This document shows, in pieces, positions 1 to 64,000 of a stretch of DNA of 64,000 nucleotides. The stretch is taken from contig JBMGUZ010000005.1 in NCBI GenBank assembly GCA_051530055.1, forward strand, positions 71,736 through 135,735, given 5' to 3'. The notes under the pieces are model-generated. The model made no database searches. It was given only the letters and a program-made list of their open reading frames with translations, and had not been told where the DNA came from. The stretch's first letter is position 1; each line of letters begins with the position of its first letter. Made by a program: the position numbers and the translations under genes. The DNA comes from Neoechinorhynchus agilis. Taxonomy: Eukaryota > Animalia > Acanthocephala.

Positions 1-701
1 AATACACTCAGGAGAGTCCTTCATTTGCCTCCCCTGAACATCGCTTTTTTCAGAGCGATTAGCTATTCACTTCTATCTTGTTCGGTTTTAACTAATTCTC
101 TAAATTATTCCCTACCTCAAATTAACAGTTTTATCAATACCACCCCTAATCTGTTCCTCTATCAACCACAAAGAACTTTTTCTAGACCTTATGAAAGAAG
201 ATCCTTCCGTTTTATTGGGCGTCAATTATATCAAGCCAAAATTCGTGGAGATACTCTTCTTGTCAAAGTGCTCTCTAGTCATTACTGAACTGCTCGATGT
301 CGACAACAATTGGTTTCCGACCGCGCTACCCTAAAATCCTTACAACCATTCTCATCGTCCTGATGGAATATGGTCTCTGGGAAGAAGAGGTTTATCAGTT
401 GGAGGTCGAAACTCACCTCATGGTTAAAAGCATCCTCTATGGAAGTCGTGGGCCATTTCCAGCCTAGTGTTTTTCTCAAGAGGTCGCCCTCCCGAACACA
501 AGCCACTCTTCATTCAAGAGTTCTTCAGGCACATTGATTTGCTACCAAAATCCTGGGCTGGGTTCCTGAAGGATCTTTGCCTGCAACGGTGCAATCGTTG
601 GACATCTTACTCACATTCCTAATTTATACTCATTGTCCATCGCACTGACTTATACTTGACTTATACCCGATATGCTGAATAAATTCTCTTTTAGTTTTTA
701 G

Positions 702-3446
702 GGTTTGTGGATTTTTGTTAGGCGGTCGATACTAATAAAAAGGTACGATGGTCGAATATGGAAACTAGACAAATCACTACATTTGCCCTTTATGTTCAAC
801 CGGACCCGAACTTCAGGGCTCAAAGTAACCAAGAGCGGTCGCAAAGAACCTGGTAATAGACAAACTGCGATTACTAAGGAGTTCATTGGAACTAGGGATT
901 ATTCGGAAAGATCTGTTTACCGATATGAACCAGTTGTTCTACATGTTTCCAATCTGGACTATAAAATGAGTCGAGAAGAGTGGAGTCTATATTTTCACAA
1001 ATGCTTCTCACAGATAGCCAGCATCATCAAGATCGAACTACGTGATTCCAACCCGATGAACAGTAATGAACGCACTTATCGAACAAAGTCACTCAATGGA
1101 TTTATCACGGTTGCTCACGAATCTGATGCAATGCAAATCATAAGCAGATTTCATAACAAAAAAGTGGGATATCGTCGTCTACAAATCCATATATTGGCAC
1201 GCAATGTTGAGCGTAACGGCCGTCAAAGTAATGTAATAGATCTTGAGCTTCTGAAAGATAGGATCTCTTTCTTACTTTCTGGTCATGATCAGATGACGCT
1301 TACGGATTTGAACAATATTTACCGTCAGCATTTCACTGATTATAATATAACGAGCACTGAGTTGCTTAAGATTCCACGGGTAGTTGACGTTATTAGTTCA
1401 ACAAATAGAGGTATATCGGTAAGATTGCGTGACACTTGGGGTTCGGATTCGGATGCAAAAGTCAGCAATATTGAGCCATCTGATTGGCAACCCTTACAAT
1501 TGCGAGTTACCTGTGACAATTGTCGTAGTGCTACTGTATACTCACCAATGGAAGCTACCGTTAAGGTTGAATCTCCGTCTTTGAGCACGTTCAGTGGAAA
1601 CGTTCGGAGATTGTTGGAACAACACGGCGGATCGGTGGATTTATCTCGATTTGTGTCTTGCTATAATGCTTTATTTAAACCACTGATCACGAACGCATCT
1701 TCTGGCATTTGCTTGGAACATTACATTAGCTGTGTGGAGGGCGTTACTATCATGTCTGATTCTACCAACACCCCCCAATGTGGAGAAAAATGCGGATCCG
1801 GTTTTTCTACCCTTTCTCCGGACTACCAGATAATAAAAAGAGTATCGTTGTATGAAGTATCTAATCGACAATCGAACAATAAACCATTATGTACGATAAT
1901 TCAATCCAAGACAACACTAGAGCGTGAGATTTTGAAGATATTAGAGAACGAAACTCACTGTGTGATACCAGCGTGTACGTTTTTGAACGCCTATCACCGT
2001 CGATTTCATAGACAACTACGAGTAGCCGACTATGGATGTCGAAAAATCAGTGAACTATTTCAATCATTGCCCGCGTATTTACAAGTCATCGGATCATTTA
2101 ATGATCAATACCTTACATTGCCTCATACCGTTCAAATGCAAAGGTTTCAATTGTCTCTAAGAAGGATATTCAGATCGACAAACAAAGAGTCAATAAATCT
2201 TGAAACTTTACTCGATTATTGGACGCTGTTAATCGGAAAGGCTTTTGATCCATATGATTTCGGCGTTACCTCAATACTTGATTTGTTGTATTGTCTTCGA
2301 TCATCCAAAGAATTTAAGATAGTCACAACATCAGTGTCTTCTACAATCTTTAGATTCGTTAAATCTAAACAATGCCTTAACTTAACCAATGATATTTTGA
2401 ATATTATGATTGACAAAGGTGGACTTCAAATTCGATGTTATGACTTACTAAACGAATTAGCCAACAGGCTAGGGAAACGATTTGCAGATTTTACAGATCT
2501 TGAATACGACTTTGATCTACTTTTAGACTATGTCGACTGTTCCTTGATTCAGTTATCAGAATGTCTCGCTACTATGGAACAGCAGGTTACAGTAAGTCAA
2601 ACTGGCCTTAAACTGGTACTGGGAGCTAAACTAGTCAAATTAGTTTCTAGAGGCGGCCGAAACTCGACCAACATTTCAGATTTGAAGCATTTGTGGTTTT
2701 CGGAAGAGATTGACGCACTTGACATCAATGCCTATGGATTCATTGATTTTTCTGATATGTTGATACACATGAAGGAGTATGTGAGTGTTCTTGGTAACGG
2801 CTATGTAGAAATATGCCCCCGTCGAATTCGCTGTATTCTTCTATCAACTATAATTGACCTATTAGATACCCAACTCAATTACGAAGATCAAATAGAACTC
2901 GATATATACGAATTCCAATCTAGAGTTAAAAATCAGTTCAATGTCCAGGTCAGATTATGTGATATCGCTTCTTGTCTGGGTGACGAATTAGTCTCAATAA
3001 AAATTTCATCATTCAAATCGATTGATACAGTTCGCATTTCTGGCACAAAGTGTCTTATGTTCGCCAAGGCAATATTATCAATTTTCTATGAGCGATATGA
3101 TATGATCAGACTGAACAATTATCCGCCCGGATATTCTAAACCTACGAGTGAACTTTGTCTAGATGAAATAATGCACATTTATGAACGAAAATTCGGCTTA
3201 CCTTTAGACCCAATCAATTATGGATGTTACTCGTATCCATCGCTTTTGTCAAGGATGCCTGACATTATCTCATTTCGACATCTTGTTACGAATGGTGGAT
3301 CGGATCTTACTTTAATTTCGTTATCCCTTGCTTTCCAGTCCCTTTATTACCATTGGGTCAATTCCGTAAAAGTTGGGAATGCGAGCCAATTGATAAGAAA
3401 TAAAATAGAGCAATGCTCACCGTTAAACAAATTCGTCGACAACTGA
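702..3446 (+). CDS. MARF1: MARF1/limkain-b1-like protein (one RRM followed by multiple LOTUS/OST-HTH repeats); large single exon, N-terminus uncertain
   Basis: 913-aa ORF. VVLHVSNLDYKMSREEW...DAMQIISRFHNKKVGYRRLQI resembles the second RRM of MARF1, followed by repeated LOTUS-type motifs (YHRRFHRQLRVADYGC, FDPYDFGVTSILDLL, YERKFGLPLDPINYGCYSYPSLL). In-frame TAG at 699-701 doubles as a polypyrimidine-AG acceptor (ctcttttagtttttag); first ATG is at 792. Confidence 0.85.
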   Translation, partial: GLWIFVRRSILIKRYDGRIWKLDKSLHLPFMFNRTRTSGLKVTKSGRKEPGNRQTAITKEFIGTRDYSERSVYRYEPVVLHVSNLDYKMSREEWSLYFHKCFSQIASIIKIELRDSNPMNSNERTYRTKSLNGFITVAHESDAMQIISRFHNKKVGYRRLQIHILARNVERNGRQSNVIDLELLKDRISFLLSGHDQMTLTDLNNIYRQHFTDYNITSTELLKIPRVVDVISSTNRGISVRLRDTWGSDSDAKVSNIEPSDWQPLQLRVTCDNCRSATVYSPMEATVKVESPSLSTFSGNVRRLLEQHGGSVDLSRFVSCYNALFKPLITNASSGICLEHYISCVEGVTIMSDSTNTPQCGEKCGSGFSTLSPDYQIIKRVSLYEVSNRQSNNKPLCTIIQSKTTLEREILKILENETHCVIPACTFLNAYHRRFHRQLRVADYGCRKISELFQSLPAYLQVIGSFNDQYLTLPHTVQMQRFQLSLRRIFRSTNKESINLETLLDYWTLLIGKAFDPYDFGVTSILDLLYCLRSSKEFKIVTTSVSSTIFRFVKSKQCLNLTNDILNIMIDKGGLQIRCYDLLNELANRLGKRFADFTDLEYDFDLLLDYVDCSLIQLSECLATMEQQVTVSQTGLKLVLGAKLVKLVSRGGRNSTNISDLKHLWFSEEIDALDINAYGFIDFSDMLIHMKEYVSVLGNGYVEICPRRIRCILLSTIIDLLDTQLNYEDQIELDIYEFQSRVKNQFNVQVRLCDIASCLGDELVSIKISSFKSIDTVRISGTKCLMFAKAILSIFYERYDMIRLNNYPPGYSKPTSELCLDEIMHIYERKFGLPLDPINYGCYSYPSLLSRMPDIISFRHLVTNGGSDLTLISLSLAFQSLYYHWVNSVKVGNASQLIRNKIEQCSPLNKFVDN

Positions 3447-4227
3447 AGCGATTTGCTGGCTGTCAATCGCGAGGATTTCTCTGCATTCTTCATTGTAAAA
3501 TAAAGAATCCTTAATTTAGTAAAATGTCGTAGGCGGCAATTGGCTTTCACGTGAAGGCATTTAAGAGTAGTTTTTGATAATAAAACTCTTGTGGAACAAA
3601 ACGACTTCATCATATACCCGGCCATTTCTGTAAAAAGCAATTCAAATACTCTTAACTTGGTCGTTAATTAAGCCGCCGCATTTCCTGGAACGTTTATTAT
3701 TTCTACAAATAATGTTCTTTAGCTGTTGTGAAAAGACCCATCGACCGTAATTTGCTGCATCAAACTATGGACTATAGCCCCTTACCGCGATTTCGTTATC
3801 CATCAAATTTTTGTGCCATAAAAACGCACTTGTTGTGTTTTATCCACTTTGACGATTACCGATTGCTAGAAAAACTGGTCGCCGATCTAATCAACGTGTT
3901 TCTTGGAAAAATAGGTAAATAATTAAGTGGCAACATTGTTTCATCTAGAAACGGATTACCCGATTGGTATAGTTTTATTCGTTATTGGCTTTTCTATACA
4001 AAAAAACCCGATTTATCTGATAATTTTAGAGTGTGGTTAGTTTATGAATTGTTATTGTGGCGTGGAAGGTTTTTTTGACAAATGGAAGAAAATCCTGGTA
4101 CAAATCAGGGGCGCACTCGTGTTCTATAATCTCAAGATTTTGTGTCAAACAAGTAAACAGTTTATAAATAAACAAACATGCAAAACAAATCATCAATAGC
4201 AGAGATCGAGATCGGAAAACGAATAAA

Positions 4228-5839
4228 TTACAGCGGATCAAGTACCTGCATCTTGGCGGTTCCCCTGTGGGCACGGTTGTTGTGGAGAATCGCAAGCTTG
4301 TAGAAGGTGGTAGTATAATTGCATGATGTGCACCGGACAGCTCCGCCTTGCAAATGCAATCCCAGATGATCCACTTGATTCTCGAGTGCACAATCTATGC
4401 GCACTTTGCAAAAAGAGCAAATAATATTGTCTTTTTGAAGCTTCACGGTATTGGATTTCTTAAGATGCGATTTCGAGAGCGTCTTCTTTTTGTTCGAATG
4501 AATGAAGACATCGACTTGTCGACTGATTTCCATTATTCCCTCATACCTCTCAGGGTAGTAGGCAGTGTAGATCCGGAAATAATCGAGGAACATTTGTTCA
4601 ATTTGTTTTCCTTTTGAGTGTGCATTCACCTTTTGTCTCATTTCCAAAAGGCGGCCAGCGATGTGCTGCAAGAGTTGGTCGAAAGAGAGGTTTTCATAGA
4701 GAATAAATCCACACAGTGATTCAGTGTTCAAAATGGTCCCGAAAGTGCTCTCGTATAATTTTAACGTGTTCATGGCTGTATTGTTTCCCAAATCATGATA
4801 AGACTCGTTCAATACGCCCACCGACTGATGAATCTGTGCGATGTGTTGGCGCATTGACTCCTGACTTTCTCCGCGATAGAAGCATTTAGCGCATTTGAAC
4901 TGCTTCAATGGATTGATCAAGGGCATTGAGGATGGAAGATTTGGTTCGCCAATATAAAAGCGTGGAACATCGATCGGCACTTTAGACTGGGCCACCAAAT
5001 GGTTCAATTGGAACATGTCCTTATGACCTGACTCGTTTTCCATCTTTATAAACTTTTGCGGGTGCGATAGCTCGGCGGATCTATCTAGCGCGCCCGCACA
5101 AAACGGTTGACGTTTTCGTCGGTGGCTTGAGTGACGATGTCTCTCCAGGATGTACATATCGATTGTGGCCTTCGCTTCCTCCTCCGGTAAGACCTCTACA
5201 ACCGCTTCGTGTGGCTCGTATTTTTTCCTGTTCCGAATGTGCTTTTGGACGTCCGACTTATAGTTCGCTCTTTGGCCACAAAATGAACATTTGAACGGTT
5301 TGAGGTTATGGTGTGCCGCCATGTGGATATAGAATTTGTCAGTTGAATAAGTCCCGAACTTGAAACAGATATCGCACTCCATTCGACCCGCTCGTTGGCT
5401 CCTTGGACCCGGCAGTCGCACTTTCATGGACGACATCGCAGGCGTTGGCAGAACTGATTTAGCGCCCGTTGTGTCCCTACGATAGCAACCCTGTTCAAGT
5501 TTAAACCTTTCTTAAGGTGTACTCACATTATTCGACTCGTGATAGATACAACTCTAGGTTGGTCCTTATGCTTTCTGCTTTGATGCTTGCATACATCGGC
5601 CCGATATTTGGATTTGTACGGACAATAATGGCACTCATACAGTCGACATTGAATCTTTTGTCCACTTGAGAGTGCGGACTCCGGTTTAATGGAGGTTTCC
5701 CTGGTTAAACGATTATCCGAGTACTCATTAGAAGATATGGCTAAAAGATCGAGTCAAATGTCACGCGAACTAGACACTTACCCAAGTACGCATTCAACTC
5801 AGCGTGGATTTGCTTGGGAGTAATCGCCGATAGTTCCAT
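4228..5839 (-). CDS. C2H2 zinc-finger protein, 3 exons: 5839-5782, 5740-5527, 5476-4228 (~506 aa)
   Basis: The 402-aa ORF extends upstream in frame across two GT-AG introns (5781-5741, 41 nt; 5526-5477, 50 nt) with consistent phases, adding another finger (YECHYCPYKSKYRADVCKHQSRKH). About six C2H2-type fingers in total. The start codon is tentative; the frame stays open to an AG near 5888. Confidence 0.8.
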
Positions 5840-5863
5840 CTTTTTATAAGTATTCACCGCTAC

Positions 5864-5887
5864 CAACAACAACAACAACAACAACAG
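5864..5887 (+). repeat. (CAA)7 microsatellite
   Basis: caacaacaacaacaacaacaacag read directly; poly-Leu (TTG) if the zinc-finger frame extends further 5'. Confidence 0.9.
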
Positions 5888-6887
5888 CTACAAATCAGAA
5901 ACAAAAATTATATTCACAGCAGCAGCCGTCGTCGTCGGCCCAAGGTCCGTTATGATCGCAAACCTGATGTAATGCCGCCTGTGGCCCCCCATTGATTATT
6001 CATTCGGTGCCGCAGCCTTTGTACCTGCGTGTTCATCGAGTATTCATTGTTTTTGATCATTACATCAACTAAGGCCGATCGATGCGCTCTACTTGTGCTG
6101 GACGCAACGGCAAACACGGACCCGCTAAGACGAATCTTTGTGAAATCCTAGAAGTATTTAAAGCACAATGCCCTTGAATAAGACAAATTGGCAATTACCT
6201 TGACCAGGACCCTTCTTGTAACATGGATATATCAAATTATGAACTAATGAAGCGCTTCTATTCTTTGAAAAGCATCCTTAATTACATTCGTAATTTTTTT
6301 TGAAGAATCCGATTTCAGCCTTTGGTCAGTTTACCTAAAAATACCTACAAACGGAAGCAAAAATCCCTTCGGTCAATTTGATCGTCCAAAGACGTCAAGT
6401 CCTGTAACTCGACAAAGAATGCTTAAAATACAAGTTGGTGGATTTTCGATTAATCTCACAACCGCGTGTTATTCTTTTCGATTGTCCTTAGTCAATTTAA
6501 GCAGTTAAAAACAAATTAAGAAGTAATACGTCGAGGCAAATGCCACATTTGAGTGATATGCCGTTTTTGGACCGCAATCGTTTCTATGTTATTGGTTGTG
6601 AAATTGGAATAAAATTTTAAACAATTAGACGGCAATCATTTCTATTTTCCAAGCTGTAGAGTCTGAATAGAATTTAAAAAATCGAACAGCATGTTCCGGG
6701 TAATAATAACACATTTGATTAATGCACTCGTGTACGTCGAGTAAAATTAATTTATTTGGAAGCAAAGGTATTGTTGGAGATTAATGAAACTTGAAGATTA
6801 AATCCAGCAATCAAAGGTAAAAAAGCTAAAAAGAAGGAAATTATTGCGGGTCAGAATATTACATATCTACCAGCGAGTCGGTCTCAC

Positions 6888-7440
6888 AGCTAAAGTTATA
6901 AAACCTTTTCGTAAATGCAAGACTTGGTTTTTGAAAATATGAATTCATTTCCTTCAGGAATGTCGATGCTTCGCGGTCACATTGACATCTTCACTGTCCG
7001 TTTTCATCCCGAATTGTGGAATTGAAACAAACAGAAATCTTCATCGATGGATACAAAAAATTTTCTTTAATTTTTTTCGGTGCCCTCTGAAGTGTCCGAG
7101 CGGACACTGTACTCGTCATTGGGCTTTGGCCTGAGGCCGCAACTTACTGTAAATTGTTTCGAGATAGACGTGAAAGTTAGAAAGCTGTTTTTCGCAGTGA
7201 GAGTTCGTTAGCGAAAATCGATACTCTTTTAATGTTCTTTGAAAAGTGAGCCTTACCTTAACTCACGGAGAAAAACTTCTTGCGCTCTTCGCTATCTATG
7301 AACTCGTCAATAAACACCTTACCTTGAAAGTTGCGACGAATCCAACAGAGCTTAAAAAAAACTAAAATTATAATTAATTTTTACCTTTCAATACAAGTAT
7401 ATTTGAATCTTTGCTAAAAACCAGAGGGAGTGAAATATAA
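6888..7440 (-). pseudogene. 5' part of intron-bearing PTP-like gene remnant, copy 1 (ends just before the DYINAS motif)
   Basis: Same sequence as in the 13.7, 38.3 and 49.2 kb copies, with GTAAA/GTAAG...AG mini-introns on the minus strand. Confidence 0.35.
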
Positions 7441-8171
7441 AAGTCGTTAAAATAGTCAAGAGTTTCCATCGCAAATTCTACTTAGTATACAACGCCTATG
7501 CTTTTTCGAGGCAATAAAAAGAGTTAACGATATTCTTCATGTCATTTCAGGCCAATGATCTTTCAAGGAAAATAACTACAAAACCGCTTTTTAGACATAT
7601 CAGAATATTTCACAACGGAACACCGAAGCTTGAAAGGCTGTTTCTACAGTCGTTGGACAGCATTTTATTAAAAATACATGGAGACTTCTTGTTCGAAGAA
7701 TGAAATGATGGATGAGCAATAAAAAGCTCAGGAAAATATTATTGCTACCATTAAAATTCGAATTCGATGCCCTAAAGTGTTGAATGGAGGTTTCGAGCAT
7801 CGTCGTATCCGAATTTAATGGCAATAATTTAAGTGATTTTATGATCTTTTTGCAATGCAAATTCTCTCTTTTAAGAATCGCTTCTACGGAACCTCATCCT
7901 ATTTCTCTTCTACTCTTATCATTTGCAACTTCGTGTACACGCTTACCAACGCTCTCACTAATTCAAATTTAGAACATTGGAGGATTGGCTACCACAAATA
8001 AAGAAATAGTACGATATAAAAATCAAGTGCTCCCAAATATTTGTATGATTGTACAAGTGCTAATGAGCCAAGGCCTTGTTCGAATATGAAACATTTTTAA
8101 TTTCACGAACAGTTACAAAACTATATAATAATAACACATTTTATTAATAATCGATGCTTAACTTTGAACGG

Positions 8172-9017
8172 TCAGAAAAATATCCTTCTGAAGTAGTTGA
8201 ATGCCGCAACGGCCACTTGGTAGACGGCATCAATAATATTCTTTATTGTTGTCAATCCATTCCAAGGTTTCGATACGATATTCGGCTCCGTTTGCGTGCT
8301 ACTTTCTTGCAAATCTATTATCTTGCACGTCGCTGGGCGTACATAACGACCTTGAGGTTCTTTTGGTTCTACTTCACTAAATAAAGTGAAAAACTCGCTG
8401 CATTTTTCGAATTCCAACGACGACTCATTAAATATATCGGTTGATTCCTGATAATCGAGAAACGATTCGTAGTAATCTTCGTTTCCATTCCAAACGTGAT
8501 TAAAGGCCGGATTCTCACAATAGAGAAGAGGTGAGCCATATTCGTCCATTCCTGATCGTGAATCGTAATAATCAAAAGTCACGTTCTCGAAACCTGGTGG
8601 AGTTGAGAAGTATCCTTCGTTTTCGGGCTCGTAATCGTAATAAGAAAATGAGCAATTTTCAAAACCTGGTGGAGGTAAGCAATATTCTTCATTTCCAATC
8701 GATGAATGATTATTACTGAAGTCATCTATGCTTGGTGGTGACTCATTGAAAATAAAAGTGAAATCATCAAAGCCGGGCGGAGGTGCACAATTATTTATAG
8801 TATTATCTGCGTTTTCCAAAATTTTTTCGACTTCTCGATCGAGGTAAATATCATCATCGAAGGGATTATATATTTGGTGACCTTGGTGAATAATGTTGAA
8901 CGTTGGTGGATCTGGATGACTGAAACTATTGGGTTGACCAGAGATGTGGTTCCGCAGGAATTGTGCGCTTTCCTCGATTGGTGGTGCCCTTATCCCGAAT
9001 GGTTGTCTTGTCGTCAT
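8172..9017 (-). CDS. Orphan 281-aa acidic, aromatic-rich protein with three PPGF motifs, copy 1
   Basis: Intact ATG-to-stop ORF. Putative 45-nt 5'-UTR intron 9088-9044 (GTAAAG...CTAAC...TTTTAG). AATAAA on the minus strand at 8145-8140. Intact second copy at 39638-40483. Confidence 0.7.
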   Translation of the reverse strand: MTTRQPFGIRAPPIEESAQFLRNHISGQPNSFSHPDPPTFNIIHQGHQIYNPFDDDIYLDREVEKILENADNTINNCAPPPGFDDFTFIFNESPPSIDDFSNNHSSIGNEEYCLPPPGFENCSFSYYDYEPENEGYFSTPPGFENVTFDYYDSRSGMDEYGSPLLYCENPAFNHVWNGNEDYYESFLDYQESTDIFNESSLEFEKCSEFFTLFSEVEPKEPQGRYVRPATCKIIDLQESSTQTEPNIVSKPWNGLTTIKNIIDAVYQVAVAAFNYFRRIFF

Positions 9018-10599
9018 ACTTCAAATCTGTAGCTCTGAACTGTCTAAAATTAGGAAACTACGGTTAGTCGAGATTTTGGAGGCTTTACTTTCTTTATCAG
9101 GTTTTCTAATGATCCACGAAAAAGTTCAGTTACTTAACAGCAAAATGTTTCTATAAACCTGACGCAGCGCTTCGAATGGCAGGTGATTTTCAAATCATTC
9201 CAAATCAAAACTAATGCAATTTCTGCAAATTTTATGACATTTCATATCACTAAAACTCCGCTGAATTGCAACATTCTGATTCGAAAATTCTTTACTGTAT
9301 CGCTTGCGACACTTATCAAGACATTACAACGGATATCACAAACGTATTGATTGTCTACGGTTGAAACACCGATACGTGTTAAAGAAGTCGATTTTTATCT
9401 GTCGATTGAACCGTAAAATTAATGACACACAACTAATGAGGCGTGAAAATTCGTTTCGGAACAAGCGACTTAGTTGTTGTTAATACCTTACAGTTACTTT
9501 AGCATTAAAATTCGATGCTTTTTACAAAGACAGGTAATTAGAGCATGCTGATTGGCTACTTTTCATTGAGGAAACCATACACGTGATGTTCCGAAATATG
9601 TGGAGGGAAAAACGTTTGTGCTAATACCTCGCTATCTATTGATCGATTAACCCATTTCATCAAATTTTACTTCCAAAAATACCCCAAAAATACAGATTCA
9701 ATTCGAGATCTCATTATGTAAATTTGTCCGAAATTTCCACCCTCGATTTAATAGAAAAATTTCTTGCTTGGATTTCATTAGATTTTTGAAAGGATGCAAC
9801 GCGGACGAAAATGGTCTCGAAACCGTTATCCAATATCTCTTCTCTTTTGAAGCATTTAATTTAATTGAAACCGTTTTGTGGTCATTGAACGAAGAAAAAG
9901 ATTTGAATTCAGCCCCCCTGCAGGTAAAATGCAAATATGGACGCTAATTTTGAACTTGCGGAATCGAAAACAATTCCACCAAGCTCAAAGGCCTCAATCT
10001 TATAATTCCAACTTAAAAAATGAATGAAATAGTAGGAAAAGAAGCACTAAAAACGACGATGATAGTTTCACCAATATGCTAAAATGTTTATTGTGCCAAA
10101 AAATTAATAGTATCAATACTCTCAGTGTGCATTTCGGACCATTGCATATCAATGGGAGATACAAAAGCAATCGAGAGAATTGCTATAAAATATTAAATTA
10201 AAAGCTATCTTGTGAACGTCATAGTATGAATCCAAAAGACGATATCCGTGTAGATTCTCCCAAGCTCAGGGTAGAAATGAAGTATCGAAATATAATTACA
10301 CCTATGAACAAATCAACATCTAAGGAGGAAATGGATAAGCTTATTGAGATTAAATTGCCAAAAGATGAATGTCAAATTCAAGAGTAAAGTAACTATCAAA
10401 AAGAAAGTGTCCCTTCCAATTAATAAAAGTATCCATAAAAATCAATAGGTTGTAGATTCTATCTCTTGATAAAAAAAACAGCAATTGACATGTCTTAATG
10501 ACAACATTTTTCCTTCCGCAATATTAAAAAGCACGTTATAAATATTGCTCACGCGCTGGAATAATGACGTTCCTTGATCGATTTGGCATTGAGAAATAT

Positions 10600-10870
10600 T
10601 ATAGTTCTTAATAATCTTTGCATTTATTTGCATGGTATCGATGGTTATGAGGATCGGGAAATCGAGAAGTTTCAACGACCAACAGAATCAGCTGGTGGAA
10701 GTTCGAGAAAGAGGGAAATGAATAGTGATGCCTTAGCGGTCCTCAGGATCCCATTCGTTAGAGAAAAACCCAAGAGCGACATCAGGAGGCTCAAAAAGAG
10801 ACAGGTCTATAAATTCCATCAGTTCACAGGAGCCCTCCGAAAAAGCATCCGGCAAGCAATGTCCAAGGAC
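10600..10870 (+). mobile_element. Penelope-like RT thumb/linker fragment (module segment E); also ~32230-32560 and ~41450-41700
   Basis: NGYGYREIEK...LRIPFV...SDIRRLKK resembles the PLE linker between RT and GIY-YIG. Confidence 0.5.
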
Positions 10871-11420
10871 GATTGACGTCAAAAATGCCACTTTGCACGA
10901 GGAGTAATGCAAACTATTAGACTAAATGTGTTCAATGCGCACAAGAACAGATTCGAGTCGTCTACATTGGGAAGATGGACGTATTTGTGAACAGTTTCGT
11001 AATGCATTACCTAAAGAATGCCACTTCCTTTTCAGTTGGTTTCGCTGCTCAGTACCTTCAAGATGCATTAACCCGCTTGGTCGATCGACAGTGAGAGTGA
11101 GGGCTCAAATTCTAGATCAGATATCCATGGGACACGATCTTATTTTATTTGAATTTGGACAGTTCGATTTAAAGACTAAAGTGGTTTTCAATGACAAGAC
11201 TATCATTAATTTCAAACCATCAAATAAAATCTAATCTGTATAAAATTAACTGAAATGAATAATATTATGTCCAAGGCCCCCAATGATAACTTGGTCACCT
11301 TTTCATGTCTAAGGAAACAGAGACCCTCCAAATTAACAAATTTTCGTATGAGGTTATCAATAATCAGTGAATTGCAAGGAAACATGACCTTAAGTAAATT
11401 TTAAAAAGCAGAATTTTACA
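10870..11420 (+). repeat. Module segment F containing a 102-aa ORF of unknown origin; also ~32590-33160, 41700-42250, 57190-57700
   Basis: Four near-identical copies. The ORF is open at 10926, 32661 and 57210 and frameshifted near 41930. Confidence 0.85.
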
Positions 11421-11449
11421 AATATCTTGCAAATGAAAATCTAGAAAGA

Positions 11450-12335
11450 GATGTCGACAAAGATGGGTGGGTTCCAAGATGTTGGGTTAATTCGTCGTTC
11501 TCAACCCCCAAGAAATTACGCTATTGATCTCAGAATGGCGTGAGAACCTTCCTCCTGACTATTGGCAAACGAAACCGTGTCGCCCGAAAGCATCAACCAA
11601 AGACCCACATCGAAAGCGATGGGGCGTGCATATCGGGACACCAAGTCTTAAGGAAACTGCGATCCTCGTTACCTCATCAGTGAGAAGAGTTCCCAGGGAT
11701 GCCAGAGGAGCAGACTCCAACCACGCCCCGATTTTCGTGTCGAAATTGCCGACAATCGAGAAACCTGAAAGTAGAGAGCTGTGAGTTCTCGCGGCGAAAG
11801 GCCTTTCCCAGATCAACTGTCTGAGGCCATTTACGGGAACATTGTTAGTTCCTGCATGCTGGTACCATTCTTCAACTGCCACCACAAATTCTTGGTCAAG
11901 ACAAAACTTTTCCCTTAGAATTTTCTTCGCCAAGAAAGGCATGACACAGGCAATGAAGATTGTCGCCACGCCTCATCTGAGAGCTGTACATTTAAAATAC
12001 GCTAGAGACAAGCCCTCACCTTGTCGTCGAGCTCGGCCAATCCTTCTTTATGTTTGAAGATTGTTGCCAATAACAATTTCGGGATAAAGAGTGCGTTCTT
12101 TATCCGAAATAATGCTTCGTGAGCCGAAAGAGCGCTGACCCTATCACACAGCAACGATAGTTTCGGTATGATGCGGCCGATCTCAGCTTCCACATTTGAA
12201 TCAAATGCGCAACTACCCAGGAGGCTGAGTTGCTCTGGAGGCTGAACTCTATGTCCATTCTCGAGGTCTCCCTAATCAGCGTCTCCAAATCGCGCAGTAC
12301 AACGGAGGGATCACCTCCGAGCGTAGCCGAATACC
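11450..12335 (-). mobile_element. CRE-clade non-LTR retrotransposon family 1, decayed, copy 1
   Basis: RT C-terminus plus CCHC/RLE start (CGSLVDAFGRHGFVCQ...RHSEIN); 3' end truncated and fused to segment F. Confidence 0.85.
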
Positions 12336-12354
12336 ATAATTTGTTCAATGACTT

Positions 12355-13440
12355 TTACCTAGGCAAGGAAACTGTTTATAATGCTGGTAAGCATTCTTCA
12401 GAATGAAAGTCACAAAGAGTTTTGACCACGTTGTTGAGGCCCGAGGTTTTAATCCACGATGTGGCTGCTTGCTGCGAAGGTACGAATTTTTTCTTAGAGA
12501 CAACGCGATACCATTGAGAAGAGTTGGGAAGGAGTGATTTGATCCTACCTCTATCCTTGTTCAGTTGGAAACGAGCTCTACAAGGCCAGTGTAATGCTGA
12601 CCAGAATTTAATTCCTCCCGTAAAGGGAAAGAGCACGCGGGGTTTCATCGAAGCAATTAATTTGCCTAACTATAGTTAGGAGTCTACACCCGGTAAATAA
12701 GTATTTATTAAAGACGTTTCGAAGCTCGTAACTCTTCGAGCCTTGCTTCCAATGGCCAGAGGTCTTTGAGCACAATGTCCCCATTTTTGACACTTGTTGC
12801 ATTTCGGATAGGTACAGTCTTGTTGTGAAATTTTGTTTATAAAGAATTTTACTTCCATAGATTGAAAAGAGCATGGAGATGTTGTTAGCTTGTCTTGAAC
12901 AGCAACAGGTGTTTTAACCACTGCCCGAGGAATCAGTTTCCCACGTAGTAAAGACTTTAAGAAGAATAACAGCTTACATCCGAACTTTTCGAAAGCGACC
13001 CTGTCTTCATTATCTATCTCCGGTGAGAGGTCGGAAACGATGAACGTAAATGTATAGCTTTAATCCGTGTATTGCAGGATAGCATCATCCTTAAATCTAG
13101 TAAGGAAAAACTCCTGAATTGTTTCTTAAATAAATCGGAGATGAAGTGAATTTTCAAAACTAAACCATTAAGCGAAATTGACTTAATATGATTGTAATCA
13201 TCTTTGAGTGATTTGAGCTACGGCGCTGCGTAAGCCTTGTTAAGGGATTCCCTGGGTTGAACGGGGTTCGTCGTTATTGAGATCCAAAATGGTCATTTTT
13301 TAACTTGGTATCGAGGTACTGTGAATCCCTTGAATTCGCACGATGTTGAGGTTTTCGTTGTATGTTCCCGAGGTGTTCATGGCTCACTCCATGAATGAAA
13401 ATCCACCCATGTCTTCGTCCATATCCATTGATTCCGTCAC
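12355..13440 (-). mobile_element. LINE ORF1 (gag-like zinc knuckle) remnant, copy 1
   Basis: YPKCNKCQKWGH knuckle; colinear with 34610-34982 plus 37346-38030. Confidence 0.6.
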
Positions 13441-13479
13441 TTAGTCGTCTTAACGAGTTTAATTCATTGTTTTAACATT

Positions 13480-14330
13480 ATTTTCTGGTCGACATGAAAA
13501 AATACAAAATTAATGATTTGTTATTGATTTGGTTTCGATTTGTAGAGGGAACATAACGCGTTTTATTAATAATGCGTTCAAATGGGCATAAATTTTTGTT
13601 CATTGGTACACTCGACAGTGTTCGACCGGTTGAGATAATACATTTTTTAAGAGCAATAAATAACCTTAGCACTGAATTGTAAAGACCTTTAGAGTTTGTT
13701 GAAGAAACAAAGTCAAATGAAACGTTAATGTAATCTTTCTGGCGAAAAGCTAAAGTTATAAAACCTTTTGCGTAAATGCTAAAATTGGTTTTTGGAAGTA
13801 TGAATTCATTTCCTTCAGGATGTCAATGCTTCGCGGTCACATTGACATCTTCAATGTCCATTTTCATCCCTAATTGTGGAATTGAAACAAACAGAAATCT
13901 TCATCGATGGTAACAAAAATTTTCTTTAATTTTTTTCGGTGCCCTCTGAAGCGTCCGAGCGGACACTGTACTCGTCATTGGGCTTTGGCCTGAGGCCGCA
14001 ACTTACTGTAAATTGTTTCGAGATAGAAGTGAAAGTTAGAAAGCTGTTTTTCGCAGTGAGAGTTCGTTAGCGAAAATCGATACTCTTTTGATGTTCTTTG
14101 CAAAGTGAGCCTTACCTTAACTCACGGAGAAAAACTTCTTGCGCTCTTCGCTATCTATGAACTCGTCAATAAACACCTTACCTTGAAAGTTGCGACGAAT
14201 TCAACAGAGCTTAAAAAACTAAAATTATACTTAATTTTTACCTTTCAATACAAGTATATTTGAATCTTTGCTAAAAACCAAAGGGAATGAAATATAAAAG
14301 TCGTTAAAATAAATCGTGCATTCAAAAATT
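13480..14330 (-). pseudogene. PTP-like gene remnant, copy 2
   Basis: KDYINVSF variant of the DYINAS motif; same exon/intron-like layout as the other copies. Confidence 0.4.
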
Positions 14331-15554
14331 AACTTCATTGGGGTTGAGTCAAGAGTTTTCATCGCAAATTCTACTTAGTATACAACGCCTATGCTTTTTC
14401 GAGGCAATAAAAAGAATTAACGATATTCTTCAGGTCATTTCAAGCCAATGGTCGTCTTTCAAGGAAAATAACTACAAGACCGCTTTTTTAGACATATTAG
14501 AATATTTCACAACGGAACAGCAAAGCTTGAAAATCTGTTTCTACCATCTTTGGACAGCATTTTATTAAAAATCGATAGAGACTTCTTGTTCGAAGAATGA
14601 AATGATGGATGAGCAATAGAAAGCTCAGGAAAATATTATTGCTACCATCAAAATTCGCATTCGATGCCCTAAAGTGTTGAATGGAGGTTTCGAGCATCGT
14701 CGTATCCGAATTTATTGGCAATACTTTAAGTGATTTAATGATCAAGAATTACCAAACGATCCGGTCATCTTTAAAAAATAATTTATATTAAATAGTTTTT
14801 ATTCGACGTTTTTTAGGTTGACCATGGTATAAAATATTTGAAATATTACAATATTGTTTGTGTAACTTTAAAAGACTGTAAAAATTATACGATCACAATT
14901 ATAGTTGCAAATGATTAAAAGGTATCAAATGATAAATTAAGATGTAGAACAAAGTAATTCTAATTTACAGCTTTGTCGTGCTTTGAGAACGGCGTTACCT
15001 CTGCACAACAAAACGTGCGCGGAAGGTCAAGTAATTTAAAAATTAAATTTTTGTAGAACCGTTAGAAAATCTTGTGTCCCCTTATCATAGATATTGCAAT
15101 TATTTTATTTTTTTGAAGTCTGATCAACCGGTAACTTTTATTCAGTTTCTATGTGGGGCCTTTTTACGGTTTATATCGGTGGGCTGCGCGCCCAAGGAAA
15201 ATTATCAGCCGTGAAAAAGGCTACACATAGATATTTTATTTTATATTTGAGCACTGATTTTGATCACGGCTGTTTAAAAAGAAACTCAAATCAACAGATG
15301 AATTGATTTACTTTTTAAAATATTTTCAATTTTCCATGGTATTTATCATAAGCACTTACTTTGAATAACTACAGTCGTAGAGATCAATAAATCGTTGTTT
15401 TGCAATCTTGTTTTACTTTATTCGATTAGAAAATAGTTTTACGCGGCCAAGTTTAATTCGAAAATCTGATGTTTGATTTAAAGAATGCTTGCCTTCACTG
15501 GATCTTATGTCAAGCAGAATTGCAGATGAATGTAAATTCATATGTACTATATCG

Positions 15555-17040
15555 ATTTATTTTTTCTTTACATTACATTGGGCCCATTACATGTCATCCG
15601 GACGCTGGCAGCGTTCCATCGCTGGACCGCCAGACTCAAGTTTTGTCGCAAGAAAGTGATTGACTGCGGCTCCGTCGCATTCGCGATACGTCGCCCCAGT
15701 TCATTCACGAATTCCGCTGCGGCCTTTTCAAATGCCCCGTAAGTCTCTACTCCGAAAGGCAGGAATAAAAACTGAGAGGCTAACTCATGATACTTCGCGG
15801 TCCTACGTTCCTCCGCTCTCGTTGCCGCGGCTTCTGCGCCTAATTTAGCGGTCGTTATATTGCAGTTTGCCAGCGTATCGACGCATGTTGCGTCCCATAT
15901 AAGGCATCTGCCACGTGATCGGGGAAAGATCGTTACCTCGTCAGGACGTTTCCCGTCTGGGCGGCAGAGATTTTTTGGCTCCAGGATGCAGGGCACATGA
16001 ATCGATCTCAGCGCTCGACTTATGATAGCATTGATTTCAGCATGGCGGGGAAAACGTCCTGGGGACAGTTTACATGGGAGTCCCTTGGTGTCCACTGTGA
16101 CACCACATCGACATTTATGAGCGACGCAAATGTCCATTCCGAATCTGAGACAGTAAGCAATACGGAAGGTCTCATCATCCAGCAAAGTGCCCAAATTTGA
16201 GGATGGTAGAGCATCAAGCCAGGCTCCAGATTCTTTGGTCGAACAAGCAGCGAGACGGATCCCAGCCATTTTATCCATCTGGTCTTGTAATTGAGATTGA
16301 ACCCGATGAACGAGTGGAGAATCCAACGCTTGCTGTTTGTTGCTTTCTCCAGGTATCTGTGTTTGCCAGCTTAATGTTGTCCAATTTCACAAAAGCTCGA
16401 TCGAAATGCTCCGCGTTGACCTCATTAAAAATATTAGTTGAGTACTTAAGACTAGCACAAATGGAGGCAAGGAAAGCCGGTAAAGTGACATCTTTAGTCT
16501 GTAGTAGTCCGGAACCCCCACTTAATGTCGGTAATGTAGCTTGTCTCCATGATGTATCGTCAGAGGCGATGTTAAGCGTTTTCTCCAGCTCATCGCAAAA
16601 TAGGCAGTCCAATTTATCGAGGTCGTCCGTGTTGTCGAAGGCAGGAACAGTCCTTAGTTTGTGCAGGAGCTTAGGCATGAAGAGGCAGTTCTTTATCAAG
16701 AAGATTGCTTCATGGCTCTTCAAATCCGATGTTCTCTTGCATATCAGCTTTAGCTCTGAAGCGGTCATTTCAATATCCTTTGGAAGATTCTCCTTCATCA
16801 CGCAAGATCCCAATAGACGAAGCTTACTAAGATTAATGGTTTCTATTCCTAGTGCAACCGATGAAAACTCATCCAATATAATTGGCTCGTTTTTTCCCTT
16901 CATGTTTAGCAGCAGAATTTGGCACTTTGCGAAATTGAGTTGCAACCCCAGTTCTTTGGTTTTTTCTACGAGTATTTTAAAATCGTCCAGAACTATTGCT
17001 GCTACGTTTGTCGTTGTCGGACTTTACATCGTTGCCGAAA
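15555..17040 (-). mobile_element. CRE-clade non-LTR retrotransposon family 2, 5'-truncated, copy 1
   Basis: RT C-terminus, CCHC and RLE nuclease (RHAEINAII...LEPKNLCRPDGKRPD...LIWDATCVDT...FGVETYG); A-rich 3' tail near 15555-15570. Confidence 0.9.
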
Positions 17041-17679
17041 ACTAACTGTTAGTGAACTTTTCAAACTTTCAGCGCTTGCTTTATTCTCAAAAATATGAAT
17101 TTTGGACGCATTATCCATTTTTTATTTTTTAAAAACCTATTGTTAGTCGTCGTATGCGCTTTTGAAGAACTTCGGAATCGTTTTTAGATTCTAATAACCA
17201 AGAAATAAGCGTTTACGTTTTGGTTTTTAATTTTTTTGTCAGTTCAAACCTTAAAATAATTATGTTCTTTACGTAACATTCAGGCGCATTGCTTTTGGCT
17301 AATTTCAAAGCGATAATCGATGTTTTATTCTTTGAATGCCGAATAAGTTTAAAGGGTAAATACGGACCGCTATGCCAAATTCGACGTTTCGGGTTTTATG
17401 GACTTTTTCTTCCCATTTACACCAGCAAATAAAATAGAACAACAGTGCAATATTCTTCGTCCGTTTAACGATCCAAAATTAATGGTGAAATCTTTTGAAC
17501 CAGACAAATAATTTATTGCTTCCGGTTTTTTTATCGTTATGTTTGTTTATGGTGGAAATTGTGAAGGAGTTTTATTAAATCCCATAAAAGGAGCTCCGTT
17601 CAAAGGCCTAGATTTTTGTATCTACACGACGAAAGCTGAATCATTAGTTAGGTTTATCCAAGCCGTCCGAAAGCTTCTG

Positions 17680-18150
17680 GAGTCATTTATTCTGCAGTTC
17701 AGCAAATAGTCATCGTGTTCCCGCTTTGAACATTTAGCGAATCCGAAGTCGGTTACCTTTACTTAGCCGTTTTCTTTAACTAAAATATTCTCAGCTTTAA
17801 TATCCCAGTGGGCAACCTTAATTCGATGTAAATAATCGAAAACGAGGACAATTTGAGCTCTGATAAATCTATTTTATTCTTCACTAAATCATCGTTTTGC
17901 ACGCAAATGTTCATACAAATCTCCGGTTTGTATTAAATTCATCACAATGTACAAATGGCCGTTATACTTATACGATCCCTAGAAATCCACAATATTTGAA
18001 ATGAATATATTACTCAGCATTGCCTCTTCATTAACTGTTCGCTTTGTTTGTCTAGTTTGGAAGAGATGGAATTTTTCATGTACTTTTACTGCAAAATGAT
18101 CGTGTTGTGAGATCCATCAGAAACCTTCTTTGGATGGTCATTGAATGAAG
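17680..18150 (-). pseudogene. PKA catalytic subunit-like Ser/Thr kinase pseudogene, copy 1
   Basis: Manual translation: HFAVKV, RTVNEE, GDLYEHLR, AQIVLVFDYLH, HWDIKAENILV, G*VKVTDFGFAK, with stops and frameshifts. Confidence 0.8.
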
Positions 18151-18849
18151 ATGGAACCCAGACACCCTTCAAAAGAATCAATTTTTCGTTTCGTCCGAGG
18201 GACGAAAACAAAAATGAAAGAATGCTCAAGAAGTGGATTTTTATATCAACATTTAATTTTAGTTAATTTTTGTGATCTCGCTGATTTGTTGACTTGCTTA
18301 TGCGAGTTAATAAAATACCGAGATGTTCAACGTATTATGGAAAGTAGTCTTGGATAAATTAAAGGTTAGTCCAGTTTTCTATACGATTATTTATTAGTCC
18401 AACTCAAATCGATTAACTTGCTAATTCGTTGCAATCGTGGTGTTAATATATATTGATTTATTGTGTTAATATGATTATCCATTTATCCAAATATAATAAG
18501 ATGCGCCAAAATTTATTTTTTGAATTTTTCGATTTACGTTTTTGAAGACTCATGGGACCTTATTCTTAACGCCGCCAAACTCAGACCGATTATCACCTTT
18601 GACTTTACCGATCACATTTGAGGATTTCGTTTTAATGGACTAGCAGGCAAATTGATCAGAAAATGCCAGTTATCATTCAATTAACCGATTTTGAGAGGTA
18701 GAGATATAAAAGTAAATTCGAGTTTGGCGATGTTTTCCCCGGATTGTTGATGGTGTTGATCATTTATTTTAAAATATTTCGTAAGCATTTTGCTTACCCT
18801 TTCAGCTATATCTACAAATTAAGCTACAAGTCAGAATTTGACTATAGGC

Positions 18850-21800
18850 GTGGATCCGCGGGTTCGCCAAGCGCCGTGACCTACATATAAGCTGCGGTGA
18901 TCTAACGTTTTGTTTTGTCAAGGAGTTTCGGAATTACTAGCATATGATTCGCTTTCTTACGCTCCATGGTTACATTCCTATGATGTATATTGCCTCCATT
19001 ACCAATCTCCTCCGTAAATTAGCCTCAGGCTGTATTATTGATGCTCGTCGGAAGTCCACACGGTGTTTTTCCTTCTCCTGATGATTGGGGATCGCGGAGG
19101 AACCATCAAACCTCCTGCACGCCTGTTTGTGTTGCGCTAGTCTTTTGGACAATCCTTGCATCGTTTGCCCCACATAGATAGGATCACATTCGATGCATGG
19201 GATTTTATATACTCCTTTGTGGCATTCTCTACTGTTCTTCTTCTTGAGCAATCCCGTGGTAGTTAGACCTTTGTTGTACGAGATTCTTAGGTTCGGATAT
19301 TTCCTCTTCAGACTATTTAGCTTCTTACTTGTTGTATCGCTCACGAACTTAAGAGATCCATACATCTTGGGTTCGGCTGTCTTGGTTTCTTTTACTCATT
19401 TTGGACTGTTGATTCGTTGCGTGCCCCGCTTGATTATCAACCATTTCGATATTCTTGATTGAGTGTGCTCACTTTTGACGTTATTTGTTTGGCTCGTTGG
19501 AGGTAAGAAGTTACTGTGGATAGTTTGTGTTGCATAGGCTGGTAACTGGTCCATACTGGGGGTCCCCAAGTTAGGTTTATGGTACATCAACGTTTCGACT
19601 GTACCTCTTTTTGCCCGATCCATGAAGGAGATGTGACCATTTTCCTCTTGCTCAACTGACCATTGAATATCACTACTTCGCTAATGACTGGTCCATACTG
19701 GGAGTCCCGAAGGTAAGTTAGGTTTATGGTACATCAACGTTTCGACTGTGCTTCTTTTTGGCCGATACATGAAAGAGATGTGACCATTTTCCTCTTGCTC
19801 AACCTACCATTGAATATCACTACTTCGCTAATGACTGGTCCATACTGGGAGTCCCGAAGGTAAGTTAGGTTTATGGTACATCAACGTTTCGACTGTGCTT
19901 CTTTTTGGCCGATCCATGAAAGAGATGTGACCATTTTCCTCTTTCTCGACTGACCATTGAATATCACTACTTCGCTAATGACTGGTCCATACTGGGAGTC
20001 CCGAAGGTAAGTTAGGTTTATGGTACATCAACGTTTCGACTGTGCTTCTTTTTGGCCGATCCATGAAAGAGATGTGACCATTTTCCTCTTGCTCAACTGA
20101 CCATTGAATATCACTACTTCGCTAATGACTGGTCCATACTGGGAGTCCCGAAGGTAAGTTAGGTTTATGGTACATCAACGTTTCGACTGTGCTTCTTTTT
20201 GGCCGATCCATGAAAGAGATGTGACCATTTTCTTCTTGCTCAACCTACCATTGAATATCACTACTTCGCTAATGACTGGTCCATACTGGGAGTCCCGAAG
20301 GTAAGTTAGGTTTATGGTACATCAACGTTTCGACTGTGCTTCTTTTTGCCCGATCCATGAAAGAGATGTGACCATTTTCCTCTTGCTCAACTGACCATTG
20401 AATATCACTACTTCGCTAATGACTGGTCCATACTGGGAGTCCCGAAGGTAAGTTAGGTTTATGGTACATCAACGTTTCGACTGTGCCTCTTTTTGCCCGA
20501 TCCATGAAAGAGATGTGACCATTTTCCTCTTTCTCGACTGACCATTGAATATCACTACTTCGCTAATGACTGGTCCATACTGGGAGTCCCGAAGGTAAGT
20601 TAGGTTTATGGTACATCAACGTTTCGACTGTGCTTCTTTTTGGCCGATCCATGAAAGAGATGTGACCATTTTCCTCTTGCTCAACTTACCATTGAATATC
20701 ACTACTTCGCTAATGACTGGTCCATACTGGGAGTCCCGAAGGTAAGTTAGGTTTATGGTACATCAACGTTTCGACTGTGCTTCTTTTTGGCCGATACATG
20801 AAAGAGATGTGACCATTTTCCTCTTTCTCGACTGACCATTGAATATCACTACTTCGCTAATGACTGGTCCATACTGGGAGTCCCGAAGGTTAGTTAGGTT
20901 TATGGTACATCAACGTTTCGACTGTGCCTCTTTTTGCCCGATCCATGAAAGAGATGTGACCATTTTTCTCTTTCTCGACTGACCATTGAATATCACCACT
21001 TACTTCGCTGGTGACTGGTCTATACTGGGGGTCCCCAAGTTAGGCATATGGTACATCACCGTTTCGACTGTACCTCTTTTTGATCGATCCATAAAGGAGA
21101 TGTGACCATTTTCCTCTTGCTCAACTGACCATTGAATATCACTACTTCGCTAATGACTGGTCCATACTGGGAGTCCCGAGGGTAAGTTAGGTTTATGGTA
21201 CATCGACGTTTCGACTGTACCTATTTTTGCCCGATCCACCTCTTGCTCAACTGACCATTGAATATCGCTACTTCATTTAAATCTTCCTTAAGTCTGTTAT
21301 GGTCGATATTCTGGTTCGTAATGATAAACGCATCATCCACATATCTTCTCTTCAACCTATGATGTATCGTTTGGAGGTTAGAAACTTGTCCTCCCATTTG
21401 CGCATATAAAGGTCTGCCAGGACTGGTGCTGGAGGTGATCCCATAGCCATACCATCATACTGTTCATAATATTTGTGATTGAATTCGAATGACGTTTTAC
21501 ACGTACACCAACTTAGGAGGTCCAGTCCTGGTTCAGGACAATTCTGTTCTAGTAAATAAGCAGCCATATTCATTGTCTCCACTAATGAGATGTTAGTAGA
21601 TCGAGAATTAACGCCCGCTGTGAAAAATTGATGTTCGTGATGTTGTCCCTGTCTGATGAAAGCAGCGAAAGCTGGGCTATCGGCAATATACGAGGTCGCA
21701 GGTGGTTGAGATTGCCGAAGTATACTATTTATTTTCGTTGCCAATTTGGGATTGAACGAATCATATGAAGCGATGATCTGACGGAATTGTAAACTCGGCT

Positions 21801-22500
21801 TATGTATTTTGGGGGATAAATATAAAGACGCGCTGGATGCGAATGTGGATTTCGTTTGCTGATGAAAGAGATTCGATATGCGCGACGAATTGACTAATTT
21901 TCTTAACATCGAGTTCAGTTCCGTCTCCCTCTTCCTTGTAGGGTCATAATGGAGTTCCTTGAATTTTTAAGACGAGAGTAGATTGTGGGCAGCTATATTG
22001 TATTCATCTAAATCGACGACGACTGTGGCTCTTCTTTTGTCTGATTTTAGTATGGCAATTGACTCGATTTTTTTATGCTGGCAAGAATCTCGTTCGCCCC
22101 TTTCTGTAATCTTCTGTTGTGGTGCCTTACGGTGATATCATATCCACTAATAGTACACAATTCATTTGGTCAATCCTTGATTAGTAGCTCCGTATCCACG
22201 CTTATCTCTTTATCTTTCAGATTGTTAGCTGCTACATAGTCTGGACCTTTGTTCAATAACGTTTTATCTTCTGCTCTGAAAATATAACCAGAGTAGTTGA
22301 CGAAGTATTCTCTCCTCGCAGTCTGTTTGGGTCTCAATCGTTCTTATTTCTTTTGGTGTCTTGCTTTAAGATTACTAAGCGCTGCTTGATTGTTCAGCCG
22401 CATGTTTTATCTGGTGATGATTGTTTGATAGACAATCCGACTGAAAAATTGATTTTATTAAAATCTCAAGCTTTCGCCGTCCAACGACTTCTTCAGGGTG
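18850..22500 (-). mobile_element. Penelope-like element 1 (RT + GIY-YIG) with an internal tandem array
   Basis: IAILKSDK..., DGMAMGSP, RYVDD (~21320-21340) and GVYKIPCIECDPIYVGQT...RLAQH in the canonical order; frameshifted. Confidence 0.9.
19544..21280. repeat. Tandem array of ~12 units: nine exact 147-bp periods plus 142-151 bp and truncated edge units, derived from PLE RT coding sequence
   Basis: Unit starts at 19544, 19686, 19833, 19980, 20127, 20274, 20421, 20568, 20715, 20862, 21013, 21155. Minus-strand translation DIQWSVEQEENGHISFMD...ETLMYHKP...VWTSH*. Confidence 0.97.
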
Positions 22501-23149
22501 TAATCTGCAATGCGAGTGGAGTGGAATGGAGGTTCACAGGAGATTCATGACGGCAGACAACTCATCCTTCTGGTTAATGAGTGTCCTACCGACCGACCGA
22601 TGCCCGCTAGAGTCCTTCAGTCTATATCCTGCTACGTGTGTTGACGCAAACACTTAGCCACTTGATGTCCTCTGAATTAAGGGTGTTGATGAGATGTTCC
22701 CATATTTTTAGCGATGATTGTTTGAGAGAAATTTGCTTAGAATTTGGCATCAATAGGGTTGCCTTGACCGTTGCCCATTGTGAAAACAAAAAAACGTATA
22801 GACAAAATCCAAAAATCATTATACTTAACCAGTTTTTTCTTGGCTAGGACACATCTAATAAACGATGGGATCGTTATTGCAATACCTCTACCACCGACGA
22901 CACCGATGCCGTCCCCGAGCGAAGCGGGGGGGTCCCTTCTATCTAGCGTTTAAATATTGCTGGTGCTGAACTTATACTGAAGAGTAATCGGGTGTATCTA
23001 AAGAATCCTCTATTATTGGCCACCGTGAGAAATCGTCTTGATTGGTTCTCAACAGGCAGTTGTAGATATGCATCCTTAAGATCCGGTAGCGAATACTGTT
23101 ATCCGCCTGATATCTTACAAATTATTTCGCCCACGTTGGTAAAATATAA

Positions 23150-24095
23150 CTATTTGTCGATAGGAGAGATAATTGAAATTAAGATTTTTATTGGATATTT
23201 CGATCCACTATCTCGGATCTTCTTCAGCGATCTAAAACACAGGGATTCTCAATTCACGCGTCACATAACATCCGGTGGGAGTCGCATCCTTAATTTGAAA
23301 TCAGATTTATTGCCCTCGAACGTTTCGAACCTATTTATATATAAGGATTCGATGATAATTCGATCGAAACGACAATCGTTGCAAACTAGTGTTGTAGCGG
23401 CACTAAAATCAATAGTGTGCCCTCTGTTTTTTGCATGGGCCACCACTGCGGAACTAATATCCGTCTTGCGAACAACTGATGATTCGTGCTCCTTCATCCG
23501 TCGGGTGAAATTGTTGGTCTGCCCCACATAGACCTGTTCGCAACCGGAGCACGGGATTTTGTAGGCCGCACCAGATGACTGTTGGCCATTCTTGGGACAT
23601 ATCAATCCGTGTAGATTGCGTTCCACTCTCCTGGCCTCACATCCTGATTTTATGATGCGCTCCATAGCAAGATACGAATGATCATCAGGGAATGGCAGTT
23701 CAACGTAGATCTCTTCCTTTTTAGACTTTTCTCCCCATTGAAGGTTCGACAAGATGGAGAGAATAACCATATCGGCCTGATATGTACTTTAGGTAACCAA
23801 TCTCCTCGTTGCACAACTTGGCGTTGCTACAATGTGTAAGAGCACGGTGGATGAGTGACCTAATCCTCGAAATTTTTTGTATTTGCGAGGTTGGGCTGAT
23901 GTCCATGGCACAAGGGCCACTGGTATACCTCTCTTTCGGTACACGCTGGTCGTGTAGTTTCCACTGGCTAATCGGTATATCCACACATCCAGGAACGGAA
24001 ACTTACCATGGTCCTCCTCCTCGATCGTCCACTGAATATTGTCGTCCCTTCCATTCAGTTCATGTTTAAGGCGATTCATATTAGTCTCTGAAAAA
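23150..24095 (-). mobile_element. Penelope-like element 2, 5'-truncated
   Basis: NIQWTIEEEDHGKFPFLDV...TTSVYRK, then GIY-YIG (AAYKIPCSGCEQVYVGQTNNFTRRMKEH). Confidence 0.9.
23186..23236 (-). ncRNA. Minimal type I hammerhead ribozyme core in PLE2 3' region
   Basis: CTGAAGA-A-GATCC-gagatagt-GGATC-GAAA-TA-TC; stem III palindrome AUAU; stem I weak. Confidence 0.6.
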
Positions 24096-24629
24096 ATAAC
24101 TGTCGACACAAAGGTGAGGGTTTATTGTTACTCTGAAATCTCCACAAATGCGTATTCTGCCGTTTGATTTGCGGGTGATGACAAGAGGTGCTGCCCAATC
24201 AATCGTGTCTTTATTGAAATCAACTTTCTCTGATACCTTATTGTCCACTTGCCGCTGCAGCTCCTGCTCGACTTGATCCCTCATAGTTAGTGGAATTCGA
24301 CGGCTATTCCAACATTTTGGTATTGCCCCCCCGGAATTAATCTCAATGATACTTCAATGTTTCACGCCGGAGATATCGTCTTTTCGAATACCTTCTGATG
24401 CGCATCCCAGATTTCCTTTAGTCATCCGCATTTTTGCTAGTGATTGCTAAGATATCTATGCGAACATTATGATAACGCACACAATCGGGCCAGGGTATCT
24501 GGAAGGCGTCTACCCATGGCCGTCCGAAAAGACTATGACTACCCTTTTCGACTATCCTCGCTTCCAATAGTTTGCATTCTCCGTAGAACTTAACCGTAAC
24601 CATGTATCCAAGCTGTCCGAAAACTTCTG

Positions 24630-25100
24630 GAGCCATTTATTCTGCAGTTCCACAAATAGTCATCATATTCCCGCTTTGAACATTTAGCGAATCCGAAGTC
24701 GGTTACTTTTACTTAGCCGTTACCTTGGACTAAAATATTCTCAGGCTTGATATCCCTGTGAGCAACCTTAATCTGATGTAAATAATCAAAAACGAGGACA
24801 ATTTGAGCTACGCGAATGTTCATACAAATCTCCGGTTTGTATTAAATTCATCACAATGTACAAATTGCCGTTATACTTATACGATCCCTAGAAATCCACA
24901 AAATTTTAAAGAAATATATTACTCGGCATTGCCTTTTCGTTAACTGTTCGCTTTGTTTGTCTAGTTTGGAAGAGATGGAGTTTTTCAAAAATATTTACGA
25001 CAAAATGATCGTGATTTTTGGTAGTAGCAACAACTTGACCAAGGCAGAAATTAAGAGATGTGAGATACATCAAAGTTGAAGATTTCAGTATCTTCATTAT
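24630..25100 (-). pseudogene. PKA-like kinase pseudogene, copy 2
   Basis: [32 protein letters not shown]; shares the same in-frame TAA with copy 1. Confidence 0.8.
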
Positions 25101-27399
25101 CCCCTGGTACAGTCAAATTCGGTTTATATTTTTTGCTTCGTTAATTGTATTAATTTTCGTTCTCAACCATTGACCTCGAGCTTATGATTTACTGATGGCA
25201 AAGTATAGATTTCGCCCAGCACTCCGAGAACGAGAGAACCATCTTTGTCTTCGATTTCACCCGTTTTGTCGAGCTTTCAGTATGAAATGCTGAGAAATGT
25301 AAGTTTCTTCAGTTTTGAAAGAAGATGAATCATCGCGGCATTAAACTTTTGCTGCCATGATGGAGGCAGATCCCTTCTCAATTTGTAGATTCGATTCGGT
25401 CAATATATTGTTTCTGTGCAGTCGTTCGTAACTTCCAAATTGAATACATTTTATCGAACAAAGTTTAAGGCATCGCTCTCGGCATTCATTTAAGCGTTCT
25501 AAACAGTTCGATTTCTCAATCATTCGGATTCCCCACATTTGCCTGTAGTTTTTGGGCAAACAAGACGTTTATGGTTTTCTGCGTTAATTAGGTAATTGAC
25601 AATCACGTTGCTTGCATGATCATTTATTGTTATAACCTCGCCGTAGAGGTGCTCAAAAATTTGCAGATTTTGTAAACTTTCACATTTATGAATAAATTAC
25701 TTCGAATTTTCGTATTGCGTTTAAGTGATCGCAAAAAATCTCTTAATCCAATTGATTTAGCGAAGGCGTTGTGCACGAGACAATGAGTATCGTCCTTGAT
25801 ATTGAATGACTCCTCCTCACTATAAATAGCCATACAAAACTTAAGGTTTGGCACAAAGAACTTACCCCAACACTGCGATTTCAAGCAAACAAAATTTTGC
25901 GATAATTTCCATCGACATGAACATCCTTCATCAAGGCCTCCATCACTGTTAATCTTTTTAGGAGATTGACTCTGCTTATATGCGTCAGTCCCATGTTTTT
26001 CTGGCTTTCCATACATTTTGCAAGGCAATTAATTTCTCGGGTTCCTACTGTCCTCATAGATAACCTTATTAAACTATTTCCTAGCGAATGTACTAACTCG
26101 TGAAAAGGTAGGGATCACTCGCTTAGATTTTCAATCATTTTTAATTCGGGTCCGGAGCAAATTAAATATTTTGTATCCAAAGTACATTGAGATTTAGTGT
26201 TACTACCGGAAACATTTTTGGCAAATTGTCAAGTCGTAGTCGTCCTGGGATTCACGGTACCACGTAAATGTTACCGAATGCTAAAAAAAATCGCCGTCCT
26301 GATCAACAAGTTAGTATCTCAACATAAATATGGAATTGCATTGGCCGTGAACGTATTATTACGGCGCAAATATTTTATTGTTTTCATGCCTAATTCAGAT
26401 TCAATGAAATGAAGGTGCTCCACTCCCAAGTCTTGTGAAGGGTTCGGCATTAAAAATGTGACCTTTCGTGATAACGTCAGAGTAGGAGATCATTTAATCT
26501 TGAAGCATTTTGAGAAAATGGGTAAAAAGGTACCCACAGCTTCCTTTTTGGATTTTTATATTGTATTATTCTCCTTACGAGTGGTCCTTTTAAAAATTAA
26601 ACTAAACATTCGGCATAAAAGATGCACTTACACTCAAACTTTCACTGCCGCACTGGAACGAGCAATAAAGCTCATTTACTTTGTTAAACCTTCATTTATA
26701 TTGGATTTGAAGGTCTAGAATTCTCATTCGTAGTTTTTCCGAAAATTAATGCGCCTTTCGCATGTTTCAAACACTCGTTGGTTATTGTAAAAATAGGCAA
26801 AAACCCGAGGATGGAATCCATCGTCATTATGATGAAGCTCAATCTCGTGAGTGTGTTAAACTTCCGGTTATTGAGCAGGTAAGCAATATCGATCCTTTCA
26901 TAATTCCGGGAGTACCACCGGGAATAACAGGCTGTTCACCGCCCTTCTCGTCCGTGCTTCTGTAATTACTCCTAATCACCCGCTTACTTTCGAATATGTC
27001 CTTCCAAACAACCACAATCTATTTGTAAATTCACTTTCTAACTTTCGAATAATAAAGGATTCCTTCTCTACAAGTAAGGAAGTCTCAAACATCCCTTCAT
27101 CTCCTATGATTAAAGTAACATTCATTCCCCCGAATATAGCCTGGGATAAGGCAGCACTCGACATTGTAAATAACAACTCACTAAGCTCTCTGCCGCATAA
27201 AAATGTGGACTCCCTTTTAACGAAAACATAGTCCCAAAAGATGCAATTGATATTCTTAGCGTAACCACTCAAGAAGGCTCTGATCCAGCCTCGTCAAAAT
27301 GGCATCTCTCCCCACACTCAACATTCGACGAATCTCTTTTGATAAAAAAAGAGTAAACCTTCATAAAAATGAATAATTTCCCAACCAATAGTAATCTAG

Positions 27400-27960
27400 A
27401 TTTTTCATTTGTCACTTACAATGCATTTCGTCCCAATCGCTCCCCAGACTCCTTTTGCCCTTTTTCGCATTCTCAAATCCTGATCATTTATTTTTTCAAG
27501 AGACTGGGTCATGTTTACTAGTTAATACAAGTAAATATGATTCCTTGCTCTTAAATTTTAGTTCATCACCCAATGGAAACCGCTTGGATTTCTCAAGAGG
27601 GTTACAATCCGTTCTAGGCAAAAATCGTGAGGTTAAATTACTCTTTCAAACAAAAACTCCAAAATTTGCCAACTTCTCCAATTCGCTTACATTAACCCAC
27701 GCAAGGTCTCTTTTTTATTAAAACCCAGATGATAACCCCCTTTTTGGGACACGGATATAATTATTGCAGACTTTAATAGCAAATATCTCAGGACTTTTTA
27801 ACAACCATTTTCTACACCAACCAAAATTCCCATCCTTTCATAATTATACTTACTATTTAGACGGATTTTTCCTAAAGAAAGTTTTACCCATGATCTGTTT
27901 CTCATATAATGGTATAAAGATCAGGGATAAAATCAATTTAAACGGAACATATATTAATCT
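27400..27960 (+). mobile_element. Decayed LINE APE endonuclease fragment
   Basis: IIIADFNSK and FPSFHNYTYYLDGFFL motifs in different frames. Confidence 0.5.
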
Positions 27961-28229
27961 CTTCATCTATCTCATATCAAAAACTCGGTCATCATCTTCG
28001 AAGGTCTCCTGAGAAGTTTTCAATAAAATATTAATTGACGCCTCTTCTAGTCATCTCATCACAAAATCTTTTATACCAAGGAAGTTTGCGTCAAAGCAAG
28101 CCAATATGTTCTGTAGATCAGCGGCTGTGGCCGATCTGAATAACGAACACAGGTTGCGCCGGAGCTTACCGATGAGGATTTTACTATCATTTCCGATGAA
28201 TACAGTTTCCAGCCAATTATATATTTTGC

Positions 28230-31205
28230 TCTTTATACTCTTTGAATATCGATTCGGACCACACACATATAGATAGCGTGTGCTAGTTGGAAGACGGACT
28301 TCGAATAATAAACAAGTTGTTGTTGTATGGCTACCACAACTGGCGACGAGAGTGGTTTATTAAGAACAAACCACAACTGGCGACGAGAGTGGTTTATTAA
28401 GAACAATTCTCCAATAACAGCAACAATTATTAGAACAGTTGCTTCCGGACGTAAGCAAGTTTGAGCTACGCCTTAAGCTTGAGTATACGCTGTAAGAATA
28501 TAGTCAATCTAAAGTAAGCAGTATCCTAACCAATTTAAGCAACTTGTCCACTCTACTTAATGATAATGTAATTTATATCATGTAAGTGAATAGAACTGAA
28601 TATTGTAAAATATGGTCAAATAAATGAGTCTCTAGCCAATTCGAACACGACTGCCAGGAAGGATAATGTGCGAGCAACGGGATTCCGGCGCTTTCTTGAG
28701 GAAAAAGAAAGCCGGCGAAGCTACAAACAACAAATCGGGTTCCACTTTGCTGCTCAAAATGTCACCGATCGACTAATGATGAGAAACATGTTCCTATCAT
28801 GGATTGGGCCCTCGGCATACCAACTACTGTCAAGTCTAAATACGGGAAAAGATGTCAACAATTATGATTACCATGAATTAATAGAATTGCTGGATACCCA
28901 TCACTCACGCCCAATCCATATCGTCGCTGCGCGTTTCGCATTTAGTCAATACGAAATGAAAAATGGTCAATCTTATGCATCATGGATTGTAGACCTACGA
29001 GAAGAAGCTGGATTGTGTCAATTTTTCAATAAATCCATCAATTCGGAAAAAGATGCGATCGATGACCGGATCAGAGACCAGATAGCGATTGGAACGCCAC
29101 ACGATGAGGTGAGGAACAAAATTTTGCAAATGGCAGCACCTTCTTTGAGCGGCGTGATGAAGATTTGTGAAACGTTTGAAATGATAAAGAATACGTCGTG
29201 GAGGAAGCAGTATGTAGGTCAAGAACTTCCGAATGATTCGTACACAGCAAAATATATGCAAGACGGAAAGTTTTTTGAAATTGACATGATTCGAAAACGG
29301 CATAATACACGTGATCAGAGGGAGAAAAGACCTAAACAACGCTGTAAAAGATGTGGAATAGAGCACGAAATATCAGTGTCCAGCAAAGAACAAGAGTTGT
29401 TTCAAACGCTAAAGGACGGGTCATTTCAGATCGTGTTGCCGATCAAGGTACCCAGTAGATCAAATTGAAGAACTAAATACGATAATGGATGTAAACCACA
29501 CAACGATAGTGGAGAATCAGATTCCAAGAATAAATGTCCAAATAAATGGGATACAAATAACGATGGAGTATGATACTGGTGCCAGTGTATCGGTGTTGAC
29601 TATGACATATTGGCGTAGAATAGGCCAGCCAACTTTGAATGCTGCCAAACCCCTCAAGGCGTATGGTGGCAAACGGTTAGTAACCCTGGGAAAATGCAAT
29701 ATCAATGCGAGTTTGGGAGAAAGACAAAAGCAGTTAGAAGTCATGGTGGTACGAAACGGGAAGTATAGTCTATTTGGGCGTCCTTGGATAGACGTTTTCG
29801 AAGTTCCTTGGCCTGATGTCGTATGCCACAGGCTTGATAGCCAGCAAACAGAATCAGATATCGATTCGGTCGTTACCTCAATCGATCAGCTACTATTGAA
29901 GAATAAGTCGATTTTCGATGAATCGAATACTCCTGTCAATAATACCGAAATATCACTAGCAATAGCACCCAATGCCACACCGAGAAGATGTGCAAGTCGA
30001 AGAATTCCACTGACATTGAAGAACAAAGTAGAAAACGAGTTGATAAGGCAGTTAGAATGAGATGTGCTGGAGAAAGTGGATCTACGTAAAGACTCTATCG
30101 ATTGGGCTGCGCCGATTGTGATTGCAAGGAAACCAGTGGTGATATCAGGATATGCGGAGACTTTAGAGTAACAATTAATCCACATCTAACAATCGATAAC
30201 TACGCCATTCCTACATGGGAAGAGATCGTCAACCAAATAGCGGGAGGTGAGTAGTATTCAAGGCTCGATTTGAAAGATGCTTATCTACAACTACCTGCCA
30301 ACGCGGACTCTAGGAAATACTTGACAATCTCGACCCATCGAGGATTTTTCCGATACAAACGACTGCCATTTGGAATCAGCTCAGCTCCGGCAGTTTTTCA
30401 ACTTAGTGAGTGGTTGGCCCCTCCGGAACTACATAAATATTCGTCTCGCAGACAAGAGCTTTCAGTAGAGGACGGAGTCATCCTATGGTTGCAACGCCTT
30501 ATAATCGCCCAGGCATTGAGGAATAAAGCACTTGATGTCTTACATACTGGACACCCCGGGATAACAACAATGAAAGACCTAGCAAGGTATTATTGTTGGT
30601 GGCCATCCGTACGAGAGGACATCGAGCACAAGTTGGGAACGTGCGTGAACTGGCAGAGCAGGAGAGCAGATGCAGCAGAAACTCCGATGTACCAATGGGA
30701 TGTGCCAGAGGAACCGTGGACCCAAATCCATTTGGATTTTGCGGGATCAATCAATGGACAATCGTTTCTAGTGCTTATAGACACGTATAGCCACTGGCCG
30801 GAGATTTTTCCAATACACTCAACATCTGCATTCGAAACCATCGACAAATTAAGATCCGTTTTTGCACGATTCGGTGTCCCAGCCGAAATCATATCTGACA
30901 ATGGCCCACCCTTTCAGTCCGCGCAATTTAAACAGCTTTGTTCAACAAATCGGATAAGGCATATCCGTTCATCTCCCTACCATCCTCAAACCAACGGTTT
31001 GGTAGAGAGATTCATCAGAACCTTCAAGAGACGAGTACACATCAAAAACGACTGGTATAAAAATATGCTCTCAATTCACCAATTTCTTTTAACTTACCGG
31101 AATACACCACACAAAACTAGCCAAAAAGCACCAGCTGAGACATTACTTGGACGGCGGTTGAAGACCGTATTTGATCGTATACGTCCGAATTTACGATCGA
31201 CTATA
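28230..31205 (+). mobile_element. Ty3/gypsy LTR retrotransposon: LTR end, PBS, gag, protease, partial RT, integrase; internally deleted and 3'-truncated
   Basis: gag with DRIRDQI and CCHC; MEYDTGASVS; LKDAYLQLP...PFGISSAPAVFQ joined directly to the pre-integrase region; integrase H-H-C-C, HLDFAG, SDNGPPF, QTNGLVERF. Cut at ~31205 by the module repeat. Confidence 0.92.
28334..28406 (+). promoter_or_regulatory. Primer-binding site TGGCGACGAG, tandemly duplicated within a 37-bp direct repeat
   Basis: Follows AATAAA and ...TACCACA (LTR end). Complementary to the 3' end of eukaryotic tRNA-Ser(GCU) (...CTCGTCGCCA). Confidence 0.7.
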
Positions 31206-34200
31206 AGCTTTTAGACATATTAGAATATTTCACAACGGAACACCAAAGCTTGAAAGGCTGTTTCTACGATCGTTGGACAGCATTTTATTAAAAACGATAA
31301 AGACTTCTTATTCGAAGAATGAAATGATGGATGAGCAATAGAAAGCTCAGGAAAATATTATTGCTACCATCAAAATTCGAATTCGGTGCCCTAAAGTGTT
31401 GAATGGAGGCTTCGAGCATCTTCGTATCCGAATTTTATGGCAATACTTTAAGTGATTTAATGATCAAGAATTACCAAACGATCCGGTCATCTTTAAAAAA
31501 TAATTTATATGAAACATTTTTCTTACAAAATGTAAATAGTTTTTATTCGACGTTTTTTAGGTTGACTATGGTATAAAATATTGAAAATATTACAATATTG
31601 TTTGTGTAACTTTAAAAGACTGTAAAAATTATACGATCACAATTATAGTTGCAAATGATTAAAAGGTATCAAATGATAAATTAAGATGTAGAACAAAGTA
31701 ATTCTAATTTACAGCTTTGTCGTGCTTTGAGAACGGCGTTACCTCTGCATAACAAAACGTGCCGGAAGGTCAAGTAATTCAAAAATTAAATTTTTGTAGA
31801 ACCGATGGAAAATCTTGTGTCCCCTTATCAAAGATATTGCAATTATTTTTTTTTGAAGTTTGGTCAGCCGGTAACTTTTATTCAGTTTCTATGTTGGGCC
31901 TTTTTACGGTTTATATCGGTGGGCTGCGCGCCCAAGGAAAATTATCAGTCGTGAAAAGGGCTACACATAGATATTTTATTTTATATTTGAGCCCTGATTT
32001 TGATCACGACTGTTTAAAACGAAACTCAAATCAACAGATGAATTAATTTACTTTTTAAAATATTTTCAATTTTCCATGGTATTTATCATAAGCACTTACT
32101 TTGAATAACTACAGTCGTAGAGATCAATAAATCGTTGTTTTACAATCTTGTTTTACTTTAATCGATTAGAAAATAGTTTTACGCAACCAATTTAATTTGA
32201 CAAAATAGAATTTCCAAATCTGACGTTTGATTTGAAGAATGCTTGCCTTCATTGGATCTTATATGAAGCAGAATTGCAGATAAATATAAATCCATATTGC
32301 ATCTTTGTTCAGGGAATAAACCGACTGATCGCTCAAAACGGTTATGGGTATCGGGAAATCGAGAAGTTTCAACGACCAACAGAATCAGCTGGTGGAAGTT
32401 CGAGAAAGAGGGAAATGAATAGTGATGCCTTAACGGTCCTCAGGATCCCGTTCGTTAGAGCAAAATCCAAGAGTGGCATCAGGAGGCTCAAAAAGAGACA
32501 GGTTTTGAGATTCGATCAGCTCACAGGAGCCCTCCGGTATTACTCCGTATTCTAACAAGGAATACGGACAACTCAAAAAGCATCCGGCAAGCAATGTCCA
32601 AGGACGATTGACGCCAAAAATGCCACTTTGCACGAGGAGTAATGCCAACTATTAGACTAAATGTGTTCAGTGCGCACAAGAACAGATTCGAGTCGTCTAC
32701 ATTGGGAAGATGGACGTATTTGTGAACAGTTTCGTAATGCTTTACCTAAAGAATGCCACTTCCTTTTCAGTTGGTTTCGCTGCTCAGTACCTTCAAGATG
32801 CATTAACCCGCTTGGTCGATCGACAGTGAGAGTGAGGGCTCAAATTCTAGATCAGATATCCATGGGACACGATCTTATTTTATTTGAATTTGGACAGTTC
32901 GATTTAAAGACTAAAGTGGTTTTCAATGACAAGACTATCATTAATTTCAAACCATCAAATAAAATCTAATCTGTATAAAATTAACTGAAATGAATAATAT
33001 TATGTCCAAGGCCCCCAATGATAACTTGGTCACCTTTTCATGTCTAAGGAAACAGAGACCCTCCAAATTAACAAATTTTCGTATGAGGTTATCAATAATC
33101 AGTGAATTGCAAGGAAACATGACCTTAAGTAAATTTTAAAAAGCAGAATTTTACAAATATCTTGCAAATGAAAATCTAGAAAGAGATGTCGACAAAGATG
33201 GGTGGGTTCCAAGATGTTGGGTTAATTCGTCGTTCTCAACCCCCAAGAAATTACGCTATTGATCTCAGAATGGCGTGAGAACCTTCCTCCTGACTATTGG
33301 CAAACGAAACCGTGTCGCCCGAAAGCATCAACCAAAGACCCACATCGAAAGCGATGGGGCGTGCATATGGGGACACCAAGTCTTAAGGAAACTGCGATCC
33401 TCGTTACCTCATCAGTGAGAAGAGTTCCCATGGATGCCAGAGGAACAGCCTCCAAACACGCCCCCGATTTTCGTGTCGAAATTGCCGACAATCTAGCCCG
33501 GACGACCCCATCGCGAAAACCTGAAAGTAGAGAGCTGTGAGTTCTCGCGGCGAAAGGCCTTTCCCAGATCAACTGTCTGAGGCCATTTACGGGAACATTG
33601 TTAGTTCCTGCATGCTGGTACTATTCTTCAACTGCCACCACAAATTCTTGGTCAAGACAAAACTTTTCCCTTAGAATTTTCTTCGCCAAGAAAGGCATGA
33701 CACAGGCAATGAAGATTGTCGCCACGCCTCATCTGAGAGCTGTACATTTAAAATACGCTAGAGACAAGCCCTCACCTTGTCGTCGAGCTCGGCCAATCCT
33801 TCTTTATGTTTGAAGATTGTTGCCAATAACAATTTCGGGGTAAAGAGTGCGTTCAATATCAGAAATAATGCTTCGTGAGCCGAGAGAGCGCTGACCCTAT
33901 CGCACAGCAACGAAAGTTTCGGTATGATGCGGCTGATCTCAGCTTCCACATTTGAATCAAAGACGCAACTACCCAGGAGGCTGAGTTGCTCTGGAGTCTG
34001 AGCTCTATGTCCATTCTCGAGGACGAAACCCTTGCTTCGTTGGTCCTTTACGAACCTCGCGAAATTTCATTTCGAAATTGTGAAATATCTTTTCGAAGGA
34101 GTCAAAGACACTTCAGAATCATCACTGGTGCAAAGAACTGAGCGCGGGAATGCGAAGAGCCGTGTCCATGATGGCGCACAGTTATTTTGGAGGCAATCGT

Positions 34201-34982
34201 TAAGGAATCCCGTAAATGTAATGGCGACCTGATGTCGTGCGCCCCTTGGGATCCATTTCAGGACGTTCCTGAGCAGAACCCGCACTATATCAGATATCTA
34301 AATAGAGTCAGTTGTGATCTGAGAGGTCCCAGGGATTGTGGTGGAGAACCAGACCCGCCACAGCGGAGATCCCGGGGACCATGAACAAACAAAACCCTAA
34401 AATATGTTAATTTAAAGACTTATCGCAAACCGGGCACACACCAATAGAGACGCGTATGAGCTCGGCAGCGTTGGTCTTCTCGGGTACGTTGACCTTGTCG
34501 AGTACATTCGTGGCTTTCAAACATATTGATGAGCCGTTATCGAAAATCTTATCCCTTGATCTCCACCATTGAACAATATCAGAGGCTTAAAGATCATGGC
34601 GTCTTGGTTTGACAGGCAAGGAAACTGTTTATAATGCTGGTAAGCATTCTTCAGAATGAAAGTCACAAAGAGTTTTGACCACGTTGTTGAGGCCCGAGGT
34701 TTTAATCCACGATATAGCTGCTTGCTGCGAAGGTACGAATTTTTTCTTGGAGACAACGCGATACCATTGAGAAGAGTATGGAAGGAGTGATTTGATCCTA
34801 CCTTTATCCTTGTTCAGTTGGAAACGAGCTCTACAAGGCCAGTGTAATGCTGACCAGAATTTAATTCCTCCCGTAAAGGGAAAGAGCACGCGGGGTTTCA
34901 TCGAAGCAAATAATTTGCCTAACTATAGTTAGGAGTCTACACCCGGTAAATGAGTATTTATTAAAGACGTTTCGAAGCTCGT
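31205..34982. repeat. Rearranged module copy: segments B-J-E-F-CRE1-ORF1 start
   Basis: Each segment matches copies elsewhere in the window. Confidence 0.9.
33180..34600 (-). mobile_element. CRE family 1, copy 2 (internally deleted)
   Basis: Shares the 3' truncation and an internal deletion (ttttcttcgccaagaaagg junction) with copy 1. Confidence 0.85.
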
Positions 34983-37345
34983 CGGGTTCATCATCAGTTT
35001 GTTAGTAATAGACGGCTAATCACATTCCCCGGTATCTCACATATCGACATTTTTAAGCTTAGGATGTTCGCCGAGAACTCTACGAGCCTCTTTCACGATG
35101 ATCGGACTTGATGTTACTGATTCTTGTCGGTCACGTAAAAGAAGCAGCTCCGGCGGCGTGTACCGCTCCATTGGTGATGCGGCAACGAACAGGAGCAACA
35201 AAATCCACCAGTGTAACGGGAAAAAGCGAGGGCGTCGTAGCTCTCGCCGACGACTTGAGCGTCGAAATGAGCGAAACTGTCGCTGGAGGCAACGAAAGCG
35301 TCAGTCGAAGCTCATCACCGTGGTGGGTACGGACTGTTCAGGTGGCGCTGACAGCCGTGAGCCCTTTGACCCAGCTATTTCAAACAGAAGAGGACTACGA
35401 ATCAGATCCTTGAATTGTAGGAATCTGCTAGCGCAATGGCGTAGGTGAACCCTGGCCAAATTGGCAAGGGACGCCAGAATGGATCTTGTGTTTTCACAAG
35501 AATTGCGCATAAGAGGGCAATCAGACTGAGACGTAAATCAGGAGGATTTAGGAGGAGGCTGGTCATTATCTTACCTATCTGCGGACAGTCGAGGAAATGG
35601 AGGTGTAGGCGTTTGTTTATCACCCCGTCTCCGACACTCAGCACTATGCAATATTATAACTGACCGAATCCTTCGTGTCAGCATAAAGCATCGGTCGAGA
35701 AATCTCTATGCTTTTGGCGTATATTCACCGACCTCCTCGTCGGATGATGAGGCGCTTCCAAAAGGCACAATCGTCCCAAGCACTGAGGCATACTTCACTG
35801 GACCGATTTCCGTGAAGGAAGCGATCGCTGCGGCGAAAATGATGCGTGCGGGACGTGAATCAGGCCCAGATGGGATAATGGCAGAGGTACTGAGGTTTGA
35901 ATCCATTGGCAGAAAAATCATACCGATAATGAATGGTGGCTCAGTACCTCAAATCTGGCAAACGGCGCATTCAACAATGATCCCAAGAAATGCTGCTCGA
36001 CAAAGGTGGAGGACTGCAGGGCTATATCCTTGATTCCAACACGGCAAAACTTTTCAGCAGCATTTTGAGACGCCGAATTCAGCCAATCCTCGAGCCGTTT
36101 CTAAGAATTGAACAGAACGGCTTCAGGATAGGTCGAGGCACCGCAGAGCACATATTTGCTTTGAGGAGGATCCTCGAGGAGGCACGAATTCATCAAACGG
36201 ATGTGACGCTGGTATTTGTTTATTTCCGTCGAGCTTTCGATTCGGTAAATCGAAAGATGATTGGCGGTATCTTAAAGGAGTATGGAGTGCCGCCGATCAT
36301 TGTCACATCCGCTTTGGCATTATATAAAAACACAATGTCCGCCGTCAAGACAGCTGACGGTTTGACAGAATACTTTTCCACCACTTCAGGTGTTCTGCAG
36401 GGCGACACATTGGCTCCTTTCCTCTTCATCTTGGTGCTTGACTGGGTAATGAGATGGGCACTACCGAATGATGAAGATGGATTTCTTCTGTTTAGGAACA
36501 GAGATTGCAGGTATCCTGAGATACGTGCCTCCTACATGGCATATGCCGACGACATCGTATTGATGTCCTCAACAGTCGAAGGAGCTCAACGCATGCTAAA
36601 TGGACTGCGCGAGAGGGTGAGTATGATTGGTCTGACCATCAACTCGAAAAAGACGGAATTTTTGACGATTCCGCATGTCGCGCATACAGTCTATGGCGAA
36701 GGGCGGAATGGCGTTGAGCAATTAAAGCAGATAGAGCGGTATGCCTATCTGGGAACTGTCGTTCCTGAGGTGAGTGCGGATGTCAGCCGACGGAGAGCTA
36801 TAGCTTGGAGAGCAATGGGACAACTTAAACCACTGTTTGACAGTGAGTCTTTGCCAGATGAACTCCGTTCGCAGCTGCTCATGGCTCTAATTGAGAGCAT
36901 TCTCTACTACAATGCAGAGACCTGGACACTGTCACCAACGGCGACGAGGCAGTTGGACCAAAATCATTCATCTCTCTTACGTGCGGCGTTAAAGGTCAGA
37001 TGGTCAGATAAAGTGACCAACAAAGCACTGTATAAGAGAGCCGGAGTCCAACCGCCCAGTGAATATTTTCGCCACAGACGACTGCAGTTCATGAGCAATA
37101 TAATTCGGTCCGAGGCATCTTGCCCACAGGTCGTGCAACAGTTCCTTTTATGGAAGCCAACGACATTGTATCGTAAAGGCAAAGGGAACTGTCGTACATG
37201 CGATGACCTGATTTTAAGAAACGCGAATTGCCCGCATAACAGGACTGCTGTCGTGTATTTTAGATCCCTTGCGGAGTCTAATTCTATTTGACGGGCTTAT
37301 ACCTACGGTGCAACGTAGGAAAGTACCGCTGCATACAATACAATT
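34983..37345 (+). mobile_element. RTE-clade LINE (frameshifted APE, 433-aa RT ORF 35990-37291) inserted into the ORF1 remnant
   Basis: DLVFSQELRI...GGVGVCL (APE); EQNGFRIGRGT, FRRAFDSV, GVLQGDTLAPFLF, AYADD; short atacaatacaat tail. Flanks rejoin the sequence that is continuous at 12721-12760. Confidence 0.9.
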
Positions 37346-38030
37346 CCAATGGCCAGAGGTGTTTGAGCCCAATGTCCCCATTTTTGACACTTGTTGCATT
37401 TTGGATAGGTATAGTCATCTTGTTGTGAAATTTTGTTCATAAAGAATTTTACTTCCACAGATTGAAAGGAGCATGGAGATGTTGTTAGCTTGTCTTGAAC
37501 ATGAACAGGTGTTTTAACCACTGGCCGAGGAATCAGTTTCCCACGTAGTAAAGACTTTAAGAAGAATAACAGCTTACATCCGAACTTTTCGAAAGCGACC
37601 CTGTCTTCATTATCTATCTCCGGTGAGAGGTCAGAAACGATGGACGTAGATGTATAGCTTGAATCCGCGTATTGCAGGCTAGCATCATCCTTAAATCTAG
37701 TAAGGAAAACTCCTGAATTGTTTCTTAAATAAATCGGAGATGAAGTGAACTTTCAAAACTCAACCATTAAGCGAAATTGACTTAATATGACGGCGCTGCG
37801 TAAGCCTTGTTAAGGGATTCCCTGGGTTGAACGGGGTTCGTCGTTATTGAGATCGAAAATGGCCATTTTTTAAATTGGTATCGAGGTACTGATAATCGCT
37901 TGAATTCGCACGATCTTGAGGTTTTTGTTGTATGTTCCCGAGCTGTTCATGACTCACCTCAGGAATGAAAGGTCCACTCATGTCTTCGTCCGTATCCATT
38001 AATTCCGTCACTTGGTCGTCTTAACGAGTT
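37346..38030 (-). mobile_element. LINE ORF1 remnant, copy 2 (right part)
   Basis: YPKCNKCQKWGH; colinear with 12750-13440. Confidence 0.6.
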
Positions 38031-38049
38031 TAATTCATTGTTTTAACAT

Positions 38050-38900
38050 TATTTTCTGGTCGACATGAAAAAATACAAAATTAATGATTTGTTATTGATT
38101 TGGTTTCGATTTGTAGAGGGAACATAACGCGTTTTATTAATAATGCGTTCAAATGGGCATAAATTTTTGTTCATTGGTACACTCGACAGTGTTCGACCGG
38201 TTGAGATAATGTATTTTTTAACAGCAATAAATAACCTTAGCACTAAATTGTTAAGACCTTTAGAGTTTGTTGAAGTAACAAAGATAAATGAAGCGTTAAT
38301 GTAATCTTTCTGGCGAAAAGCTAAAGTTATAAAACCTTTTGCAAAAACGTCGAATTGGTTTTTGGAAATAATAATTCATTTCCTTCAGGATGTCGATGCT
38401 TCGCGGTCACATTGACACCTTCAATGTCTTTTTTCATCCCGAATCGTGGAATTGAAACAAACAGAAATTTTATCGATGGATACAAAAATTTTCTTTAATT
38501 TTTTTCGGTGCCCTCTGAAGCGTCCGAGCGGACACTGTACTCGTCATTGGGCTTTGGCCTGAGGCCGCAACTTACTGTAAATTGTTTCGAGATAGAAGTG
38601 AAAGTTAGAAAGTTGTTTTTCGCAGTGAGAGTTCGTTAGCGAAAATCGATACTCTTTTGATGTTCTTTGAAAAGTGAGCCTTACCTTAACTCACGGAGAA
38701 AAACTTCTTGCGCTCTTCGCTATCTATGAACTCGTCAATAAACACCTTACCTTGAAAGTTGCGACGAATCCAACAGAGCTTAAAAGACTAAAATTATAAT
38801 TAATTTTTACCTTTCAATACAAGTATATTTGAATCTTTGCCAAAAACCAGAGGGAGTGAAATATAAAAGTCGTTAAAATAAATCGTGTATTCAAAAATTA
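38050..38900 (-). pseudogene. PTP-like gene remnant, copy 3
   Basis: KDYINASFI read on the minus strand near 38290-38310. Confidence 0.45.
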
Positions 38901-39637
38901 ACTTCATTGGGGTTGAGTCAAGAGTTTTCATCGCAAACTCTACTTAGTATACAACGCCTATGCTTTTTCGAGGCAATAAAAAGAATTAACGATATTCTTC
39001 AGGTCATTTCAATCCAATGGTCGTCTTTCAAGGAAAATAACTACAAGACCGCTTTTTTAGACATATTAGAATATTTCACAGCAAAACACGAAAGCTTGAA
39101 AATCTGTTTCTACGATCTTTGGACAGCATTTTATTAAAAAACGATGGAGACTTCTTGTTCGAAGAATGAAAGGTTGGATAAGCAATAAAAAGCTCAGGAA
39201 AATATTATTGCTACCATCAAAATTCGAATTCGATGCCCTAAAGTGTTGAATGGAGGCTTCGAGCATCTTCGTATCCGAATTTAATGGCAATACTTAAAGT
39301 GATTTAATGATCTTTTTGCAGTGCAAATTCTCTCTTTTAAGAATCGCTTCTACGGAACCTCATCCTTTTTCTCTTCTACTCTTATCATTTGCAACTTCGT
39401 GTACACGATTACCAACGCTCTCACTAATTCAAATTTAGAACATTGGAGGATTGGCTACCACAAATAAAGAAATATTGCGATATAAAAATCAAGTGCTCCC
39501 AAATATTTGTATGATTGTACAAGTGCTAATGAGCCAAGGCCTTGTTCGAATATGAAACATCTTTAATTTCACGAACAGTTACAAAACTATATAATAATAA
39601 CACATTTTACTAATAATCGATACTAAACTTTGAACGG

Positions 39638-40483
39638 TCAGAAAAATATCCTTCTGAAGTAGTTGAATGCCGCAACGGCCACTTGGTAGACGGCATCAAT
39701 AATATTCTTTATTGTTGTCAATCCATTCCAAGGTTTCGATACGATATTCGGCTCCGTTTGCGTGCTACTTTCTTGCAAATCTATTATCTTGCACGTCGCT
39801 GGGCGTACATAACGACCTTGAGGTTCTTTTGGCTCTACTTCACTAAATAAAGTAAAAAACTCGCTGTATTTTTCGAATTCCAACGACGACTCATTAAATA
39901 TAACGGTTGATTCCTGAAAATCGAGAAACGATTCGTAGTAATCTTCGTTTCCATTCCAAACGTGATTAAAGGCCGGATTCTCACAATAGAGAAGAGGTGA
40001 GCCATATTCGTCCATTCCTGATCGTGAATCGTAATAATCAAAAGTCACGTTCTCGAAACCTGGTGGAGTTGAGAAGTATCCTTCGTTTTCGGGCTCGTAA
40101 TCGTAATAAGAAAATGAGCAATTTTCAAAACCTGGTGGAGGTAAGCAATATTCTTCATTTCCAATCGATGAATGATTATTACTGAAGTCATCTATGCTTG
40201 GTGGTGACTCATTGAAAATAAAGGTGAAATCATCAAAGCCGGGCGGAGGTGCACAATTATTTATAGTATTATCTGCGTTTTCCAAAATTTTTTCGACTTC
40301 TCGATCGAGGTAAATATCATCATCTAAGGGATTATATATTTGGTGACCTTGGTGAATAATGTCGAACGTTGGTGGATCTGGATGGCTGAAACTATTGGGC
40401 TGACCAGAGATGTGGTTCCGCAGGAATTGTGCGCTTTCCTCGATTGGTGGTGCCCTTATCCCGAATGGTTGTCTTGTCGTCAT
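39638..40483 (-). CDS. Orphan 281-aa PPGF-motif protein, copy 2
   Basis: Intact ORF, 5 aa differences from copy 1, no indels. The 5'-UTR intron signals are conserved; the polyA signal is the variant AGTAAA. Confidence 0.7.
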   Translation of the reverse strand: MTTRQPFGIRAPPIEESAQFLRNHISGQPNSFSHPDPPTFDIIHQGHQIYNPLDDDIYLDREVEKILENADNTINNCAPPPGFDDFTFIFNESPPSIDDFSNNHSSIGNEEYCLPPPGFENCSFSYYDYEPENEGYFSTPPGFENVTFDYYDSRSGMDEYGSPLLYCENPAFNHVWNGNEDYYESFLDFQESTVIFNESSLEFEKYSEFFTLFSEVEPKEPQGRYVRPATCKIIDLQESSTQTEPNIVSKPWNGLTTIKNIIDAVYQVAVAAFNYFRRIFF

Positions 40484-42289
40484 ACTTCAAATCTGTAGCT
40501 CCGAACTGTCTAAAATTAGGAAACTACGGTTAGTCGAGATTTTGGAGGCTTTACTTTCTTTATCAGGTTTTCTAATGATCTACCAAAAAGTTCAGTTACT
40601 TAACAGCTAAATGTTTCTATAAACCTGACGCAGCGTTTCGAATGACAGGTGATTTTCAAATCATTCCAAATTAAAACTAATGCAATTTCTGCAAATTTTA
40701 TGACATTTCATATCCCTAAAACCCCGCTGAATTGCAACATTCTGATTGGGGAATTCTTTACTGTATCGCTTTCGACACTTATCAAGACGTTACAACCGAT
40801 ATCACAAACGTATTGATTGTCTACGGTTGAAACTCCGATACGTGTCAAAGAGGTCGATTTTAATCTGTCGATTGAACCGTAAAATTGATGACACATCCCT
40901 AATGAGGCGTGAAAATTCGTTTCGGAACAAGCGACTTAGTTGTTGTTAATACCTTACAGCTACTTTAGCATTAAAATTCGATGCTTTTTACAAAGACAGG
41001 TAATTAGAGCATGCTGATTGGCTACTTTTCATTGAGGAAACCATACACGTGATGTTCCGAAATATGTGGAGGGAAAAACGTTTGTGCTAATACCTCGCTA
41101 TCTATTGATCGATTAACCCATTTCATCAAATTTTACTTCCAAAAATACGGATTCAATTTGAGATCTCATGATGTAAATTTGTCCGAAATTTCTTACCTCG
41201 ATTTAATAGAAAAATTTCTTGCTAGGATTTCATTAGATTTTTGAAAGGATGCAACGAGGACGAAAATTGTCTCGAAACCGTTATCAAATATCTCTTCTCT
41301 TTTGAAGAATTTAATTTGACATGTCTTAATGACAACATTTTTCCTTCCGCAATACTAAAAAGCACGTTATAAATATTGTTCACGCACAGAAATAATGACA
41401 TTCCTTGATCGATTTGGTATTGAGAAATATTACAGTTCTTAATAATCTTTGCATTTATTTGCATGGTATCGATGGTTATGAGGATCGGGAAATCGAGAAA
41501 GTTTCAACGACCAACAGAATCAGCTGGTGGAAGTTCGAGAAAGAGGGAAATGAATAGTGATGCCTTAGCAGTCCTCAGGATCCCATTCGTTAGAGAAAAA
41601 ACCCAAGAGCGACATCAGGAGGCTCAAAAAGAGACAGGTCTATAAATTCCATCAGTTCACAGGAGCCCTCCGAAAAAGCATCCGGCAAGCAATGTCCAAG
41701 GACGATTGACGCCAAAAATGCCACTTTGCACGAGGAGTAATGCCAACTATTAGACTAAATGTGTTCAGTGCGCACAAGAACAGATTCGAGTCGTCTACAT
41801 TGGGAAGATGGACGTATTTGTGAACAGTTTCGTAATGCTTTACCTAAAGAATGTGATTTCCAATTCAGTTGGTTTCGCTGCTCAGTACCTTCAAGATGCA
41901 TTAACCCGCTTGGTCGATGAACAGTGAGAGTGAGGGGCTCAAATTCTAGATCAGAAATCCATGGGACACGATCTTATTTTATTTGAATTTGGACAGTTCG
42001 ATCTAAAGACTAAAGTGGTTTTCTATGACAAGACTATCATTAATTTCAAACCATCAAATAAAATCTAATCTGTATAAAATTAACTGAAATGAATGATATT
42101 ATGTCCAAGGCCCCCAATGATAACTTGGTCACCTTTTCATGTCTAAGGAAACAGAGACCCTCCAAATTAACAAATTTTCGTATGAGATTATCAATAATCA
42201 GTGAATCGCAAGGCAACATGACCTTAAGTAAATTTTAAAAAGCAGAATTTTACAAATGTCTTGCAAATGAAAATCTAGAAAGAGATGTC

Positions 42290-44870
42290 GACAAAGATGG
42301 GTGGGTTCCAAGATGTTGGGGAAGTTCGCCGTTCTCAACGCCCAAGAAATTACGCTATTGATCTCAGAATGGCGTGAGAACCTTCCTCCTGACTTTTGGC
42401 AAACGAAACCGTGTCGCCCGAAAGCATCAACCAAAGACCCACATCGACAGCGATGGAGCGTGTATATCGGGAGACCAAGTCTTAAGGAAACTGCGATCCT
42501 CGTTACCTCATCAGTGAGAAGAGTTCCCATGGATGCCAGAGGAACAGCCCCCAACCACGCTCCCGATTTTCGTGTCGAAATTGCCGACAATCTAGCTCGG
42601 ACGACCCCATCAAAAAAACCTGAAAGTAGTGAGCTGTGAGCTCTCGCGGCGAGAGGTATTTCCCAGATCAACTGTCTGACGCCATTCACGGGAACATGGT
42701 TAGCGCCTGTCTGCTGGCACCATTCTTCAACTGCCACCACAAATTCTTGGTCAAGACAAAACTTTTCCCTCAGAATTTTCTTCGCTATTGGTTGACTCCC
42801 CTCATACGATCCAAGAAAGGCTGGCAAGGCAAGGTCTAATAACGCCGGAATGCCCATTCCCTCAGATGACACTGGCAATGAAGATTGTCGCCACTACTCA
42901 TCTGAGAGCTGTAAATTAAAAATACGCTCGGGACAAGCCCTCACCTTGTCGTCGAGCTCAGCCAATCCTTCTTTATGTTTGAAGAATGTTGCTATGCGGA
43001 CCTTATATAACAATTTCGGGGTAAAGAGTGCGTTCTTTATCCGAAATAATGCTTCGTGAGCCGAAAGAGCGCTGACCCTATCACACAGCAACGAAAGTTT
43101 CGGTATGATGTGGCCGATCTCAGCGTCCACATTTGAATCAAATACGCAACTACCCAGGAGGCTGAGTTGCTCTGGAGTCTGAGCTCTATGTCCATTCTCG
43201 AGGTCTCCCTAATAAGCGTCTCCAAATCGCACAGTACAACGGAGGGATCACCTCCGAGCGTAGCCGCATCCAAATACCAAGCGCTGGAGCTGGAATGGAG
43301 AGAGTGCGCTATTGGATTTACTGTTGGGAGAATGCGATTGGACCGAGAGGATCCTTATGCTGCTCTCCTCTTTCGGACCAAATAAGGTGGTCTTCAAAAA
43401 GCAAAGGAGTCGCGGTCCCGTGAGCATTGAGAAAATACTGGAAAGCTTCTGGTGCTTGATCCCTAATTGTACAGAACATACATTCTCTATTGAAAGAGTA
43501 AAGGGCGTTCTGAAAATCACACTTAAGAATCACGCACGGCTCTGAATTCCTCGTAGTAAAGTTTCGGAGCGCGTGGACAATAGTTTCCGCCCCACAGGAT
43601 GTGCAGCAGCCCAGTTGGACTGGGCGAAGTTGCTGCCCGGTTTTCTCTTTGATACGTCTACAGAGAATTTTTCTGCAAGTCGGCGTATCGTCGAAGATAC
43701 GGCGATGGGACGAATCCCGCCTTCTTTTTTTGTGAGGGCACATAATGATGCTCCGAAGAATTGGTAATTTGCAACGGAATTCAAATCCTCTACAGTCGGG
43801 CGGTCGACCACCCGAGAAAGCGCACTTTCCAGAGAGAGCTGCTTCACCAGTTATATAATAATAACACGTTTATTGGATACAAAGAAAGGTTTAGGAGGAC
43901 CCATGTACCTTTGAGTCCTCATCCGTTAATATGGTATATGCCGTCGAGAGATGTTCGTTCGGGAGGTAATATCTGATCGGAGGGATGTCTATTCGGGTTG
44001 GAAATTTCTAGTCGGGGACGGTTCGTTCGGGTGAAAGGACATCGTGTTCTTTAGGTGCTGAGGCCTTTTCTCGTCAAGTTCATGACACGAACCATTTGCA
44101 AAAGATGAGATGGCTTTTTTAACTCTAAAATTTGAGTGGGTGTCCTGTTTTGTATGGGAGGATGTGTAATTTCAAAACTGCCACCACTGCATGGATGTTT
44201 TGACCGGAGTATTTTTAGTGTCGCGTTGTCTCATTGTGCAAAACTGTCGGAGGATGACAATAACCGAACTGCCCTCCGAGCATTTCCGTCCGTAATCTTC
44301 GAAGAAACTCGTTCAGTCAGGGATCCCTTTGAAAAACGGCAACGAAACGTGCGTCCCTCACGAACCTCACGAAATCTCATTTCGAAATTGTGAAATATCT
44401 GTTCGAAGGAGTCAAAGACACTTCAGAATCATCACTGGTACAAAGGACTAAGCGCGGGAATGCGAAGAACCGGGTCTATGGTGGCGCACAGTTATTTTGG
44501 AGGCAATCGTTGAGGAATCCCGTAAATGTTTTGGCGACCTGATGTGGTACGCAGTTTGAGATCCGTTTCAGGATGTTCCTGAGCAGAACCCGCACTATAT
44601 CAGGTATCGAGAGGTCCTAGGCATAAACAGATTGGTTTATTGTGGTGGAGAACCAGACCCGCTACAGCGGAGATCCCTGGGAACATTGGCAAACAAAACC
44701 CTAAACTTTGTTAATTTAAGGACTTATCGCAAACCGGACACACGCCAATAGAGACGCGTGGGAGCTCGGCAGCGTTGGTCTTCTATGGTTGAGCCGATCG
44801 ATAAGTGGCGCGTTCAAGGTGTCTTCGTCAGTAGCGTCGATTGTAGGCGATATGAACGCAGTTCGCTGCT
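42290..44870 (-). mobile_element. CRE family 1, copy 3 (most complete RT)
   Basis: KEGGIRPIAV, QLRPVQLGC...GAETIVHALR, KCDFQNA, DPLGPIAF. Non-matching sequence at ~43850-44320. Confidence 0.9.
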
Positions 44871-45699
44871 TGTTTTAAGTCGAGATTTTTTTGAGAACTG
44901 AGCCTAAGAATTGTCAGAATTTTATGGCGGTTGCATTGATTGTTGGCGATTATGTGGTCGTCGGTCCTTGAATTTCCGAATATGCAATACGCTTTTCAAA
45001 TTGAGTATTTCATTGTTGCGTGGGTAACAGAGTCAGCCTATTCATTAAACGATCTCTCTCTTGTAATTCATTATAAGATCATCGATAGAAAGTCCTTCGG
45101 GATAATAAAATTACACCTTCGGTGGGAATAATCCCGGTCATTACATATTTTATTAATCCGAAATATTTCGCGAGGTATCCTCGCCTCTTCAGTCATCTAA
45201 AAGTACCTCGCGAGATATTTCGAATAAATAAAATATGTAATGACCGGGATTATTCTCACAGAAAGTGTAATTATAAGATCATTTCGGGATTTCTGTTACA
45301 CCCTCAGTCGCTGATGATGGTTGAATGGAATTTTATCGCTTTTCAAGCTAATGCTCAATTCCGGGCTAATCTCCCAATTAGAATCCTTCGACTTCCCATG
45401 CTTTTTATTTTGGTTCTTGTACTGTGGAAGGAACGTTTCGGTCCGCAATATCTAAATCCGGCTTCGTAAATTTCATATACCACAAACGAAAGAGCTCTAA
45501 AGAAATATTTTGAATTCAGGAGTAGATCTCGTCTTCGTTGACCTTAATGATCCTTCATCAAAGTGTTTGAAAGGAGTAATCAGGTCTACTGACTTGATCG
45601 ATATTATTTCATCGCATTACCCCACCTTCTCCTCGAATAATTCGACGACTTATTTTGATCTGTGCCTCAGGCCGAGAGCGTGATGGCTCAAGCTTTTGG

Positions 45700-46270
45700 C
45701 ATAAACCCAATCAGTTGTTTATCTTCGCACGGAAGATGATTTGATTATGTGGAACTTCGAGCACCACCAACTTTTCGGTAAAACATTCAAGATCACTTGG
45801 TTAGACTTCAATCCTTTTAATCCAGTCCTCAGATTGTGATCTAAACTTTTACAAAAAAAGGCAAATGATGAGGGTAATGGAAATCGGAGACGCTGTTGCA
45901 TATCGGGTTAATTCATTGCAGACTCGGCAGTTCTTAAGCAGAAATTGGGAAGCCAATTAGAAGAGGATCAGCGAGAGCGGGGACCCTTGCGGAACTCCTT
46001 TAGTTTGATGATAAATCTTGTGAGATGTGTTATCTTGATAAAAAATTGCTCAGACTTCATAGTGTTGTGCACTCATGCAACTAGGTTATAAGGGAAGTGA
46101 AAATAACGAAGGATCTTTATTATAAAAGCGATATCAATGTTATCAAAAGCCTTAGAGATATCGAAGGAAATTAAAATGTTCATTGACTTCTTATTGGAAT
46201 TAAAATCAGTGATAATTTCAGACAAAACCGTCTGAACAGATTTATGGGGTAAAAACCGTGGCATTCGTGG
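45700..46270 (-). mobile_element. Decayed LINE ORF2 fragments
   Basis: SFDISKAFDNID and GVPQGSPLSLILF. Confidence 0.75.
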
Positions 46271-46278
46271 TCGAGCAA

Positions 46279-47000
46279 TTAGTGCCCGTTCGTAGATTGG
46301 ACGATCAACTCTGAACAGCGGAAAGTGCCGAACAGCTCCCTGATCTCCACATTTCTTTGCTTATCCTTGAGAATGCACCCTGCTGCCCATCTCAGCATCC
46401 TCATCTCGTGCGTTTCTAATCTTCTGAGGTCGTTTTGCTTGGTCGTCCAAGTTTCTGCGCTATATAACATGGCTGGCCGCACCACGGTCTCGAACACCCG
46501 CCCTTTCAGTTTTGGTGAGATCTTTTTGTTGCATAATACACTAGAGATCTTCCTCCAATTGAGCCACTCCCTTTGTATATGAGCAGTTATTTCGGGTTCG
46601 GAGGAATTTGCCATATTTACTTCGCTGCCTTTATATTTCACTGTTCTTCTCATCGTCAAATCCACACCTTCTAATTTTAACGCTTCCGGTCCCATGCATA
46701 TTGTCTTCAACCTTTTTACCTTAAGACCGGTGGCTTCCAATGCCTCACGCTACCCTTCTAGACTTCGCTGAGACCTTTCACGTGTTTCAGCTGTCACCAT
46801 CAAGACATCAGCGACCAATAGTGTCCTTGGAGGCTTTCGGACGATTTGCTTAGAACCCAACACATCCATGATCGTGATGAATAGGAATGGACTGAGGGCT
46901 GATCCATGATGCAATCCAACTGTAACCTCAAAATCGTTTGTCTCTCCAACACTGCATCTGGCACAAGTACAGGATCCTTCGTACATGATCTGGATTGCTC
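46279..47000 (-). mobile_element. RTE-like RT C-terminal fragment
   Basis: GLHHGSALSPFLFITIMDVL; VVRPAMLYSAETW...EMRMLRWAAG. Confidence 0.85.
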
Positions 47001-48989
47001 TCGTGTATTCACACCCAGTGAAATCAGCAATAAGCTGTTCTTTATGCTTCTTAATTCGTGGCCGGCCTCCGCAACTTATAGCCCCCGTTTTACAGGCTTT
47101 AGCTTAGAAATATAATTTAATTAAGGCTTTTCTCGAGTTCGACACAACTTTTCATAAAATTATTGGGACAAAATAAATTCCCGGTATTAAGACTGGGTCG
47201 TTCAGGAAGCCTATATCTACAAATTAAGATGCCAATATATAAACCTCATAACATAGCACGAGATATAGTTCAAATATAGCTTAAAACAATTGTACGTGCA
47301 GTGATTGGTTTCTTCAATTACCCAAATAACAAGAACGCCGGGCAGGATTGAGAGAAAGCTGATAAAAAATTGTTAAGGAGATCCTGAAAAGGACAAATGT
47401 GGCACATTAAATATATTACAGCTTTTAGCAATGGGGAAATAGTAATCGTTTATTAAGTTCGCAGTTAACGGCAATGTAGCACACCGTTTTTGTTCTGAAT
47501 GTTAAACTTTAAGATTTGAACAAAAACTCGGATCATGCGATTTAGTACTTAAGTGTCAGTATTCGATAAGCAGTGATCAGTCGTGAATGTCATTTCGTGA
47601 TTTAAAGAAATCCTTAATATTAGTCAATGGTGTATAACTCAAGAAGTGCTCGTAGTCAAATAAGGCGGAATGCAGACTAAAACTCAAGATAAAGCCACCC
47701 TTAACTACCTCTACATTTCAGCGAAGTCCGTCGAGACGGGCGAAATATTGGGAATTAATTAATCAATCTCTATTCTTCAAATCTATAAAAAATAGTGACT
47801 AGGCAACGTTCGAGTGAGCTGGCCAAGTTATTTTATCAAGCGGCCTCGGACTGCACCAATCGACGTTGCTAGTAAGCCCTCGAAGACGGAATGGGCTCCA
47901 AGCCGTGACAGATTGCGTTCTTCGGCGCAGACTCTTAAGAGGTTGCAAGTGTGACCCAAGGAATGAGCAACACTGATTTAGCGAACCCGATAAAGATTGT
48001 CCAAGGGATTTCGTCAAGAGGGTCGTCTTTAAGGCATCGATCAAGTCTCTTAGTTTCTTTGCTATCATAGATCTTGTTGATCGAGGGATACTCCAGATTG
48101 CGGGAACGCTTTGTGTTAGGAGGTTTTGTTGCCCATTTGTAGATTCCGGGGTAGCCGTAAGACGGCGAAAGCTCGAAAATTAACATTTTATTTTTCTTTA
48201 TCACTGCAATGGCGAACCAAAGTGTCAATGGAAAACAAAACTGGATCAATAATGTGGCTGGAAAATTAAGTAGTATTTGACAAGATTATGCCCATTGTTT
48301 TCGAAAGGAACATGCGCCGGTAATCGTCGCGGCGGTGTAAGGCAATAAAATTTTTGTTTAAGTATTTTATACGCATTTTTAAGGATTTGCATTGATTGCC
48401 CGTAAAACTTAAGCACTTTAATATATTCTTATCTTTAGTCTGGTGGGCCGGTTAAAATTATTCTGTGTTGAAGTTGAAGCCTTTTTCACGGCTAGTTATT
48501 TTCCTTGGACATAGAACCCACCGATTTAAGTCACGGAAGCGCATTAATCACTTAATAACCTGAACAATACCGTTATGAGTTTGTATATCCCTCGGGATCC
48601 CCAGATACCTCCAGGTGACGGGACTCATCAGTAACTTTATTCTCTTCAACGGTATTTTGTCCTCTTTCGTTATGAGTCACCGACGATAATGGGCATTGAA
48701 GCCTTTGACCCTCAACCATAGATTTGAAGCTCAAGTCCGGCCAGTTTTCGACTAAGGGAAAATAAGCCGTGTGAATGATGGCCACTTTAAATGCATTCAG
48801 GAGTAATGGCTACCCGGACACAAAATAAAATAATTAACATTGTTCATGACATTGTTTCCCAAAACCATTCGATTTCGCGATTTTCAATAAAATCTGACTA
48901 CCTCATCTGCAATAACGTTTTCCGCACTTAAAGTCGCGAAAGTGAATTCCCTAATTAACGAGTTTAATTCATCGTCTGAACATTATTTT

Positions 48990-49830
48990 CTGATCGACAT
49001 GAAAAAATGCAAAAATATTGATTTGTTATTGATTAGGTTTCGATTTGTAGTAGGACATAACGCGTTTTATTAATAATGCGATCAAATTGGCATAAATTTA
49101 TGTTCATTGGTACACTCGAAAGTGTTCGACCGGTTGAGATAATGTATTTTTTAACAGCAATAAATAACTTTAGCACTAAACTGTAAAGACCTTTAGAGTT
49201 TGTTGAAGCAACAAAGATAAATGAAGCGTTAATGTAATCTTTCTGGCGAAAAGCTAAAGTTATAAAACCTTTTGCGTAAATGCTAGAATTGGTTTTTGGA
49301 AATATGAATTCATTTCCTTCAGGATGTCGATGCTTCGCGGTCACATTGACACCTTCAATGTCCGTTTTCATCCCGAATTGTGGAATTGAAACAAACAGAA
49401 ATCTTCATCGATGGATACAAAACTTTTCTTTAATTTTTTTCGTTGCCCTCTGAAGCGTCCGAGCGGACACTGTACTCGTCATTGGGCTTTGGCCTGAGGC
49501 CGCAACTTACTGTAAATTGTTTCGAGATAGAAGTGAAAGTTAGAAAGTTGTTTTTCGCAGTGAGAGTTCGTTAGCGAAAATCGATACTCTTTTGATGTTC
49601 TTTGAAAAGTGAGCCTTACCTTAACTCACGGAGAAAAACTTCTTGCGCTCTTCGCTATCTATGAACTCGTCAATAAACACCTTACCTTGAAAGTTGCGAC
49701 GAATCCAACAGAGCTTAAAAGACTAAAATTATAATTAATTTTTACCTTTCAATACAAGTATATTTGAATCTTTGCCAAAAACCAGAGGGAGTGAAATATA
49801 AAAGTCGTTAAAATAAATCGTGTATTCAAA
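48990..49830 (-). pseudogene. PTP-like gene remnant, copy 4
   Basis: ORF 49033-49371: AKHRHP...FIFP...KDYINASFI...KKYII, echoing the KNRY / DYINAS / YIATQ order of classical PTPs. Confidence 0.45.
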
Positions 49831-50999
49831 AATTAACTTCATTGGGGTTGAGTCAAGAGTTTTCATCGCAAATTCTACTTAGTATACAACGCCTATGCTT
49901 TTCCGAGGCAATAAAAAGAATTAACGATATTCTTCAGGTCATTTCAATCCAATGGTCGTCTTTCAAGGAAAATAACTACAAGACCGCTTTTTTAGACATA
50001 TTAGAATATTTCACAGCGAAACACGAAAGCTTGAAAATCTTTTTCTACGATCGTTGGACAGCATTTTATTAAAAATCGATAGAGACTTCTTGTTCGAAGA
50101 ATGAAATGATGGATAAGCAATAGAAAGCTCAGGAAAATATTATTGCTGCCATCAAAATTCGCATTCGATGCCCTAAAGTGTTGAATGGAGCTTTCGAGCA
50201 TCGTCGTATCCGAATTTAATGGCAATACTTAAAGTGATTTAATGATCAAGAATTACCAAACGATCCGGTCATCTTTAAAAAATCATTTATATGAAACATT
50301 TTTCTTACAAAATGTAAATAGTTTTTATTCGACGAAATGATTAAAACGTATCAAATGATAAATTAAGATGTAGAACAAAGTAATTCTAATTTACAGCTTT
50401 GTCGGCCTTTGAGAACGGCGTTGCCTCTGCATAACAAAACGTGCGCGGAAGGTCAAGTAATTTAAAAATTAAATTTTTGTAGAACCGTTAGAAAATGTTG
50501 TGTCCCTTTATCAAAGATATTGCAATTATTTTATTTTTTTGAAGTCTGGTCAGCCGGTAAATTTTATCCAGTTTCTACGTGGGGCCTTTTTACGGTTTAT
50601 ATCGGTGGGCTGCGTGCCCAAGGAAAATTATCAGCAATGAAAAAGGCTACACATAGATATTTTATTTTATATTTGAGCACTGATTTTGATCACGGCTGTT
50701 TAAAAAGAAACTCAAATCAATAGATGAGTTGATTTACTTTTTAAAATATTTTCAATTTTCCATGGTATTTATCATAAGCACTTACTTTGAATAACTGCAC
50801 TCGTAGAGATCAATAAATCGTTGTTTTACAATCTTGTTTTACTTTATTCGATTAGAAAATAGTTTTACGCGGCCAAGTTTATTTCGACAATTTGATGTTT
50901 GATTTGAAGAAGTCTTGCCTTCACTGGATCTTATGTCAAGCAGAATTGTAGATGAATGTAAATTCATATGTACTTTATCGATTTATTTTTTCTTTACAT

Positions 51000-52270
51000 T
51001 ACATTAGGCCCATTACATGTCATCCGGACGCTGGCAGCGTTCCATCGCTGGACCGCCAGACTCAAGTTTTGTCGATAGAAAGTGATTGACTGCGGCTCCT
51101 TCGTCGCATTCGCGATACGTCGCCCCAGTTCAATCACGAATTCCGCTGCGGCCTGTCCGAATGCCCCGTAAGTCTCTACTCCGAAAGGCAGCGGCAGAGA
51201 TTATTTGGCTCCAGGATGCAGAGCGCATGAATCGATCTCAGCGCTCGACTTATGATAGCATTGATTTCAGCATGGCGGGGAAAACGTCCTGGGGACAGTT
51301 TACATGGGAGTCCCTTGGTGTCCACTGTGACACCACATCGACATTTATGAGCGACGCAAATGTCCATTCCGAATCTGAGACAGTAAGCAATACGGAAGGT
51401 CTCATCATCCAGCAAAGTGCCCAAATTTGAGGATGGTAGAGCATCAAGCCAGGCTCCAGATTCTTTGGTCGAACAAGCAGCGAGACGGATCCCAGCCATT
51501 TTATCCATCTGGTCTTGTAATTGAGATTGAACCCGATGAACGAGTGGAGAATCCAACGCTTGCTGTTTGTTGCTTTCTCCAGGTATCTGTGTTTGCCAGC
51601 TTAATGTTGTCCAATTTCACAAAAGCTCGATCGAAATGCTCCGCGTTGACCTCATTAAAAATATTAGTTGAGTACTTAAGACTAGCACAAATGGAGGCAA
51701 GGAAAGCCGGTAAAGTGACATCTTTAGTCTGTAGTAGTCCGGAACCCCCACTTAATGTCGGTAATGTAGCTTGTCTCCATGATGTATCGTCAGAGGCGAT
51801 GTTAAGCGTTTTCTCCAGCTCATCGCAAAATAGGCAGTCCAATTTATCGAGGTCGTCCGTGTTGTCGAAGGCAGGAACAGTCCTTAGTTTGTGCAGGAGC
51901 TTAGGCATGAAGAGGCAGTTCTTTATCAAGAAGATTGCTTCATGGCTCTTCAAATCCGATGTTCTCTTGCATATCAGCTTTAGCTCTGAAGCGGTCATTT
52001 CAATATCCTTTGGAAGATTCTCCTTCATCACGCAAGATCCCAATAGACGAAGCTTACTAAGATTAATGGTTTCTATTCCTAGTGCAACCGATGAAAACTC
52101 ATCCAATATAATTGGCTCGTTTTTTCCCTTCATGTTTAGCAGCAGAATTTGGCACTTTGCGAAATTGAGTTGCAACCCCAGTTCTTTGGTTTTTTCTACG
52201 AGTATTTTAAAATCGTCCAGAACTATTGCTGCTACGTTTGTCGTTGTCGGACTTTACATCGTTGCCGAAA
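51000..52270 (-). mobile_element. CRE family 2, copy 2
   Basis: Same 5' truncation and 3' tail as copy 1. Confidence 0.9.
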
Positions 52271-52965
52271 ACTAACTGTTAGTGAACTTTTCAAACTTTC
52301 AGCGCTTGCTTTATTCTCAAAAATATGAATTTTGGACGCATTATCCATTTTTTATTTTTTAAAAACCTATTGTTAGTCGTCGTATGCGCTTTTGAAGAAC
52401 TTCGGAATCGTTTTTAGATTCTAATAACCAAGAAATAAGCGTTTACGTTTTGATTTTTAATTTTTTTGTCAGTTCAAACCTTAAAATAATTATGTTCTTT
52501 ACGTAACATTCAAACGCATTGCTTTTGGCTAATTTCAAAGCGATAATCGATGTTTTATTCTTTGAATGCCGAATAAGTTTAAAGGGTAAATACGGACCGC
52601 TATGCCAAATTCGACGTTTCGGGTTTTATGGACTTTTTCTTCCCATTTACACCAGCAAATAAAATAGAACAACAGTGCAATATTCTTCGTCCGTTTAACG
52701 ATCCAAAATTAATGGTGAAATCTTTTGAACCAGACAAATAATTTATTGCTTCCGGTTTTTTTATCGTTATGTTTGTTTATGGTGGAAATTGTGAAGGAGT
52801 TTTATTAAATCCCATAAAAGGAGCTCCGTTCAAAGGCCTAGATTTTTGTATCTACACGACGAAAGCTGAATCATTAAGCTCCATGGTGAAGAAACGAGAT
52901 GAATATGAAAGCTAACAGAATTACCCTCACGAATGTTTGCCAACCAAACAAATTTGAAAGAAGAA

Positions 52966-53670
52966 CTAAAGAACGCAAATAAGCTCTAAGGAGAGGCACC
53001 AATGCCAGTTCCGCGATGCTGAACCATTTTGAGCAACAAGGCAAGGTTCCAAGGCTGTTGGCGTCTTAGAAGCTTCAGTCGTAATTTCCATTTTCTCGAT
53101 TGATACATAGGTCGTTCTTAAAGATTCGGTAGTTGTTATTTCTGTAAGCTCTAGCGAGGTCGTTTTAATTGACTCGATATCCAAACTTCAATTCGTCGTT
53201 CGGCGGTCGTCAAATATAACCTTTGGTTTCACATCGGCGCCTTTGAGTATCGATTTATGCTCTATTCCTTCAGTCTTCGGCTGAGCAGGAATCCCAGTAA
53301 TGCTCACTCCTTTGACTATATTCTTTGTGTTTTTCTGAGACGGTACCTCTGCTTTGCTGGCCTGAGATGGCAATGTTTGTGCTTCATATCCCTTGTAACT
53401 TTTATTCCACCTTGATTGATAATTTTGATTCCACCAGTTATTTCCACATGGATTTGGGCCAAAATCGTACGACGGAGAATTTATCAATGCTGCACTTGGA
53501 GACGCCGAACTCTACTTTTTTGCCAAAGATTTAGAATCGCCAGTTGAGCTTCTCATCTCGATTGCTTCGGTTCCTAGCGAAAATCCTACTTTAATTCGCG
53601 ATTCCATTCCAGGTACTGATTCACCAGACGAAGCGATCGGAGGATCCTTCTCGAGGAGAAATGTAGCTAA
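52966..53670 (-). pseudogene. Possible decayed exon of a Ser/Thr-rich (mucin-like) protein
   Basis: TTTTAG acceptor near 53667, a long frame broken by one TAG and one frameshift, Thr-rich tract and hydrophobic C-terminus. Confidence 0.3.
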
Positions 53671-54199
53671 AATCTTTTAAGATAACTCGATGGTCTTTTT
53701 GTGTGAGTGTTTCTTATGTCTTGAACGACATCAGCAAACAACATTTCTAAGTCGCTTTTGTTACGATTTGCGCATTTTAAAAATTTTATTGCTTTTTAAT
53801 TTTACTTTAAACAAGCCTCATACATACATTACAACAAAATTAACACACACATCGTCCTTTTTCTGATACATTTTATAAGAATTTCCGTAAGCGTTGATCA
53901 AGGCAGAAGAGCAAGACTAAATGTTGGATTAATATCAAATCTCTCAGTGTTTCTCTGCTGTCTTTAGAAATATTTTAAGAGGGATCCAGTGCAATAAGGC
54001 TAAGAATCAAGCGCGAGACTTCTCAACTTCTCGCTTCTGATAGTCGATATGCCCGCTTCATCACTGATCAATAGTAAGTATTATCGGATTATTTATCTGT
54101 AAAAACAGCAGAGCCCACTTTTACATACCCTCGAGGAGGGGAAAGGAGAAGAAAGCGAGGGCGATATGTTCGACAAAGATAAGATGAATCAACCAAATC

Positions 54200-54390
54200 G
54201 ATCAAAGAAGAAGAAAATGGAAATTGAAGTGAGGATCAACGGATTACGATGCACCACGCAATTCGCCACAAAGGCGGAGGTGAGCACTTGTGGCACCGAA
54301 TCGGGCGTCCAAAACTCCAGAGAAAGCGTGTTAAGGCGGGGATAAAAATAAACTGGTTAATGTGCCGTGTGACGGTTCAGCGCACAATCC
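54200..54390 (+). mobile_element. Gypsy protease remnant
   Basis: EIEVRING...AEVS...WHRIGRPKL across frameshifts. Confidence 0.55.
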
Positions 54391-56227
54391 TATAGAAACA
54401 ACTAAGATCAGTTCGTCAGTCAAAAACATTCGCTTTTTCAACTTGATGTTAGTCATTTTCTAAAAAAAATCCAGTTTAAAAATCGTAGCTGCTTCCGAAC
54501 ATTGTCAATATCTTTTTATAGCATTTTGATATTTGTGGAAAAATCCAATTTCAACTTTTCTAATGGTTTCAGAACTCCAGCAAAGGAATAAACTTTGGCG
54601 CTTAAAGATATTTCAACAACTCCTTGGATTTCATGTTGAGAAATATTTTGAGTTCTTCAATTAGATCCAATAGTTTTGTCAGTACTTTCTCTTTCCTCAG
54701 CTTGTGAACTGGTGCACGCAGAACAAAATCACTATAATTGCTATCGTATTCTTGTAGCAATGTCTTAAAACTGTTTGTGATTTAAAAGATTTGCATGAAT
54801 AAAGTTTAAAATTTTAACAACAATAGACATAACATTTTGCAGCTTATCGTCTTTAAGTTTTTAACACAATGTTTGCTGGTGAATAATACAATGAAAAAAC
54901 TCGGAAAATCGTTATCGGCTACCAGGAACACAATCTGGCCTTTTCTCCGTCCAACCATTATTGACCGATAAGAACTTTCTCATAAAGTTATCATTGCTTA
55001 ATAAAAATTCCTTCAGTGTCTTTTATGTATATCGTTGCCGTTTGTTAAATTTTGTGTTGGAATAAGTGCCAGCAATTCTTCTTTAAGTTTATGTTTCAAG
55101 TAAAATCTATCCAAAATTATGAGTTGTTCTGTGTCGATGCATTCCTTAAATCAAAATACAACTTTTGAATCGTATTGATTCATGGACTAAGGAGTTCAAC
55201 AAATGCGCGAGTTATCCAGATCAATAAATAAAGCTGGACAGCATAGTTAACGCGAGTTTTTAACTGATTGTCAATATAAATGTATACCAACGTTCAGTCG
55301 TTGGCGGAGGGTGGTAAGCGGTCACACAATTCCCTTCGTATCCCATTATCCTCGGCTGTTCGAGAGCCACTGCTATCAGGCTCAGGATCATCATCAATCT
55401 CGACCGCGGAGGAATACTTGGTTCTTCCCATAAAAAGGTGGCCAGGTATATTAACGATTACTTCAAATCCGATCATGCGAAAGGATGCGATAATTTCACA
55501 ATCTCTAACTCCTTGCATTCGATCATTCCATAACGAAGGAATAAAGCACGTAGATGGAGTAACCTATTTCGGTGGAACATTAAGGATTTATCTTAGAGAT
55601 CAGAAGTGGCTCAATAAACTGGAATTGTTCGCAGTCTCACTTGTCCAACGAAATCTTTCAAATATCTAAATCGTATCAGAAGGTCCAATTTTGGGCTAAT
55701 GGCGTTAAGCCTACAATCAGCGATGAGGCTAGAAACGAATTTGAGCTTCGTTTTTACATTAAGATCAAACTTCTTCTAAAATCTCGAAAAAATAGTCTTC
55801 CGATTTCAATTGCCTTAGTGGAAGGATTGCGACAGGTTCGGGACGAGCTCTGCTATAAGCAATATGATGCCTCATCGAGAACTCTACTTAGTATACAACG
55901 CCTATGCTTTTTCGAGGCAATAAAAAAAGTTAACGATATTCTTCAGGTCATTTCAAGCCAATGGTCTTTCAAGGAAAATAACTACAAGGCCGCTTTTTTA
56001 AACACATCAGAATATTTCACAGCGAAACACCAAAGCTTGAAAGGCTGTTTCTACGGTCATTGGACAGCATTTTATTAAAATCAATAGACTTCTTGTTCGA
56101 AGAATGAAATGATGGATGAGCAATTAAAAGCTTTTTCCAAAAACAATATCTGGAAAATATTATTGCTAACATCAAAATTCGCATTCGATGCCCTAAAGGT
56201 GTTGAATGGAGGTTTCGAGCATCGTTG

Positions 56228-57185
56228 TAGGACTTGGCAATGAAAGATTGTAATTTATCAACTTGAATTTTCGGCCTGCTCGCTGGCCTTCTTCAGAATC
56301 TAAAATACATTAACACGGTCACTGTTGAATCTTTTGCCCCCTCGTGAATATATCGGGCGGTCCCCGTAGGTTGAGGGTGTAATCGGCCTTATTATGCGTG
56401 GATGTGTTTAATTGTTGAATAAAAGTGGCCTCCATCGCAGTCCTGTCCCTACGGTTTCCGTTCCTCGCAAGGATTTCATCCCTCTCAAAATTGATCCTAT
56501 GTCCATTATCTATGATGTGATGAACTATTGTCGAGTTCGTATCCGTAATTTTGCTGACTGCTTTTCGATGTTTCGTCAATCGTCTCTTGATATTATATGT
56601 TTGTCCAATATAAGATTGATCGCAGTCTAGGTGTGGGAATTGATCATTTCCTCTTTTTCGGGTCGTAAGAGACCGTTTAGTGTACGCCCTTTTTTGTCCA
56701 ATATAATTTGCATTCCTTTTTTGTGTCAAGTCGTTTGATTAGAGATTCCATCTTTGAATTCCAATCCCCATTTATGCATGGGACAACAATGTATCTTTTT
56801 TCTTCAGTTGCCATTGATTCCCTCGTTTTAATTAGCCTTGCATCCTTCCTCGCTCTTGCGATGTATTTCTTTGGGTACCCACCTTTTCTGAAGATATTCC
56901 ATAGTCGATCCGGTTCGTTCTTGAGGGGTACCATCGTCTGAGCAGTATCGATATGCCCTGATAAATAGCGATCGAATCCCTGATATCTTGTATTTTTGTG
57001 GTTGGGCAGAGATCCAAGGAACGACCTGATGTGGGCACCTTGTTTAATGGGGAGAACGGTCCCCAACTGAACAAAGAACTTATTGGGATGAACAAGCACA
57101 TACAATGGACGCACGAACAAGAATAATGGGGTGCCTTACCATTCCTAGATGTCAACATTAAGATTAACTTGGATGGCACTTTCTG
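56228..57185 (-). mobile_element. Penelope-like element 3, 5'-truncated and 5'-inverted
   Basis: Minus strand: thumb and GIY-YIG (CDQSYIGQTYNIKRRLTKH). Plus strand 57061-57185: HIQWTHEQE*WGALPFLDVNIKINLDGTF. Confidence 0.88.
56255..56305 (-). ncRNA. Minimal type I hammerhead ribozyme core in PLE3 3' region
   Basis: CTGAAGA-A-GGCC-agcgagca-GGCC-GAAA-AT-TC; stem III palindrome AAUU. Confidence 0.7.
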
Positions 57186-57734
57186 GAGTAATGCCAATTA
57201 TTAGACTAAATGTGTTCAGTGCGCACAAGAACAGATTCGAGTCGTCTACATTGGGAAGATGGACGTATTTGTGAACAGTTTCGTAATGCATTACCTAAAG
57301 AATGTGATTTCCAATTCAGTTGGTTTCGCTGCTCAGTACTTTCAAGATGCATTAACCCGCTTGGTCGATCGATAGTGAGAGTGAGGGCTCATATTCTAGA
57401 TCAGAAATCCATGGGACACGATCTTATTTTATTTGAATTTGGAAAGTTCGATCTAAAGACTAAAGTGGTTTTCTATGACAAGAATATCATTAATTTCAAA
57501 CCATCAAATAAAATCTAATCTGTATAAAATTAACTGAAATGAATGATATTATGTCCAAGGCCCCCAATGATAACTTGGTCACCTTTTCATGTCTAAGGAA
57601 ACAGAGACCCTCCAAATTAACAAATTTTCGTATGAGATTATCAATAATCAGTGAATCGCAAGGCAACATGACCTTAAGTAAATTTTAAAAAGCAGAATTT
57701 TACAAATGTCTTGCAAATGAAAATCTAGAAGGAG

Positions 57735-59570
57735 ATGTCGACAAAGATGGGTGGGTTCCAAGATGTTGGGTTAGTTCGTCGTTCTCAACCCCCAAGAAAT
57801 TATGCTATTGATCTCAGAATGGCGTGAGAACCTTCCTCCTGACTTTTGGCAAACGAAACCGTGTCGCCCGAAAACATCGACCAAAGACCCACATCGACAG
57901 CGATTGAGCGTGCATATCGGGAGACCAAGTCTTAAGGAAACTGCGATCCTCGTTACCTCATCAGTGAGAAGAGTTCCCAGGGATGCCAGAGGAACAGCCT
58001 CCAAACACGCCCCCGATTTTCGTGTCGAAATTGCCGACAATCTAGCCCGGACGACCCCACCGCGAAAACCTGAAAGTAGTGAGCTGTGAGCTCTCGCGGC
58101 GAGAGGTATTTCCCAGATCAACTGTCTGACGCCATTCACGGGAACATGGTTAGCGCCTGTCTGCTGGCACCATTCTTCAACTGCCACCACAAATTCTTGG
58201 TCAAGACAAAACTTTTCCCTCAGAATTTTCTTCGCTATTGGTTGACTCCCCTCAAACGATCCAAGAAAGGCTGGCAAGGCAAGGTCTAATAGCGCCGGAA
58301 TGCCCATTCCCTCAGATGACACAGACAATGAAGATTGTCGCCACTACTCATCTGAGAGCTGTAAATTAAAAATACGCTCGGGACAAGCCCTCACCTTGTC
58401 GTCGAGCTCAGCCAATCCTTCCTTATGTTTGAAGAATGTTGATATGCGGACCTTATATAACAATTTCGGGGTAAAGAGTGCGTTCTTTATCAGAAATAAT
58501 GCTTCGTGAGCCGAGAGAGCGCTGACCCTATCACACAGCAACGAAAGTTTCGGTATGATGCGGCCGATCTCAGCTTCCACATTTGAATCAAATACGCAAC
58601 TACCCAAGAGGCTGAGTTGCTCTGGAGTCTGAGCTCTATGTCCATTCTCGAGGTCTCCCTAATCGGCGTCTCCAAATCGCACAGTACAACGGAGGAATCA
58701 CCTCCGAGCGTAGCCGCATCCAAATACCAAGCGCTGGAGCTGGAATGGAGAGAGTGCGCTATTGGATTTACTGTTGGGAGAATGCGATTGGACCGGGAGG
58801 ATCTCCATGCTGCACTCCTCTTTCGGACCAAATGAGGTGGTCTTCAAAAAGCAAAGGAGTCGCGGTCCCGTAGGCATTGAGAAAATACTGGAAGGCTTCT
58901 GGTACGTGATCCCTAATTGTACAGAACATACATTCTCTATTGAAAGAGTAAAGGGCGTTCTGAAAATCCCTCAAAACGGCAAAGAAACCCTTCCTTCGTG
59001 GGTCCCTTACTAACCTCGCGAAATTTCATTTCGAAATTGTGAAATATCTGTTCGAAGGAGTCAACGACACTTCAGAATCATCACTGGTACAAAAGACTAA
59101 GCGCGGGAATGCGAAGAGCCATGTCAATGATGGCGCACAGTTATTTTGGAGGCAATCGTTAATGAATCCCGTGAATGTTTTGGCGACCTGATGTCTTGCG
59201 CCCCTTGGGATCCGTTTCAGGACGTTCCTGAGCAGAACCCGCACTATATCAGGTATCGAAATAGAGTCAGTGGTGATCTGAGAGGTCCCAGGGATTGTGG
59301 TGGAGAACCAGACCCGCTACAGCGGAGATCCCTGGGACCGTTGGCAAACAAAACCTAAACTTTGTTAATTTAAAGACTTATCGCAAACCGGACACACGCC
59401 AATAGAGACGCGTTTGAGCTCGGCAGCGTTGGTCTTCTCAGGTTGAGCCGATCGATAAGTGGCGCGTTCAAGGTGTCTTCGTCAGTAGCGTCGATTGTAG
59501 GCGATATGAGCGCAGTGGGAAGCGGTTGAATGCATGCAAATTTTTGTTCGCAAATTTGCGCTGACAATTG
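57735..59570 (-). mobile_element. CRE family 1, copy 4 (includes N-terminal region)
   Basis: DFQNALYSFNR...GVQHGDPPGPIAF; same 3' fusion to segment F as the other copies. Confidence 0.88.
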
Positions 59571-60189
59571 TTTGGATCATTTAAGACCCCCGGATACTCC
59601 AGATGGACCGGGAACCTCTAAGGTCAGTATTGGCGAAGGTAGAAATTTGTTAGATATAATTCCTAATTCCAGTTTGGATGGAGATTTGGGAGCATCGTTG
59701 AAAAATAGGTATAATCTCCGACGAGTTAAAAAGGAGGACTATATTGTTGTCATTAAAAATGAATATCTGTTCAAAAAAGGAATTGGAATAAAAAAATATC
59801 GCAAACGAATTCGCCAAAGCTTATCCGAAAAATTCTAAGGTTTTCAAAAGAATATTTTCCAATCAATATTCTCATAAAATTGTCTTTTTTCAGAAAAACA
59901 TAAGAAGGATTTCCTGAAATACCTATCTACTACTGACATTCCCCACTCAGATTTCTCCAGGAAATGCAACATCTTGATGCTAAATCTCCCGCCTGAGATA
60001 GATGATGACGATAAAAAATATATAAGAGATCAGTTGGGAATAATATTTTTAAATTACCTCTTTAAGCCAAATTGCCAAATCCCAAATGCAATGTTGGGAC
60101 AGACATTGACAATGCATGTAGAAGGGACGAGTTGTCGATCGGATTACTTGGTTTTAACGTCACCTTCGCAGTATTCAAGAATGAGATGG

Positions 60190-60370
60190 ATTATTTTTTA
60201 GGGTTGGCGGCGCACGGCATACAGATGCGGTAAAAATGTAGCTTGCACTCACTGCGGTGGGGAGCACTTGTCCAGTAATTGCAAAAAAACAAATCCTGTA
60301 GAAAATGTGTTAACTGCGGTTTGAACCATATTTATTTTATTTATTTGATCGCACGCGCATACTGTTAGTT
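60190..60370 (+). mobile_element. LINE ORF1 zinc-knuckle remnant
   Basis: CTHCGGEHLSSNC followed, after a frameshift, by KCVNCGLNH. Confidence 0.6.
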
Positions 60371-61409
60371 TATGAGTTGTTTTCATCAGATTGATTTGAT
60401 TGATCGTACGACGTCTTCTTTTGGGCCCCTCGGCTATATTCCTTTGGGGCCTTTTTCGGCTGACCTGCACCCAACGGAGGCGCTTAGCCGCACTCGAAGG
60501 GACAGGGCGAACCCACTTTGGGGCCAATGGGTGATCTCAAACCTGACCCCACCATTTTCAGCAGCCTCGCACACCCGTGGGACCCAGCGGCCGGTGGCAT
60601 TGAACCATCGAGATATCGAGCGTATTGTGAACGCGCACACCACACGGCCACTTATCCCCATTGAACCATAAGGCATACGATATCACATGCGAGGAGGCAA
60701 AAAAGTATTTGAATTTTTTCATTAACAGTGGCGAGAGTAGGATAATGGAGACAAGGGATCAGTAAAATATATTTCTCAAAATGCTCGGCAAGAGCCAGAT
60801 TTGAAGTCCATCAAATTTTGATTTGCTAAAGAAAATGAGGGCTTGAAAGAGGCGTTGAAAGGTTTTCAAAATATTACAAAGGAGCTTGAAGCTATAGGAA
60901 ATGAGATTAAGGAATTGAAAACTTCCTTAAAAAGCTTAATTAAAACCTTAGAAAAGGTTAGAATGGGAGGGGGCGACGTTGAAGGTTGAGGAGGCATTAA
61001 AAAGAGCTTTGTCTATTCCCAGTCTGGAAGCTACCAAACCCGATTCAGGACCGACCAAGAAGGTATATGCAAACAGATAGTGTTCGTTTTTTTTACATGT
61101 AATATTGGAAAATCCAAGAACTTAGATAAATTAGAATCCATGTTAAAGGACAATAATGATTTGTTTGGAGGGTTTTAAAAGAAACAGGGACCCTTCCATC
61201 ATTTGGCTTACCTATTTATGAATGTTTTTTAACTAAGCCAACCTACCAATCAAATAGCAAAACCTACTCCGGTGGTTTACAATCATTTTGAAAAAAGATA
61301 TTCAAGCGAAAATGATCTGTGAAATTCATACGAATGAGCACGTTATTCAGATAATATCATCCCTGAATCCCTTTCTAAATAAGGAAGCTTATTGCGGGCC
61401 TTAAAATAA

Positions 61410-61855
61410 TTTGGGTGTGCCGAGCAGCCCTACAAAACACCCCACAACTACAAAAAACACTATACCAACCCTAACTGTTAACCACTTACAAGCTACAACC
61501 AGAGGCAGAGTCTTCTGCAACCCAAACACAAACAGCAAAATAAGCTTATAGTCTAACTCTAACACAAATAAATACACCCACACCCTAAAGGGGAATAGCC
61601 CCACCTTGACCAGCGACCCAATAAACCCGACTCAACCCATATTAACACAAACCCCCACACTATAACACAAGAACCTAGTGTCTGTACAACATAGTAAACC
61701 ACCAATGAGCCATAACCCATCCCCCAGATTAAAAAGACTACCACTAAAAAACAAACCCCTAATTCTATACAAAATCAAACCGCAATCAGAGAATCAGAAA
61801 TAACGCCTACAACTAAAGAAAACCTATATAAAACCAAGATAGACAATCTTAACAC
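61410..61855 (-). pseudogene. nad2: nad2, 3'-truncated, one frameshift near 61615-61620
   Basis: WFCMEL, YYVVQTLGS, then VKVGLFPF in a shifted frame; ends after ~150 codons. Confidence 0.85.
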
Positions 61856-61857
61856 AA

Positions 61858-61905
61858 GACAATTTGAATTCAATCATTTTGAGTTAGTAGCTCAACCTAA
61901 ACTGC
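61858..61905 (-). tRNA. trnS1: mt tRNA-Ser1 (D-armless, apparent anticodon ACT)
   Basis: Anticodon stem TTGAG/CTCAA, loop CTACTAA; acceptor stem GCAGTTT/AAATTGT. Confidence 0.6.
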
Positions 61906-61907
61906 CC

Positions 61908-61949
61908 ATCAGATAACACCAAGGGATCAACAATCCCTAATAAACCTGA
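61908..61949 (-). tRNA. trnN: mt tRNA-Asn (GTT), truncated arms
   Basis: AGGGA-TTGTTGA-TCCCT; acceptor TCAGGT/ATCTGA. Confidence 0.7.
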
Positions 61950-62006
61950 GTAATAGCACCAGGCTAACTTATAAGCCGAAATTATAAACGATTTTCGACA
62001 ATTACT
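61948..62006 (-). tRNA. trnR: mt tRNA-Arg (TCG)
   Basis: TTATAA-TTTCGGC-TTATAA; acceptor AGTAAT/ATTACT. Confidence 0.7.
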
Positions 62007-62062
62007 ATGACCACCTATCACATAATAGCAATTTATGTAGTTTAAATAACCTACTTAGTCAC
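62006..62062 (-). tRNA. trnA: mt tRNA-Ala (TGC)
   Basis: ACATAA-ATTGCTA-TTATGT; acceptor GTGACTA/TGGTCAT. Confidence 0.75.
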
Positions 62063-62772
62063 AACCCATACCAATAACACCTCAAAAACACACCCAATCA
62101 CACCAAGTCTACAAAATGTCAGTACCAGACAAACCCCTCTAACCAGCCTAGCCCTTGAGGACCTAGGCCAAATAAATAGACCCACAAAGCACATGAAACT
62201 ATTAAACACAAACCAACCCCCACATGCAAACCATGCATGCCCGTACACAAGTAAAACATGCCGGAGCCACCCCTCAGCCAGTCAAATGGCATCTCCAGCC
62301 ACTCTTGCCACATTACAACCAAAAAAATTAAGCCTAATAAAACAGTGTGAATTAAATATACCACTCTGAGGGGGCGTCTAAATACATACGCCCTGTGAAA
62401 CAAAGTTAGCGTAACTCCAGACGTCAACAACAGACAAGAGGATAGCAAAGCCACACCATCGTACCTTAAACCCCAGAGCCTGTCTGCAAAACCGGTAACA
62501 CACCACCCTGTCGAAGACAAGTAGACAAACCCCGCCAATAATCCCACAAAAATAAATAACTCACTTACAATAAAAAGTAAAACACCAGAATAAAATCCTC
62601 CCCCGACTCCCCCTAAGTCCCTACAACCGGACTCCCACTCTAAAAAAGTTATAACCAACACCACTAATAGGGCCAAGCCTGCGGCCCACACCGCAGCCCA
62701 AGCTTTATACGCCCCACAAACAATAAGACCCCCTAAACAAAAAACACCAACAACCGGAATCAACCTTAACAC
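62063..62772 (-). CDS. cox3: Cytochrome c oxidase subunit III (mitochondrial code, GTG start, incomplete stop)
   Basis: LFIVSELFIF, TGMHGLHV, WYWHFVDLVW; uninterrupted when TGA is read as Trp. Confidence 0.92.
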
Positions 62773-62796
62773 GGACTACCTCCCCCTTAAAAGTAG

Positions 62797-62847
62797 ATAA
62801 CTCCCACCTGCGGTCTTGCAAACCGCCATTCTTAAAACTCAGAGCTA
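62797..62847 (-). tRNA. trnC: mt tRNA-Cys (GCA)
   Basis: GCGGT-TTGCAAG-ACCGC; acceptor TAGCTCT/GGAGTTA. Confidence 0.8.
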
Positions 62848-62850
62848 ACC

Positions 62851-63465
62851 CTAAACCATCTCTACACACACAGGCATAAACGAATGACCCACCCCGCACA
62901 ACTCAGAACACTGACCGTAAAACACCCCCTTGCAGCCGCAAAACAAATCCAGCCTATTAATACGCCCCGGAATAGCATCTATCTTAACCCCCAGGCTAGG
63001 CAAAGCTCAAGAATGAATAACATCCGAGGAGGTGATAAAAACTTTACTCCAACACCCCGCATTTAAAACTAAACGACTATCAACATCCAACAAACGATAA
63101 CCCCCGGCGGGATAGGAGTCAGCAACAAAACCCCTAATAACATAAGTTCAATACCACTGACTCCCCACCACTCTAACCCTCCTGCTCGACAAAGACCCAA
63201 CATCATATATAAACAACATAACCATTGAGGGGTAACCTAAAAACACTAAGATAATCACAGGGGCTAGAGTTCAAACAAACTCTAAATAGAGCCTATCAAC
63301 CCCCGCTCTGACAACACCCCCTAAAATTAAAATAACCATTAGCAAGCTAAACACAAACAAGAAAACAACAAGCCTCAACATTATAGCCCACTCAAAAACC
63401 GACACCAACCCCTCGGAAACCACACTGTAACAATCAGCATAGCTAAAATAACCCCATTTCACCAC
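62851..63465 (-). CDS. cox2: Cytochrome c oxidase subunit II (mitochondrial code)
   Basis: [57 protein letters not shown] stop; no frameshift. Confidence 0.95.
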
Positions 63466-63513
63466 TATAACCACCCCTTGACATCTTCAATGTCACACAA
63501 ACTGCTTTTATTA
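63466..63513 (-). tRNA. trnF: mt tRNA-Phe (GAA)
   Basis: TGACA-TTGAAGA-TGTCA anticodon arm. Confidence 0.75.
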
Positions 63514-64000
63514 CCAAGATCCTCTTTCCAGAAAACCCACTATGTTACGACTTACACACTATAAGTGCTGACGGGCGATATGTACTCCAGAGTAATTAAT
63601 TCATTAATTAATCTTACTGACAAGTTTATCAAAACGAGCCTATTTAGCCCCCTTGAATAAAAACCCACAGGCAACACTCCAACCCCTATGCTTATCTACA
63701 ACAAATCAACACTGATCTATGTGATCACACAAGAAGATACAAAACTGCACAATTAAAAGTTTAGTCTTAAACCCCAGGCCCCCCTGCTTAACCCTGACCG
63801 CCATATTTACTAAATTTTACCCCCAATGCTAACTAAACTAGAAATACAAGGGTATCTAATCCTCTTTTACCCCTCTAACTTAAATTTCACCTGTTCAGGT
63901 TTTTCAAATTTCACCCCTTAAACCAGAACCCAGTAAACTCGAACACCACACTAAAACACGCAAATTGTATAACCGCTGACGCTGGCACAATTTTTACATG
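63514..64000 (-). rRNA. rrnS: mt small-subunit rRNA (3' part)
   Basis: Conserved GTGCCAGCGTCAGCGG and GTACATATCGCCCGTCA...AAGTCGTAACAT motifs on the minus strand. Confidence 0.92.

Follow-up and report, generated by a model that had tools for sequence, protein, structure and literature searches.

The open reading frame analysed here belongs to a family that was spread by duplication in Neoechinorhynchus agilis, a fish-parasitic thorny-headed worm (Acanthocephala). The explanation that we slightly favour is that its subfamily A is young and probably expressed, and that the product most likely is a multivalent short-linear-motif scaffold.

As claimed in a preliminary description of this DNA, the reading frame of 281 aa occurs twice in intact form in the window, i.e. 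the whole stretch of 64,000 nucleotides that was analysed. The genes and their surroundings comprise the following features:

8172 to 9017, minus strand: coding sequence of copy 1, 281 aa, including the stop codon; subfamily A; identical to the database protein P0005
39638 to 40483, minus strand: coding sequence of copy 2, 281 aa; subfamily A; equal to P0001
9044 to 9088, minus strand: candidate 45-nt 5'-UTR intron GTAAAG/CTAAC/TTTTAG, predicted from its signals; in copy 2 at 40510-40554
8140 to 8145, minus strand: polyA signal AATAAA, 26 nt past the stop of copy 1
39606 to 39611, minus strand: counterpart of this signal in copy 2, AGTAAA
7927 to 9656, minus strand: core gene unit common to subfamilies A and B; spans -639 to +1091, counted from the ATG
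6888 to 12332, no strand assigned: larger duplicated module, corresponding to 38319-43269 around copy 2 and composed of several independently repeated pieces

Copies 1 and 2 differ at 10 of 846 nucleotides. The five replacement and about five silent differences without indels reported before were counted exactly as 5 nonsynonymous and 5 synonymous changes (Nei-Gojobori) and 0 indels. With 281 codons, the reading frame exceeds the longest ATG ORFs that arose in 100 simulated windows of 64 kb, which averaged 146 codons and reached at most 251, and host-like codon usage was observed in frame 1 only. It was also retained in both subfamilies. These observations speak for a genuine coding sequence.

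The upstream stop, the 45-nt intron-like element and the AATAAA described previously were all found at copy 1, while the change to AGTAAA in copy 2 had gone unremarked. The in-frame TGA lies two codons 5' of the ATG in both copies alike. The strict GTAAAG/CTAAC/TTTTAG pattern occurs at two sites only within the window, both of them at gene copies. Across the 16 copies of the family, the intron-like signals are intact in 15 and AATAAA is kept in 12, the polyA signal being mutated in three A copies. In 15 of the 16, there is also conservation of the start context, the upstream in-frame stop, the splice-like element and the flank next to the promoter. As an alternative to an intron end, the AG of the 45-nt element could be a trans-splice acceptor. 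Spliced-leader trans-splicing is present in bdelloid rotifers and absent in a monogonont, according to a paper that does not cover acanthocephalans.

All 16 DNA copies were retrieved and each was scored for intactness; uncollapsed haplotypes among the small contigs may contribute to this number. The copies are near-identical, comprise a single-exon CDS and are annotated as hypothetical proteins. Subfamily A consists of 10 copies of 281 aa, including both window copies, and all 10 are intact. The six copies of subfamily B form a cluster of 140 kb on chromosome CM121343, and four of these copies are truncated or frameshifted. An intact ORF was retained past the A/B split (dS about 0.067) in 12 copies. 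One lone copy lies 1 Mb off the cluster and adjoins a reverse transcriptase (RT) fragment. The family members in the databases originate from the NCBI genome annotation only, and the N. agilis gene models are BRAKER predictions, possibly made ab initio (PMC12690905). Two database entries, P0002 and P0006, are chimeric BRAKER models.

A word-indexed search of 5.8e9 proteins returned N. agilis hypothetical proteins only, and 1.84e9 representatives, searched exhaustively with an HMM, yielded the family itself and one spurious match. In the latter case (P0016, 3519 aa, E 4.7e-12), one 16/41 match was counted nine times and PPGF was not conserved, so it was rejected as a homologue; judged from its sequence, P0016 is presumably a bacterial fibronectin-III-type perfect-repeat protein. 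No relative was found in metagenome contigs, viral contigs or PDB sequences, and Pfam showed no domain in the product at E <= 10. The orphan status proposed earlier therefore holds for every search, and a known TE ORF or conserved host protein, named beforehand as a match that would speak against it, was not among the results. As far as can be judged from the databases searched, from which other acanthocephalan genomes are possibly absent, the family is taxonomically restricted to N. agilis.

In the core unit of 1.7 kb, the CDS is preceded by about 640 nt and followed by about 240 nt of flanking sequence. The surrounding module stretches 6888-9862 and 38319-41317 share 94.5% identity, and relative to copy 2 the module of copy 1 carries an extra 622-bp segment (9863-10484). 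High identity extends outside the ORF, as 7888-8171 is likewise about 98% identical. The 5' ends of the copies lie at -244, -311, -457, -639, -958 or beyond -1499, and the 3' ends range from +829 to +2010. No TIR, LTR, TSD or polyA tail was found at the ends of the core unit, and no terminal inverted or direct repeats around it. Ten ORFs of the flanking repeats (maximum 136 aa) gave no Pfam match, and scanning the window for Rfam families and tRNAs yielded nothing. Because the copy boundaries vary and TE termini are missing, the family spread by segmental or tandem duplication within repeat-rich DNA. The 16 copies bear out the earlier proposal of such a spread. The accompanying picture of an intact ORF beside dead TE fragments stands as far as the ORF is concerned; of its neighbours, only 7589-7846 could be linked to a retroelement, as this sequence recurs behind an integrase ORF at 31209. 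This piece abuts the 3' end of the core unit in several A copies.

The determined omega values were 0.36 (A-A), 0.57 (A-B) and 0.64 (B-B) by NG86, and the variants counted among the A copies alone comprised 11 synonymous and 22 nonsynonymous changes (p=0.05 against a synonymous expectation of 0.20). With the mutation spectrum of the flanks, A gave an omega of about 0.7, and the overall value was about 0.9 (p=0.17-0.30). Depending on the method, omega thus ranges from 0.36 to 0.9, without being significantly lower than 1. The contrast between an intact gene and dead surroundings drawn in the preliminary description is weakened by these omega values, by the four broken copies among the six of B and by the small number of stops to be expected in A.

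The CDS showed fewer segregating sites than the near flanks (3.8% vs 7.9%, p=0.003), which could be caused by gene conversion in place of selection. The variants of the A copies are distributed over the three codon positions as 9, 7 and 16, i.e. with an excess at the third position. In the three motif blocks described below, replacements are depleted (2 observed vs 7.1 expected, p=0.02), the only ones being G142V (copy L007a) and S138P (copy L003), and constraint appears to be concentrated on the repeat region. About 1.7 stop-creating changes would be expected among the 33 A variants, and the observed number of zero is unremarkable because the expectation is so low. The near flanks (-300..-1 and +847..+978) are indel-free across the ten A copies too. 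That the A copies are intact can largely be put down to their youth. The four-gamete test was failed by 261 of 741 site pairs, and the resulting mosaic haplotypes indicate gene conversion; the copies exchange sequence through gene conversion or recombination. Altogether, selection at the protein level is weak and unproven.

The family product is acidic (pI 4.2), rich in F, Y, N and D, and contains three repeats of the pattern PP(P)GF-[DE]-[DN]-x-[ST]-F. These spaced repeats and the C-terminal amphipathic helix were found as described before:

8859 to 8867, minus strand: NPF followed by DDD, an EH-domain-type motif, aa 51-56; NPL in copy 2 and in copy L011
8754 to 8789, minus strand: repeat 1, CAPPPGFDDFTF, aa 77-88; in copy 2 at 40220-40255; invariant in 9 of 9 aligned full-length copies
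8646 to 8681, minus strand: repeat 2, CLPPPGFENCSF, aa 113-124; in copy 2 at 40112-40147
8574 to 8606, minus strand: repeat 3, STPPGFENVTF, aa 138-148; in copy 2 at 40040-40072
8178 to 8258, minus strand: C-terminal helix, GLTTIKNIIDAVYQVAVAAFNYFRRIF, aa 254-280; amphipathic or weakly hydrophobic

The PPGF cores begin at aa 80, 116 and 140, and repeats 2 and 3 extend into a longer unit, PPGFENxxFxYYDx6(E/D)Y. Using AF2 with the alignment of nine family sequences, no fold was predicted (mean pLDDT 34.8); pLDDT was below 50 over aa 69-266, a region that contains all three PPGF motifs. The helix at 254-280 was predicted with low confidence (pLDDT about 47). Its maximum mean Kyte-Doolittle value over 19 residues is 1.2, compared to a usual transmembrane threshold of 1.6, its hydrophobic moment is 0.45-0.56, and the segment includes D, Q, N and RR. 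Sequence analysis gave no signal peptide, N-terminal hydrophobic stretch or clear transmembrane segment.

Three types of proline-motif reader have to be considered for the PPGF sites. Homer EVH1 domains recognise the PPxxF class, into which PPPGF fits. This string also occurs in a paper on the Homer1 EVH1 domain. PPG-Phi motifs bind GYF domains, as had correctly been stated, and PPPPGF is found three times in ZNF598 and also in TTP (PMC10187677). All three PPGF sites of the N. agilis protein have the form of GYF ligands, PPG[FILMV] in an accessible disordered segment. The type-2 motif of ALG-2 is [P/Phi]PX[P/Phi]G[FW]Omega (PMC4346919). Its core PxPGF is matched by two of the three motifs and not by STPPGF. 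With regard to the seven-residue form, CLPPPGFE conforms provided that E is accepted as large, CAPPPGFD is a borderline case and STPPGFE does not conform. Unlike in known GYF and ALG-2 ligands, the residues after PPGF are acidic. The earlier assignment to GYF domains is unspecific, since PPPGF agrees equally well with the type-2 motif of ALG-2 and the EVH1 motif of Homer.

That the ORF is a relic, functional once or never and now a passenger in a repeat complex that was amplified recently and evolves in concert, is unlikely in our estimation but has the most to be said for it among the alternatives. The A copies would then be intact merely through youth and homogenisation by gene conversion, which is consistent with an omega indistinguishable from 1 under the flank spectrum, the unremarkable lack of stops, the equally indel-free flanks, the disrupted B copies, the mosaic haplotypes, the three mutated polyA signals and a product with neither homologues nor a predicted fold. 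However, a mere passenger does not readily explain how a 281-codon ORF with host-like codons outlived the A/B split in 12 copies, why variants accumulate at third codon positions in A and avoid the motif blocks as replacements, or why start context, upstream stop, splice-like element and promoter-proximal flank were kept in all copies except one. The location of the copies among repeats, the retroelement-derived piece at the 3' end of several A units and the RT fragment beside the lone copy would agree with a cargo or accessory gene multiplied by a transposable or virus-derived element. This we hold to be very improbable, as neither Pfam, the exhaustive HMM search nor the viral contigs gave any similarity to TE or viral proteins, the unit ends vary by copy without TIR, LTR, TSD or polyA tail, and six copies lie close together, in 140 kb, instead of being dispersed.

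On the functional side, the product was proposed to be a ligand of Smy2/GIGYF-type GYF domains, acting as an adaptor or decoy for translational repression by 4EHP-GIGYF; it would be a regulator of the host or else a selfish element that suppresses RNA silencing. Three of three motifs match PPG-Phi with F at Phi as in the PPPPGF of TTP and ZNF598 (PMC10187677), they lie in the region without a predicted fold, and their blocks are depleted of replacements. Nevertheless, this assignment is improbable in our view. The motif is not GYF-specific, and it is followed by acidic residues, which is not the case for RPPPGL or PPPPGF where these are known. In Pfam (E <= 10) and PDB sequences, no second module was found that would link GIGYF to a target by RNA, AGO or ribosome binding, and likewise no ubiquitin-ligase domain tying the protein to mRNA; an effector domain was not seen in Pfam either. 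Nothing hints at silencing suppression. In addition, GIGYF itself is only a presumed component of N. agilis, in which the set of miRNAs is strongly reduced, to 15 (PMC12256650), and 45% of the metazoan BUSCO genes are missing, regulatory functions being overrepresented among the losses (PMC12256650, PMC12690905). A comparably small probability is given to an adaptor of membrane traffic, in which PPPGF would bind pocket 3 of the penta-EF-hand protein ALG-2, like Sec31A, PLSCR3 and GRA8, and/or NPF-DDD would bind an EH domain and the helix would provide membrane placement; the sites named for it are ER exit sites, ESCRT or recycling endosomes. The PxPGF in two of three motifs and the conditional fit of CLPPPGFE to the seven-residue form (PMC4346919) argue for it, as do NPF with its acidic run and the amphipathic C-terminal helix. 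A precedent exists in Toxoplasma GRA8, a parasite protein with three tandem ALG-2-binding, PPPPGF-containing elements and a C-terminal membrane anchor (10.64898/2026.07.20.739547). Against it stand the deviating third motif, D or E at the Omega position, the replacement of NPF by NPL in 2 of 10 A copies, and the absence of a signal peptide and a clear transmembrane segment.

Coming back to the favoured explanation, sequence features suggest that subfamily A is probably a young gene that is expressed and evolves fast, and that its protein most likely is a multivalent scaffold of short linear motifs. Through the three motifs with proline, glycine and phenylalanine, it would capture a proline-motif reader (GYF, ALG-2 pocket 3 or EVH1), which would thereby be recruited or titrated, and the C-terminal helix may attach it to a membrane or mediate oligomer formation. 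The putative link from motif to reader is based on pattern matching only. A bolder version, which we regard as improbable, is that the very young, N. agilis-restricted family, amplified to about ten intact copies and kept uniform by gene conversion, encodes a membrane-tethered, multivalent PPGF decoy titrating a conserved proline-motif reader, GIGYF-4EHP or ALG-2. If this were true, translation control or vesicle/ESCRT traffic would be rewired in a parasite with a reduced regulatory toolkit.

If the A copies are expressed, they represent a clean case of a recently born or fast-diverged family in a gene-poor parasite genome of 46 Mb, grown by segmental duplication, homogenised by gene conversion and with three short linear motifs as its only recognisable functional content. 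It would then be tractable for asking how motif-only proteins gain function and which proline-motif readers survive in acanthocephalans. If they are unexpressed, the family calls for caution, as the intactness of ORFs that occur in many copies within young repeats says little about function.

Compared to known systems, the recruiters of GIGYF1/2 (TTP, ZNF598 and TNRC6/GW182 with PPGL) likewise carry several PP(P)GF motifs in a disordered region; ZNF598 and TTP share the Phe at Phi with the N. agilis protein, and ZNF598 also the number of three. Unlike these recruiters, the N. agilis protein shows no homology to them and no zinc-finger, RING or GW domain, and its motifs sit in the longer acidic-aromatic repeat. 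The ALG-2 ligands Sec31A, PLSCR3 and GRA8 contain PxPGF cores as well, and GRA8 and the N. agilis protein are both parasite proteins with three tandem motif repeats and a C-terminal hydrophobic helix. In contrast to ALG-2 ligands, only two of three motifs fit, acidic residues follow the Phe, and a signal peptide, the type-1 motif PPYP and homology are missing. Since a secretion signal is absent, the family is also unlike the usual secreted or surface antigen families. It does resemble the tandemly amplified orphan families of parasite genomes, which combine restriction to one species with many near-identical copies in repeat-rich regions and, like the N. agilis family, show concerted evolution, fast protein evolution and a mixture of intact and decaying copies.

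Both 281-aa ORFs reported in the preliminary description were found in the window and are genuine, and the 45-nt element was present as well:

8172-9017, minus strand: copy 1 ORF, 281 aa
39638-40483, minus strand: copy 2 ORF, 281 aa
9044-9088, minus strand: candidate 45-nt intron, assigned from the sequence signals GTAAAG/CTAAC/TTTTAG

The ORFs lie in a duplicated module (6888-9862 and 38319-41317, 94.5% identity over 3 kb), which extends to 12332 and 43269 and is interrupted by a single 622-bp indel. Compared to flank identities of 91.8% (3' side) and 94.6% (5' side) with indels in both flanks, the ORFs differ at 10 of 846 positions without indels. Nei-Gojobori counting gave exactly 5 synonymous and 5 nonsynonymous differences, in line with the previous estimate by eye (5 and about 5 silent). 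The in-frame TGA two codons 5' of the ATG was also seen, while the described AATAAA holds for copy 1 (8140-8145) and not for copy 2, which reads AGTAAA. With 281 codons the ORF exceeds the longest one in 100 simulated windows (maximum 251), and host-like codon usage was observed only in its own frame.

The signals of the candidate 5'-UTR intron are intact in 15 of 16 genomic copies. Searched with a strict pattern, the window yielded the two gene copies and no other site, the expectation being 1.7 per 128 kb (a post hoc test); a loose pattern is common (31 observed, 36 expected). Equally, the AG could be used as acceptor in trans-splicing; bdelloid rotifers are known to have SL trans-splicing. 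Two BRAKER models, P0006 (locus L007, 10001-11842) and P0002 (locus L012, 10001-11364), are spliced out of the CDS after ...AVYQ from the same GT donor and joined to unrelated downstream exons. The unspliced ORF of L007a, one of the copies in L007, is intact despite the splice in P0006. This splice either hints at alternative 3' splicing or is an artefact of the annotation.

In the databases, relatives were found only among hypothetical proteins of the eoacanthocephalan fish parasite Neoechinorhynchus agilis. Neither a Pfam family nor a PDB relative was found, metagenome and viral contigs gave no match, and an HMM run exhaustively against 1.84 billion representatives revealed no homologue outside the family; the sole outside match was rejected as a repeat-inflated artefact. 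The proposed orphan status is supported by these searches. Sixteen copies were retrieved from the genome (assembly GCA_051530055.1, 46 Mb, BRAKER annotation; PMC12690905):

the window: two copies
99.6-kb contig: five copies
small contigs of 23 kb and 35 kb: one copy each
chromosome CM121343, 219 kb: one copy
chromosome CM121343, 140-kb cluster at 1.25-1.39 Mb: six copies (subfamily B)

This species-restricted 16-copy gene family is genuine; its members are already deposited in GenBank as hypothetical proteins, and orphan multicopy families are a known kind. Subfamily A, which includes both window copies, and subfamily B share about 95% DNA identity. All 10 A copies are intact with 281 aa each; in B this applies to two of six (283 and 284 aa), the damaged ones showing a C-terminal end missing at a breakpoint, a stop at W252, a frameshift near codon 57 and an internal deletion.

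What A and B have in common is a unit of 1.73 kb that starts at -639 and ends at +1091, counted from the ATG; no terminal inverted repeats, direct repeats or polyA tail were found in it. Among copies, the homology ends at -244, -311, -457, -639, -958 or beyond -1499 on the 5' side and at +829 to +2010 on the 3' side. A transposon was rejected due to these variable ends and the absence of terminal repeats and polyA tail. The region 6888-15500 is assembled from pieces, and among the loci sampled each piece is found about 10-20 times. Of the transposon fragments described around copy 1, only 7589-7846 can be tied to a retroelement, since the same sequence follows the integrase ORF at 31209; the other pieces have short ORFs without Pfam match. 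Based on the variable ends, the lack of terminal repeats and the repeat-rich setting, segmental or tandem duplication is the best description of the spread. The A copies have mosaic haplotypes, and 261 of 741 informative site pairs failed the four-gamete test, which shows that gene conversion or recombination takes place between these paralogues. Altogether, the family was amplified through segmental duplication and homogenised through gene conversion.

In the B copies at L001 and L007 (CM121343, 1.30-1.33 Mb), the sequence just upstream of -639 (AATAATAAAACGTGTTATTATTATTATA) is similar to the 3' UTR of the gene itself in the region of the AATAAA, and has the appearance of a junction left by an old head-to-tail duplication. 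At L007, two family copies are spaced by only 3.75 kb.

Further features were observed in the window. LTR-type retroelement fragments lie at 28668-31214 (aspartyl protease 29485-30060; RT tail and integrase 30270-31214), and a separate reverse-transcriptase ORF at 35990-37291. The post-integrase sequence 31209-31465 recurs at 7589-7846, touching the 3' end of copy 1. An uninterrupted 913-aa ORF (705-3446, plus strand), located in unique DNA at a distance of 4.7 kb from copy 1, has OST-HTH/LOTUS and MARF1-LOTUS domains, by which it is classed as a germline or RNA-decay type protein; a C2H2 zinc-finger ORF (4228-5436, minus strand) adjoins it. A second duplicated segment (15961-17646 and 51191-52876, 99.6% identity) has overlapping intact ORFs of 282 aa (16197-17045, plus strand) and 252 aa (15568-16326, minus strand) without Pfam match, and could represent a young repeat or a further orphan gene that has been amplified. 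At 61500-64000, the strands are strongly asymmetric (GC skew of about -0.45, AT skew of about +0.4), and a 217-aa ORF (62119-62772, minus strand) has a Pfam COX3 match (E 2e-15), which suggests either a nuclear mitochondrial insertion (NUMT) or that mtDNA was joined on in the assembly. No tRNA or rRNA was detected there. Together with the repeats and a satellite at 19568-21238 (147-bp unit, 11.4 copies, 94% matches), the NUMT suggests a heterochromatic or pericentromeric contig.

Pairwise comparisons gave omega values of 0.36 (A-A), 0.64 (B-B) and 0.57 (A-B). The distinct variants in A (11 S : 22 N) gave p=0.05 against a synonymous expectation of 0.20, and neither the variants in B (10 S : 35 N) nor the fixed differences between A and B (7 S : 17 N) departed from the neutral expectation. 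The neutral expectation derived from the flank mutation spectrum is 0.247 synonymous, 0.70 nonsynonymous and 0.053 stop. Corrected for this spectrum, the omega of A was about 0.7 and the overall value about 0.9; neither was significant. Since only about 1.7 stop-creating changes are expected among the 33 A-copy variants and indels are missing from the near flanks as well, the intactness of the A copies largely reflects youth. Selection is the weak point of the preliminary description, and the contrast between an intact gene and dead surroundings is less marked than stated there. Nonetheless, segregating sites are fewer in the CDS (3.8%) than in the adjacent flanks (7.9%, p=0.003), to which gene conversion could contribute, the A variants fall 9, 7 and 16 times on codon positions 1, 2 and 3, and the three motif blocks of 11-12 residues carry 2 replacements compared to 7.1 expected (p=0.02), both in B copies. 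These three observations point to some coding constraint, although the evidence at the protein level is suggestive only. A non-functional relic ORF is considered unlikely.

The protein is acidic (pI 4.2; 46 D/E and 45 F/Y/W residues), no signal peptide was found, and its best hydrophobic window (1.2) is below the transmembrane threshold. AlphaFold2 (mean pLDDT 34.8) predicted weak helices at aa 14-26 and 254-280, the remainder being without confident structure. The three motifs are parts of a longer unit, PP(P)GF-[DE]-[DN]-x-[ST]-F, and repeats 2 and 3 run on as xYYDx6(E/D)Y. In general terms, the protein probably acts as a multivalent linear-motif scaffold, which the C-terminal helix would possibly associate with a membrane.

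PPG-hydrophobic motifs were correctly described as GYF ligands: the GYF consensus is PPG-Phi, and PPPPGF motifs in TTP (one) and ZNF598 (three) bind GIGYF1/2 (PMC10187677). All three motifs fit this consensus; a GYF reader nevertheless appears improbable, as the 281-aa protein contains no second module coupling a GYF protein to mRNA and N. agilis has kept only 15 miRNAs and misses 45% of metazoan BUSCO genes (PMC12256650, PMC12690905). The assignment to GYF is also not specific. ALG-2 recognises the type-2 motif PxPGF, refined as [P/Phi]PX[P/Phi]G[FW]Omega (PMC4346919). The PPPGF pentapeptide of the N. agilis protein matches PxPGF too. It also falls into the Homer EVH1 class PPxxF; the string PPPGF occurs in a Homer1 EVH1 paper. 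Only two of three motifs fit ALG-2 or Homer, and the NPF-DDD motif, which would address an EH reader, is not kept across copies. An ALG-2 or EH reader seems roughly as improbable as a GYF reader. The GYF-decoy idea is a possible, non-specific candidate. In favour of ALG-2, the same pentapeptide is found in Toxoplasma GRA8, inside its three tandem ALG-2-binding elements.
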